A stretch of DNA of 45,909 nt from assembly GCA_038209745.1 (NCBI GenBank), contig JBBQXJ010000035.1:1-45909 (forward strand), given 5' to 3'. Below the pieces are notes generated by a model, which worked only from the letters and a program-made list of their open reading frames with translations, did not search any database and was not told where the DNA came from. Positions within the stretch are counted from its first letter, which is position 1. Every line of letters starts with the position of its first letter. Shown here in pieces: positions 1 to 45,909 of the stretch. The stretch is from Verrucomicrobiota bacterium. GTDB lineage: Bacteria > Verrucomicrobiota > Verrucomicrobiia > Limisphaerales > CANJSG01. Position numbers and translations under genes: made by a program.

Positions 1-1058
1 TTTTTGACGTCCCACTCGGCCAAGCCCTTCTTGATCGCGTCCTGGTGCGAGCCGCTGAAGGCGGTGAAGACGAGTTCGCCGGCATACGGATGGCGCGCTG
101 GAACGGTCATGCCGGTGCAGCGTTCATAGACGTCGATCGCCTTGTGCAGGTTGGAGAAGTCCAGCTCGGGATCGATGCCGTGCATGTAGAGGGTCATCGC
201 CACTTGCACGATGTCCAAGTTGCCAGTGCGCTCGCCGTTGCCGAAGAGCGTGCCTTCGACGCGATCCGCGCCGGCCAACAAGCCCATCTCGGTCGCGGCG
301 GTGCCGGTGCCCCGGTCGTTGTGGGTATGCAGCGAGATGACGAGCGACTCGCGGTTCTTGAGGTTCCGGCACATCCACTCGATCTGGTCCGCATGGACAT
401 TGGGCCCGGCCACTTCGACCGTGTCGGGCAGGTTCAGGATCATCTTTCGCTCGGGCGTGGGCTGCCACACGTCCATCACGGCCTCGGAAATCTCCTTGGC
501 GAATTCCAACTCGGTCGCGCTGAAACTCTCGGGCGAATACTGGAGGCGCACGTTCGTTCCAACCAAGCGCGGCAGCCGTTCCTGGATCCACTTCGCGCCC
601 TGGACGGCTATCGCCTTGATCTCGTCCTTGGACTTGCCGAAGACGACGCGGCGTTGGGCCGGCGAAGTCGAGTTGTAGAGATGGATGATGACGCTCTTGG
701 CGCCGATCAACGACTGGACGGTCTTCTCGATCAGGTCTTCGCGCGCCTGGACGAGGCACTGGATGGTGACGTCGGCGGGGATATGGCCCTTCTCGATCAA
801 CAGCCGGTTGAAGGCGAACTCGGTGTTCGACGCGGAGGGAAAGCCGACCTCGATCTCCTTGAAGCCGCACTTCACCAGCATCTGGAAGAGCTCGAGCTTC
901 TGCGCGACGTTCATCGGCACGGCCAGGGCCTGGTTGCCGTCGCGCAGGTCCACGCTGCACCAGATGGGCGCGACGGTGAGCACGCGGCTGGGCCATTGGC
1001 GGTCCGGCAGCGCGACCGGGGGAAACGGTCGGTATTTCGATACGGTGTTCTTCAACAT
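1..1058 (-). CDS. leuA: 2-isopropylmalate synthase (5' part; runs off the window start)
   Basis: Manual minus-strand translation from ATG at 1058: [92 protein letters not shown]. Not in the ORF track because there is no stop in the window. Confidence 0.97.
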
Positions 1059-1104
1059 GACTGTATGGCGGTTGAGGTTAACGCCGGGGCGGCGGCCGGG
1101 TCAG

Positions 1105-1144
1105 ACAAAAACAAAACCCCGCCGCCAATCACGGCAGCGGGGTT
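1105..1144 (-). terminator. Intrinsic terminator of the leuA attenuator
   Basis: Minus strand AACCCCGCTGCC-GTGATT-GGCGGCGGGGTT (12-bp stem, one G-U) followed by TTGTTTTTGT, between the leader ORF and leuA. Confidence 0.9.
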
Positions 1145-1165
1145 CTGGAAATCTCTCGAATCCGG

Positions 1166-1237
1166 TCAAACCCCCACTGCCGCGCGGCTAAGAAGCAGCG
1201 CGAAAAGCGAAAGTCGAAGGTTCACGGACGGATTCAT
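1166..1237 (-). CDS. Leucine leader peptide (23 aa) of the leuA attenuator
   Basis: MNPSVNLRLSLFALLLSRAAVGV*; 6 Leu, 5 of them CTT; lies directly upstream of the terminator and leuA. Confidence 0.88.
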   Translation of the reverse strand: MNPSVNLRLSLFALLLSRAAVGV

Positions 1238-1295
1238 CTTGCAGATAAAAAACACGCGAACATGGGCGCGGTCAACGGATTTATCGGGCGAGCCT

Positions 1296-1360
1296 CGGAG
1301 CGCGGAGCATCGCTCCGCGTGTGCAACCGAGGCGCGGACGGAGCGATGCTCCGCGCTCCG
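1296..1360. repeat. Perfect 22-bp inverted repeat (REP-like hairpin) downstream of lysC
   Basis: CGGAGCGCGGAGCATCGCTCCG (1296-1317) and its exact reverse complement (1339-1360), 21-nt spacer. Confidence 0.85.
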
Positions 1361-1381
1361 GACGACACAGCTTTCCCCCGG

Positions 1382-2587
1382 TCATTCCAGGAACGCCTTG
1401 TGCACCGCCTCCAGCGCCTGCGGGCCCTTGGCGATGTCGATGACCACGGAGATGTAGATCTCGCTGGTGGAGATCATCTGGATGTTCACGTCTTCCTGTG
1501 CGAGGACCTCGAACATCTTCGCGGCCACGCCGGTGTGGCTCTTCATGCCGACCCCGACGACCGAGAGCTTGCAGATGTTCTCGGACACGTCGACGGACTT
1601 GAAGCCGGCTTCGGCCTGGAGCGCGTCGATGATCTTGCGGGCTTTGAGCAGGTCCGCCTTGTCGCTGGTGAAGGAGATGTCGGTGCCGCCGCCGTGGCTG
1701 ACGTTCTGCACGATCATGTCCACGTTGATCGCGCCGTCGCCGAGGGCGCGGAAGAGCTTCGCGGCGGCACCGGGCCGGTCGGGCACGCCGACGACGGTCA
1801 CCTTGGCCTGGTTCTTGTCGAGGGAGACGCCGCGGATGACGACGTCCTCCATGCTGGGGGTGGCTTCTTTCACAATTGTTCCGGGGTTGTCGTTGAGGCT
1901 GGAGCGGACTTCGAAGACGACGCCGAACTTCTTCGCGAATTCGACGGAGCGGTTCTGCATGACCTTGGCGCCGAGAGAGGCGAGTTCAAGCATCTCGTCG
2001 TAGGAGATCTCGGAGAGTTTCCTGGCACCGGGGACGATGCGGGGATCGGCGGTGTAGACGCCGTCCACATCGGTGAAAATCTGGCAGTGATCGGCCTGGA
2101 CGGCGGCGGCCAAAGCGATGGCCGTGAGGTCGGAACCGCCGCGGCCCAGCGTGGTGATATGTCCTTCCAAAGTCTGGCCCTGGAAGCCGGCCACGATGAC
2201 GACCTTGCCGGCGTCGAGCAGCGAGTGGATCTGCTTCGGCGTTATGTTCTGGATCTTGGCCTTGGTGTGGACGCCGTCGGTCACGATGCCCGCCTGGGCG
2301 CCGGTCAACGACACGGCGGGCACTTCGAGAGCATGGAGCGCGATGGCCAACAGAGCGGTCGTGGTCTGTTCACCGGTGGCCAGGAGCATGTCCATCTCCC
2401 GTTCGTCGGGAATGGACATGAGGTCCTTGGCCATCTTGATCAGATTATCGGTCACTCCGCTCATGGCGGAGACGACGACGACGATCTGATTGCCCTCGGC
2501 GCGGGACCGGGCCACGCGGCGGGCGACGTTCTTGATCCGGTCGGTGTTGCCGACGGAGGTGCCGCCGAATTTTTGGACGATCAGCAT
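1382..2587 (-). CDS. lysC: Aspartate kinase with two ACT domains
   Basis: VQKFGGTSV, VVVSAM, GFQG, TTLGRGGSDLTA, TDVDGVYTADPR motifs; C-terminal ACT repeats; 401 aa. Confidence 0.97.
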   Translation of the reverse strand: MLIVQKFGGTSVGNTDRIKNVARRVARSRAEGNQIVVVVSAMSGVTDNLIKMAKDLMSIPDEREMDMLLATGEQTTTALLAIALHALEVPAVSLTGAQAGIVTDGVHTKAKIQNITPKQIHSLLDAGKVVIVAGFQGQTLEGHITTLGRGGSDLTAIALAAAVQADHCQIFTDVDGVYTADPRIVPGARKLSEISYDEMLELASLGAKVMQNRSVEFAKKFGVVFEVRSSLNDNPGTIVKEATPSMEDVVIRGVSLDKNQAKVTVVGVPDRPGAAAKLFRALGDGAINVDMIVQNVSHGGGTDISFTSDKADLLKARKIIDALQAEAGFKSVDVSENICKLSVVGVGMKSHTGVAAKMFEVLAQEDVNIQMISTSEIYISVVIDIAKGPQALEAVHKAFLE

Positions 2588-2604
2588 AGAGAAAGCGAAG
2601 GTGA

Positions 2605-2790
2605 CTAGGGTTCGGGAACGCCCAACTCGTGGCAGTTCTTCACGACGAGGAAACGGTCCATTTCCACATGCCGAGGCACGGAAGCCACCTTGCCCGTGAC
2701 GGAATTCTTGTAGACGGAATGCCAGCCGCCTTCGCGCAGAAGCTGACGGCCGTGGGCGGTGGGATGACGGACGAGATCACGGGGTTTCAC
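2605..2790 (-). CDS. hicA: HicA-family toxin (possibly degenerate)
   Basis: 61 aa with LLREGGWHSVYKN..VPRH..ELGV pattern of HicA; GTG start overlaps the stop of the upstream hicB-like frame (GTGA). Confidence 0.8.
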   Translation of the reverse strand: MKPRDLVRHPTAHGRQLLREGGWHSVYKNSVTGKVASVPRHVEMDRFLVVKNCHELGVPEP

Positions 2791-3021
2791 GGGCCGGTGA
2801 GGATGAGATGCTCCTGCACGAAGTTTGTGGCCAAGGGTTCACGGGTCCGTTCCTCGCGCTGGACTTCGAGATAAAGCTCCTGCGCATCGAGCAGGTTCTC
2901 CCGCTGTCCTTCCTTCGTCTTCCCCCGGGCGCATCACGGCGGGCAGCTCCGCGAGCTGGCCGGCCCGCCAGCCCTCTTCGCCTGTTTCAACCAGGATGGT
3001 GAACTTCAACTCGTGACGCAT
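2787..3021 (-). pseudogene. hicB: HicB-family antitoxin, frameshifted near 2931
   Basis: First frame MRHELKFTILVETGEEGWRAGQLAELPAVM; skipping one base continues ARGKTKEGQRENLLDAQELYLE..LTGP*, the HicB GxTxEEAxxNLxDAxxLYLE-type motif. Confidence 0.82.
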
Positions 3022-3062
3022 GGGAGGAGGATTGGACGGTTCGGCATGTTTTACAAAGCCGG

Positions 3063-4424
3063 TCAGGCGGGAGCATGGGTTGCGAGCAGGTATTCGCGGA
3101 ACCGCTCGTAGTCCGCGCCCATGCGATCATAGTCCTCGGGCAGCTTGAGCCCGGTCACCATGGAGGCGGGCACGTCGGGTGCCCAACCAACGACCTTCTC
3201 CACTTCCTCGGGGAACTTCGCCGGGTTCGCCGTCTCGACGATGACGGCGGGCGTCCGGCCGAGCGGCTCCACGGCGCACCAGTCGAGGAAACCCTGCCAC
3301 GCGACGACGCCATGGGGTTCGAGGAGGATCTGATACTTGTTCCAGAATTCACGGAGCGACGTGCGCGTGCGTTCGTCCGTGATCGAGCTGGAGAAAACGT
3401 CCCGGCGCATCGCGTCCAGGTCGGGCTGCTTGTGGATCACCCCGGTCTCGTCCATCTGCCCGCCGTAGATGGCCACGAGCCGGGCGAGGTTGCTCGGATG
3501 GCCGACGTTCATCGCGTTGGAGACGGAGTTGCGCGACGGGGAGATCTTCTCGTAGTGGCCGCTGGCGAGATAACGCGGGAAGGCGTCGTTGTCGTTGACC
3601 GACGCGATGATCTTGCGGACGGGCAATCCCATCACCCGGGCGACGACCGCACCCATCATGTCGCCGAAGTTGCCGCTCGGGATGCTGAAGACCATCGGCT
3701 CGCCCGGCTGCGCCAGCCGCGAGGCCGCGTAGAAGTAATAGACGCACTGCGGCAACAGCCGGCCGATGTTGATGGAATTGGCCGACGAGAGGTGGATGTG
3801 CTCGAGCGTCGGATCGGTGAAGGCCCGTTTCACCATCGCCTGGCAATCGTCGAACTTCCCGTCGACGGCCACCGTGCGGATGTTGTCCTGAAGCGTGGTC
3901 ATGAGCCGGCGCTGGCTCGCGCTCACCTCGTTGATCGGGAACAGCACGACGACGCGCACGCCGGGCACCTTGTGGAACGCATGGGCGACGGCCGCGCCAG
4001 TATCGCCGCTGGTCGCGGTGAGGATGGTGACTTCCCGGCCATCCTCCTTCAGGAAGCGCCCGAACATCTGCGCCATCATCTGCACGGCGAAGTCCTTGAA
4101 CGACGCCGTCGGCCCCTGGTCCAGCCGCATCAGATAGACGCCATGATGGATGACCTCCAACGGCACTCCGAAGTCGTAGGCCTTGTCGCACATCGCGGAC
4201 AGGGCATCGTCCGGGATGACTCCCTCGGTGAACTTCCTCAGCACGCGGAAGGCGACCTTGCGATACGGCAGTTCGGCGTATTCGGCGATCTCCTTCGCCG
4301 TGAGCCGTGGGAACCGCTCCGGGAGATACAGCCCGCCGTCGGGAGCTTGGCCCGCGAGGAACGCCTCGCGAAGGTTGACGGCGGGGGACCGGCCGTTGGT
4401 GGAGCGGAACAGAAGCGTGCTCAT
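3063..4424 (-). CDS. thrC: Threonine synthase
   Basis: GQAPDGGLYLP, GPTASFKDFA (PLP lysine), ATSGDTG, SANSINIGRLLPQ, PSGNFGD motifs; 453 aa. Confidence 0.97.
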   Translation of the reverse strand: MSTLLFRSTNGRSPAVNLREAFLAGQAPDGGLYLPERFPRLTAKEIAEYAELPYRKVAFRVLRKFTEGVIPDDALSAMCDKAYDFGVPLEVIHHGVYLMRLDQGPTASFKDFAVQMMAQMFGRFLKEDGREVTILTATSGDTGAAVAHAFHKVPGVRVVVLFPINEVSASQRRLMTTLQDNIRTVAVDGKFDDCQAMVKRAFTDPTLEHIHLSSANSINIGRLLPQCVYYFYAASRLAQPGEPMVFSIPSGNFGDMMGAVVARVMGLPVRKIIASVNDNDAFPRYLASGHYEKISPSRNSVSNAMNVGHPSNLARLVAIYGGQMDETGVIHKQPDLDAMRRDVFSSSITDERTRTSLREFWNKYQILLEPHGVVAWQGFLDWCAVEPLGRTPAVIVETANPAKFPEEVEKVVGWAPDVPASMVTGLKLPEDYDRMGADYERFREYLLATHAPA

Positions 4425-4455
4425 TCGAAACTCTCGACGCGGATCACCACGGGCG
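4423..4455. repeat. Direct repeat copy 1: duplicated 3' end of hom
   Basis: 31/33 identical to 5345-5377; on the minus strand it encodes PVVIRVESFE*, whose TGA overlaps the thrC ATG. Confidence 0.9.
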
Positions 4456-4547
4456 ACAGCCAGAGGCCACGGGCGTGGATCGCACCAAGCCTACGGGCGG
4501 CGGAAGAAAGGGCATCGCGTATCGGGGCGGACATGGTCGAAAAGGGG

Positions 4548-4805
4548 CTAGACCGGCTTCACTTCGGCCGGATTCTCGGGAGCAAAGGGGCCACGCACGC
4601 AGAGGTCAGGCAATTCCCGGCCGTAGAGGCGGCGAAACAACAGATGCCGGAAAGACTGTTCCGAAAGGCCGGCGGGAAAGGATGCCAGCATCATCTGCCG
4701 GGCGGATTCGAACATCCGTGCCCCCATCAAGAAGCGGTCCGCCGGGGACAGCCGGAGAATCATCTCCCTGTGCAGCAACTGGACTGGGGCGGACGTGTCA
4801 TTCAT
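4548..4805 (-). CDS. Small helical protein, partner of the nucleotidyltransferase (putative TA component)
   Basis: 85 aa MNDTS..LSPADRFLMGARMFESARQMMLAS..LFRRLYG; start overlaps the end of the upstream nucleotidyltransferase gene by 8 nt. Confidence 0.7.
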   Translation of the reverse strand: MNDTSAPVQLLHREMILRLSPADRFLMGARMFESARQMMLASFPAGLSEQSFRHLLFRRLYGRELPDLCVRGPFAPENPAEVKPV

Positions 4806-5340
4806 GGCGGCAATGTTGCATCAGGCTATCCAAGCCCAATTCCTTCGTCCACATCCCCATGTAGTTCTCGTCCACGCCGGAGGCGAGCAGACTGCGGACA
4901 TCGTCGAGCTGCTTTTCGGACATCGAGTCCTTCGCCCAGGCCAGCTTGGAGAGGACCAGGTCTTCCTTGCTGACAATCCAGGTCTCGAAACCGGCGACTT
5001 GGATGCGCCGACGCCGGGCAAACTCGTTTTCCCGAAACGTCCCTGGCTTGCGCAGGATGAAGTCCACTTTGATGACGCTGTTCAAGTGGATGAAGTTGAA
5101 CATCCGGCCGCCGTCGAACGCCCCGCGCACCGCATCGGCCGACACGTAGAAGTCCGTCTGAAAGAGCCCGACCATCTCGTCGATCCGGGAGGGCGGCAGC
5201 ACGAGCACGAGGTCGATGTCGCGCGTCATCCGGGGTTCTGCGTAGTAGTTCAACGCCATGGAGCCCGTCAGCATGTAGTCCAATCCCGCTCCGTCGAGGC
5301 GGCGAGACACCTCCCGCACGATGTCGATCTCGGTCTCCAC
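4798..5340 (-). CDS. Pol-beta-superfamily nucleotidyltransferase-like protein (DUF6036/AbiEii-like)
   Basis: GTG at 5340 just after the hom stop; YMLTGSMA..PRMTRDIDLV (GS..DxD), KVDF, SKEDLVLSKL; 180 aa. Confidence 0.8.
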   Translation of the reverse strand: METEIDIVREVSRRLDGAGLDYMLTGSMALNYYAEPRMTRDIDLVLVLPPSRIDEMVGLFQTDFYVSADAVRGAFDGGRMFNFIHLNSVIKVDFILRKPGTFRENEFARRRRIQVAGFETWIVSKEDLVLSKLAWAKDSMSEKQLDDVRSLLASGVDENYMGMWTKELGLDSLMQHCRHE

Positions 5341-5342
5341 GG

Positions 5343-6710
5343 CTATTCGAAACTCTCCACGCGGATCATCACGGGCGCCGCCTTCACCACGGACAGCTTC
5401 GCCAGCGCGGCCAACGCCTTGTTCATCGTGCGGTTCGTCGCATCGTGGATCATCAGGACCAGCGGCACCGTGTCGCCTTCTTCCCCTTCCTGCTGGATCA
5501 CGGACGATATCCCGATCTTGGCCCGGCCGAGGATCGAGGTGATCCGCGCCATGACGCCGGGTTTGTCGACGACGGACAGCCTCAGATAATAGCGGGAAAC
5601 CGCGTCGTCGATGGACATCACCTTGCCGTTGCGCTCGTGGCAGACGAAGGACGGAACGCGATGGTGGCTGCCGCATTTCAGATCGAGCGCGGCGTCCGCC
5701 AAGTCGCTCAAGACCGAGCTGGCGGTCGCGTCCTGCCCAGCGCCACGGCCGTAGAAAAGCGTGTCGCCCACCACGTCGCCCCGCACCAGCACCGCGTTGT
5801 AGACATCGTTGACCGACGCGAGCACGTGGCTGTTCGGAACGAGCGCGGGATAGACGGAAACCTGGATGCCGGATGCCCGATGCCGGATACCGGATGCCCG
5901 ATGCCCGATGCCCGATTTCTCCGCGTTCCACGTTCCGTCTTCCGAGCTCGTTTTCACGATTCCGAGCAGCTTGATCGTGTAGCCGAGCTGTTCGGCAAAC
6001 TGGATGTCGAGCTGGGTGACGTTCCGGATGCCCTCGGTGAAGACCTGCTCGGGCTGGACCCAGAAGCCGTGGGCCAAGGAAGCCAAGATGCCCGTCTTGT
6101 GCGCGGCATCATGGCCGTCCACATCCAGGTCGGGCGGCGTCTCGGCGTAGCCCAGCTGTTGGGCGTCGGCCAAGACCTCGGCGTAGTCGGCGCTCTCGTG
6201 CTTCATCTTCGTGAGGATGAAGTTGCAGGTGCCGTTGACGATGCCGTAGAGGCGAGTGACCCGGTTTCCAATGAGGCTTTCGCGCAGCACCTTGATCACC
6301 GGAATGCCCCCCGCGACGCTCGCCTCGTAGTAGAGATTGACCCCGTGTTTCGTGGCGGCGGCGAAGAGCTCCTCCCCATGCGCCGAAAGCAACGCCTTGT
6401 TCGCCGTCACCACCGGCTTTCCGGCCGCCAGCGCTGCGAGGACGACCTCTTTCGCCAAGGTCGTTCCGCCCATCAGCTCGACCACCACATCGACGTCGGG
6501 GGAGGCGACGACCGATTTCCAATCCGTGGTGAGGAGCTTGGCGGGAATGGCGACCGCCCGCTTTTTCTTCAGGCTGCGGACCGCGACCCGCGTGATGCGC
6601 AGGTCCAGCCCAAGCCGGGAAGCCATCAGGCCGCCGTTGCGCGACAACGCCTGAAAGACGCCGCCGCCCACGGTGCCACCGCCGATAATGCCGATGTTGA
6701 CCAGACGCAC
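5343..6710 (-). CDS. hom: Homoserine dehydrogenase with C-terminal ACT domain
   Basis: Start reassigned to GTG 6710 (MRLVNIGIIGGGTVG); VVTANKA, YEASVAGGIP, GIVNGTCNFIL, DVDGHDAAHK, YGRGAG motifs. Confidence 0.96.
   Translation of the reverse strand: MRLVNIGIIGGGTVGGGVFQALSRNGGLMASRLGLDLRITRVAVRSLKKKRAVAIPAKLLTTDWKSVVASPDVDVVVELMGGTTLAKEVVLAALAAGKPVVTANKALLSAHGEELFAAATKHGVNLYYEASVAGGIPVIKVLRESLIGNRVTRLYGIVNGTCNFILTKMKHESADYAEVLADAQQLGYAETPPDLDVDGHDAAHKTGILASLAHGFWVQPEQVFTEGIRNVTQLDIQFAEQLGYTIKLLGIVKTSSEDGTWNAEKSGIGHRASGIRHRASGIQVSVYPALVPNSHVLASVNDVYNAVLVRGDVVGDTLFYGRGAGQDATASSVLSDLADAALDLKCGSHHRVPSFVCHERNGKVMSIDDAVSRYYLRLSVVDKPGVMARITSILGRAKIGISSVIQQEGEEGDTVPLVLMIHDATNRTMNKALAALAKLSVVKAAPVMIRVESFE
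5345..5377. repeat. Direct repeat copy 2: functional 3' end of hom
   Basis: ATTCGAAACTCTCCACGCGGATCATCACGGGCG, 2 mismatches to 4423-4455. Confidence 0.9.
5864..5912. repeat. 7 x 7-bp tandem repeat (SGATRCC) inside hom
   Basis: GGATGCC GGATGCC CGATGCC GGATACC GGATGCC CGATGCC CGATGCC; translated in frame as GIGHRASGIRHRASGI. Confidence 0.9.
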
Positions 6711-6936
6711 GAGGCAGGGAGCTTGCAAACCAACGCCTTTCGGGACAACGACATTTTCTGAACACCGGGACTCGGCCCCTTGAGCCTCCGCCACCCCGGT
6801 TTCGCTCACTCCTTCCGGCCGGTCGGGGAAAAAGTGTCCCACGTGCAGCCGATCTCGGGCTCGACGTGGGTGAAGCCCGTCCCTTCCGGCGGGCGAGGGA
6901 TCCGGATGAGGACCTTGTCGCCCAACCTCCAAACCG

Positions 6937-7250
6937 ATGCCATCCCCCCAAGATCGCGAAGCCGCCCTCTTCGCCCTGCCCGCAGAGAAACCCGCCGCCG
7001 AAGGCGCCGCCTTCCTCGACGGGGCCTGCCATGACAACTCTGCACTCCGCCAGCGCCTCGAAGCCTTGCTCGCGGCGCATGAGCAACCGGACACGCTGCT
7101 GGAGCGGGTCGGCGAAAGCGGCTGCGGCGTGGTCTATGTCGCCGAGCAGACCGAGCCGGTGCGGCGTCGCGTCGCGCTGAAGGTCATCAAGCTGGGATGG
7201 ACACCAAGCAGGTGGTGGCCCGCTTCCAGGCGGAGCATCAGGCGCTGGCA
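6937..7250 (+). pseudogene. Remnant of a Ser/Thr protein kinase gene
   Basis: AAFLDGAC..LRQRLEALLAAHE leader, then LLERVGESGCGVVYVAEQTEPVRRRVALKVIKLG; frameshift at about 7196 continues MDTKQVVARFQAEHQALA, then kinase similarity stops (no HRD or DFG). Confidence 0.85.
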
Positions 7251-7386
7251 AAGGCGGCTACCCGACCCGGGAGAAACAAAAATACTTTCCGACCAGACGG
7301 CAGGTGCTAGCGTCCTCACCATAATATCGTGTCGTGGGCGCCACTGGATGGGCCAGTCCACGGCCACTATCCGAGCAAAGTTCCCG

Positions 7387-9129
7387 ATGACAACCAGAGT
7401 GATCCCAGCGTTTCTCGCCGCCGCGCTTTTGCTCCTGCTCGGGACGATCCCGGGGGCGGCCCGGTCGGTGGCCAACTTCAACCTCGTGGACCAGGACGAC
7501 CTGAACCACGAGCTGTATCGCGCGCCGGGGAAGGCGGTCGTTCTGTTCTTCACCGGCAACGGCTGCCCGGTCGCCCGCAAGAGCGCTCCCAAACTCAACG
7601 CGCTCAAGGAGAAGTTCGAAGGGAAGGGCGTCACGTTCTGGGTGGTCGACTCCTATGCCGGCGACACCACGGAGGAGATCCGCAAGGAACGGCGCGACAT
7701 CGGCCTCTGGGGCACCGTCTTCCTGGTCGATCGCAAGCAGGCGGTGGCCCTCGCGCTCGGCGTCGAACGAACCTCCGAGGTCGTCGCCATCAACACCAAG
7801 GACTGGAACATTTTCTATCGCGGCGCGATCGACGACCAATTGGCCGAAGGCGCCGAGAAACAGCAGGCGACCGAGAATTACCTCGACGACGCGTTGTCCG
7901 GCTTTCTGGATGGCAAGGAGATCACGACAAAATACACGCGACCGAAGGGTTGCCGGTTTTCCTTCGCCACCGTCGCGGGGCCTCTGGGCCTGCCGGACTA
8001 CGCGACGCAGATCGCCCCGCTGTTGAAAAAGAACTGCGTGGAATGCCACCGCAAGGACGGGATCGGCCCCTGGAGCATGAACAGCCATAAGCGCGTGGCG
8101 AACTACGCCGACATGATCGAGGAAGTCCTGCTGACCCGGCGCATGCCTCCGTGGGATCCGCATCCCGACTACGGCGTCTTTCTCACCCCGCACCAGCTCG
8201 ACCGCGAGGAAACGCAGACGCTTCTCACCTGGGTAAAAGGGGGAGCCCCTCGCGGGCTGGGTCCTGATCCGTTGGAAGAACCGTTGCCGCCTCTTCCGGA
8301 ATGGCGCCTGGGCAAGCCCGACACGATCCTGGCGTTGCCCGAGCCGCAGAAGGTTCCCGCCACCGGCATCGTGGACTACCGCTACGTCGAGATCGCCTCG
8401 CCGTTCACCAACGATGTCTGGCTGTCCGCCATGGACATCAAACCGGGCAACCCCAAGGTGGTCCACCATGTCATCCTCTACGTGAAATCGCCGGGGGAAT
8501 CCGACGATGACAGCGGCCACGGGAGGTTCTTCGTCGGTTGGGCCCCGGGCGCCAGCGCGCTGCACTATCCCGACGGCGTCGCCAAACGATTGCCCGCCCA
8601 TTCGAAGCTGACGCTGGAACTGCACTACACGACGTGCGGATCGGAGCAGGAGGACACCAGCGAAGTCGCGCTCTATCTGGCTTCGGGTCCGCAGGAGCGG
8701 AACGCCGAGACCCGCCAGGCCATCCAGCTCAATCTGGACATCCCGCCCGGCGAATCACAGGCCGGCCACATCGCCACCTATGCCTTCAAGAAGCCCGCCA
8801 CGATCTACGGCCTCTTTCCCCACATGCATTTCCGCGGAAAATGGATGCGCTACGAGCTGCTCCTGCCCAACGGGAAGCGGGAAACCATCCTCCACGTGCC
8901 GCGCTACGACTTCCAGTGGCAGCTGAGCTACTATCTGAAGGAACCACTCCATGTCCCGGCCGGCAGCTGGCTGTTGGTCTCCGGAGCGTTCGACAACTCG
9001 GCCGCCAATCCGGCGAACCCCAATCCGAACCGCCCGGTGGTCTTCGGCAAACAGTCCTGGGACGAGATGTTCATCGGCTTCTTCGAAGCGGCGGACGATC
9101 CGGAAATCGTGAAGACAGCGTCCCGGTAG
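7387..9129 (+). CDS. Exported redoxin-domain / heme c / copper type II monooxygenase-like protein
   Basis: Signal-like N-terminus from ATG 7387; FTGNGCPVA, YRGAIDDQ, GC redoxin motifs; CVECH heme motif; VVHHVIL, LELHY, FPHMHFRG and WDEMF motifs. Confidence 0.85.
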   Translation: MTTRVIPAFLAAALLLLLGTIPGAARSVANFNLVDQDDLNHELYRAPGKAVVLFFTGNGCPVARKSAPKLNALKEKFEGKGVTFWVVDSYAGDTTEEIRKERRDIGLWGTVFLVDRKQAVALALGVERTSEVVAINTKDWNIFYRGAIDDQLAEGAEKQQATENYLDDALSGFLDGKEITTKYTRPKGCRFSFATVAGPLGLPDYATQIAPLLKKNCVECHRKDGIGPWSMNSHKRVANYADMIEEVLLTRRMPPWDPHPDYGVFLTPHQLDREETQTLLTWVKGGAPRGLGPDPLEEPLPPLPEWRLGKPDTILALPEPQKVPATGIVDYRYVEIASPFTNDVWLSAMDIKPGNPKVVHHVILYVKSPGESDDDSGHGRFFVGWAPGASALHYPDGVAKRLPAHSKLTLELHYTTCGSEQEDTSEVALYLASGPQERNAETRQAIQLNLDIPPGESQAGHIATYAFKKPATIYGLFPHMHFRGKWMRYELLLPNGKRETILHVPRYDFQWQLSYYLKEPLHVPAGSWLLVSGAFDNSAANPANPNPNRPVVFGKQSWDEMFIGFFEAADDPEIVKTASR

Positions 9130-9204
9130 AGCGCGGAACAGTCGATTTTTCGTCCGCTTCAAATCGAGCGGGACAAGCCCGGTTCTTTCAGGCACGAAGA
9201 ACGC

Positions 9205-10710
9205 ATGACCCGCCTCCGTTCATTCTGCGCAGCACTCTTGCTTGTCGGTTCACTCCCGTTGGTCCACGCCGCAGATCTGTCCGCACTCCCACGAAGCACC
9301 CCGGAAGCGGAGGGCGTAGCGTCCGCCGCGATCCACGCGTTCGTCGATGCCGCCGATCAAGTGGACGCGATGAACAGCGTCATGATCGTGCGGCACGGAC
9401 ACGTCATCGCCGAGGGTTGGTGGAGGCCCTACGACGCCGCGAGCACCCACGAGCTGTATTCGCTGAGCAAGAGCTTCACCTCCACCGCCGTCGGGTTCGC
9501 CGTCGCCGAGGGGAAGCTGAGCGTGGACGACGAGGTCCTGAAGTTCTTTCCCGACGACGCCCCCGCCGAACCCAGCGCGAACCTAAAATCCATGCGGGTG
9601 CGCGATCTGCTCAGCATGTCCACCGGCCATCAGGACGAACCGTCCTCCGCAGCGGACAAGGTTTCGCCGAAAACGTTCCTCGCCCAGCCGGTGCCGCACA
9701 AGCCGGGCACCCACTTCAAATACAACACGGCCGCCACCTTCATGCTGTCGGCCATTGTGCAGAAGGTCACGGGGCAGACGGTCTTCGACTATCTCACGCC
9801 CCGGCTCTTCCAGCCGCTCGGCATCACCGGAGCCACGTGGGCCACGAATTTCCAGGGCATCGATCTTGGCGGCTACGGCCTGAAAGTCCGGACCGAGGAC
9901 ATCGCGAAGCTGGGCCAGCTCTACCTCGAGAAAGGCCAATGGCACGGCAAGCAGCTCCTGCCCGCAGCCTGGGTCGAAGCGGCGACCTCCAAACAGACCT
10001 CGAACGGCAGCAACCCGAAGAGCGATTGGGACCAAGGCTACGGCTACCAGTTCTGGCGCTGCCGGAACGGCGCCTATCGAGGCGACGGCGCCTTCGGCCA
10101 ATACTGCATCGTGCTGCCCGAACAGGACACCGTGGTGGCGATCACCAGCGGTGTGACGGACATGCAGGCGGTCTTGAACGTCGTCTGGGACAAGCTGCTG
10201 CCCGCCTTGCAGTCCGGCCCTCTGCCCGCGAATCCAACCGCGCACAAAGAGCTGGAAGAGACGCTGGCCCACTTGTCGGTCCGCACGCCGGACGGCGCAG
10301 CGGCCTCGCCCCTCGTGGCCAAGATCGCGAACAAAGTGTTCAAGTTTGCAGACAATGGACAAGGGCTCGAGGCGATCACGCTCGTGCCTAATTCAGCGGG
10401 CAGCGGGTTCGCGCTGGTGTCCCGTTCACGCGGGGTCGAAAGCCGGTTGGCCTGCGGCTTCCACGAATGGAAAAGGAGCCGCGGCGACTTCGGTTCGGGA
10501 TTGATGGGCCGCTACACCGACGAGCCGCTCGCCGCCAGCGCCGCTTGGCTTTCGGACGACACGCTCATCGTGAAGGTGTGCGCCGACGAGACGCCTTTCT
10601 ACGCCACCGTGCGGCTGCGCTTCGAGGGCGACAAATTGATCCATGACCGCGAAGTCAACGTTGGCTTCGGCGGTCCGAAACAGCCGCAGCTCGTCGGCCA
10701 AGCGGAGTGA
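9205..10710 (+). CDS. Serine hydrolase, beta-lactamase class C-like family
   Basis: Signal peptide; SLSKS (SxxK), DLLSMSTG, FKYNT, GYGYQFW, GDGAFGQY motifs. Confidence 0.9.
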   Translation: MTRLRSFCAALLLVGSLPLVHAADLSALPRSTPEAEGVASAAIHAFVDAADQVDAMNSVMIVRHGHVIAEGWWRPYDAASTHELYSLSKSFTSTAVGFAVAEGKLSVDDEVLKFFPDDAPAEPSANLKSMRVRDLLSMSTGHQDEPSSAADKVSPKTFLAQPVPHKPGTHFKYNTAATFMLSAIVQKVTGQTVFDYLTPRLFQPLGITGATWATNFQGIDLGGYGLKVRTEDIAKLGQLYLEKGQWHGKQLLPAAWVEAATSKQTSNGSNPKSDWDQGYGYQFWRCRNGAYRGDGAFGQYCIVLPEQDTVVAITSGVTDMQAVLNVVWDKLLPALQSGPLPANPTAHKELEETLAHLSVRTPDGAAASPLVAKIANKVFKFADNGQGLEAITLVPNSAGSGFALVSRSRGVESRLACGFHEWKRSRGDFGSGLMGRYTDEPLAASAAWLSDDTLIVKVCADETPFYATVRLRFEGDKLIHDREVNVGFGGPKQPQLVGQAE

Positions 10711-10719
10711 GCGGATGGT

Positions 10720-11544
10720 TCAATCAGCGAGCCTGAACCTAACGGGCACTTCGACGTCGGACTCCACCGGGTTCAAACCCGCCCGCGCCGGTTGGAACTC
10801 CCACGTTCGGACAGCAGTCAAAGCGGCTTCGTCGAGGATCTGTATTCCGGAGCTGTGCTTGAGTTCAACCCTAAGAGGACGCCCTTGGGCGCTGACTTTG
10901 ACATCCAGCAGAACCACCCCTTCCTGTCTTCTTCGCCGAGCCGCCGCTGGATAGGGCAGCTCCGGATTCTTCCGGTAGTCGGGCTCTGCCCGGAGACTGA
11001 ACATCGGCTTGGAGGATACGGCCTCCGTTCCGGGATTCGCAGAGCCATGCTGCTCTGGAACCGTTGTTGGCCCCGGCCCAGTGGCCGCTACAGCGGTCGA
11101 CTTCGCGGCGGCGGATGCTTCCGCCATCGGGGAAGGTCCAGCCGCTTCCAAGTTTTTGGCGCGGGGTGCGGAATCGCTCGGCTCCGCAAGTGGCTCCAGA
11201 GGCGTTGGCCCAGGCTTTTCGGTCGGCAATGGTTCCGTTGGGGGCCGGGGTTCAACCGGCGGTTGCACCGGCTCGGAGGCGGGTTCCTCCGGGGCTGTTG
11301 TCGCCGATGCCGTCTGTTGCAGCGCCTCCGAGGCCGACGGCTCGCGGGGCCCAACCTGGGTGTCCGGACGAGGATCGACGACCGTCTCCTCGGGGATCGT
11401 CACGAGTGTCAGTTCAATGGACTGCTCCCGATCACTGGACGGCAATTGAACGGCGCGAAGGCCCGTCCCGAACCACAGGACGGCTCCCGACACGGCGATG
11501 TGCACGCCCAGTGAGACGCCGACACTGAAGCGAAGCGGAGTCAC
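10720..11544 (-). CDS. tonB: Energy transducer TonB
   Basis: N-terminal TM with SLGVH (S-x3-H), Pro/Glu-rich linker, C-terminal YPAAARRRRQEGVVLL..SSG..LDEAALTAVRTWEFQPA..VPVRFRL. Confidence 0.92.
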   Translation of the reverse strand: MTPLRFSVGVSLGVHIAVSGAVLWFGTGLRAVQLPSSDREQSIELTLVTIPEETVVDPRPDTQVGPREPSASEALQQTASATTAPEEPASEPVQPPVEPRPPTEPLPTEKPGPTPLEPLAEPSDSAPRAKNLEAAGPSPMAEASAAAKSTAVAATGPGPTTVPEQHGSANPGTEAVSSKPMFSLRAEPDYRKNPELPYPAAARRRRQEGVVLLDVKVSAQGRPLRVELKHSSGIQILDEAALTAVRTWEFQPARAGLNPVESDVEVPVRFRLAD

Positions 11545-11559
11545 CTTGGCCTCCGTTCG

Positions 11560-14190
11560 TCAAAACCGCGCGGTCAATGCCAAGCGGGCCTGGATCGGCT
11601 CGACGGGATGGAAGTGGATCTGGGACTCGATCGGGTCGCCCGGTCGCACCCGCGACTCGTAGGCGTAGTCGATGTCGTGGTCGCGCCGGTTGAGGAGGTT
11701 GAAAACATCGGCGGTCAGCGTCCACGTCTTGTTGAGGCGGTAGCCGACCTGGGCACCGAGCAGGATGGTTTCGCCGGAGCGGACGCTGTTGTCCGCCACC
11801 AACGGGCGCGGGCCGAAGTAACGGAGGCGCAGGCTCCCGAAAAGACCCGAGTCGGCAGAGTAGCTGATTCCGGCGGCAACGACGCTCTCGATGGATCCCG
11901 GGATGTGGTCGCCGGCCGGATCCTCGCCGCGGAACTGCGCGTGCGACATCGAGTAGTCCAGGTCCAGGGAAAAATGCTTCGTGATGCTGTAGAAGTTGGC
12001 CCACTCGAAGCCGTAGCGCCGGCTGGGGCGGCCCGCTTCCGTGGTGCCCGCGTCGCCCGCGAAGACCAGCTCGGAATCGATGTCGAGCCACCAGACCGAG
12101 AGGGTGCTCTGGAGGGCGTCCACTGCGAGCGTGCGCACGCCGATTTCCGCTCCGTAGGTCCGGACGAGCGGATCGGCGCGCTGGATGGGATTGCCGGCCG
12201 CGTCCAGCGTGCTGCCGGTCACCGGATCCACCCTCGTGGTCGCACCGCGTCCGTCGTTGCTGTGGAAGCCGAGCCCGCCCTGGAGGTAGATCTCCGTCTT
12301 CGCCCACGGACCAAAGATCAGGCTGAGCTTGGGACTGGCGATGGCGGCGAGACGGTCACCCGAATTCTCGGTGCGGGTGCTTTGCACGTCGTAGCGGTAG
12401 AAGTCGCCGCGCAGGCCCGCGACGCTGCGAAGCTTCGTCGCCCATTGGATCCGGTTTTCGTAGTAGGGCCCCACGCTGGTCTGGAGGGTTTCGTCCTGTC
12501 GAACGGTCGCCGGGAGCGGGGATCCGTCGGATGCGTCGACCTTGTCCACGCGTTGCCGTCGGAAGGTGTTGAAGAGCCCGTTTTGGATGGCGTCGTTGCG
12601 GAACTGGAGTCCGAAGGTGTTCTCCACTTCGCGCTCGAACCAGGTGTTGTAGAGCGTGTGGCTGGCGATGAGTCCGGCGGCCCAGCGCATGTCGGTCTGT
12701 TCGAATTGATCGCCGCGATTGGTGTCGGTGAGGAAGTAGGTGAAGTCCGAGAAGAGATCGAGATCGTAGTAGAAGCCGTAGGCCATGACCTTGGTGGCGG
12801 ACGCCGGCCCTGCCCGGTTCCATTCGGCCTGGAGGCTGTATCGCTGGGAGTTGCCGCCGGTCGTGCCGTCGAGCGATCCGAAGAGCGGCACGAGTCCGGC
12901 GTCCACGGCACTGGCCGCGATTTGATCGCTCGAATCCCATTGACCGTGGTAGCCGCGGGCGGTGATGGAGAAACCGTTGGCCGAGTCCCCTTGGCTGTAG
13001 GTCAACACGCCGTTAAATTTCCGGTAGTTGTCCGAAGTCTCCCACGGACCATCGTAATGGTAGGCCTCCACTCCGTAGAGCAGGTTTCCTTGGCCGACTT
13101 TCGGCGAAGCGGCATAGACGGCGCGGCCGTAGCCATACATGCCGCCTTCGACAATCGCCAGGCTCTGCGGGAGCACGCTGAAAGATTCCAGATGTGCGGC
13201 CCCGGCCGACGCGAAGTCGCCGTTCTCCGCATAGTAGACGCCCTTCTGGTAGTTCACCCGCTGCACCAGTTCCGGGATGACGATGTTCAAGTCCGTGTAG
13301 CCCTGCCCGTGGCCGTGGGTCGGCAGGTTCACCGGCATGCCGTCGAGCGACGTGGCGAAGTCCGTGCCGTGGTCGAGATTGAATCCGCGCAGGAAATACT
13401 GGTTCGCCTTACCGCCGCCCGCGTGCTGCGTGATGATCACGCCGGGCACGGATTCCAGGATCTCCCCGACGCGGGCCGTCGGTCGGGCCTCCAATTGCTT
13501 CGCCCCGACAGTGCCCTGTGTGGCCGAATCCGCGATGCCGACGAGACTGTCCGCGCGGCCCTCCACCACGACCTCGGGCAGGCGCGTCGTCGTGTTCGTT
13601 CTGTTCTCCTTATTGGATGCGAGCGGATTCGTCTCCTGCTGGGCCAGCGCCGAACTTCCCATGCAACAGGCGATGGCCAATGCGGCTGCGCGCGCCACCA
13701 CCAGACCCGTCGCGTGCAGCAACAGGGTCGCAACCAAGAATCCGCAGCCGAAGGTCAGCAAGCTGACCGTTCCAGGCATCTCGGCTCCATGCGCGAAGCC
13801 GTGGAAGAACCCGAAAAAACCGACGACCGCCGAACCGATGAAGGCGTTCAACCGGACGCGCCTGGCCACGAGAAACACGAACACCACGACGGACAAGGAG
13901 ATCGCCAACTCGACGCCGGGCAGCCCGACTCCCATCGCGCCCGCCAACCCTCCCAGGCTCATCACGCCGACGAACGTCGTGGGGATGAGCCACAACGCCC
14001 TTCCCTTTTGCTGGGCCGCCCAGATACCCACCGCCAGCATCGCCAGCAGATGGTCCCAGCCGTGCAGCGGATGGCTGAACCCGTCCTGCCACCCGTTCAT
14101 CGAACCTCCCGCCGAATGGGCCTGGGCCAAGGTTGGAAAAAGGAAGAAGACCCCCAGCAGAACGAACATTTTTAGAAGGCTTGATTTCAT
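11560..14190 (-). CDS. HupE/UreJ-family Ni/Co permease fused to a TonB-dependent receptor
   Basis: Residues 25-165: GFSHPLHGWDHLLAM, FHGFAHGAE, LLH (HupE/UreJ). From residue 184: EVVVEG TonB-box-like, plug QHAGGGKANQYFLRGFNLDHGTD..HGHGQGY, barrel ending ..ARF. One open frame of 876 aa. Confidence 0.9.
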   Translation of the reverse strand: MKSSLLKMFVLLGVFFLFPTLAQAHSAGGSMNGWQDGFSHPLHGWDHLLAMLAVGIWAAQQKGRALWLIPTTFVGVMSLGGLAGAMGVGLPGVELAISLSVVVFVFLVARRVRLNAFIGSAVVGFFGFFHGFAHGAEMPGTVSLLTFGCGFLVATLLLHATGLVVARAAALAIACCMGSSALAQQETNPLASNKENRTNTTTRLPEVVVEGRADSLVGIADSATQGTVGAKQLEARPTARVGEILESVPGVIITQHAGGGKANQYFLRGFNLDHGTDFATSLDGMPVNLPTHGHGQGYTDLNIVIPELVQRVNYQKGVYYAENGDFASAGAAHLESFSVLPQSLAIVEGGMYGYGRAVYAASPKVGQGNLLYGVEAYHYDGPWETSDNYRKFNGVLTYSQGDSANGFSITARGYHGQWDSSDQIAASAVDAGLVPLFGSLDGTTGGNSQRYSLQAEWNRAGPASATKVMAYGFYYDLDLFSDFTYFLTDTNRGDQFEQTDMRWAAGLIASHTLYNTWFEREVENTFGLQFRNDAIQNGLFNTFRRQRVDKVDASDGSPLPATVRQDETLQTSVGPYYENRIQWATKLRSVAGLRGDFYRYDVQSTRTENSGDRLAAIASPKLSLIFGPWAKTEIYLQGGLGFHSNDGRGATTRVDPVTGSTLDAAGNPIQRADPLVRTYGAEIGVRTLAVDALQSTLSVWWLDIDSELVFAGDAGTTEAGRPSRRYGFEWANFYSITKHFSLDLDYSMSHAQFRGEDPAGDHIPGSIESVVAAGISYSADSGLFGSLRLRYFGPRPLVADNSVRSGETILLGAQVGYRLNKTWTLTADVFNLLNRRDHDIDYAYESRVRPGDPIESQIHFHPVEPIQARLALTARF

Positions 14191-14207
14191 GTCGATCTAA
14201 TCCCGCG

Positions 14208-14369
14208 GCGAACGCCGGTTGGCGTTCGCGGTTTCAGTTTTGAAGGCGGCAAAAGCCATCCGGTTGAACGCAGCCACGCGCTTTCGCCCGCCATCGCTGC
14301 CACAGGTGCCTCGACCTGATTTCTAGCCGGTCCGTGGATCACGGCAAACCGGTTCTTGAAATCATGTCG
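14208..14369 (-). promoter_or_regulatory. Structured 5' region upstream of the HupE-receptor gene
   Basis: Imperfect 58-nt hairpin 14312-14369 and perfect 9-bp hairpin 14208-14229; function not established. Confidence 0.4.
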
Positions 14370-14568
14370 CGCGAACCCTGCCGTTCATCGACTGGATACG
14401 CGTCGAACTAGCGTTCGGATGCATGGTCGGTCGGAAAACAATCCACAACGGCGAACGCCAGTTGCAGGCGCCTCGATTGTCTGCACGAAAACTGATCCGC
14501 AAGAATTGCCCTGACAGGGACTTTTTGAAGAATCGGCGATTCAGAATGCCGGCCTTCCCCGATTAGGG

Positions 14569-15918
14569 TCAGGTCGTCTCCAGCCCTCGCATCGTGCCGG
14601 TGGCCGAGGCGAATTTGTCCGCCTCGATCCCCATCCGCTGGAGCATGGAGACGAAGAGATTGGGCAGCGGGTAGTTGCGCTCCAGGTCGAAGCCGAGGTG
14701 CTGGCCGTGTTTGAATCCACCGCCGGCGAAGATCACCGGGAGGTTCGTGGTCACGTGGGTGTTGGCGTTCCCCAGGTTCGAGCCATACAGAATCATGGTG
14801 CGATCCAGCACCGTCGCGTCGCCTTCGCGGACGGCCTTCAACTCGGTGAACAGGTTTCCGAGCAGCTTCATGTGCCATTCGTCGATGGACTGGAGCTGCT
14901 CCAGCTTTTCCTTGGACCGTCCGTGGTGAGACAGGTTGTGGTAGCCATCGCTGGTCTTGTGTCCGTCGAACTCCAACGCGGGGGAATTGACGCTGTCGAG
15001 CAGCAGCGCGATCGAACGGGTGGAATCGGTCTCGAAGGCGAGCCGGGCAAGGTCATACATGAGGCGGACCTTCTCCATGTATTCGCGGGGGCTCTCGGGA
15101 TCGAGCGGGACGCTGGCGGAGACGACGGGCTTGGGCTTCCTCTCCCATTCGCGGGACATCTGCATGCGCTGCTCCAGCTCGCGGACGCTGGTGAAGTATT
15201 GATCCAGCCTCTCGCGGTCGTGGCTGCCGACCCGGCGCTGGAGGCTCTGGGCCTGGTCCGCGACCGCGTCGAGAATGCTCTGCCCGAGCTCGATCTTCCG
15301 GACCTGCTCGTCCATCTCCGTCGGCGAACCCTGGACGAACAGCCGACGGAACACGTCGGACGCCTTCTCTTCGCAGGGGATCAAGACTCCGGAACCGGTC
15401 CACGCGAGGCTGCGCATCCCCTGCTCGACGTTGACGCCGAGATTGAGCGACGGGAACCGCGTGAGATGGCCGATCCGCTCGCCAATGAACTGGTCGAGGG
15501 AGATCGTGTTCTTGAAACCGCCCCGGCCGGGATGCGGCGCGGCGGTGAGGAAGCAATTGTCCGCCGGATGGCCGCCGTCGACGTCGGGATGCGAGACGCC
15601 GCTGAAGACGGTGAATTCATCGCGGTGGTCCTTCAGCTGTTCAAGGTAGGGCGAGAGCGCGTAGTCGCGGCCGGTCGCCCGGGGAAAGAACATGTCGGGC
15701 ACGAGCCCGAGGTTGTTGCAGATGGCGAGCATCCGCCGAGGCGTGGCTCCCACGTCCGTCGGGTCCGAGTTTTTGGCGGCGGCGGCGAAGACCGGGAACA
15801 TCGAGTCCAACATCGGCAACGCCAGCGCGATGCCCGCACCCCGGAGGAAGTGGCGGCGCGAGATGCCGCGGCCCGTGGCGATGAACGCCGAGGAGTTCTG
15901 TGAGGTTTGGGATGTCAT
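14569..15918 (-). CDS. DUF1552-family protein
   Basis: [23 protein letters not shown]-terminus, [40 protein letters not shown] motifs; follows DUF1592 gene. Confidence 0.92.
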
Positions 15919-15931
15919 GGAGCGGTTTCCT

Positions 15932-18499
15932 CTATTTGTTCAAGAACAGGTCGCTTTGCACGAGGCCATGGATCAATGACCGCACGCCGTAGCCTTCGCT
16001 TCGGACTTTCTGCAAAATCTTTTCCACTTCGGGCCGGTCCGAGAACCGGATCGGGGCGCCGGTGGCGTAGACCGTCAGCTGCCGCAGTAGGTTCCGCGCC
16101 AATTGATCGTCGTCCCGGACCAGGCACTGCTTGAGCTGCCGCACATCGGCGAATTTCTGCCCGTCCGGCAGTTCGCCGCTAGGATCCACCGGCTGGCCGA
16201 GGCCGAAGTGGAAGATCAGGCCGTTGTGTCCACTGCCCTTGACCGGCTCCACCTTGCCCACGGCCCGGTAACGGTCGCGCCAGCCACCCATGACATCGAA
16301 GCTCTCCAGGGCGAATCCGGCGGGGTCGATGTTGCGGTGGCAGGCGTTGCAGGTCTCCTGCGAACGATGCTTCGCGAGCTGTTCCCGGATGGTGGTGGCG
16401 CCCCGGATGTCGGGCTCGACGGCGGGCACGCTCGCGGGCGGCGGCGGCGGCGGACGGCCCAGGATCCGCCCCATGATCCAAGCACCGCGTTTCACGGGTG
16501 AAGTGGTGGTGCCGTTTGCCGTCACCTTCAGCACGCTGGCCTGGGTCATCAATCCACCGCGGACGCTGCCCGGCGGCAGCTGGACTTCGCGGATCGCCAC
16601 GCCGTCCACGCCGGGGATGCCATACAGCGTGGCCAGCCTCTCGTTCAACATGGCGAAGCCGGACTCCACCAAGTTGGTCACGTTCAGATTCCTCCTCACA
16701 AGTTGCCGGAAGAACTGCTGGGTCTCGTCGGTCATGGATTCGACCAGCAGATCGTCGAGCTGATAGTCGGGGTAGAGCTCGGTGTCGGGCGCGGTGTTGG
16801 CGATGCCGCGGAGATCGAGCCAATAGTCGAGGAACGACCGGACGAACCGCTCGGACTTCGGATCATCCAACAGCCGCTCGGTCTGGGACCGCAGCACCTC
16901 GGGCCGATGAAGCAGGCCGCGCTGCGCCATCTCACGCAGCGGCGCGTCGGGTTCGGAATCGATGAGGAAGTAGGACAGCCGTTCGGCCAGGGCCAGATCG
17001 TCGAGCCGACCCGGTTGATGTTCGTTCAAATAGAGAAACCCGGGCGAACAGAGCACCGCCGTGTAGCCCGCCAACATCGATTCCGTGAAGCCGTGCCCGC
17101 CCTTCATCGCTCCGGTGACGACGCCAAGAATCCGTTCCACGTCCGCATCCCTCGGCGGCACACGGTAGGCGTGCTGCATGAAGTTCTGCAGCAGCCGCTC
17201 CGCATCCCGCTCCGGATTCTTCGGGACGACCGAGACGCCTTCCCTGACCTTGGCCCGGCCGAAGCCGCGGACCTTGGGATCGTCCTCCATCGGCAGATCG
17301 CCGAAGAGCAGCTGCTGTCCCGCCGGCGGCCATTCATCGATCAAAGGCCCCTCGACGTCCATCCACTGGAAGGCCACGCCCGGCATTCCTTCCGGCGTCG
17401 TCAACGGATTCCGAAAATCCGGCGGGCGGGCCCGATGCAGCCGGGCGGCATCCGGCCGGACCGTCTCCCCGGCCAGCAGCCAGACGTCCATTTCCCGGAC
17501 CGTGGGATCGGCCCCGACATCGAAGCTGCCCAGCTTCCGGAGAATCCGCGGCGGCGTGTCGGAATAGATCGTCACCGGCTCCGCTCGCCGGCCCTTGGTC
17601 ACTTCCGTGAACTTGGGGTCGATCCAAAAACTGAAGCCCGAGAACCGCAGACGATAGCGGCCCGCCACCGGGGCGCGGAAGCGGCCGAAACGGATCTCGG
17701 TCGGTTCATAGGTGCTGACCACGACACCCATCGCCTCCTTGTTCTTTCGTTCGACGTCCCGGTTCTCGGGGCGTTTTGGATTCTCGGCCTCGGTCAGGTC
17801 GCGTTGCAGCTCCAGGCCGATCATCGGCCAAGTGCGGCGTTCCTTGGGACCGCCCAGTTTGATCGCTCCGAAGAATTCTCCCTGGTCCCACGCATAGAAA
17901 CGGTTCGTCGTCGTCTGGGGCCGCGCCACCTGCGGCGCCATCGCCGTTTGCAGCGCGAATTCCGCCGCGCCCAAATATCGCGCCATCTGCACATAGGAGA
18001 CGTCCAGCGCGTCGCCGACCTTGTTGAAGCCGTGGGCCACGGTGTCTTCCGGCAGGAAATCCTTCACCTCCAGATACGGGACTCCCAGGAGATCGCGGAG
18101 CGTGTCCTCGTATTCGTAGCGGTTCAGCCGGCGCTGCACCGCGCGGCCCTGTTCTGCGGTCTGCGTGCGCTCGAAGCGCACCAGGTCGTCGGTCAGTTCG
18201 TGGGTGAACCGTCCCCGCTCCTCCGGCGCCGGCTGGCTCTTCTTCTTCGGCGGCGGCATTTCGCCGGAGGAAACTTTGTCGTGCACCGCGACCCAGGTCT
18301 CAAATTCCTTCGGGGACGCGAGGTCGAACTTCAGGGCTGTTAGGTCGAGACCGCCCTTCTTGCCGTCGGCGTCGTGGCAATCGAAGCAGTGTTCCTCCAG
18401 AAAGACACCCACGGGCTTCGGCACCGCCGCTTCGACGCCTCCCCCCCACGCGCAACCCACGAAGGCTAGGAACCAATACAACTGTGGTGAAGGCTTCAT
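15932..18499 (-). CDS. DUF1592/DUF1588-family planctomycete-type cytochrome c domain protein
   Basis: Probable start ATG 18499; CFDCH and CNACH heme motifs, [44 protein letters not shown]. Confidence 0.92.
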
Positions 18500-18544
18500 C
18501 AGGGCTGCCACTAAAAGAATCTCCGACCCCGGAAACATCAAGTC

Positions 18545-19036
18545 TCAAGGCCCGAAACCCTCCGATCCAAAACGGCGCCCGCACGCGATCGACAACACGC
18601 CAAGCTCGATCCAGAAAGACTCAGCCCGCCACGCCACAAAGCGCTCGGTCAGACGCCAAACTCCGGCTCGGTTCAACTTTGGCCGCAGCTTCAAGAGCAG
18701 CTCCGCTTCCCTCGACCACGCCGCCGTTTCGTCTTCGCATTCCTCTAACACGATGGATCCCACAAGGTGAACAAGCCGAAGAATCCGGCGCGGCATCCGG
18801 TCGGGATTGGCCACGCGATACGAGCACAGTCTCTGGCGCAGGCTCTTGGCCTTGCCGATGTAGCGAATGGATCCAGCCCGACTCCTCAAAAAATAGACGC
18901 CGGGGCCAGCCGGTAAGGCACGGAAGGACTCCCTCCCCGGCTTCTCCACAAAAGGCTGCGGATCAGGGCCACGCGCGGGATTGAACGACTCACGCCCGGA
19001 CAAAAGCGGTCCAAGTTTGGCGAAGCCTTCCCGCAC
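18545..19036 (-). CDS. GIY-YIG nuclease domain (UvrC N-terminal-like), possibly degenerate; start uncertain
   Basis: LPAGPGVYFLR..IRYIGKAKSLRQRLCSY..REAELLLKLRPKLN. Confidence 0.7.
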   Translation of the reverse strand: MREGFAKLGPLLSGRESFNPARGPDPQPFVEKPGRESFRALPAGPGVYFLRSRAGSIRYIGKAKSLRQRLCSYRVANPDRMPRRILRLVHLVGSIVLEECEDETAAWSREAELLLKLRPKLNRAGVWRLTERFVAWRAESFWIELGVLSIACGRRFGSEGFGP

Positions 19037-19038
19037 GG

Positions 19039-19824
19039 CTATTTCAGCAACCCGACTGGCGGCACGTAGCCCTTGTGCCACTCGAAGTTGACCAGGATCC
19101 GCTCCAGCCGGGCGTTCTCCACATGGCCGTCCACGCAGGCGACGTTGATGGAGGCATCTTTGACCGTGGGCCGGCCTCCATGTCGGGCGATCGCGACGCG
19201 ACCAAGAGAGGAACCCGGGTCTCCGGACTGAAGCGCGGTCGGAGTGGTCGCGGCCTTGTCCGTCGCCGTCAGCCAAAAGTCGGGCCAGATCGCATCCGTG
19301 AAATTCGGGGTCCGGGTCGGGTTGCCGACCCCTGAATCCGAGAGGAAATACTTCGGCTTGTCCGGCACCCACTGGGACGCGCCTTCGTAGGAATAGAGCC
19401 AGCCGTTGATCGCATAGGATCCCAGATAGCGGGGATTCGAACCCCAGGACCAGGCGATCTTGGCGGTGCCCGCCTTGGTCCCCGTCGGCAGCGGATTGGG
19501 TTCCGTGGTCGAGGGACAGACCCGCACCGCACCCACGTTGGCGTAATAGGTGATCAGGGTCTTCATCCACAGATTGTTAACGTCGCTGTAGCCGATCGAT
19601 TTCCCGAAATCCTGCTGATACATCAGGCCGGCGAGGGCGATCTGCTTCAGGTTGCTCACGCACTTGATCTGCTGCGCCTTGGCTTTTGAGCGGGACAACG
19701 CGGGCAGCAGCATGCCCGCGAGGATCGCGATGATGGCGATCACCACGAGAAGCTCGATGAGGGTGAAGCCGCTCGCTTTCCGAGGTCCGCCAGCGGTGGA
19801 CTGATTGGGTTCTATTTGCTTCAT
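19039..19824 (-). CDS. Prepilin-type N-terminal cleavage/methylation protein with H-X9-DG-like C-terminus
   Basis: [48 protein letters not shown]; probable start ATG 19824. Confidence 0.92.
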
Positions 19825-19855
19825 GCGCTTTTGCCCATCAAACCGAAATCCAGGG

Positions 19856-20031
19856 TTCGAAGGCACGGTTGATTGTCTGCACAGCCCCGAATTGATCAGA
19901 ACGCCCTTACACCGCTCCTTCGCTACGCCAAGAGCTGCAGCCACCATCATCTGCCAATTCTTCACGTGGACACGATCGCGCACGCCGGCGTGGCTGAATC
20001 CATCGGCGAAGATCATCAACGTGCCTTCGAA
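19856..20031. repeat. Imperfect 17-18 bp inverted repeat pair in the divergent intergenic region
   Basis: TTCGAAGGCACGGTTGAT (19856-19873) versus reverse complement of ATCAACGTGCCTTCGAA (20015-20031); identical except one indel. Confidence 0.55.
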
Positions 20032-20171
20032 TCACCACCGAGGACTCCGGAGCCCTGTTCCTCCAGCCGGGTCAGGCTTGGGCCATCCAACCCCCAGCCT
20101 TGGCCGGTGGTGTCGACGACCCGTTCAATTGACTGGGAAAGCCAAACCAGCTGACATGGTCGCCGACGCGC

Positions 20172-20921
20172 ATGCATCAAGCCTCCGGAAGTTCAAAACC
20201 ATCGGTGCTCCTTCTCGACCTCTACGAATGGTCCGACGCCTACCCTCCGTCCAACCCGCTCCGCAACGTCCGTGGCTGGTTCGCCAGGCATCTGCCGGTC
20301 GGCGACACGATCGAGCTGACCACCGCCGGGGTGAAGGACGACATGCTCGCCGCGGCGCAAGGCGCGGCGGGAGTGGTCATCAGCGGTTCACCGCGCGACG
20401 CGTGGGTGGACGATCCGATCAACGACCGCGTGATCCAGGTGATCGAGCACTGCCGCGCCACCGGCACCCCGCTGTTGGGCGTTTGCTACGGGCATCAGAT
20501 TCTCGGAAAGGTGCTGAAAGCGAAAGTGGGCCGCCATCCCGGCGGCTACGAGCTGGGCAACGTCGAGGTCGAACTGACCGACGCCGGTTCCGCCTGTCCG
20601 CTCTTCGAAGGATTGCCGCAAAAGCTGACCGTGATGGAGAGCCATCAGGACGCCGTCCTCGAAGTCCCGGAAGGGGCGCGGCTCCTCGCCTCGGGCCGCC
20701 ACACCGCCGTCCAGGCGTTCGAATTCGGCGGCAACTTCTTGGCCATCCAGTTCCACCCCGAGATGAGCCCGGAGGTCCTGCAGTTCGTCTGGGGCGAGCC
20801 GCGGCGAGCCCTCTGGCGGCCGAAGCTGCCGTTCGACTTGGACGAACGGCTCGCCGGGCTCCGACCCAATCCGGAGGCCACCCGCATCTTCGGCAATTTC
20901 ATCAAGCACTACGTCCTATGA
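20172..20921 (+). CDS. Class I glutamine amidotransferase-like protein (putative gamma-glutamyl hydrolase)
   Basis: VISGSP, LGVCYGHQ nucleophile, SHQD, QFHPE triad motif. Confidence 0.9.
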   Translation: MHQASGSSKPSVLLLDLYEWSDAYPPSNPLRNVRGWFARHLPVGDTIELTTAGVKDDMLAAAQGAAGVVISGSPRDAWVDDPINDRVIQVIEHCRATGTPLLGVCYGHQILGKVLKAKVGRHPGGYELGNVEVELTDAGSACPLFEGLPQKLTVMESHQDAVLEVPEGARLLASGRHTAVQAFEFGGNFLAIQFHPEMSPEVLQFVWGEPRRALWRPKLPFDLDERLAGLRPNPEATRIFGNFIKHYVL

Positions 20922-22072
20922 CCCGCACGTCCTTCTCGTTCCCCACTCCCACCCGGTTCGGTGCCGGCGTCATCGACGAACTGCCCCAGCACCTCAAGAA
21001 GCTCGGCATCCAGCGCCCGCTCGTCGTGACGGACGCCGGCCTCGTCCAGACCGAGGCCTTCCGCCTTCTGGAGAAGGCGCTGGGCGCAGACGGCCGAGGC
21101 AGCCGTTGGCATCTCTACTCGGGCGTGCATCCAAACCCGATCGAGGCCGACGTGCGCGAACCGGCGGCGCTGTTTCTGAAGGGAGGGTGCGACGGCGTCA
21201 TCGCCATCGGGGGCGGCAGCGCGCTCGATGCCGGCAAGGCCGCCCGCCTTCTCGTGAAGCGGCCCGGTTTCGATCTGGCGACGTTCTACGCCGAGAAGGA
21301 CTGGTCCGGACTCGCACCCTGCATCGCCATTCCCACCACGGCGGGCACCGGCAGCGAAATGGGCCGCAGCAGCGTGATCACCCTCGATGGGACCAGGCGC
21401 AAGGCCGTGCTCTTCCATCCCGAGCTGATGGCGAAGCTCGTCCTGCTCGATCCCGAACTCACCGTCGGCCTGCCTCCAAAACTCACCGCCGCCACCGGTG
21501 CCGACGCGTTGACCCATTGCATCGAGAGCTTCACCTGCCCGGTGTTCCACCCGATGTGCGACGGCATCGCGCTCGAAGGCATCCATCTCATCGTCGATGC
21601 GCTTCCGCGCGCGTTTCGCGACGGCAAGGACATCGAGGCTCGCGGCCAGATGCTGGTCGCTGCCGGCATGGGCGCCGTCGCGTTTCAAAAGGATCTCGGC
21701 GTCGTGCATTCGCTCGCGCACCCGCTCTCCACGCTCTGCGGGATGCACCACGGTTTGGCCAACGCGCTGTGTCTGGTGGCCAGCATGAAGTTCTGCGCGG
21801 CGCGCAAGCCCGGCCTCTATCGCCGCGTCGGCATCGCCTGCGGACTGGACCTGTTGAAGTGCTCCGACGCCGAGGCCGACACGCTAACCATCGCGTTCAT
21901 CGGGGCATTCCTCGGCTCCTTGAATCTCAACCAACGGCTGCGCGAACACGGCGTTCAGGAATCCACGCTCGACGCCCTCGTCGAACAGGCCTGGGCCGAT
22001 CCGTGCCATCAGACCAACGCCGTGCCGGTCACGGCCGATGACCTCCGTTCGCTCTATCTCGAAGTGCTATGA
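20918..22072 (+). CDS. Iron-containing alcohol dehydrogenase
   Basis: Start ATG 20918 (ATGA overlap); IGGGSALDAGK, PTTAGTGSE, DALTHCIE, HSLAH, HHGLANA. Confidence 0.93.
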   Translation: MTRTSFSFPTPTRFGAGVIDELPQHLKKLGIQRPLVVTDAGLVQTEAFRLLEKALGADGRGSRWHLYSGVHPNPIEADVREPAALFLKGGCDGVIAIGGGSALDAGKAARLLVKRPGFDLATFYAEKDWSGLAPCIAIPTTAGTGSEMGRSSVITLDGTRRKAVLFHPELMAKLVLLDPELTVGLPPKLTAATGADALTHCIESFTCPVFHPMCDGIALEGIHLIVDALPRAFRDGKDIEARGQMLVAAGMGAVAFQKDLGVVHSLAHPLSTLCGMHHGLANALCLVASMKFCAARKPGLYRRVGIACGLDLLKCSDAEADTLTIAFIGAFLGSLNLNQRLREHGVQESTLDALVEQAWADPCHQTNAVPVTADDLRSLYLEVL

Positions 22073-23496
22073 ACCTGCCCCACCAACCCTTCGTCGACGG
22101 CGCCTATCAAGCCGCCGCCGGCAAGCCCGCCACCCTGGTCAATCCGGCCACTGAAGAAAGCGTCGTCGAGGTCTCGGGCGCGGACGTCGATCTGGCGAAC
22201 CGCGCGGTGGAATCCGCGCAACAAGCGTGGGAAAACGGCTGGCGCGATCTCGCTCCCGGCAAGCGCACCGAGATCCTGTTCAACGTCGCCCGCTCGCTGC
22301 GCGAGCACGTCGAGGAGATCGCCCAGTTGGAGGTGCTTCAGATCGGCAAGCCCATCGCCGACGCCCGCGACGAAGCCGGACTGGGCGCGCGCGTCTTCGA
22401 GTATTACGCCGGCGCGATCACGAAGTTCTGCGGGCAGACCATTCCCGTGTCGCGCGGCGGCTTCGACTTCACCCTGCGCGAATCGATGGGCGTGGTCGCG
22501 GCCATCGTGCCGTGGAACTTTCCATTCCCCATCGCCTGCTGGAAGGCCGCGCCCGCCTTGGCCGCGGGCAACTGCGTCATCCTGAAGCCGGCTTCGCTCT
22601 CGCCGATGACCGCGCTGAAGCTGGGCGAACTGGCCCACGCCGCCGGTCTGCCGCCAGGAGTGCTCCAAATCCTGCCGGGCTCGGGCGCCTCAATCGGTGA
22701 CGCGCTGGTGACCCATCCGCTCATCCGGAAGGTCTCCTTCACCGGCTCCACCGAGATCGGCCGTCACATCATGTCGCTGGCCTCGCACGACCTGAAACGC
22801 ATCTCGCTCGAGCTGGGCGGCAAATCCCCGAACATCGTCTTCGCCGATTCGGATTGGGACCGCGCCGCCGAGTGTTCGCCCATGAGCGTCTTCGCCAACA
22901 CCGGCCAGGATTGCTGCGCGCGCAGCCGCATGTTCGTCGAACGCAGCGTCTACGAAGGATTCGTCGAGAAGTTCGTCGCCGCCACCAAGCAACTCGTCGT
23001 CGGCGATCCGGCGAAGGACGCGACCCAGATCGGGCCGCTGGTCTCGGCGGGCCAGCGCGATTCGGTCGAAGCGTTCCTGAGCGACGCGCGCCAGCGTGGC
23101 AGCCGGTTCGCCTGCGGCGGCAATCGCCCGTTTGCCAAGGGCTACTATCTCGAACCGACGGTCCTGCTCGACGTGGACAAGCAGGACCGCTGCTGGAAGC
23201 AGGAGATCTTCGGGCCCGTGGTCGCGATCACCCCGTTCGACGACGAAGCCCAGATGATCCGCGACGTCAACGCGTCGCCCTATGGTCTGAGCGCCTCGAT
23301 CTGGACCCACAACCTGTCCCGTGCCATTCGCGTCAGTCGCGCCGTGCAGAGCGGCGTTCTCAGCGTGAACTCGCACAGCAGCGTCCATGTCGAGGCCCCG
23401 TTCGGCGGTTACAAGACCAGCGGCATCGGCCGCGATCTCGGCATGGCCGCCATGGAGGGCTACACCGAGCTCAAGAACATCTACATCGCTCCCTGA
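22069..23496 (+). CDS. NAD(P)-dependent aldehyde dehydrogenase
   Basis: IVPWNFP, FTGSTEIG, LELGGKSP, GQDCCA, EIFGPV, PFGGYKTSGIGR. Confidence 0.95.
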   Translation: MNLPHQPFVDGAYQAAAGKPATLVNPATEESVVEVSGADVDLANRAVESAQQAWENGWRDLAPGKRTEILFNVARSLREHVEEIAQLEVLQIGKPIADARDEAGLGARVFEYYAGAITKFCGQTIPVSRGGFDFTLRESMGVVAAIVPWNFPFPIACWKAAPALAAGNCVILKPASLSPMTALKLGELAHAAGLPPGVLQILPGSGASIGDALVTHPLIRKVSFTGSTEIGRHIMSLASHDLKRISLELGGKSPNIVFADSDWDRAAECSPMSVFANTGQDCCARSRMFVERSVYEGFVEKFVAATKQLVVGDPAKDATQIGPLVSAGQRDSVEAFLSDARQRGSRFACGGNRPFAKGYYLEPTVLLDVDKQDRCWKQEIFGPVVAITPFDDEAQMIRDVNASPYGLSASIWTHNLSRAIRVSRAVQSGVLSVNSHSSVHVEAPFGGYKTSGIGRDLGMAAMEGYTELKNIYIAP

Positions 23497-23526
23497 TCCT
23501 CGGCACCGACCACCGCAGCAAGGCCC

Positions 23527-24873
23527 ATGAAACTCACCGAACTCAAATCCCAGGTCAAAGCGGGCACCATCGACACCGTCATCGTGGCGTTTCCCGACCA
23601 GTTCGGCCGGCTCCTGGGCAAACGGTTCACGGCCTCCCACTTCCTCGATTCCGCGCTCAAGGACGGCACCCACGCCTGCAACTACCTGCTCACGGTGAAC
23701 CTCGACATGGATCCGCTCACCGGGTTCAAGGTCGCCAACTGGGAAACCGGTTTCGGTGATTTCGAGATGCGGCCCGATCTGTCGACCCTCTGCGTCCTGC
23801 CCTGGCAGACGGCGACCGCGCTGGTGGTCTGCGACTTCCTGCTGCACGACGGCAAGCCGGTCGCGGAAGCGCCGCGCTCGGTTCTCGCGCGGCAACTGGC
23901 CCGCTTGGACAAGGACGGGCTCACCTGTTTCTGCGCCAGCGAGCTGGAATTCTTCCTCTTCAACCAGACCTCCCACGAGGCGTTCGAAGGCGGCTACCGC
24001 GACCTCAAACCGTCCAGCGACTACCGCATCGACTACCACGTCATGCAGCCGACGCGGGACGAGCCGCTGATGCGCGCCATCCGCAACGGCATGATGACCG
24101 CCGGCATCCCGATCGAGAACAGCAAGGGCGAATGGAGCCGCGGCCAGCACGAGATCAACTTCCGCTACACCACGCCCCTCGAAATGGCCGACCGCCATGT
24201 GGTCTTCAAGCAGGGCGTGAAGGAGATCGCCGAACAGTTCGGCAAGTCCGTCTCGTTCATGGCGAAATATGCGGCCGCCGAAGCGGGCAGTTCCTGCCAC
24301 CTGCACATGAGCCTTTGGAAGGGCGGCAAGAGCCTGTTCTGGGACGCCAAGAAAAAGGCGGGCTCGACGCTGTTCCGTCAGTTCCTCGGCGGACTGCTGA
24401 AGTATTCGCCGGAGTTCTCGCTGTTCTTCGCGCCGACGATCAACAGCTACAAACGCTACCAGCCGGGCAGTTGGGCCCCCACGCGCATGGCCTGGTCCAC
24501 GGACAATCGCACGACGGGCTTTCGCATCGTCGGCCACGGTAATTCGTATCGGATCGAGAACCGGATGCCGGGCGCGGACGCCAACCCGTATCTCGCCTTC
24601 GCCGCGATGCTCGCCGCCGGTTTGGCCGGCATCGAAGAAGGACTCGATTGCGGGGACGAATATCGCGGCAACGCCTACGTGGACCAGAGTCTCGCGAAAC
24701 TGCCGTCCAGCCTGCGCGAAGCCGCTGATCTGCTGGAAGGATCCACTCTGGCGAAGTCGGCCCTGGGCGAAGCGGTCGTCGAGTTCTACGTGCGCCACGC
24801 CCGGATCGAACACCAGGCTTTCAGCGACGCGGTCACCGACTGGGAACGCGTGCGCTACTTCGAGCGGATCTGA
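23527..24873 (+). CDS. Glutamine synthetase-like gamma-glutamyl-amine ligase (GlnA4/PuuA-like)
   Basis: GRLLGKR, ELEFFLF, GQHEIN, GSSCHLHMSL, NSYKRYQPGSWAP, DNRT, RIENRMPGADANPYL. Confidence 0.9.
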   Translation: MKLTELKSQVKAGTIDTVIVAFPDQFGRLLGKRFTASHFLDSALKDGTHACNYLLTVNLDMDPLTGFKVANWETGFGDFEMRPDLSTLCVLPWQTATALVVCDFLLHDGKPVAEAPRSVLARQLARLDKDGLTCFCASELEFFLFNQTSHEAFEGGYRDLKPSSDYRIDYHVMQPTRDEPLMRAIRNGMMTAGIPIENSKGEWSRGQHEINFRYTTPLEMADRHVVFKQGVKEIAEQFGKSVSFMAKYAAAEAGSSCHLHMSLWKGGKSLFWDAKKKAGSTLFRQFLGGLLKYSPEFSLFFAPTINSYKRYQPGSWAPTRMAWSTDNRTTGFRIVGHGNSYRIENRMPGADANPYLAFAAMLAAGLAGIEEGLDCGDEYRGNAYVDQSLAKLPSSLREAADLLEGSTLAKSALGEAVVEFYVRHARIEHQAFSDAVTDWERVRYFERI

Positions 24874-24964
24874 GCGCGCCAAGGATTTCATTTCCCGTCT
24901 CACGCTCGACTCCGGGGCACGACAGGCTTGCGACATCGGGTCGGCGCTGGCACAGAGACTCCGC

Positions 24965-26332
24965 GTGAATCCAATCGTCCCACCCGCCCGCATTCTCATC
25001 GCCGACGACCAGACGGACGTCCGCGAGGCGCTGCGGCTGCTGGTCAAGGGAGAGGGCCATTCCTGTCGGACCGTCACGTCCCCGCAGGCCGTTCTCCAAG
25101 CCATGGCGGAAGAGGACTTCGACCTCGCGCTGCTCGATCTGAACTACGCGCGCGACACCACTTCCGGGCAGGAAGGGCTGGATCTCCTGGCCCGCATCCA
25201 GTCGGTCGATCCCACCTTGCCGGTCGTGGTCATGACGGCCTGGGGCAGCGTGGAACTGGCGGTGGAAGCCATGCGGCGCGGCGCGCGGGACTTCGTGCAG
25301 AAGCCCTGGGAGAACGATCGTTTGGCGGCGATTCTCCGGAACCAGACCGCCCTCGGTCGCTCCCTCCGCAAAGAACAGCGCCTCGAAGCCGAGAACCTTC
25401 TCCTGCGCGGCGCCGGTCCCAAGGCCATCGCCGAGTCGGCGGCGATGCAGCCCGTTCTCGAACTCGTTTCACGGGTCGGCCCGTCGGATGCCAATGTGCT
25501 GATCCTGGGCGAAAACGGGTCCGGCAAGGGGTTGGTCGCGCGCCTGCTCCATGCGGCTTCGCTTCGCGCCGGAAAGCCTTTCGTCTCGGTGAACATGGGC
25601 GGCTTCTCGGAGGGCGTTTTCGAGAGCGAGCTCTTCGGCCATGTGAAGGGCGCCTTCACCGACGCCAAGTCGGACCGCGTCGGCCGTTTCGAACTGGCGG
25701 ACGGCGGCACGCTCTTCTTGGACGAGATCGCCAACCTCGCTTCCAACCAGCAGACCCGGCTGCTTCGGGTGCTGGAGACCGGCGAGTTCGAGCGCGTCGG
25801 ATCGTCCCGCACGCGCCGGTCGGACGTCCGGATCCTCGCAGCCACGAACGCCGACGTGCGGGCCGAAGTCGCGGCGGGCCGCTTTCGCCAGGACCTGCTG
25901 TTCCGCCTCAATACCATCGAGATTCCGCTGCCTCCGTTGCGCGACCGGCTGGAGGACATCCCCCTGCTCGCCCGGCACTTTCTCGCGGAGCGTGCGCGGC
26001 GCTACCGCAAGTCCATCGAGGGCTTCGAGCCCGCCGCGCTCCGGTCGCTGCTCGATCACCCGTGGCCCGGAAACGTCCGCGAACTCGACCATGTGATCGA
26101 GCGCGCGGTGCTCATGTCGCGCGGCCCCATGATCGCGGCGAACGATCTGGGCCTGCGCCGCGCTGCTCCCGAAGTTTCTCCCCGCTTGGAAGACATGAGT
26201 TTGGAGGAGGTCGAAGCCTGCCTCATCCGCAAGACGCTGGCCCGGTTCGACGGCAACGCCCAAAAGGCCGCCGAGGCCCTCGGCCTGAGTCGGAGCGCGT
26301 TCTATCGTCGACTCGAGAAGCACAAGAGCTGA
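24965..26332 (+). CDS. Sigma-54-dependent response regulator (NtrC family)
   Basis: Receiver domain, GENGSGK, SELFGHVKGAFTDA, GTLFLDEI, FRQDLLFRLN, WPGNVREL, C-terminal Fis-type HTH. Confidence 0.96.
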   Translation: MNPIVPPARILIADDQTDVREALRLLVKGEGHSCRTVTSPQAVLQAMAEEDFDLALLDLNYARDTTSGQEGLDLLARIQSVDPTLPVVVMTAWGSVELAVEAMRRGARDFVQKPWENDRLAAILRNQTALGRSLRKEQRLEAENLLLRGAGPKAIAESAAMQPVLELVSRVGPSDANVLILGENGSGKGLVARLLHAASLRAGKPFVSVNMGGFSEGVFESELFGHVKGAFTDAKSDRVGRFELADGGTLFLDEIANLASNQQTRLLRVLETGEFERVGSSRTRRSDVRILAATNADVRAEVAAGRFRQDLLFRLNTIEIPLPPLRDRLEDIPLLARHFLAERARRYRKSIEGFEPAALRSLLDHPWPGNVRELDHVIERAVLMSRGPMIAANDLGLRRAAPEVSPRLEDMSLEEVEACLIRKTLARFDGNAQKAAEALGLSRSAFYRRLEKHKS

Positions 26333-26348
26333 CCTCCGGCCCCACGCT

Positions 26349-27671
26349 TTGAAACAGCCCCGGCACGAAACCCGCATCTACCTGCTCACGCTGGCCTCCG
26401 GCGCTCCGGCCGTCGGACTCGCGCTGGTTCTCCTGTGGACCGGCGAGTTTGCCACGGCCACCGCGAGCCTCCTCTCGGGCCTCATCCTGCTGCTTTGGCT
26501 CACCCTGGCCCACGCCGTCCGCGAGCGGGTGGTTCGACCGTTGCAGACGGCGGCAAATCTGTTGTCCGCGCTGCGGGAAGAGGATTTTTCGCTCCGGGCC
26601 CGCAGTCCCCGGCGCGACGACGCGCTCGGCGAACTGATGCACGAAGCCAACACGCTGAGCCGGACCCTGCGCGACCAGCGGCTGGGCGCCCAGGAAGCCT
26701 CCGCCCTCGTCCGCACCGTGATCAACGAGCTCGACGCCGCGGTCTTCACCTTCGACGAACACGGGCGAGTCCAGTTCGCCAATCCCGCCGCCGAAAGACT
26801 CCTGGCGCGCACGCCGGAACAAGTGCTCGGTCGCGGTGTCTCGGAGCTCGGTCTGGGCGACCTGTTCACCGGCGCACCGATCCGCACCCATTCCGTGAAT
26901 TTCCCCGGAGGCAGCGGCAAGTATGGAATCCGCCGCAGCGCCTTCCGCCAAAACGGACGGCCCCATCAGATGCTCGTGCTGACGGATCTCAGCCGCGCCC
27001 TGCGCGACGAGGAACGCGAGGCCTGGCAGCGGATCGTCCGCGTGATCGGCCACGAGATGAACAACTCGCTCGCGCCCATCAAGTCCATCGCCGGCACCAT
27101 GATCACCATGGTCGCCAAGAGTCCGCGGCCCGAGGATTGGGAGGCCGATCTCCAGAGCGGTCTCGGCATCATCGCCACGCGCGCCGGTTCGCTGAGCCGC
27201 TTCATGGAGGCCTATTCCCGCCTGGCCCGCCTGCCCGCGCCCAAGCGGGAACCGGTCCGCGTGGCGGATTGGATCCAGCACGTCGCCGGACTCGAAACCC
27301 GGCTGAAGGTGGAAACTCTTCCCGGCCCGGAGGTGACCCTCCGAGCCGACGGCGACCAGCTCGACCAGCTGCTGATCAATCTCGTTCGCAACGCGTGTGA
27401 TGCGGCCCTCGAATCGAACCCCAATGGCGGCGTCCTCATCCGTTGGGACTGCCTCGGCGAATTCGTCGAACTCTCGGTGCAGGACGACGGCCCGGGTCTC
27501 GCGAGCTCGGCCAATCTTTTCGTTCCCTTCTTCACCACCAAGCCCGGCGGCTCCGGCATCGGCTTGGCCCTGAGCCGCCAGATCGCCGACGCCCACGGCG
27601 GCAGCCTGACGTTGGAAAACCGCACCGACCGATCGGGCTGCGTGGCCCGGCTCCGTCTGCCGATCGGCTAG
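26349..27671 (+). CDS. Sensor histidine kinase with HAMP/PAS-like region
   Basis: Two TM segments, VIGHEMNNSLAPI H-box, INLVRNA, DDGPG, FVPFFTTK, GSGIGL. Confidence 0.95.
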   Translation: MKQPRHETRIYLLTLASGAPAVGLALVLLWTGEFATATASLLSGLILLLWLTLAHAVRERVVRPLQTAANLLSALREEDFSLRARSPRRDDALGELMHEANTLSRTLRDQRLGAQEASALVRTVINELDAAVFTFDEHGRVQFANPAAERLLARTPEQVLGRGVSELGLGDLFTGAPIRTHSVNFPGGSGKYGIRRSAFRQNGRPHQMLVLTDLSRALRDEEREAWQRIVRVIGHEMNNSLAPIKSIAGTMITMVAKSPRPEDWEADLQSGLGIIATRAGSLSRFMEAYSRLARLPAPKREPVRVADWIQHVAGLETRLKVETLPGPEVTLRADGDQLDQLLINLVRNACDAALESNPNGGVLIRWDCLGEFVELSVQDDGPGLASSANLFVPFFTTKPGGSGIGLALSRQIADAHGGSLTLENRTDRSGCVARLRLPIG

Positions 27672-27679
27672 TTCGAATC

Positions 27680-27717
27680 GTCCCACGGGTGGGATTGGCC
27701 GGTCCCACAGGTGGGAC
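27680..27717. promoter_or_regulatory. Tandem palindromic operator sites (putative enhancer for the NtrC-like regulator)
   Basis: GTCCCACGGGTGGGAT (27680-27695) and GTCCCACAGGTGGGAC (27702-27717), 22-bp period, about 120-155 bp upstream of the -24 element. Confidence 0.75.
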
Positions 27718-27835
27718 GGGTTTTGGTGAAACGGCCGCTCCGGCCCAAACAGATGAGAGAGAAGACGGCCGCAATTTGGTCGTTTTATTGAACTGCCTAG
27801 CTTTATCCCAACTTCAACGGACGCCGGCGGCCCGG

Positions 27836-27851
27836 TGGCACGGACCCTGCA
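27836..27851 (+). promoter_or_regulatory. Sigma-54 (-24/-12) promoter
   Basis: TGGCACGGACCCTGCA: TGGCACG plus GG-N10-GC spacing, upstream of the adaptor gene and next to an enhancer-binding protein gene. Confidence 0.82.
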
Positions 27852-27948
27852 AAGGAGGATCACGCCATGACGCTTCCAAACCATTTCCACAGATCCAAAA
27901 AGAGATCCAGTCCCCGATCCGCGGGTCACGTGTTCAACTAAGAAGACC

Positions 27949-29214
27949 ATGGATCTCGCCCGCCCCGACATCGCCCGCCGCAAGAAACGCCAACGGATCA
28001 TCGGGTCCGTCGTGGCCGTCGTGATTCTAGCCGCCCTCACCGTCGGTTTCTCCCGGCTGAAGCCCGCCGCCCCGAGCGTGGAAAAAGGCTCTGTCTGGAC
28101 CGACATCGTCAAGCGCGGCCAGATGCTCCGCCAGGTTCGCGGCAACGGAACCCTCGTGCCGGAGCAGATCCAGTTCGTGCAGTCCGAGACCGACGGCCGG
28201 GTCGAGCGCATCCTCGTCAAACCCGGAGCCCAGGTCGAAGCCGACACCGTTCTGATGGAGCTCAGCAACGCCGAGCTGAAGCAGGCCGTCTTCGACGCGG
28301 GGTTCGAGGTGAAGATCGGCGAGGCGCAGCTCGTCCGGCTCAAGGTCCAGCTGAAGAGCGACAAGCTTTCGCAGAAAGCCGCGCTCGCCACCTTGAAGTC
28401 GGATGCGGAACAGGGCCGCATCATCGCCGCCGCGGACGAATCGCTTTTCAAAGCCGGACTCATTCCGGCGCTGGTGGCCCGCCAGTCTCGCTCCAAGGCG
28501 GATGATCTCATCGGGCGCGTGGCGATCGAGGAAGAGCGGCTCACGATCGGCGACGATTCGGCCGAAGCCCAGATCGCCGCGTCCGAGGCCACTCTCGACA
28601 AGACCCGCGCGCTGCTGGCTCTGAAGGAACGGCAACTGGCCGCGCTCCACGTCCGGGCCGGCATCGACGGCGTGCTCCAGCAGATCGGCGACGTGCAGAC
28701 CCTCCAGGTCGGCCAACGGGTCAGCCCCAGCGCCACCCTCGCCAAGATCGTCCAGCCGACCCACCTGAAGGCGGAGATCAAGATTCCGGAAACCCAGGCC
28801 AAGGACGTCTTGATCGGCCAACGAGCCGAGATCGACACCCGCAACGGCGTCATTCCCGGCACCGTCGTCCGGGTCGATCCCTCCGTCGTCAACGGCACGG
28901 TCACCGTGGACGTCAAACTGGACGGCCCCCTGCCCCGCGGCGCCCGGCCCGATCTCAGCGTCGACGGCACCATCGAGCTCGAACGCCTCGACGACGTGCT
29001 CTACATCGGCCGGCCGGTGCAGGGCCAGACCGACAGCACCATCGGCTTGTTCAGGCTGGTCGAAGAAGGCCACGCCGCCGTCCGGGTTCCGGTCAAACTG
29101 GGCCGCAGTTCCGTCAGCACCATCGAAGTCCTCCAAGGTCTCGAAGTCGGTGACCAGGTCATCCTCTCAGACATGTCCGCCTGGGACAGCCACGACCGGG
29201 TCCGCCTCAACTGA
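27949..29214 (+). CDS. Periplasmic adaptor subunit (MacA/HlyD family)
   Basis: Basic N-terminus and TM, VKRGQMLRQVRGNGTLVP, GRVERILVKPG lipoyl half, helical hairpin, VKLG..IEVLQGLEVGDQVI. Confidence 0.93.
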   Translation: MDLARPDIARRKKRQRIIGSVVAVVILAALTVGFSRLKPAAPSVEKGSVWTDIVKRGQMLRQVRGNGTLVPEQIQFVQSETDGRVERILVKPGAQVEADTVLMELSNAELKQAVFDAGFEVKIGEAQLVRLKVQLKSDKLSQKAALATLKSDAEQGRIIAAADESLFKAGLIPALVARQSRSKADDLIGRVAIEEERLTIGDDSAEAQIAASEATLDKTRALLALKERQLAALHVRAGIDGVLQQIGDVQTLQVGQRVSPSATLAKIVQPTHLKAEIKIPETQAKDVLIGQRAEIDTRNGVIPGTVVRVDPSVVNGTVTVDVKLDGPLPRGARPDLSVDGTIELERLDDVLYIGRPVQGQTDSTIGLFRLVEEGHAAVRVPVKLGRSSVSTIEVLQGLEVGDQVILSDMSAWDSHDRVRLN

Positions 29215-29232
29215 TCTCCTTTTCCAAAATCC

Positions 29233-29943
29233 ATGAGCAACGAATCCCTCATCCGCCTCGAAGGCATCACCAAGGTCTTCTTCACCGACGAACTGGAGAC
29301 CCACGCCCTCGATGGAATCCACCTCGACATCCGGCGCGGAGAATACATGTCCATCGCCGGCCCCTCCGGCTGCGGCAAGTCCACGCTCCTCTCCATCCTC
29401 GGCCTGCTCGACACGCCGACGGGCGGCACCTACACGCTGAACAACCAGCCCGTCGCAAACCTAGACTTCGCCGCCCGCGCCCGCATCCGGAACAAGGAGA
29501 TCGGCTTCATTTTCCAGAGCTTCAACCTCATCGGCGACCTCACCGTGTTCGAGAATGTCGAGCTCCCCCTGACCTACCGCGGCATGTCCGCTCCCGACCG
29601 GAAAGCCGCCGCCATGGGCGCGCTCGAACGCGTCGGCATGGGCCATCGGACGAAGCATTATCCGTCGCAGCTCTCCGGTGGCCAACAGCAGCGCGTCGCC
29701 GTCGCCCGCGCCTTGGGCGGCAAACCCAGCATCCTCCTCGCGGATGAACCCACGGGAAACCTCGACTCCAAGAACGGCGACGCCGTCATGGCCCTCCTGC
29801 GCGAGCTGCACAAGGAAGGCGCCACCATCTGCATGGTCACGCACGACCCCCGTTTCGCCCGCAGCGCCGACCGCCAGGTCCATCTCTTCGACGGCCGCGT
29901 GGTCGAGGAAAGCGCCGGAGAAGCCGTGGCCAGCGGCCACTAA
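29233..29943 (+). CDS. ABC transporter ATP-binding protein (MacB/LolD-like) 1
   Basis: GPSGCGKS, FIFQSFNL, LSGGQQQRVA, LLADEPTGNLD, VTHD. Confidence 0.96.
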   Translation: MSNESLIRLEGITKVFFTDELETHALDGIHLDIRRGEYMSIAGPSGCGKSTLLSILGLLDTPTGGTYTLNNQPVANLDFAARARIRNKEIGFIFQSFNLIGDLTVFENVELPLTYRGMSAPDRKAAAMGALERVGMGHRTKHYPSQLSGGQQQRVAVARALGGKPSILLADEPTGNLDSKNGDAVMALLRELHKEGATICMVTHDPRFARSADRQVHLFDGRVVEESAGEAVASGH

Positions 29944-30000
29944 CGGGCCGGCTGTTGTTTCCCCAACCCGCAACCGACCACGAACAACCAGCAACCCGCC

Positions 30001-32430
30001 ATGAACGACCTCAAGTTCGCCTTCCGCCAGTTGTTGAAGAACCCCGGCTTCACCGCCGTGGCCGTGCTCACGCTGGCGCTCGGCATCGGAGCGACGACAG
30101 CCATCTTCAGCGTGGTCTATGGCGTGCTGATCAATCCGTATCCCTACGCCCACCCCGAGCTGATCTGGGCACCGGGGGTGCAGAACGCCAAGAACCAGCA
30201 GATCATGCGGCCGTTTCGCAAGGACGAGTTCGACCCGATGGCCGCCTTGCCGGCGTTCTCCGACTTGATGGGAACGTCGCCCGCCGGTGCGTTGCTGACC
30301 GGCGAATTCGCGGCCGAGAACGTGACCGCAGCGCGCCTGACTCAAAACGCGTTCCAGTTCCTGGGAGTGTCGCCGGTGCTGGGGCGGACGTTTGGACCCG
30401 GCGACTTTTCCGCTTCGGGTGAACCGCAACCGGTCACGGTCATCAGCTTCAAGCTCTGGCAACGCCTCTTCGGCGGCGATCCCAAGGCACTCGGCCGGAC
30501 GCTGCGGCTGGACGACCAGGTTTACACCATTGTCGGCGTGATGCCCTCGCGCTTCGGTTGGTGGACGAGCGACGGAGTCTGGTTGCCCATGTCCAGCACG
30601 CCGGGCGATCCCGGCCGCCTCTTTCCCATCGGCCGGCTCAAGCCAGGACTCGATTCTTCGGTGGCGCGACAACAGCTCCAATCGCTCGAGATCGAGCTGG
30701 CGAAGTCCAACCCCGACGGCTTCCCCAAGGAAACCTTCGAGGCGACCTTGACCAACTACCTGGACATCACGGCGGCCAGCGGAGAGATGCAGCGCGCGCT
30801 CCACATGCTTTTGGGCGCGGTCGCGTTTCTCCTGCTGATCGCCTGCGCGAACATCGCGAATCTCCAACTGGCCCGGGCCACCGGCCGGACGAAGGAGATG
30901 GCCATCCGCCTGGCCATCGGCGCGGGGCGAGGCCGGCTCGTCCGGCAACTGTTGACCGAAAGCGTCCTGCTGTCGGGCCTGGGAGGCGCCCTGGGACTCG
31001 CGTTCTCCGTGGCGCTCACCCGGCTGATCGTGGCGCTGATGCCCGACTTCTACGTTCCCAACGAAGCCCGCATCGAGGTCAACGGTCCGGTGCTCCTCTT
31101 CAGCGTGGCAATAGCCCTGGTCGCCGGCGTCGTCTTCGGTCTCGTGCCGGCGTTGCAGGCCACGCGCCCGAACCTGGCGGGTGCGCTGAAGGACGAGCGC
31201 GCGGCGACGGGGCCGGTCCGCGGCGGTGTCCTCCGCTCCACGTTGATCGTGGCCGAAATGGCGCTGTCCGTCGTCCTGCTGATCAGCGCGGGTTTGACCA
31301 TGCGGAGCTTCCTGGCGCTCCAGAACGTGGACCCTGGATTTCGTCCCGAGAACGCGGTCACCGCGGACGTGATGTTGCCGAAGAACCGCTACATGACGCT
31401 GGATCAACGCAACCGCTTCGCCCAGGAATTGCTCGAACGCATCGAACATGTCCCCGGGGTGCTGGCCGCGAACATCGGCAACGGAGGGATGCCTTTCGGT
31501 GGAGCCCAGTCCGGCTATTCGATCGACGGGCAAGCCGGCCCCGATGCCAAGCCGCTCACCTTGAACCTGGTCAGTCCGGGCTACCTGAAAACGCTCGGCA
31601 TCGCTCTTCGCCGTGGCCGCATGCTCGACCTTGACGACATCCGGCGCGGCGACCGGCTCACCGTGATCAACGAGGCAGCGGCGAAACTTTGGCCGGCGGG
31701 CGAAGATCCGATCGGCCGTCAAATCCATTTGGATCTATTGAAAGGATCGTTCGGCCCGGTCCTGATGCCGACCAACGGCGCTCCCGACCTCACGGTCGTC
31801 GGCATCTGCGCCGACACCCGCAACAACGGACTGGCCAGCGAATCCCTCCCGTCGGCGTTCGTTCCCTTCACCGTGGCGGCCCCTCCGGGTCGGACCCTGG
31901 CCGTCCGCTCACACGGCGATCCGGCGGCCCTCTTCAACGTGATTCGCGGAGAAGTGCGCGCCATGGATCCGCTGCTGCCTGTAAGCAACACGACGACGCT
32001 CGGGCGGACGATGTCGGAGCAGACCGCCCAACCCCGGTTCACGATGGCGCTTTTCAGCCTTTTCGCGGCGGTGGGGCTGGCCTTGGCCACCGTGGGACTG
32101 TTCAGCGTGCTGTCCTACCTGGTCACGCGGAGAACCCGGGAAATCGGCGTGCGCATGGCACTGGGCGCGCAGCGCGGCGACGTGCTCCGGCTCGTCCTCA
32201 AAGACGGCGGCCGGCTCGCCGGGCTTGGGATTGTCATCGGCGTGGTCGCCAGCCTCGGCGTCGCCCGCTTCGTCGGCAGCCAGGTGGACCTGTTCCACGT
32301 GAACCCGCTCGACCCCGTTTCGTTTGTGACGGTGATCGTGTTGCTGGGACTGGTCGCATTGGCCGCGTGCTGGTTCCCGGCCCATCGCGCCGCCTCGGTC
32401 AATCCCACGGAAGCGCTCCGCAGCGAATGA
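30001..32430 (+). CDS. Duplicated MacB/FtsX-type ABC permease 1 (ADOP-like)
   Basis: 809 aa; [42 protein letters not shown]-terminal ALRSE; internal duplication. Confidence 0.94.
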
Positions 32431-32452
32431 ACCTCAAACCAGGCTTTGAATC

Positions 32453-34900
32453 ATGAACGACCTGAAATTTGCCCTCCGCCAGTTGCTGAAGAACCCCGGC
32501 TTCACGGCCGTGGCCGTGCTCACCCTGGCGCTCGGCATCGGAGCGAACACCGCCATCTTCAGCGTCGTGGACAAGCTGCTGATGCGGCCGCTGCCCGTCA
32601 GGGAGCCACAACGGCTGGCCTTGCTTGGACAAGCGCATGACGCCGGCCCCGCAGACTACGACTTCACCTTTCCGACCTTCCGGGACTATCAGCGCCAGAA
32701 CACGGTCTTCAGCCAATTGTCTGCGACGGCGGAAACGAGCGTCGGACTTGGAACCGGCGGGGCAACGGAACGCCAGCGGGCGATGCTCGTCTCGGGAAAC
32801 TACTTCGCCATGCTCGGCGTGAACGCGGCGCTCGGTCGCACCTTCGCGCCGGATGAAGGCGTCGAGATCGACGATGCCCCGGTGGCCGTGCTCAGCCACG
32901 GACTTTGGCAACGGCGCTTTGGCGCGGACCCGCAGGTCATCGGCCGCACCGTCACGGTCAATGGCCATCCGTTCACGGTCATCGGCGTGGCGCCACGCGA
33001 GTTCACCGGCACCACGCGCAGCACGGCACCCGACCTCTATCTGCCCATCACGATGTTCGGGCAGCTCACCAATGATCGCCCCGGTGATGAAAACCCGCTG
33101 GCGTCCCGCTACTACAGCTGGCACGCGATCATGGGCCGGTTGAAGGACGGCGTGACGCCTGCCCAGGCAAAGGCCGCAATGGGTCTGCTCGCCCTGCAGG
33201 CCCATGCCGCAGGAATTCCGAACACTTCCACGAACCTTGTGATCCTGCCCGGGTCACAGGGTTTCACGCACGACCTGCGCGATGCACGGCTGCCGATGAA
33301 CCTGTTGCTGGGCACCTCGGCGCTCGTGCTCCTCATTGCGTGCGCGAATCTGGCGAACCTCCAGCTCGCTCGGGCCACGGGCCGCGCGCGCGAATTCGCC
33401 ATCCGTCTTGCGCTCGGCGCGGGACGCAGGCGCGTCATCCGCGAACTGCTCACCGAAAGCATGCTGCTCGCGTTGGGGGGCGGCCTGCTGGGCATGCTTG
33501 TGGCGGGGTGGCTCGTGGACGTGCTCGGCCGGTTCCGTCCGGCCAATACCAGCTTCGAGATCGGCGGCGGTCTCGATTCGCGGGTGCTGTTGTTCGCCTT
33601 TGGCGCGTCGGTGTTCACGGGAATTCTCTTTGGCCTTGCACCGGCCTGGCGGGCGAGCCGTCCGCAACTCGTGCCGGAACTGAAAGGTGGCGGAGGCACG
33701 ACCGGTTCACGCACCGGCCGATGGAATATCCGCAGCGCGCTGGTCGTGCTGCAGGTCGCGCTGTCGTTGCTGGTGCTCGTGAGCGCGGGCCTGTGCGTGC
33801 GCAGCCTGCAGAATCTCCAGCATCTCGATCCCGGCTTTGAACCGTCGCGCCTGGTCCTGATGTCGTTCGACCTCGGGTTGAACAACTACTCGGGGCCGCA
33901 GGCGAAGGATTTCTACGACCGCCTGCTCGAACGCGTCCGGACGCTGCCCGGTGTCGAGGCGGCCAGTCTCGGGCGAAGCACCCCCCTGGATGGCGACCGG
34001 AGGATGATGAGTGTCCAACGCGTCGAGGGCTACGAGAACCAAGGCCAGGAGCGTCCAGCCGCCGACCTGGACATGGTTTCGCCCGACTTCTTCCGCGCCT
34101 ACGGCGTACCGCTGCTGGCCGGGCGCGACTTCAACGACACGGACGCCGCGAAAGGTGCAAACACCGTCATCATCAACGAAGCTTTCGTGCGCCGCTACTT
34201 GCCGGGACAGGACGCGCTGGGCAAACGGATCTACAACGGCTTCGGCCACGATCCGGACGAGGTGTGGGAGGTCGTCGGCGTCGTGCGAAGCGTCGCGTCG
34301 CGCCAGCTCGACCTGGCGCCGCAGCCGATGATGTTTCGCCCTTTGGTCCAGTGGCCGGACAAGGCTCTGACCTTGTCAGTCCGAACCGGCCTTGAACCCG
34401 TGGGCACCATCGCGTCGCTGCGCGAACTGGTGAAGTCGCTGGATGCGAACGTCCCGGCCTTCGGCGTGCGGACGCTGGCACAACAAAAGGACGTCTCACT
34501 CGCGCTCCAGCGCATGGCGGCGTCGCTGCTGGGCGGCTTCGGTGTGCTTGCGCTGCTGCTGGCGGCGCTCGGCATCTACGGGGTGCTCGCCTATTCGGTC
34601 AGCCGGCGCACCCGCGAGATCGGTGTCCGCATGGCGCTCGGAGCACAGATTGCCGACGTGCTCCGGCTTGTCCTGCGACAGGGACTCGGCCTGGTCGGCG
34701 TTGGTTTGGCTCTGGGCTTGGCCGGTGCGTTCGGCGCGACGCGCCTGCTGCGAGGTTTTCTTTACGAAGTCCAACCGCTCGACCCGCTGACCTTCGTCAG
34801 CGTGGTCGCGCTGCTCGCGATCGTCGCGATGTTCGCCTGCTGGCTTCCCGCACGCCGTGCCGCCCGAGTCGATCCGATGATGGCGTTGAGAACCGAGTGA
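32453..34900 (+). CDS. Duplicated ABC permease 2 (ADOP-like)
   Basis: 815 aa; same motif set; ends [17 protein letters not shown]. Confidence 0.94.
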
Positions 34901-34937
34901 AACCGGGCAACGGACCACAAACGAAGGACAACGGACC
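34830..34937 (+). repeat. 108-bp junction repeat, copy 1
   Basis: 107/108 identical to 37374-37481; covers the permease 2 3' end and most of the spacer. Confidence 0.95.
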
Positions 34938-34945
34938 TCCCAGCC

Positions 34946-37444
<2,499 letters not shown>

Positions 37445-37488
37445 AACCGGGCAACTGACCACAAACGAAGGACAACGGACCACCCACC

Positions 37489-39891
37489 ATGAACGACCTC
37501 AAATTGGCCTTCCGCCAGTTGCTGAAAAACAAGGGCTTCGCGCTGGTCGCCATCCTGATCCTGGGCGTGGGCATGGCGGCGAACACGGCCGTGTTCGGCC
37601 TGGTGGACGCCGCTTTGTATCGTCCGCTGGGTGGCGTGGGGAAACCGGATGAATTGGTGGCGCTGGAGGTGCCGAACAGGGGCGCCACCTTTTCTCGGGA
37701 TTCCCTCGATGTGCTGCGTGAATCCAAGGGAACCTTCCAGGACTTCGCCGGCTATGATCGGGGCTCGACGCTGCTCTTCGCCGGCAACGCGCAGACCCGG
37801 GTCCAGACCGAGTTCGTCTCGGGAAACTTCTTCACCCTGCTCGGGGTGAAACCCTTCCTGGGGCGGTTGCTCGACGAATCGGACCGGAGCGCGCCGTTGG
37901 TTGTCATCAGCCATCGCCTGTGGCGCACGCGCTTCGACTCCGCTCGGGACATTGTGGGGCACAAGCTGGAGGTCAACGGGGAGCCGTTCACCATCGTCGG
38001 CGTCGCCGACGACGGGTTCGGAGGGATGCAGCCGCTGGCGCCGGTGAGCGCCTGGCTCTCCTGCGAGCTGCCCAAGCCGCACCTTCCCGACTGGAACCAG
38101 AAACGCTCCACCCGATGGCTGGCCGTCTTCGGCCGGATGAAGCCAGGAGTCGCCCTCGCGGCGGCCCGTGATTCCTTGTTGCCGTTGCAATCGCAGGTGC
38201 TCGAACCGTGGATGCTCCAGAACAATGGCTCCCTCCAGGCCACACCCTGCGGCCGTGGGGCGATACCGGGCGCCAGCGGACAAAGCGGTGTGCGGCTGAT
38301 CTCGTTGTTCCTCTTCACCGTGGTGGTGCTGGTGCTGGCGGTGGCGTGTGCGAACCTCGCAAGCCTGTTGTTGAGCCGGGGATTGAACCGCCGGCGCGAG
38401 ATCGCCATCCGCATGGCGCTGGGCGCCCCTCGTTGGCTATTGATCCGGCAGCTCCTCGTCGAGACGCTCCTGTTGTCCCTCATGGGCGGACTGGGCGGGC
38501 TGGTGCTCTCCACCTGGGGTGTCCGTCTGGCCACCTTGGCACTGCCCAAGATCTCGCGGAGCTACGACATCGATCTCTCTCTGCGCTACGACTGGCGCAT
38601 CATCGGCTTCACTCTCGCGGCCTCGTTGTTGGTGGCCTTGGTCTGCGGCTTGATCCCGGCCTGGCGCGGCACCCAGGTGGACTGCCAAGCGGCCTTGAAG
38701 GATGAAACCCTCGGGATCGGACCGAGGCGGCGGTGGTTCGAGCTGCGGAACCTTCTGATCGTGTCGCAGGTCGCCGTCTCCGTGGCGCTGCTGGTCGGGG
38801 GCGGGGTGATGCTGCGAAGCCTGAGTCAGATCCAGAACCAGAAATTCGCCTTCGACTACGACCACTGCGTCGTCACCGCCCTCTGGGACAAGGACGCGGC
38901 CACGTCGGACGCCGAACACGCGCGTATGCGCCGCGAGTTGCTGGAGTCCGCCCGGACGCTTCCCGGCGTGACCACCGCTGCGTTGGGCAACCATCCGCCC
39001 TTGGTCATGGGGACCAGGAGCACGTCGGTTTCCGATCCGCAGAACGGCAATTCTTCGGAGGCTTTGATCGGCGTGGTGACGCCGGGATTCTTCGAGACGT
39101 TGAAGATCCCCGTGGTTCTCGGCCGAGACTTCTCCGTGCGGGATGTCGGCCATTCGAACGATGTCGTGGTCGTGAATGAGTCGCTCGCGGCCAACCTGTG
39201 GCCCGGCCAGAATCCGCTGGGGCGCTCCATCCACTACGACCGCGACACTGACTATCAAGTGATCGGGGTGGTGCGGGACGCCTGCTACTGGTCCGCGACG
39301 GACACCACGAGACCGGGGTTCTATCTTTGCGAGGGCGAACTGACCCGGGACGGCGGGGGCTACCTGATCGTCCGAACCGCCCAGGACACCCGTCCGTTGC
39401 GGGGGCTGGTGGCTTCCCTCGTTCGCCGGGCGGACCCCGGACATGAACAGCCCTACGTCGCGGACTATGCCGACTTCGTCGCGGTGGGGCTGATCGCCCA
39501 GCGGACCGCCGCCTGGGTGCTGGGGCTGGCCTCGGCCATCGGTCTGGCGCTGGTCGCAGCGGGACTCTACGGCGTGTTGAGCTACCACATCGCGCAACGC
39601 ACCCGCGAGATCGGCATCCGGATGGCGCTCGGGGCGGGCCGAGGTCATGTGATGCGCAGCATGTTGTGGCGCGGCATCTCGCTGGTCGCCATCGGACTGG
39701 TCATCGGAAGCGCCGTCGGCGTGTTCGGGGCGAGCCACATGGACAAGGTGCTGTTCAAGACATCGCCGGCCGATCCAGCGACTCTTCTCGGTGTCTGTGT
39801 GTTGATGACCGGAGCCGCCCTGCTGGCCTGCTGGCTGCCCGCACGCCGTGCCGCCCGAGTCGATCCGATGGTGGCATTGAGATCCGAATGA
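37489..39891 (+). CDS. Duplicated ABC permease 4 (ADOP-like)
   Basis: 800 aa; [14 protein letters not shown] start, VACANLASLL, RTREIGIRMALGA, ends VDPMVALRSE. Confidence 0.94.
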   Translation: MNDLKLAFRQLLKNKGFALVAILILGVGMAANTAVFGLVDAALYRPLGGVGKPDELVALEVPNRGATFSRDSLDVLRESKGTFQDFAGYDRGSTLLFAGNAQTRVQTEFVSGNFFTLLGVKPFLGRLLDESDRSAPLVVISHRLWRTRFDSARDIVGHKLEVNGEPFTIVGVADDGFGGMQPLAPVSAWLSCELPKPHLPDWNQKRSTRWLAVFGRMKPGVALAAARDSLLPLQSQVLEPWMLQNNGSLQATPCGRGAIPGASGQSGVRLISLFLFTVVVLVLAVACANLASLLLSRGLNRRREIAIRMALGAPRWLLIRQLLVETLLLSLMGGLGGLVLSTWGVRLATLALPKISRSYDIDLSLRYDWRIIGFTLAASLLVALVCGLIPAWRGTQVDCQAALKDETLGIGPRRRWFELRNLLIVSQVAVSVALLVGGGVMLRSLSQIQNQKFAFDYDHCVVTALWDKDAATSDAEHARMRRELLESARTLPGVTTAALGNHPPLVMGTRSTSVSDPQNGNSSEALIGVVTPGFFETLKIPVVLGRDFSVRDVGHSNDVVVVNESLAANLWPGQNPLGRSIHYDRDTDYQVIGVVRDACYWSATDTTRPGFYLCEGELTRDGGGYLIVRTAQDTRPLRGLVASLVRRADPGHEQPYVADYADFVAVGLIAQRTAAWVLGLASAIGLALVAAGLYGVLSYHIAQRTREIGIRMALGAGRGHVMRSMLWRGISLVAIGLVIGSAVGVFGASHMDKVLFKTSPADPATLLGVCVLMTGAALLACWLPARRAARVDPMVALRSE

Positions 39892-39931
39892 CGCCCCGCA
39901 ACGGACCCCTGACAACTTCCCCCCATCCCCA

Positions 39932-40594
39932 ATGATCAAGCTGCTCAACATCGAGAAAAGTTTTCCCACCCGCCCCAGCCCAACCTACGTGCTGCGGCAG
40001 ATCACGCTCGACCTGGAAGAAGGCGATTTCGTCACCATCATGGGACCCAGCGGCGCCGGGAAATCGACCCTTCTCAGCCTGCTCGGCCTCTACGACCACA
40101 CGTGGGAAGGCGAATACTGGCTCCACGGTCAGCCGGTCCATTCGATGAACGGAAAGGAACGCGCGGCCCTCAACAAGAAGCACGTCGGCTTCGTCTTCCA
40201 GCAGTTCCATCTCCTCGAAGACCTGACCGTCGGCGAGAACCTCGACATCCCCCTCTCGTATCGCGACGTCAGGAAGTCCGAACGCCAAGCCCTCGTGGCC
40301 GACACGCTCGACCGTTTCGGCATCGTCGCGAAGAAGGACCTCTTCCCCAACCAGCTCTCCGGCGGCCAGCAACAGCTCGTCGCCGTGGCCCGCGCCGTCA
40401 TCGCCAAACCTTCGCTCCTGCTGGCCGACGAGCCCACCGGCAATCTCCACTCCGACCAGGGCCGCGCGATCATGGAGCTCTTCAAGCGGCTGAACGACGA
40501 AGGCACCACCATCGTCCAGGTCAGCCATTCCGAGACCAACGCCGCCTACGGCAACCGCATCATCCGTCTCCGCGACGGCTGGCTGGAGAAATAA
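39932..40594 (+). CDS. ABC transporter ATP-binding protein 2
   Basis: GPSGAGKS, FVFQQFHL, LSGGQQQLVA, LLADEPTGNLH, VSHS. Confidence 0.95.
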   Translation: MIKLLNIEKSFPTRPSPTYVLRQITLDLEEGDFVTIMGPSGAGKSTLLSLLGLYDHTWEGEYWLHGQPVHSMNGKERAALNKKHVGFVFQQFHLLEDLTVGENLDIPLSYRDVRKSERQALVADTLDRFGIVAKKDLFPNQLSGGQQQLVAVARAVIAKPSLLLADEPTGNLHSDQGRAIMELFKRLNDEGTTIVQVSHSETNAAYGNRIIRLRDGWLEK

Positions 40595-40684
40595 GGAGAA
40601 GCACGAAACCCGCAGGCCAAAGGCCGAATGAATTCCGGACCACGAACCACACAACAGATCAACCTCCCCCAACCGCAAAACCTC

Positions 40685-41178
40685 ATGAACACACCCCGAT
40701 GCTCCGAACCGTCCGTTCTATCGCGCCGGTCTCGCGCCTTCCTCGGGATCTCCTTTTTCCTTCAAGCGCTGCTCTCCGTCACCACGGGCTTCGCCCAATG
40801 CGACAAACCCGTGGTCCTCACCTGCTCCAAGACCGAATACCTGAACGGCGACGGCGTGGTGCAGAGAACGGTGGTGGAAGAATGCGTGATCAAGATCAGC
40901 AAGACAGAAGCGACCATCGCCCCGAGCGGACACGAGGTGATGACCGGCTCCATCACTTCGACCACCTGCGACTGGAAAGAGCCGTTCAAAACCGGGAAGA
41001 CCACCGTGGAGGCCAAGTTCAAGGACGGGAACGGCACCGAAAAAGCGCGGCCGCGCTTTCCATCGAGGGCAAGGCCGGAAAGATCACCTGCCTGATGACG
41101 GAAAAGGCGAGGCCGGACCGGACGATCCGCGTGACCGTCGACAAGTTCGACGAGCAAAAGCCCGCCCCGCAACCCTGA
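40685..41178 (+). pseudogene. Small exported beta-rich hypothetical protein with a frameshift at an A5 run (about 41040-41044)
   Basis: Signal-like ..TTGFA-QCDKPVVLT..FKDGNGTEK; the -1 frame continues with coding-like SAAALSIEGKAGKITCLM..IRVTVDKFDEQK to TGA 41178. Confidence 0.65.
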
Positions 41179-41244
41179 CGCCTGACGGCTCTCTCGCGTA
41201 AGAGGCGCCAATCCAGCCCAAGCCACGGACCACCGACCAAAAAC

Positions 41245-43674
41245 ATGAACGACCTCAAATTCGCGCTCCGCCAACTACTGAAGAACCCCGGCTTCACCGC
41301 CGTTGCGGTGCTGACCCTGGCGCTCGGTATCGGGTTCGTGACGACCCTCTTCACCATGATCAACGGCGTGGCCTACGGGCAGCTTCCGTTTGAGGACGCG
41401 AAACGGATCGTGAACATCGATGTTCCGGCGAACCGGTTCGACGACTACGCGCGACAACAGCGCAGCTGCGAAGGATTCGCGTTCGCCTCGCCCGGACAGG
41501 CGAATCTCCGCGCCGGCACCTTTGTCAGCCGTTATCCGTCGGCCGTGGTCTCGGCCAACTTCCTCGATGTGCTCCGGGGGAAGCCCGTTGTGGGACGCGG
41601 CTTCCTGCCCGAAGACGGAGCTGCGGGGGCACCGCGCACGGTCTTGATCGGACACGCGATCTGGGAACGCGAGTTCGACCGATCCCCGGCCGCCATCGGC
41701 CGAGAAATCAAAGTCAACGGCGAGATCCATATCGTCGTGGGGGTGATGCCCCAGGGTTTTGGTTTCCCTTTCAACCAGGAGATCTGGATCCCGCGTCGCG
41801 CGGACGAACCGGTCCCGGGCGGGTTGGTCTTTGGTCGGCTGCGGACGGAAATCAGCGCCGAATCCGCAGCGGAACAATTCACCGCCATCGGCCGTCGTCT
41901 TTTTGAAAACGACGGGACTGGCACGAACCAAAGCACCACGCCGTTTGTCTGGGATGCCGACTCCAAGACCGACGCCACCGGCCGCGTGCTGGCGGTCGAG
42001 GTCGTTCCCTTCGCCCAGCGCACGGTCAAGGACGCGCTCCGTCTCATGCTTTCGGCCATCCTCGGCGCGACCTTCCTCGTCCTCCTGCTGGCGTGCGCCA
42101 ATGTCGCGAACCTCGTCCTGGCGCGGTCGATCGACCGCCGGAAGGAGATGGCCATCCGCACCGCGCTGGGCGCGAGCCGCGCACGATTGATCCGGCAGAT
42201 GCTGGTGGAGAGTCTGTTGGTCTCCATCCTGGGGGCCGGCGGCGGCCTGTTGATCGCCACGACGAGCACCCGGCTGGTGTGGCGCTACATGATGAAGGAA
42301 CGGCCGCTGACCGGCGGCGCTCCGTTCTGGATGAACTTCGACGTGGATGGCCGCGTGTTCCTGTTCGTCGCGGCCGTGGCGTTGCTCGCCGGCTTGCTGA
42401 CGGGCCTCGCGCCCGCTTGGCAGGCGGCCCGTGTGGCCCCGAACGACGCGCTCAAGGAGAACGGCGGCGCCGGCCGGCGGGTGTCGCGGTTCACCGGGTT
42501 TTTGGTCAACGCGCAGATGGCCTTCTCGGTCTGTCTGGTGACGGTGGCCGGACTGTTCGCCACGGTGCTGGTCGCCTTCAACCACAAGGCGCTGCCCTAC
42601 GATCCCACGACGATCTACACGGCGCGCATCTCCCTCGACGAACGGCGCTACGACGATCCCTCCGTTCGCGTCCGGTTCTTCGAGCAATTGATCGCCCGGC
42701 TGAAGACTGGTCCGGGCGTCGTCGCTGCAGCGCTCGATTCGCCGGAGGCCCTGAGGATGGTTGACATTCCCCGGATAGAGCTCGAAGGAGCCGCCTATCC
42801 CCGGGAAAGCGATCGGCCCTCGTGCGTCTTGGAATCCGTGTCGCCCAATTTCCTCGAAGGCTACGGAGTCGAGCTGCTCACAGGCCGAAGTCTGGCGGAG
42901 CAGGACACTGGAGATTCGCGTCCGGTGGCGGTCGTCAACGCCGCCTTCGCCGACCGGTTTGGCCGGGAAAGCAGCGTGGTCGGACGGCGCCTGCGCTTGG
43001 CCGGGAACGGCACCAACCCATTGCCGTGGATGACGGTCGTCGGCGTGGTTCCGGATCTCGGCAGCATGAAGGCCGGCCAGGTTTCGCGCGGCCCGGTGAT
43101 CTATCGGCCGTTGGCGCAGGGAACCTACCGCTCCATGACCCTCCTCGTGCGTGGGCAGGGCGACGTTTCGAGTTTCGCGTCACCCATCCGCGGCGCGGTC
43201 GCGTCGCTGGATCCGGATCTCCCCGTGGCCCAACTGCAGACCGTGCAGACCATCATCGAAATGGAGCGCGTGGGCATGAACTCGTTTGGAGCCTTGTTCG
43301 TGATCTGTGGCATCGGAGCCCTCTTGCTCGCCGGTGTCGGCGTCTACGGCGTGATTTCGCTGGGCGTGAAACTGCGCACGCGGGAATTCGGCGTCCGCAT
43401 GGCAGTCGGCGCTTCCCAGGGAATGCTGGTGCGCATGGTGCTGGGACAAGGCCTGAAGCTCGTCTCGATCGGTCTCGGCGTGGGGGTGCTGCTGGCGATC
43501 GGTGCGTCCGCCTTCGCGCGGTCGATCCTCCCGGGCTTCGGCTCTTCCCATTACGACCTCTGGATCCACTGCGGTGTCGTGGCCCTGCTCGCAGCCGTCG
43601 GCGGGACGGCCCTGCTGATACCGGCCCGCCGTGCGGCCCGGACAGACCCGATGGTGGCGCTGCGAGCCGACTGA
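41245..43674 (+). CDS. Duplicated ABC permease 5 (ADOP-like)
   Basis: 809 aa; [17 protein letters not shown] start, [22 protein letters not shown], ends DPMVALRAD. Confidence 0.94.
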   Translation: MNDLKFALRQLLKNPGFTAVAVLTLALGIGFVTTLFTMINGVAYGQLPFEDAKRIVNIDVPANRFDDYARQQRSCEGFAFASPGQANLRAGTFVSRYPSAVVSANFLDVLRGKPVVGRGFLPEDGAAGAPRTVLIGHAIWEREFDRSPAAIGREIKVNGEIHIVVGVMPQGFGFPFNQEIWIPRRADEPVPGGLVFGRLRTEISAESAAEQFTAIGRRLFENDGTGTNQSTTPFVWDADSKTDATGRVLAVEVVPFAQRTVKDALRLMLSAILGATFLVLLLACANVANLVLARSIDRRKEMAIRTALGASRARLIRQMLVESLLVSILGAGGGLLIATTSTRLVWRYMMKERPLTGGAPFWMNFDVDGRVFLFVAAVALLAGLLTGLAPAWQAARVAPNDALKENGGAGRRVSRFTGFLVNAQMAFSVCLVTVAGLFATVLVAFNHKALPYDPTTIYTARISLDERRYDDPSVRVRFFEQLIARLKTGPGVVAAALDSPEALRMVDIPRIELEGAAYPRESDRPSCVLESVSPNFLEGYGVELLTGRSLAEQDTGDSRPVAVVNAAFADRFGRESSVVGRRLRLAGNGTNPLPWMTVVGVVPDLGSMKAGQVSRGPVIYRPLAQGTYRSMTLLVRGQGDVSSFASPIRGAVASLDPDLPVAQLQTVQTIIEMERVGMNSFGALFVICGIGALLLAGVGVYGVISLGVKLRTREFGVRMAVGASQGMLVRMVLGQGLKLVSIGLGVGVLLAIGASAFARSILPGFGSSHYDLWIHCGVVALLAAVGGTALLIPARRAARTDPMVALRAD

Positions 43675-43699
43675 ACGACAAACCCTTATCGGTCAAGCC

Positions 43700-45770
43700 A
43701 TGAACGACCTCCGCTACGCCTTCCGCCAACTCCTGAAGAACCCCGGTTTCACCGCCGTGGCCGTGCTGACCCTGGCGCTCGGAATCGGGGTGAATACGTC
43801 GATGTTCACCGCGCTGCAATCGGTGCTTTCGCGTCCCCTGCCCTATCCCGATCCGGCAAGCCTCGTGCAGGTGTTTCAATCCTCGCCCCAATCCGCGCGC
43901 GAGCCGCAGCACTCGGCGGCCAATTTCCTCGACTACCAAACCCAGGACCGGGACTTCGCCTCCATGGCGGCGATGAACGACAAGCCGTTCAACCTGTCCG
44001 AGCCGGGGCAACCCGCCGAGCGCGTGCCAGGATTGCAGGCAACCGCCGATCTCTTCCCGCTGCTGGGTGTCCAGCCCTTGCTCGGCCGCACATTCACGGC
44101 CGAGGAGGACCGTCCGGGTCGAAACAACGTTGTCGTCCTGGACTATGGCTTCTGGCAGCGCCGGTTCGCCGGCGATTCCAACATCGTCGGGCGGGTGATC
44201 CGGTTGGACGGCGAGCAAGTGTCTGTGGTCGGGGTGATGCCGGCGCGGTTCCACGACATCATGCTGATGGGGCCGGTCTCGCTGTGGCGGCCGATCGCCT
44301 TCACGGACGATCAGCGCCAAGACAGAGGAAACAATTTCCTGAAATGGATCGCCCGGATGAAGCCTGGAATGTCGTTGAAGCCGGTTCAGGCGGGGTTGGA
44401 TGTCGTGTCTACACGACTGGCCCACGAGAATCCGGATCATTCCGTGAAGAGTCTGCGCATTGTGCCACTGGCGGAGTCCAGCCTGCCAACCCAAGGTCGG
44501 ATGATCGCCTGGTCGGTCATGGCCCTCGCGGGATTCGTGCTCCTGATCGCCTGCGCCAACCTGGCGAATCTCCAGTTCGCACGGACGGCGACGCGTAGCC
44601 GCGAATTCGCCATCCGAGGCGCGTTGGGCGCTCCGCGCGCCCGGCTGCTCCGGCAGTTGATCTCCGAGAGCCTGTTGCTCGCCTTGATCGGTGGCGGCGC
44701 GGGTGTGCTGCTCGCCCAATGGACCAACGCGCTGCTGAGCCGCCAGTTCGTCGTCGATGGTGAAGCCGTCCTGCATCTGCCACTGAATCTGCGGGTGCTC
44801 GGTTTCGCCCTGTTCGCATCGACCTTGTCCGGACTGGCCTTCGGTCTGGTCCCGGCCTGGCTTGCGTCGCGCACCGATGTCAACGAAGCGCTCAAACAGG
44901 GCACACGCGGCACGACATCGGACCGTTCGCAGCACCGGGTACAGCACGCGCTCATCGTCTCCGAGGTGGCCCTCGCGCTGATGTTGCTCACGGGAGCCGG
45001 ACTGCTGGTGAACGGACTGCGCGGGTTTGCCGCCGTGGACCCCGGATGGCGGGTGGACGGGATGACCCTCGGGTATTTGACGTTGCCCGGGAGCAAGTAT
45101 GGCAACGGGGACGTCCAGCGCGCTTTCGTCGACCGGCTCCGGGAGAGATTGACGGCCTTGCCCGGCGCACAACGGGTCGCGGCCTGCTGGACGCTGCCCG
45201 TCCGGCAGTTCAACGTCACCGCCAGCTTCAACATCGACGGACGTCCGCAACCACCGGACGGAAATGCGGGAATCCGTTTCCTCAACGGCATCACGCCGGG
45301 ATACTTCGACACCCTCGGAATGAGGCTGCTTTCCGGCCGGGACTTCACCTCCGCCGACACCGCGAGCGGTCCACCGGTCATCATCATCAACGATTCGATG
45401 GCCCACGCGTTTTGGCCAGACAGCTCGCCTCTGGCCGCGCGCATCGACGGCCAGGAGATCGTGGGAGTGGTGAACGACGTTCGGTTCCCCGCCAATCCGG
45501 CTGAACGGCGGACGCCGTTCCAGACCTATCGGCCGTTCGCCCAGTCGCCGGGCGGTTCTCTCTCCGTCGCGATTCGTGGGAACATTCCCGCCGCCACGCT
45601 TCGGCGAGCCGTCGCTGAGATCGATCCGGACCAACCCGTGGGCGATCCCGGTCCCGCCGCCGCCGACGTGGCCCGGTCTCTCGACAACTGGGCCGTGGGC
45701 GGGACGCTTCTGAGCAGCTTCGCGCTGCTGGGCCTGTCGCTCGCCGCTCTCGGACTCTACGACGTGATCT
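43700..45770 (+). pseudogene. Duplicated ABC permease 6, interrupted by an IS
   Basis: ATG 43700 [17 protein letters not shown]; permease similarity stops at LAALGLYDVI (45770), before the second RTREIG motif, where the IS end begins. Confidence 0.9.
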
Positions 45771-45909
45771 GGTTCCTCGCTACTTTCGGTGGCTGGGGAG
45801 GGTGGGTATAGCAAGTTTGCCGGCGACGAAGTAGAGCATGGCGATCATGTGGACGCTGCTGCGATAGCCGCGCGCTTTGCGCTTCACGGCGCTGAAAACA
45901 CTGTTGAGC
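45771..45909 (-). mobile_element. ISL3-family insertion sequence, downstream end (partial)
   Basis: Terminal GGTTCCTCGCTACTTTCGGTGG abuts the broken permease; transposase C-terminus reads toward it on the minus strand. Confidence 0.85.
45780..45909 (-). CDS. ISL3-family transposase, C-terminal fragment
   Basis: Manual translation LNSVFSAVKRKARGYRSSVHMIAMLYFVAGKLAIPTLPSHRK*; N..KRxARGYR is the ISL3 transposase C-terminal motif. Confidence 0.88.
   Translation of the reverse strand, partial: LNSVFSAVKRKARGYRSSVHMIAMLYFVAGKLAIPTLPSHRK

Follow-up and report, generated by a model that had tools for sequence, protein, structure and literature searches.

How can one gene supply two proteins that belong to two different membranes? 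This question is raised by 11560..14190 on the minus strand of the window, by which we mean the whole 45,909-nucleotide stretch of Verrucomicrobiota DNA that was analysed. According to the ORF listing and the translation, this interval is a single 876-aa frame without interruption, encoding in order a signal peptide, a HupE/UreJ domain, a short signal-peptide-like helix ending in ALA|Q, the plug of a TonB-dependent receptor (TBDR) and its barrel. The HupE/UreJ and TBDR halves each come from well-known families, and their encoding by one gene would be an unusual build for an uptake route across two membranes. A first-pass annotation of this DNA had described the single frame and proposed that the last HupE helix doubles as the signal of the receptor, signal peptidase I releasing two proteins. 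The frame was borne out, and the residue-level landmarks of that annotation were all found in the translation: the N-terminal signal AQA|H25, the basic loops QQKGR, ARRVR and AR, the junction RAAALAIACCMGSSALA-QQ (ALA being residues 181-183, nt 13642-13650), a TonB-box-like segment (RLPEVVVEG, 202-210), a His-rich plug (THGHGQGY, 291-298) and a barrel ending in Phe, F876 being the C-terminal residue. The features of the chain and of the adjoining gene are as follows.

14119..14190, minus strand: N-terminal signal peptide (residues 1-24), predicted to be cut at AQA|H25; read from the sequence, A(H/Q)A|H being kept at the N-termini of fused relatives
13702..14118, minus strand: HupE/UreJ core, residues 25-163; Pfam PF04955 and AF2 helices
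13642..13701, minus strand: junction helix, residues 164-183 (VVAR-AAALAIACCM-GSSALA), at the position of HupE TM6; conservation in 82 sequences and 35 unfused orthologues
13597..13641, minus strand: polar linker, residues 184-198, the would-be N-terminal tail of the mature receptor; low AF2 pLDDT and variable length
13561..13596, minus strand: TonB-box-like segment, residues 199-210 (TTTRLPEVVVEG); position and sequence only
13198..13512, minus strand: TBDR plug, residues 227-331; PF07715, 57.2 bits against a cut-off of 23.9
11563..13032, minus strand: TBDR beta-barrel, residues 387-876, ending in F876; PF00593, 75.4 bits against a cut-off of 27 (match 387-832)
10720..11544, minus strand: tonB; Pfam TonB_C, 77.9 bits, starting 15 nt past the receptor stop codon with GGAGG ahead of it

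The frame is not an assembly artefact, since contigs of four independent metagenome runs (4/4, from four studies) cross the junction with substitutions only and no indels, so that the missed stop or frameshift against which the annotation had cautioned did not appear. One contig (X2 record 17) covers 11400-14305, and three others (X1 record 5, X5 record 31 and X14 record 11) bridge 13642-13650.

The HupE/UreJ domain named in the annotation matched PF04955 (HupE_UreJ) over residues 16-171 with 161.7 bits (cut-off 23). This match covers profile positions 4-159 of 179 and thus lacks the last 20. In the excerpted text of an earlier study, HupE proteins are described as having an HPxxGxDH signature at the first helix and six transmembrane helices (PMC7689651). 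The signature is present here as HPLHGWDH at residues 40-47 and is kept in the consensus of alignment A1. Cleavage at AQA|H25 would expose the N-terminal His typical of HupE. The AF2 model contains five clear transmembrane helices (45-61, 65-85, 93-110, 116-136 and 144-163), and the basic loops after helices 1, 3 and 5 agree with the positive-inside rule. The position of the sixth helix is occupied by a 17-residue signal-peptide-like segment, which AF2 merges with helix 5 at low confidence. Two lone HupE proteins that we read end in TM5, a basic loop and TM6; the cytoplasmic turn before the last helix has ~10 residues in these, compared to ~3 (VAR) before the junction helix.

In the receptor half, the TonB-box-like RLPEVVVEG is conserved and starts 18 residues past Q184; in alignment A1, R212 and four His residues of the plug (H256, H274, H292 and H294) are invariant, and L204, V209 and G211 almost so. 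The AF2 model, with a mean pLDDT of 85, shows a 22-strand barrel with a plug fold, and F876 is kept in at least 90% of alignment A1. This conserved C-terminal Phe and the modelled 22-strand TBDT fold mark the receptor part as a protein made for the outer membrane. The nearest Foldseek matches to the model were PqqU (9c4o, E 5e-35) and YncD (6v81, E 5e-33), with a TM-score of 0.82 on the target and 19-20% identity, and the best NCBIfam match reached 65.7 bits, below its cut-off of 223.5. By these comparisons no characterised transporter is more than a distant relative of this family, which, with its four invariant plug His, would gain a candidate substrate class.

We then asked what lies between the two halves. 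The junction helix is shaped like a Sec signal peptide, with a predicted signal peptidase I site at A183|Q184. Its conservation was read in a junction alignment of 82 sequences, which contains the window's own protein, the 5'-truncated P0008 and the unfused P0101 by mistake, and leaves out the HupE-bearing P0097, P0107 and P0111. R167 is present in 77/82 and is followed by ~10 uncharged or hydrophobic residues, small residues (G/S) at -6/-5 (-6 is G in 56/82), and then by the cleavage region. Position -3 is A, V, T or S (61, 11, 3 and 3; 78/82), -1 is A or G (74 and 4; 78/82; V, L or M in 3/82) and +1 is Q in 73 and E in 5, so that the AxA junction of the annotation is indeed conserved. The segment thus has an internal n/h/c layout that obeys the -3/-1 rule, and both the anatomy and the rule are kept among relatives that are just 57-77% identical. 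Moreover, in 35 unfused orthologues the N-terminal signal peptide falls on this site of the alignment, with A at -1 in 30 and Q at +1 in 25. An example is unfused P0109, whose signal peptide reads MKSKQVR-TAVIGLVITCGL-ASFATA|Q and whose fused neighbour is P0009. In the AF2 model, residues 144-176 are drawn as one helix, with a pLDDT of ~65-70 dropping to 43, no hairpin fold-back, and values below 50 for residues 174-201; the N-in/C-out orientation that we infer for the junction helix hence draws on the charge distribution and on the analogy with lone HupEs.

The linker flanking the junction is variable in sequence, unlike the -3/-1/+1 positions. From +1 to the TonB box it counts 1-27 residues (median 19, n=83), with 1 in P0113 and 4 in P0078. 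At this predicted length it is too short to span the periplasm and thereby tether an outer-membrane barrel to an inner-membrane helix.

Homologous fusions, for which the annotation had suggested a search, were found. The HupE+Plug+barrel architecture occurs in 83 of the best 120 database relatives, and a Plug domain was found in 110/120 among the long HupE-containing proteins listed. Across 401 genomes of the same order, the fused gene is complete in 11 and truncated at a contig end in 3. Fused proteins named by NCBI also come from Methylotuvimicrobium sp. KM1, Methylomicrobium sp. Wu6 and Methylobacter (Methylococcales). In the databases these proteins are called just 'TonB-dependent receptor' or 'HupE', and a full-text literature search returned no inner-membrane transporter and outer-membrane beta-barrel made from one chain; supplements of papers might list such fusions. 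By its recurrence among relatives and by the independent contigs across the junction, the fusion is real and old.

The fused and unfused states switched repeatedly on the receptor tree. With 152 rows, and without 22/55 loci (9 lone HupE and 13 dropped by anchor and length filters), the label changes 17 times, at least 11 of these being forced by well-supported branches; in an IQ-TREE tree of 74 rows it changes 16 times, at least 8 forced. The trees come from FastTree and quick IQ-TREE runs, and some of their branches are long. An AU test rejected a single fused clade (delta lnL 358, p 1e-75). The outgroups are unfused, the basal ingroup lineages are fused and both forms interleave, the direction of change (fission rather than fusion) depending on the outgroup root. 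In two loci, L230 and L255, only a HupE remnant and the junction helix stand ahead of the receptor, suggesting that, after loss of HupE, the junction segment serves the receptor as its ordinary N-terminal signal peptide. Repeated loss of the HupE half thus amounts to a series of natural deletion mutants.

Taken together, this comparative evidence supports the main idea of the annotation. The n/h/c layout and the -3/-1 positions of the junction are conserved and align with unfused signal peptides, the fused and unfused states changed many times, and the linker is too short for a tether; for these reasons we consider it likely that signal peptidase I cuts after A183, yielding an inner-membrane HupE and an outer-membrane receptor. 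In the proposed course of events, the Sec machinery would insert the precursor into the inner membrane and signal peptidase I would make its first cut after A24, so that His would become the HupE N-terminus. The junction helix would stand in for the sixth HupE helix, passing from the cytoplasmic to the periplasmic side with its n/h/c layout, and a second cut would follow after A183, at the periplasmic end of this last hydrophobic helix. One product would be a HupE/UreJ permease of ~160 residues that stays in the inner membrane, and the other a TonB-dependent receptor of ~693 residues with a Q184 N-terminus. After its passage through the periplasm, the latter would be placed in the outer membrane by BAM, with energy coming from the TonB of the adjoining gene, and the two products would jointly import a divalent metal, Ni being the most likely and Co a possibility. 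The genome encodes BamA as well as three S26 signal peptidases. The data bear directly on the architecture and its broad conservation, on the homology and signal-peptide character of the junction, and on the repeated switches between fused and unfused; how the junction helix is oriented, that it is cut, where the products end up and what they carry are the parts of this model that we infer.

The best surviving alternative, which we nevertheless regard as unlikely, is that the two products arise in translation: every receptor chain would begin at an internal start codon shortly before R167 (MVAR-AAALAIA...), with an ordinary short signal peptide, and the long frame would be two genes overlapping in frame. 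A start at the GTG codons of V164 and V165 would result in a textbook n-region, and all ten fused loci that were read (10/10) have at least one in-frame ATG, GTG or TTG within 10 codons upstream of the conserved Arg, so that a separately initiated receptor is possible. These codons, however, differ in position and kind, with no position conserved over the 10 loci; those nearest in L029 and L044 lie 9-10 codons upstream, within TM5, and chance supplies such codons in a Leu/Val/Met-rich helix. The window's candidate codons are preceded by no Shine-Dalgarno-like sequence, whereas tonB has GGAGG. Furthermore, in relatives down to 57% identity no stop codon has come up behind HupE, and ribosomes starting at the first ATG would still yield the whole chain, which would need to be cut for a normal HupE.

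Less probable by about half is an uncut chain, in which HupE would keep the receptor domain tethered to it for good, as a periplasmic or trans-envelope appendage. The absence of a hairpin in the AF2 model would fit such a chain, and the N-terminal fusions of periplasmic metal-binding domains (Ang-1 and Ang-2) to HupE/UreJ-2 are described as uncleaved in the available text of their report (PMC12537917). Against this stand the 1-27 residues between the junction and the TonB box, the conservation of -3/-1/+1 and not of the linker, a barrel that retains its C-terminal Phe and the full TBDT fold, and the use of the same segment as an N-terminal signal peptide by unfused orthologues.

If the chain is cut, another enzyme might do so, for example lipoprotein signal peptidase at one Cys of LAIACC, giving a receptor lipoprotein; we hold this to be very improbable. 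Cys is the commonest residue at column 175 (34/82) and LAC occurs in the signal peptide of many unfused orthologues, but the column is L, F or M in 41/82, and strain variants of the same gene, seen in independent contigs, have C175F or C176F. For both reasons LAIAC|C was rejected as a lipobox. The residues preceding the Cys presumably do not match a lipobox either, and the conserved features lie at -3/-1/+1 of ALA|Q.

Finally, an assembly or annotation artefact or a decaying pseudogene is hardly credible: the source is a metagenome-assembled genome in 140 contigs and the HupE parts are degenerate in a few relatives (P0097, P0107 and P0068), but four independent assemblies are free of indels, intact fused relatives number in the hundreds and invariant columns are distributed over both halves of the protein.

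The cutting of one chain at an internal signal peptide, as in the reading that we prefer, has a bacterial precedent in the polyprotein FbcH. In Bradyrhizobium japonicum, FbcH is reportedly a polyprotein of cytochrome b and cytochrome c1, the cleavage of which is said to have been proven in work attributed to Thony-Meyer et al. in 1989 and 1991. There as here, a single ORF runs from a polytopic inner-membrane protein into an internal signal sequence, where a signal peptidase cut frees, or in our case would free, a second protein that faces the periplasm. Both FbcH products, however, stay in one inner-membrane complex, whereas the second product here would be a 22-strand barrel leaving the inner membrane; here the signal segment also takes the place of the last helix in the first protein, and cleavage is reportedly proven in FbcH and predicted in our case.

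The coupling of an outer-membrane step to a Ni/Co permease also has parallels. H. pylori FrpB4 is said to be a TonB-dependent transporter implicated in Ni/Co uptake. In Novosphingobium, a predicted Co-specific TBDT adjoins a NiCoT permease, as far as the excerpted text describes it (PMC7689651). In both cases an outer-membrane TonB-dependent step is genetically coupled to an inner-membrane Ni/Co permease, by separate genes there and by one gene here. HupE of R. leguminosarum and Synechocystis, as portrayed in the same excerpt (PMC7689651), shares with our protein PF04955, HPxxGxDH, a signal peptide followed by His, and a multi-helix inner-membrane topology. Unlike a lone HupE/UreJ, the chain described here has a Pfam match ending at 159/179, a basic loop shortened to VAR, and a sixth helix that is signal-peptide-like and runs on into a 693-residue receptor. 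The Ang-1/Ang-2-HupE/UreJ-2 'anglerase', in the accessible part of its description, likewise fuses extra metal-handling modules to a HupE-type permease, but the modules in question are soluble, sit on the N-terminal side and, as proposed, remain attached, and the permease is HupE_UreJ_2 (PF13795); neither an outer-membrane partner nor internal cleavage is proposed in that part of the text (PMC12537917).

If the cleavage holds, it would show that a helix spanning the membrane in a functional permease can at the same time be a cleavable signal peptide, that a co-translationally inserted membrane protein can bring a large barrel precursor to Sec in its wake, and that the ratio of two uptake steps can be fixed by gene fusion. 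With proteins named from two methanotroph strains among the carriers, cultures may offer a way to test the idea.

The genomic surroundings were examined for the metal. The tonB that the annotation had seen immediately downstream is confirmed by its TonB_C match, and a TonB-like gene lies directly downstream on the same strand in 12/55 other loci searched. Except for tonB, none of the window's neighbouring genes is metal-related, and neither a riboswitch nor an operator of known specificity came to light. The genome (92% complete) contains urease alpha and a NikR_C homologue, while NiFe hydrogenase, CobN and CbiC were not found in it. The Ni/Co assignment is taken from family membership only; the substrate metal is uncertain, with Ni favoured because urease and NikR are present.

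Upstream of the gene, an RNA element and a palindrome were recognised.

14261..14316, minus strand: conserved 5' leader RNA hairpin; found by eye, then with covariance model R1 (54.5 bits)
14208..14229, unstranded: perfect 9-4-9 inverted repeat GCGAACGCC-NNNN-GGCGTTCGC, between the leader and the start codon

The leader has the consensus AGCCACC-YGKGG-CAGCRAUGGCGG-[variable hairpin]-CCGUAGCUG and occurs upstream of genes of this receptor family, the window's copy being the most degenerate among those seen. Over 74 distinct copies, 93.9% of cells are paired and compensatory changes occur in 5 pairs, values reached in 0/500 shuffles. The hairpin is often followed by a stem and a U-run. A loose genome-wide DNA pattern retrieved the full motif in at least 6 of the fetched loci, a pattern too loose in that we estimate ~100 matches by chance. 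Within the window no Rfam match overlapped the leader at gathering thresholds, and a search of Rfam 15 gave no match at E<=1 over 41 kb (10 loci) nor at E<=10 over the window's leader. The leader is a candidate cis-regulatory element and provides a separate lead. It resembles known riboswitches as a conserved 5' UTR hairpin with compensatory changes that is common to functionally linked genes, and differs from them in lacking a matching Rfam 15 family.

The same leader stands on SugE/Gdx exporter genes and on genes of the deoxyhypusine-synthase family. SugE/Gdx is a classic guanidine-riboswitch target. Four classes of guanidine riboswitch have been mentioned (PMC11410670), and Ni-dependent guanidine-type hydrolases adjoin hupE elsewhere, according to the excerpted text of another study (PMC11399263). 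We considered a guanidine link for these two reasons, the leader shared with SugE/Gdx and the hydrolases next to hupE; no arginase-family gene was found in the genome, and the link therefore stays weak.

A joint reading of all these elements can be put forward tentatively, as possible rather than probable. One ORF would provide uptake across two membranes, the last helix of the permease being the Sec signal of the receptor and signal peptidase I giving equal amounts of both. Verrucomicrobiota and Methylococcales would have this ancient arrangement in common, and it would have come apart repeatedly wherever the permease half was lost. Control over the family would lie with a leader that resembles a riboswitch, belongs to no class in Rfam and also stands before SugE/Gdx genes and genes of the deoxyhypusine-synthase family, with Ni/Co, guanidine or a polyamine-like compound as candidate ligands.

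As for the 22-bp palindrome, a search of the 4.58-Mb genome that allowed up to 2 mismatches gave no second copy, and the 9 other fused loci read lack it upstream; it is a candidate hairpin or operator.

The gene was found to be a single open frame of 876 codons by both ORF listing and translation. Its features and those of its leader are as follows:

11560..14190, minus strand: HupE/UreJ permease, junction helix (residues 164-183) and TonB-dependent receptor (TBDR) in one chain
residues 16-171: HupE_UreJ (Pfam, 161.7 bits; the match stops at profile position 159 of 179)
residues 227-331: TBDR plug (Pfam)
residues 387-832: TBDR barrel (Pfam)
14261-14316, minus strand: leader motif in the 5' leader of the fused gene, recurring upstream of the receptor family with HupE fused or not

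Translation located every element that the first-pass annotation had listed: the AQA↓H25 signal cleavage, the HPLHGWDH signature, the basic loops after helices 1, 3 and 5, the junction RAAALAIACCMGSSALA-QQ with ALA at residues 181-183, the RLPEVVVEG and THGHGQGY segments and the C-terminal Phe. The tonB gene reported directly downstream is also present, as a TonB_C protein that begins 15 nt past the stop codon with GGAGG ahead of its start; no other metal-related neighbour was found among the window genes. Directly upstream of the leader are a DUF1552 (HXXSHH) gene and a DUF1592/DUF1588/DUF1585/DUF1587/DUF1595 PSCyt gene (14569-18541, minus strand). Six MacB_PCD + FtsX permease genes of ~810-850 aa each follow one another at 29944-45808 (plus strand), preceded by an HlyD-family gene (27871-29211).

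Near-identical copies of the stretch occur in 20 DNA runs, which come from 19 sediment and soil metagenome studies. One metagenome contig covers 11400-14305 of the window (X2 record 17), and the junction is bridged by three others (X1 record 5, X5 record 31 and X14 record 11). A missed stop or frameshift at the junction, raised earlier as a possible artefact, was not seen in contigs from four runs, which show substitutions only and 0 indels; the variants close to the junction are C175F, C176F, A169V and N193K.

The search for homologous fusions recovered HupE, Plug and barrel together in 83 of the 120 best relatives in the protein collection (57-99% identical, the window's own protein among them), the remaining 37 having the receptor part alone. 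With the HupE half as query among longer proteins, 443 matches were obtained at E ≤ 1e-10, and 110 of the best 120 carry a Plug domain, including proteins named by NCBI from Methylotuvimicrobium sp. KM1, Methylomicrobium sp. Wu6, Methylobacter sp. and an unclassified gammaproteobacterium. In the phylum sample (401 genomes) the fused gene was present only in the window's genome and the receptor alone in 17. In the same order (401 genomes) the fused gene was complete in 11 and cut by a contig end in three, a tally that takes in G708, a genome flagged unpublished, with a lone HupE match on which no claim rests. Within the genus, an unfused receptor, 62-66% identical, is present in five of the six remaining genomes. 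In several genomes (G169, G721, G550, G780 and G648) hupE is a separate gene no more than a few kb away from the receptor gene, and in another (G569) a second hupE adjoins the fused gene. No published description of a HupE-TBDR fusion, including its internal cleavage or its occurrence in methanotrophs, was found by full-text search; PMC12537917 describes N-terminal metal-binding domains, not receptors, fused to HupE/UreJ-2.

Conservation of the AxA junction was examined in an alignment of 121 proteins, the window's protein and its best 120 relatives. Counts were made on 82 sequences (the window's own, 79 more that match HupE in Pfam, the 5'-truncated P0008 and, through misclassification, the unfused P0101; the same classifier left out the HupE-bearing P0097, P0107 and P0111). 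They give A61, V11, T3 and S3 at -3, A74 and G4 at -1, and Q73 and E5 at +1; R167 is kept in 77 and -6 is G in 56. After TM5 the fused forms show R, about ten uncharged residues, G/S-G/S-x, A-x-A and Q, followed by a polar stretch variable in both sequence and length. We used Q at +1 simply as a conserved residue, because PMC5837995 states that the Q-rule of Bacteroidetes is specific to that phylum.

The N-terminal signal peptides of 35 unfused orthologues occupy the same alignment columns as the junction; 30 of these orthologues have A at -1 and 25 have Q at +1. This is illustrated by the unfused P0109, MKSKQVR-TAVIGLVITCGL-ASFATA↓Q, beside its fused neighbour P0009, ..ATAR-VAAMLLACLM-GGTAMA↓Q. 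In two lone HupE proteins encoded by other genomes, TM5 leads through a basic loop of roughly ten residues to a C-terminal sixth helix. Taken together, these indicate that the junction helix stands in the place of HupE TM6 but has the form of the receptor's signal peptide. Among high-scoring proteins with HupE-only Pfam matches (P0122-P0129, 471-551 aa, one named from Methylococcales), the two whose sequences were read, P0122 and P0124, have two HupE domains per chain, the second with its own signal peptide (..FPSFAHA↓HS), which may be another internal signal peptide behind HupE.

The mature N-terminus H25 would have to face the periplasm, and five helices from there would bring the VAR turn into the cytoplasm, consistent with the basic loops; with the turn on the cytoplasmic side, the junction helix would run N-in/C-out, as a signal peptide does. 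The hydrophobic core of this helix spans about ten residues and is followed by G/S and AxA. Under signal peptidase I rules, a short core with G/S and AxA is the classic cleavable layout, unlike a stable 20-residue anchor. Between the equivalent of Q184 and the TonB box, the relatives have 1-27 residues (median 19, n = 83; 1 in P0113 and 4 in P0078), a tether so short that the outer membrane is out of reach for an uncut chain. The receptor barrel keeps its C-terminal Phe and adopts a confident TBDT fold in the AF2 model, nearest to PqqU and YncD by structure search, and the genome carries genes for three S26 signal peptidases and a BamA. Given the predicted orientation, cleavable layout, short tether, outer-membrane-type barrel and the presence of these genes, cleavage after A183 is likely. 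Points against it are the AF2 model, in which residues 144-176 form one helix of falling confidence and 174-201 give nothing usable, the unusually tight turn from TM5 to the junction helix, and the bulky residue that stands at -1 in three of the 82 sequences.

A further point against is the presence of in-frame start codons near the junction in all ten loci read. The receptor may, less probably, be made from one of these instead; they hold no fixed position across the loci, and no Shine-Dalgarno sequence accompanies them in the window. A lipoprotein-type cut at the junction Cys residues is unlikely, since C175F and C176F replace them in strain variants and neither Cys is essential.

For the receptor part, a FastTree phylogeny was built from 152 rows, comprising 119 of the 121 proteins (without P0002 and P0100) and 33 of 55 loci (of the other 22, nine have lone HupE genes and 13 were removed by anchor and length filters). 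It requires 17 fused/unfused changes, at least 11 forced by well-supported branches; a quick IQ-TREE of 74 rows needs 16, at least eight forced. The AU test rejects a single grouping of all fused rows (delta lnL 358, p 1e-75). Rooting on unfused class- and phylum-level receptors places fused forms on the earliest ingroup branches, the basal all-fused group consisting of Methylococcales-named proteins and P0111. Because no fused form needs a gap at the junction in the alignment, the simplest history would be a single old fusion, after which the HupE half was lost many times, a reading that hinges on the root. After each loss, the junction helix would serve as an ordinary N-terminal signal peptide, and these losses are the closest approach to a functional test possible from sequence data. 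At two metagenome loci (L230, L255), a HupE TM4 remnant is joined straight to the junction helix before the receptor (..MMLVGFFAFVHGLVTSRLAAFVLACLFGSSAMA↓HQ), which looks like HupE loss in progress. Unfused orthologues such as P0071, P0074, P0077 and P0114 have signal peptides whose hydrophobic core is preceded by an unusually long, Arg-rich n-region of 25-45 residues, which may reflect over-extended start calls or be a relic of a lost HupE half.

HupE family members import Ni or Co according to PMC7689651, and PMC11399263 notes that hupE adjoins Ni-dependent ureohydrolase genes. Nickel is the better guess here, because the genome (92% complete) has genes for urease alpha and a NikR_C protein, searches of it for NiFe hydrogenase, CobN and CbiC gave no match, and an Rfam search gave no cobalamin riboswitch in the window. 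H256, H274, H292 and H294 are invariant in the aligned receptor plug; no close characterised relative of the receptor was found.

The leader motif is a conserved RNA hairpin with the consensus AGCCACC-YGKGG-CAGCRAUGGCGG-[variable hairpin]-CCGUAGCUG, often trailed by GGUGGC and a U-run, and a second hairpin, CCGGUCCG..GACCGG, often follows before the ribosome-binding site. It has no match in Rfam 15. A covariance-model search of 151 genomes from the order gave one copy in each of 18; the 14 strong matches precede a receptor or HupE-receptor gene (10), a deoxyhypusine-synthase-family (DS) gene (2) or a SugE/Gdx exporter (2). A metagenome scan yielded 62 loci, whose first downstream ORFs, classed via simple patterns and by eye rather than Pfam, are HupE(-receptor) in 18, receptor in ~24, DS-like in 6 and prepilin-like in 4, with 6 cut at a contig end and 4 unassigned (leader loci: L033-L035, L044, L047-L049, L067, L084, L094, L107, L177-L190, L195-L256). 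Across 74 distinct copies, in a model-fitted alignment where much of the sequence was set in advance by the scan pattern, 93.9% of proposed pairs hold, five of ten pairs show compensatory changes, and the observed values were reached in 0 of 500 shuffles. The motif is a candidate cis-regulatory element and may be a riboswitch. The window has the most degenerate copy. At L035/L181 (genome G523), a ~185-aa ORF without a Pfam match, with a hydrophobic N-terminus and a His-rich stretch (HVLIEHGGHGPAHVHFHGS), lies between leader and unfused receptor. After the window's leader, 18 nt upstream of the start codon, is a perfect 9-4-9 palindrome of 22 bp, GCGAACGCC-GGTT-GGCGTTCGC (14208-14229), which is the sole copy in the genome, is absent at the other fused loci read, and could be a hairpin or an operator.
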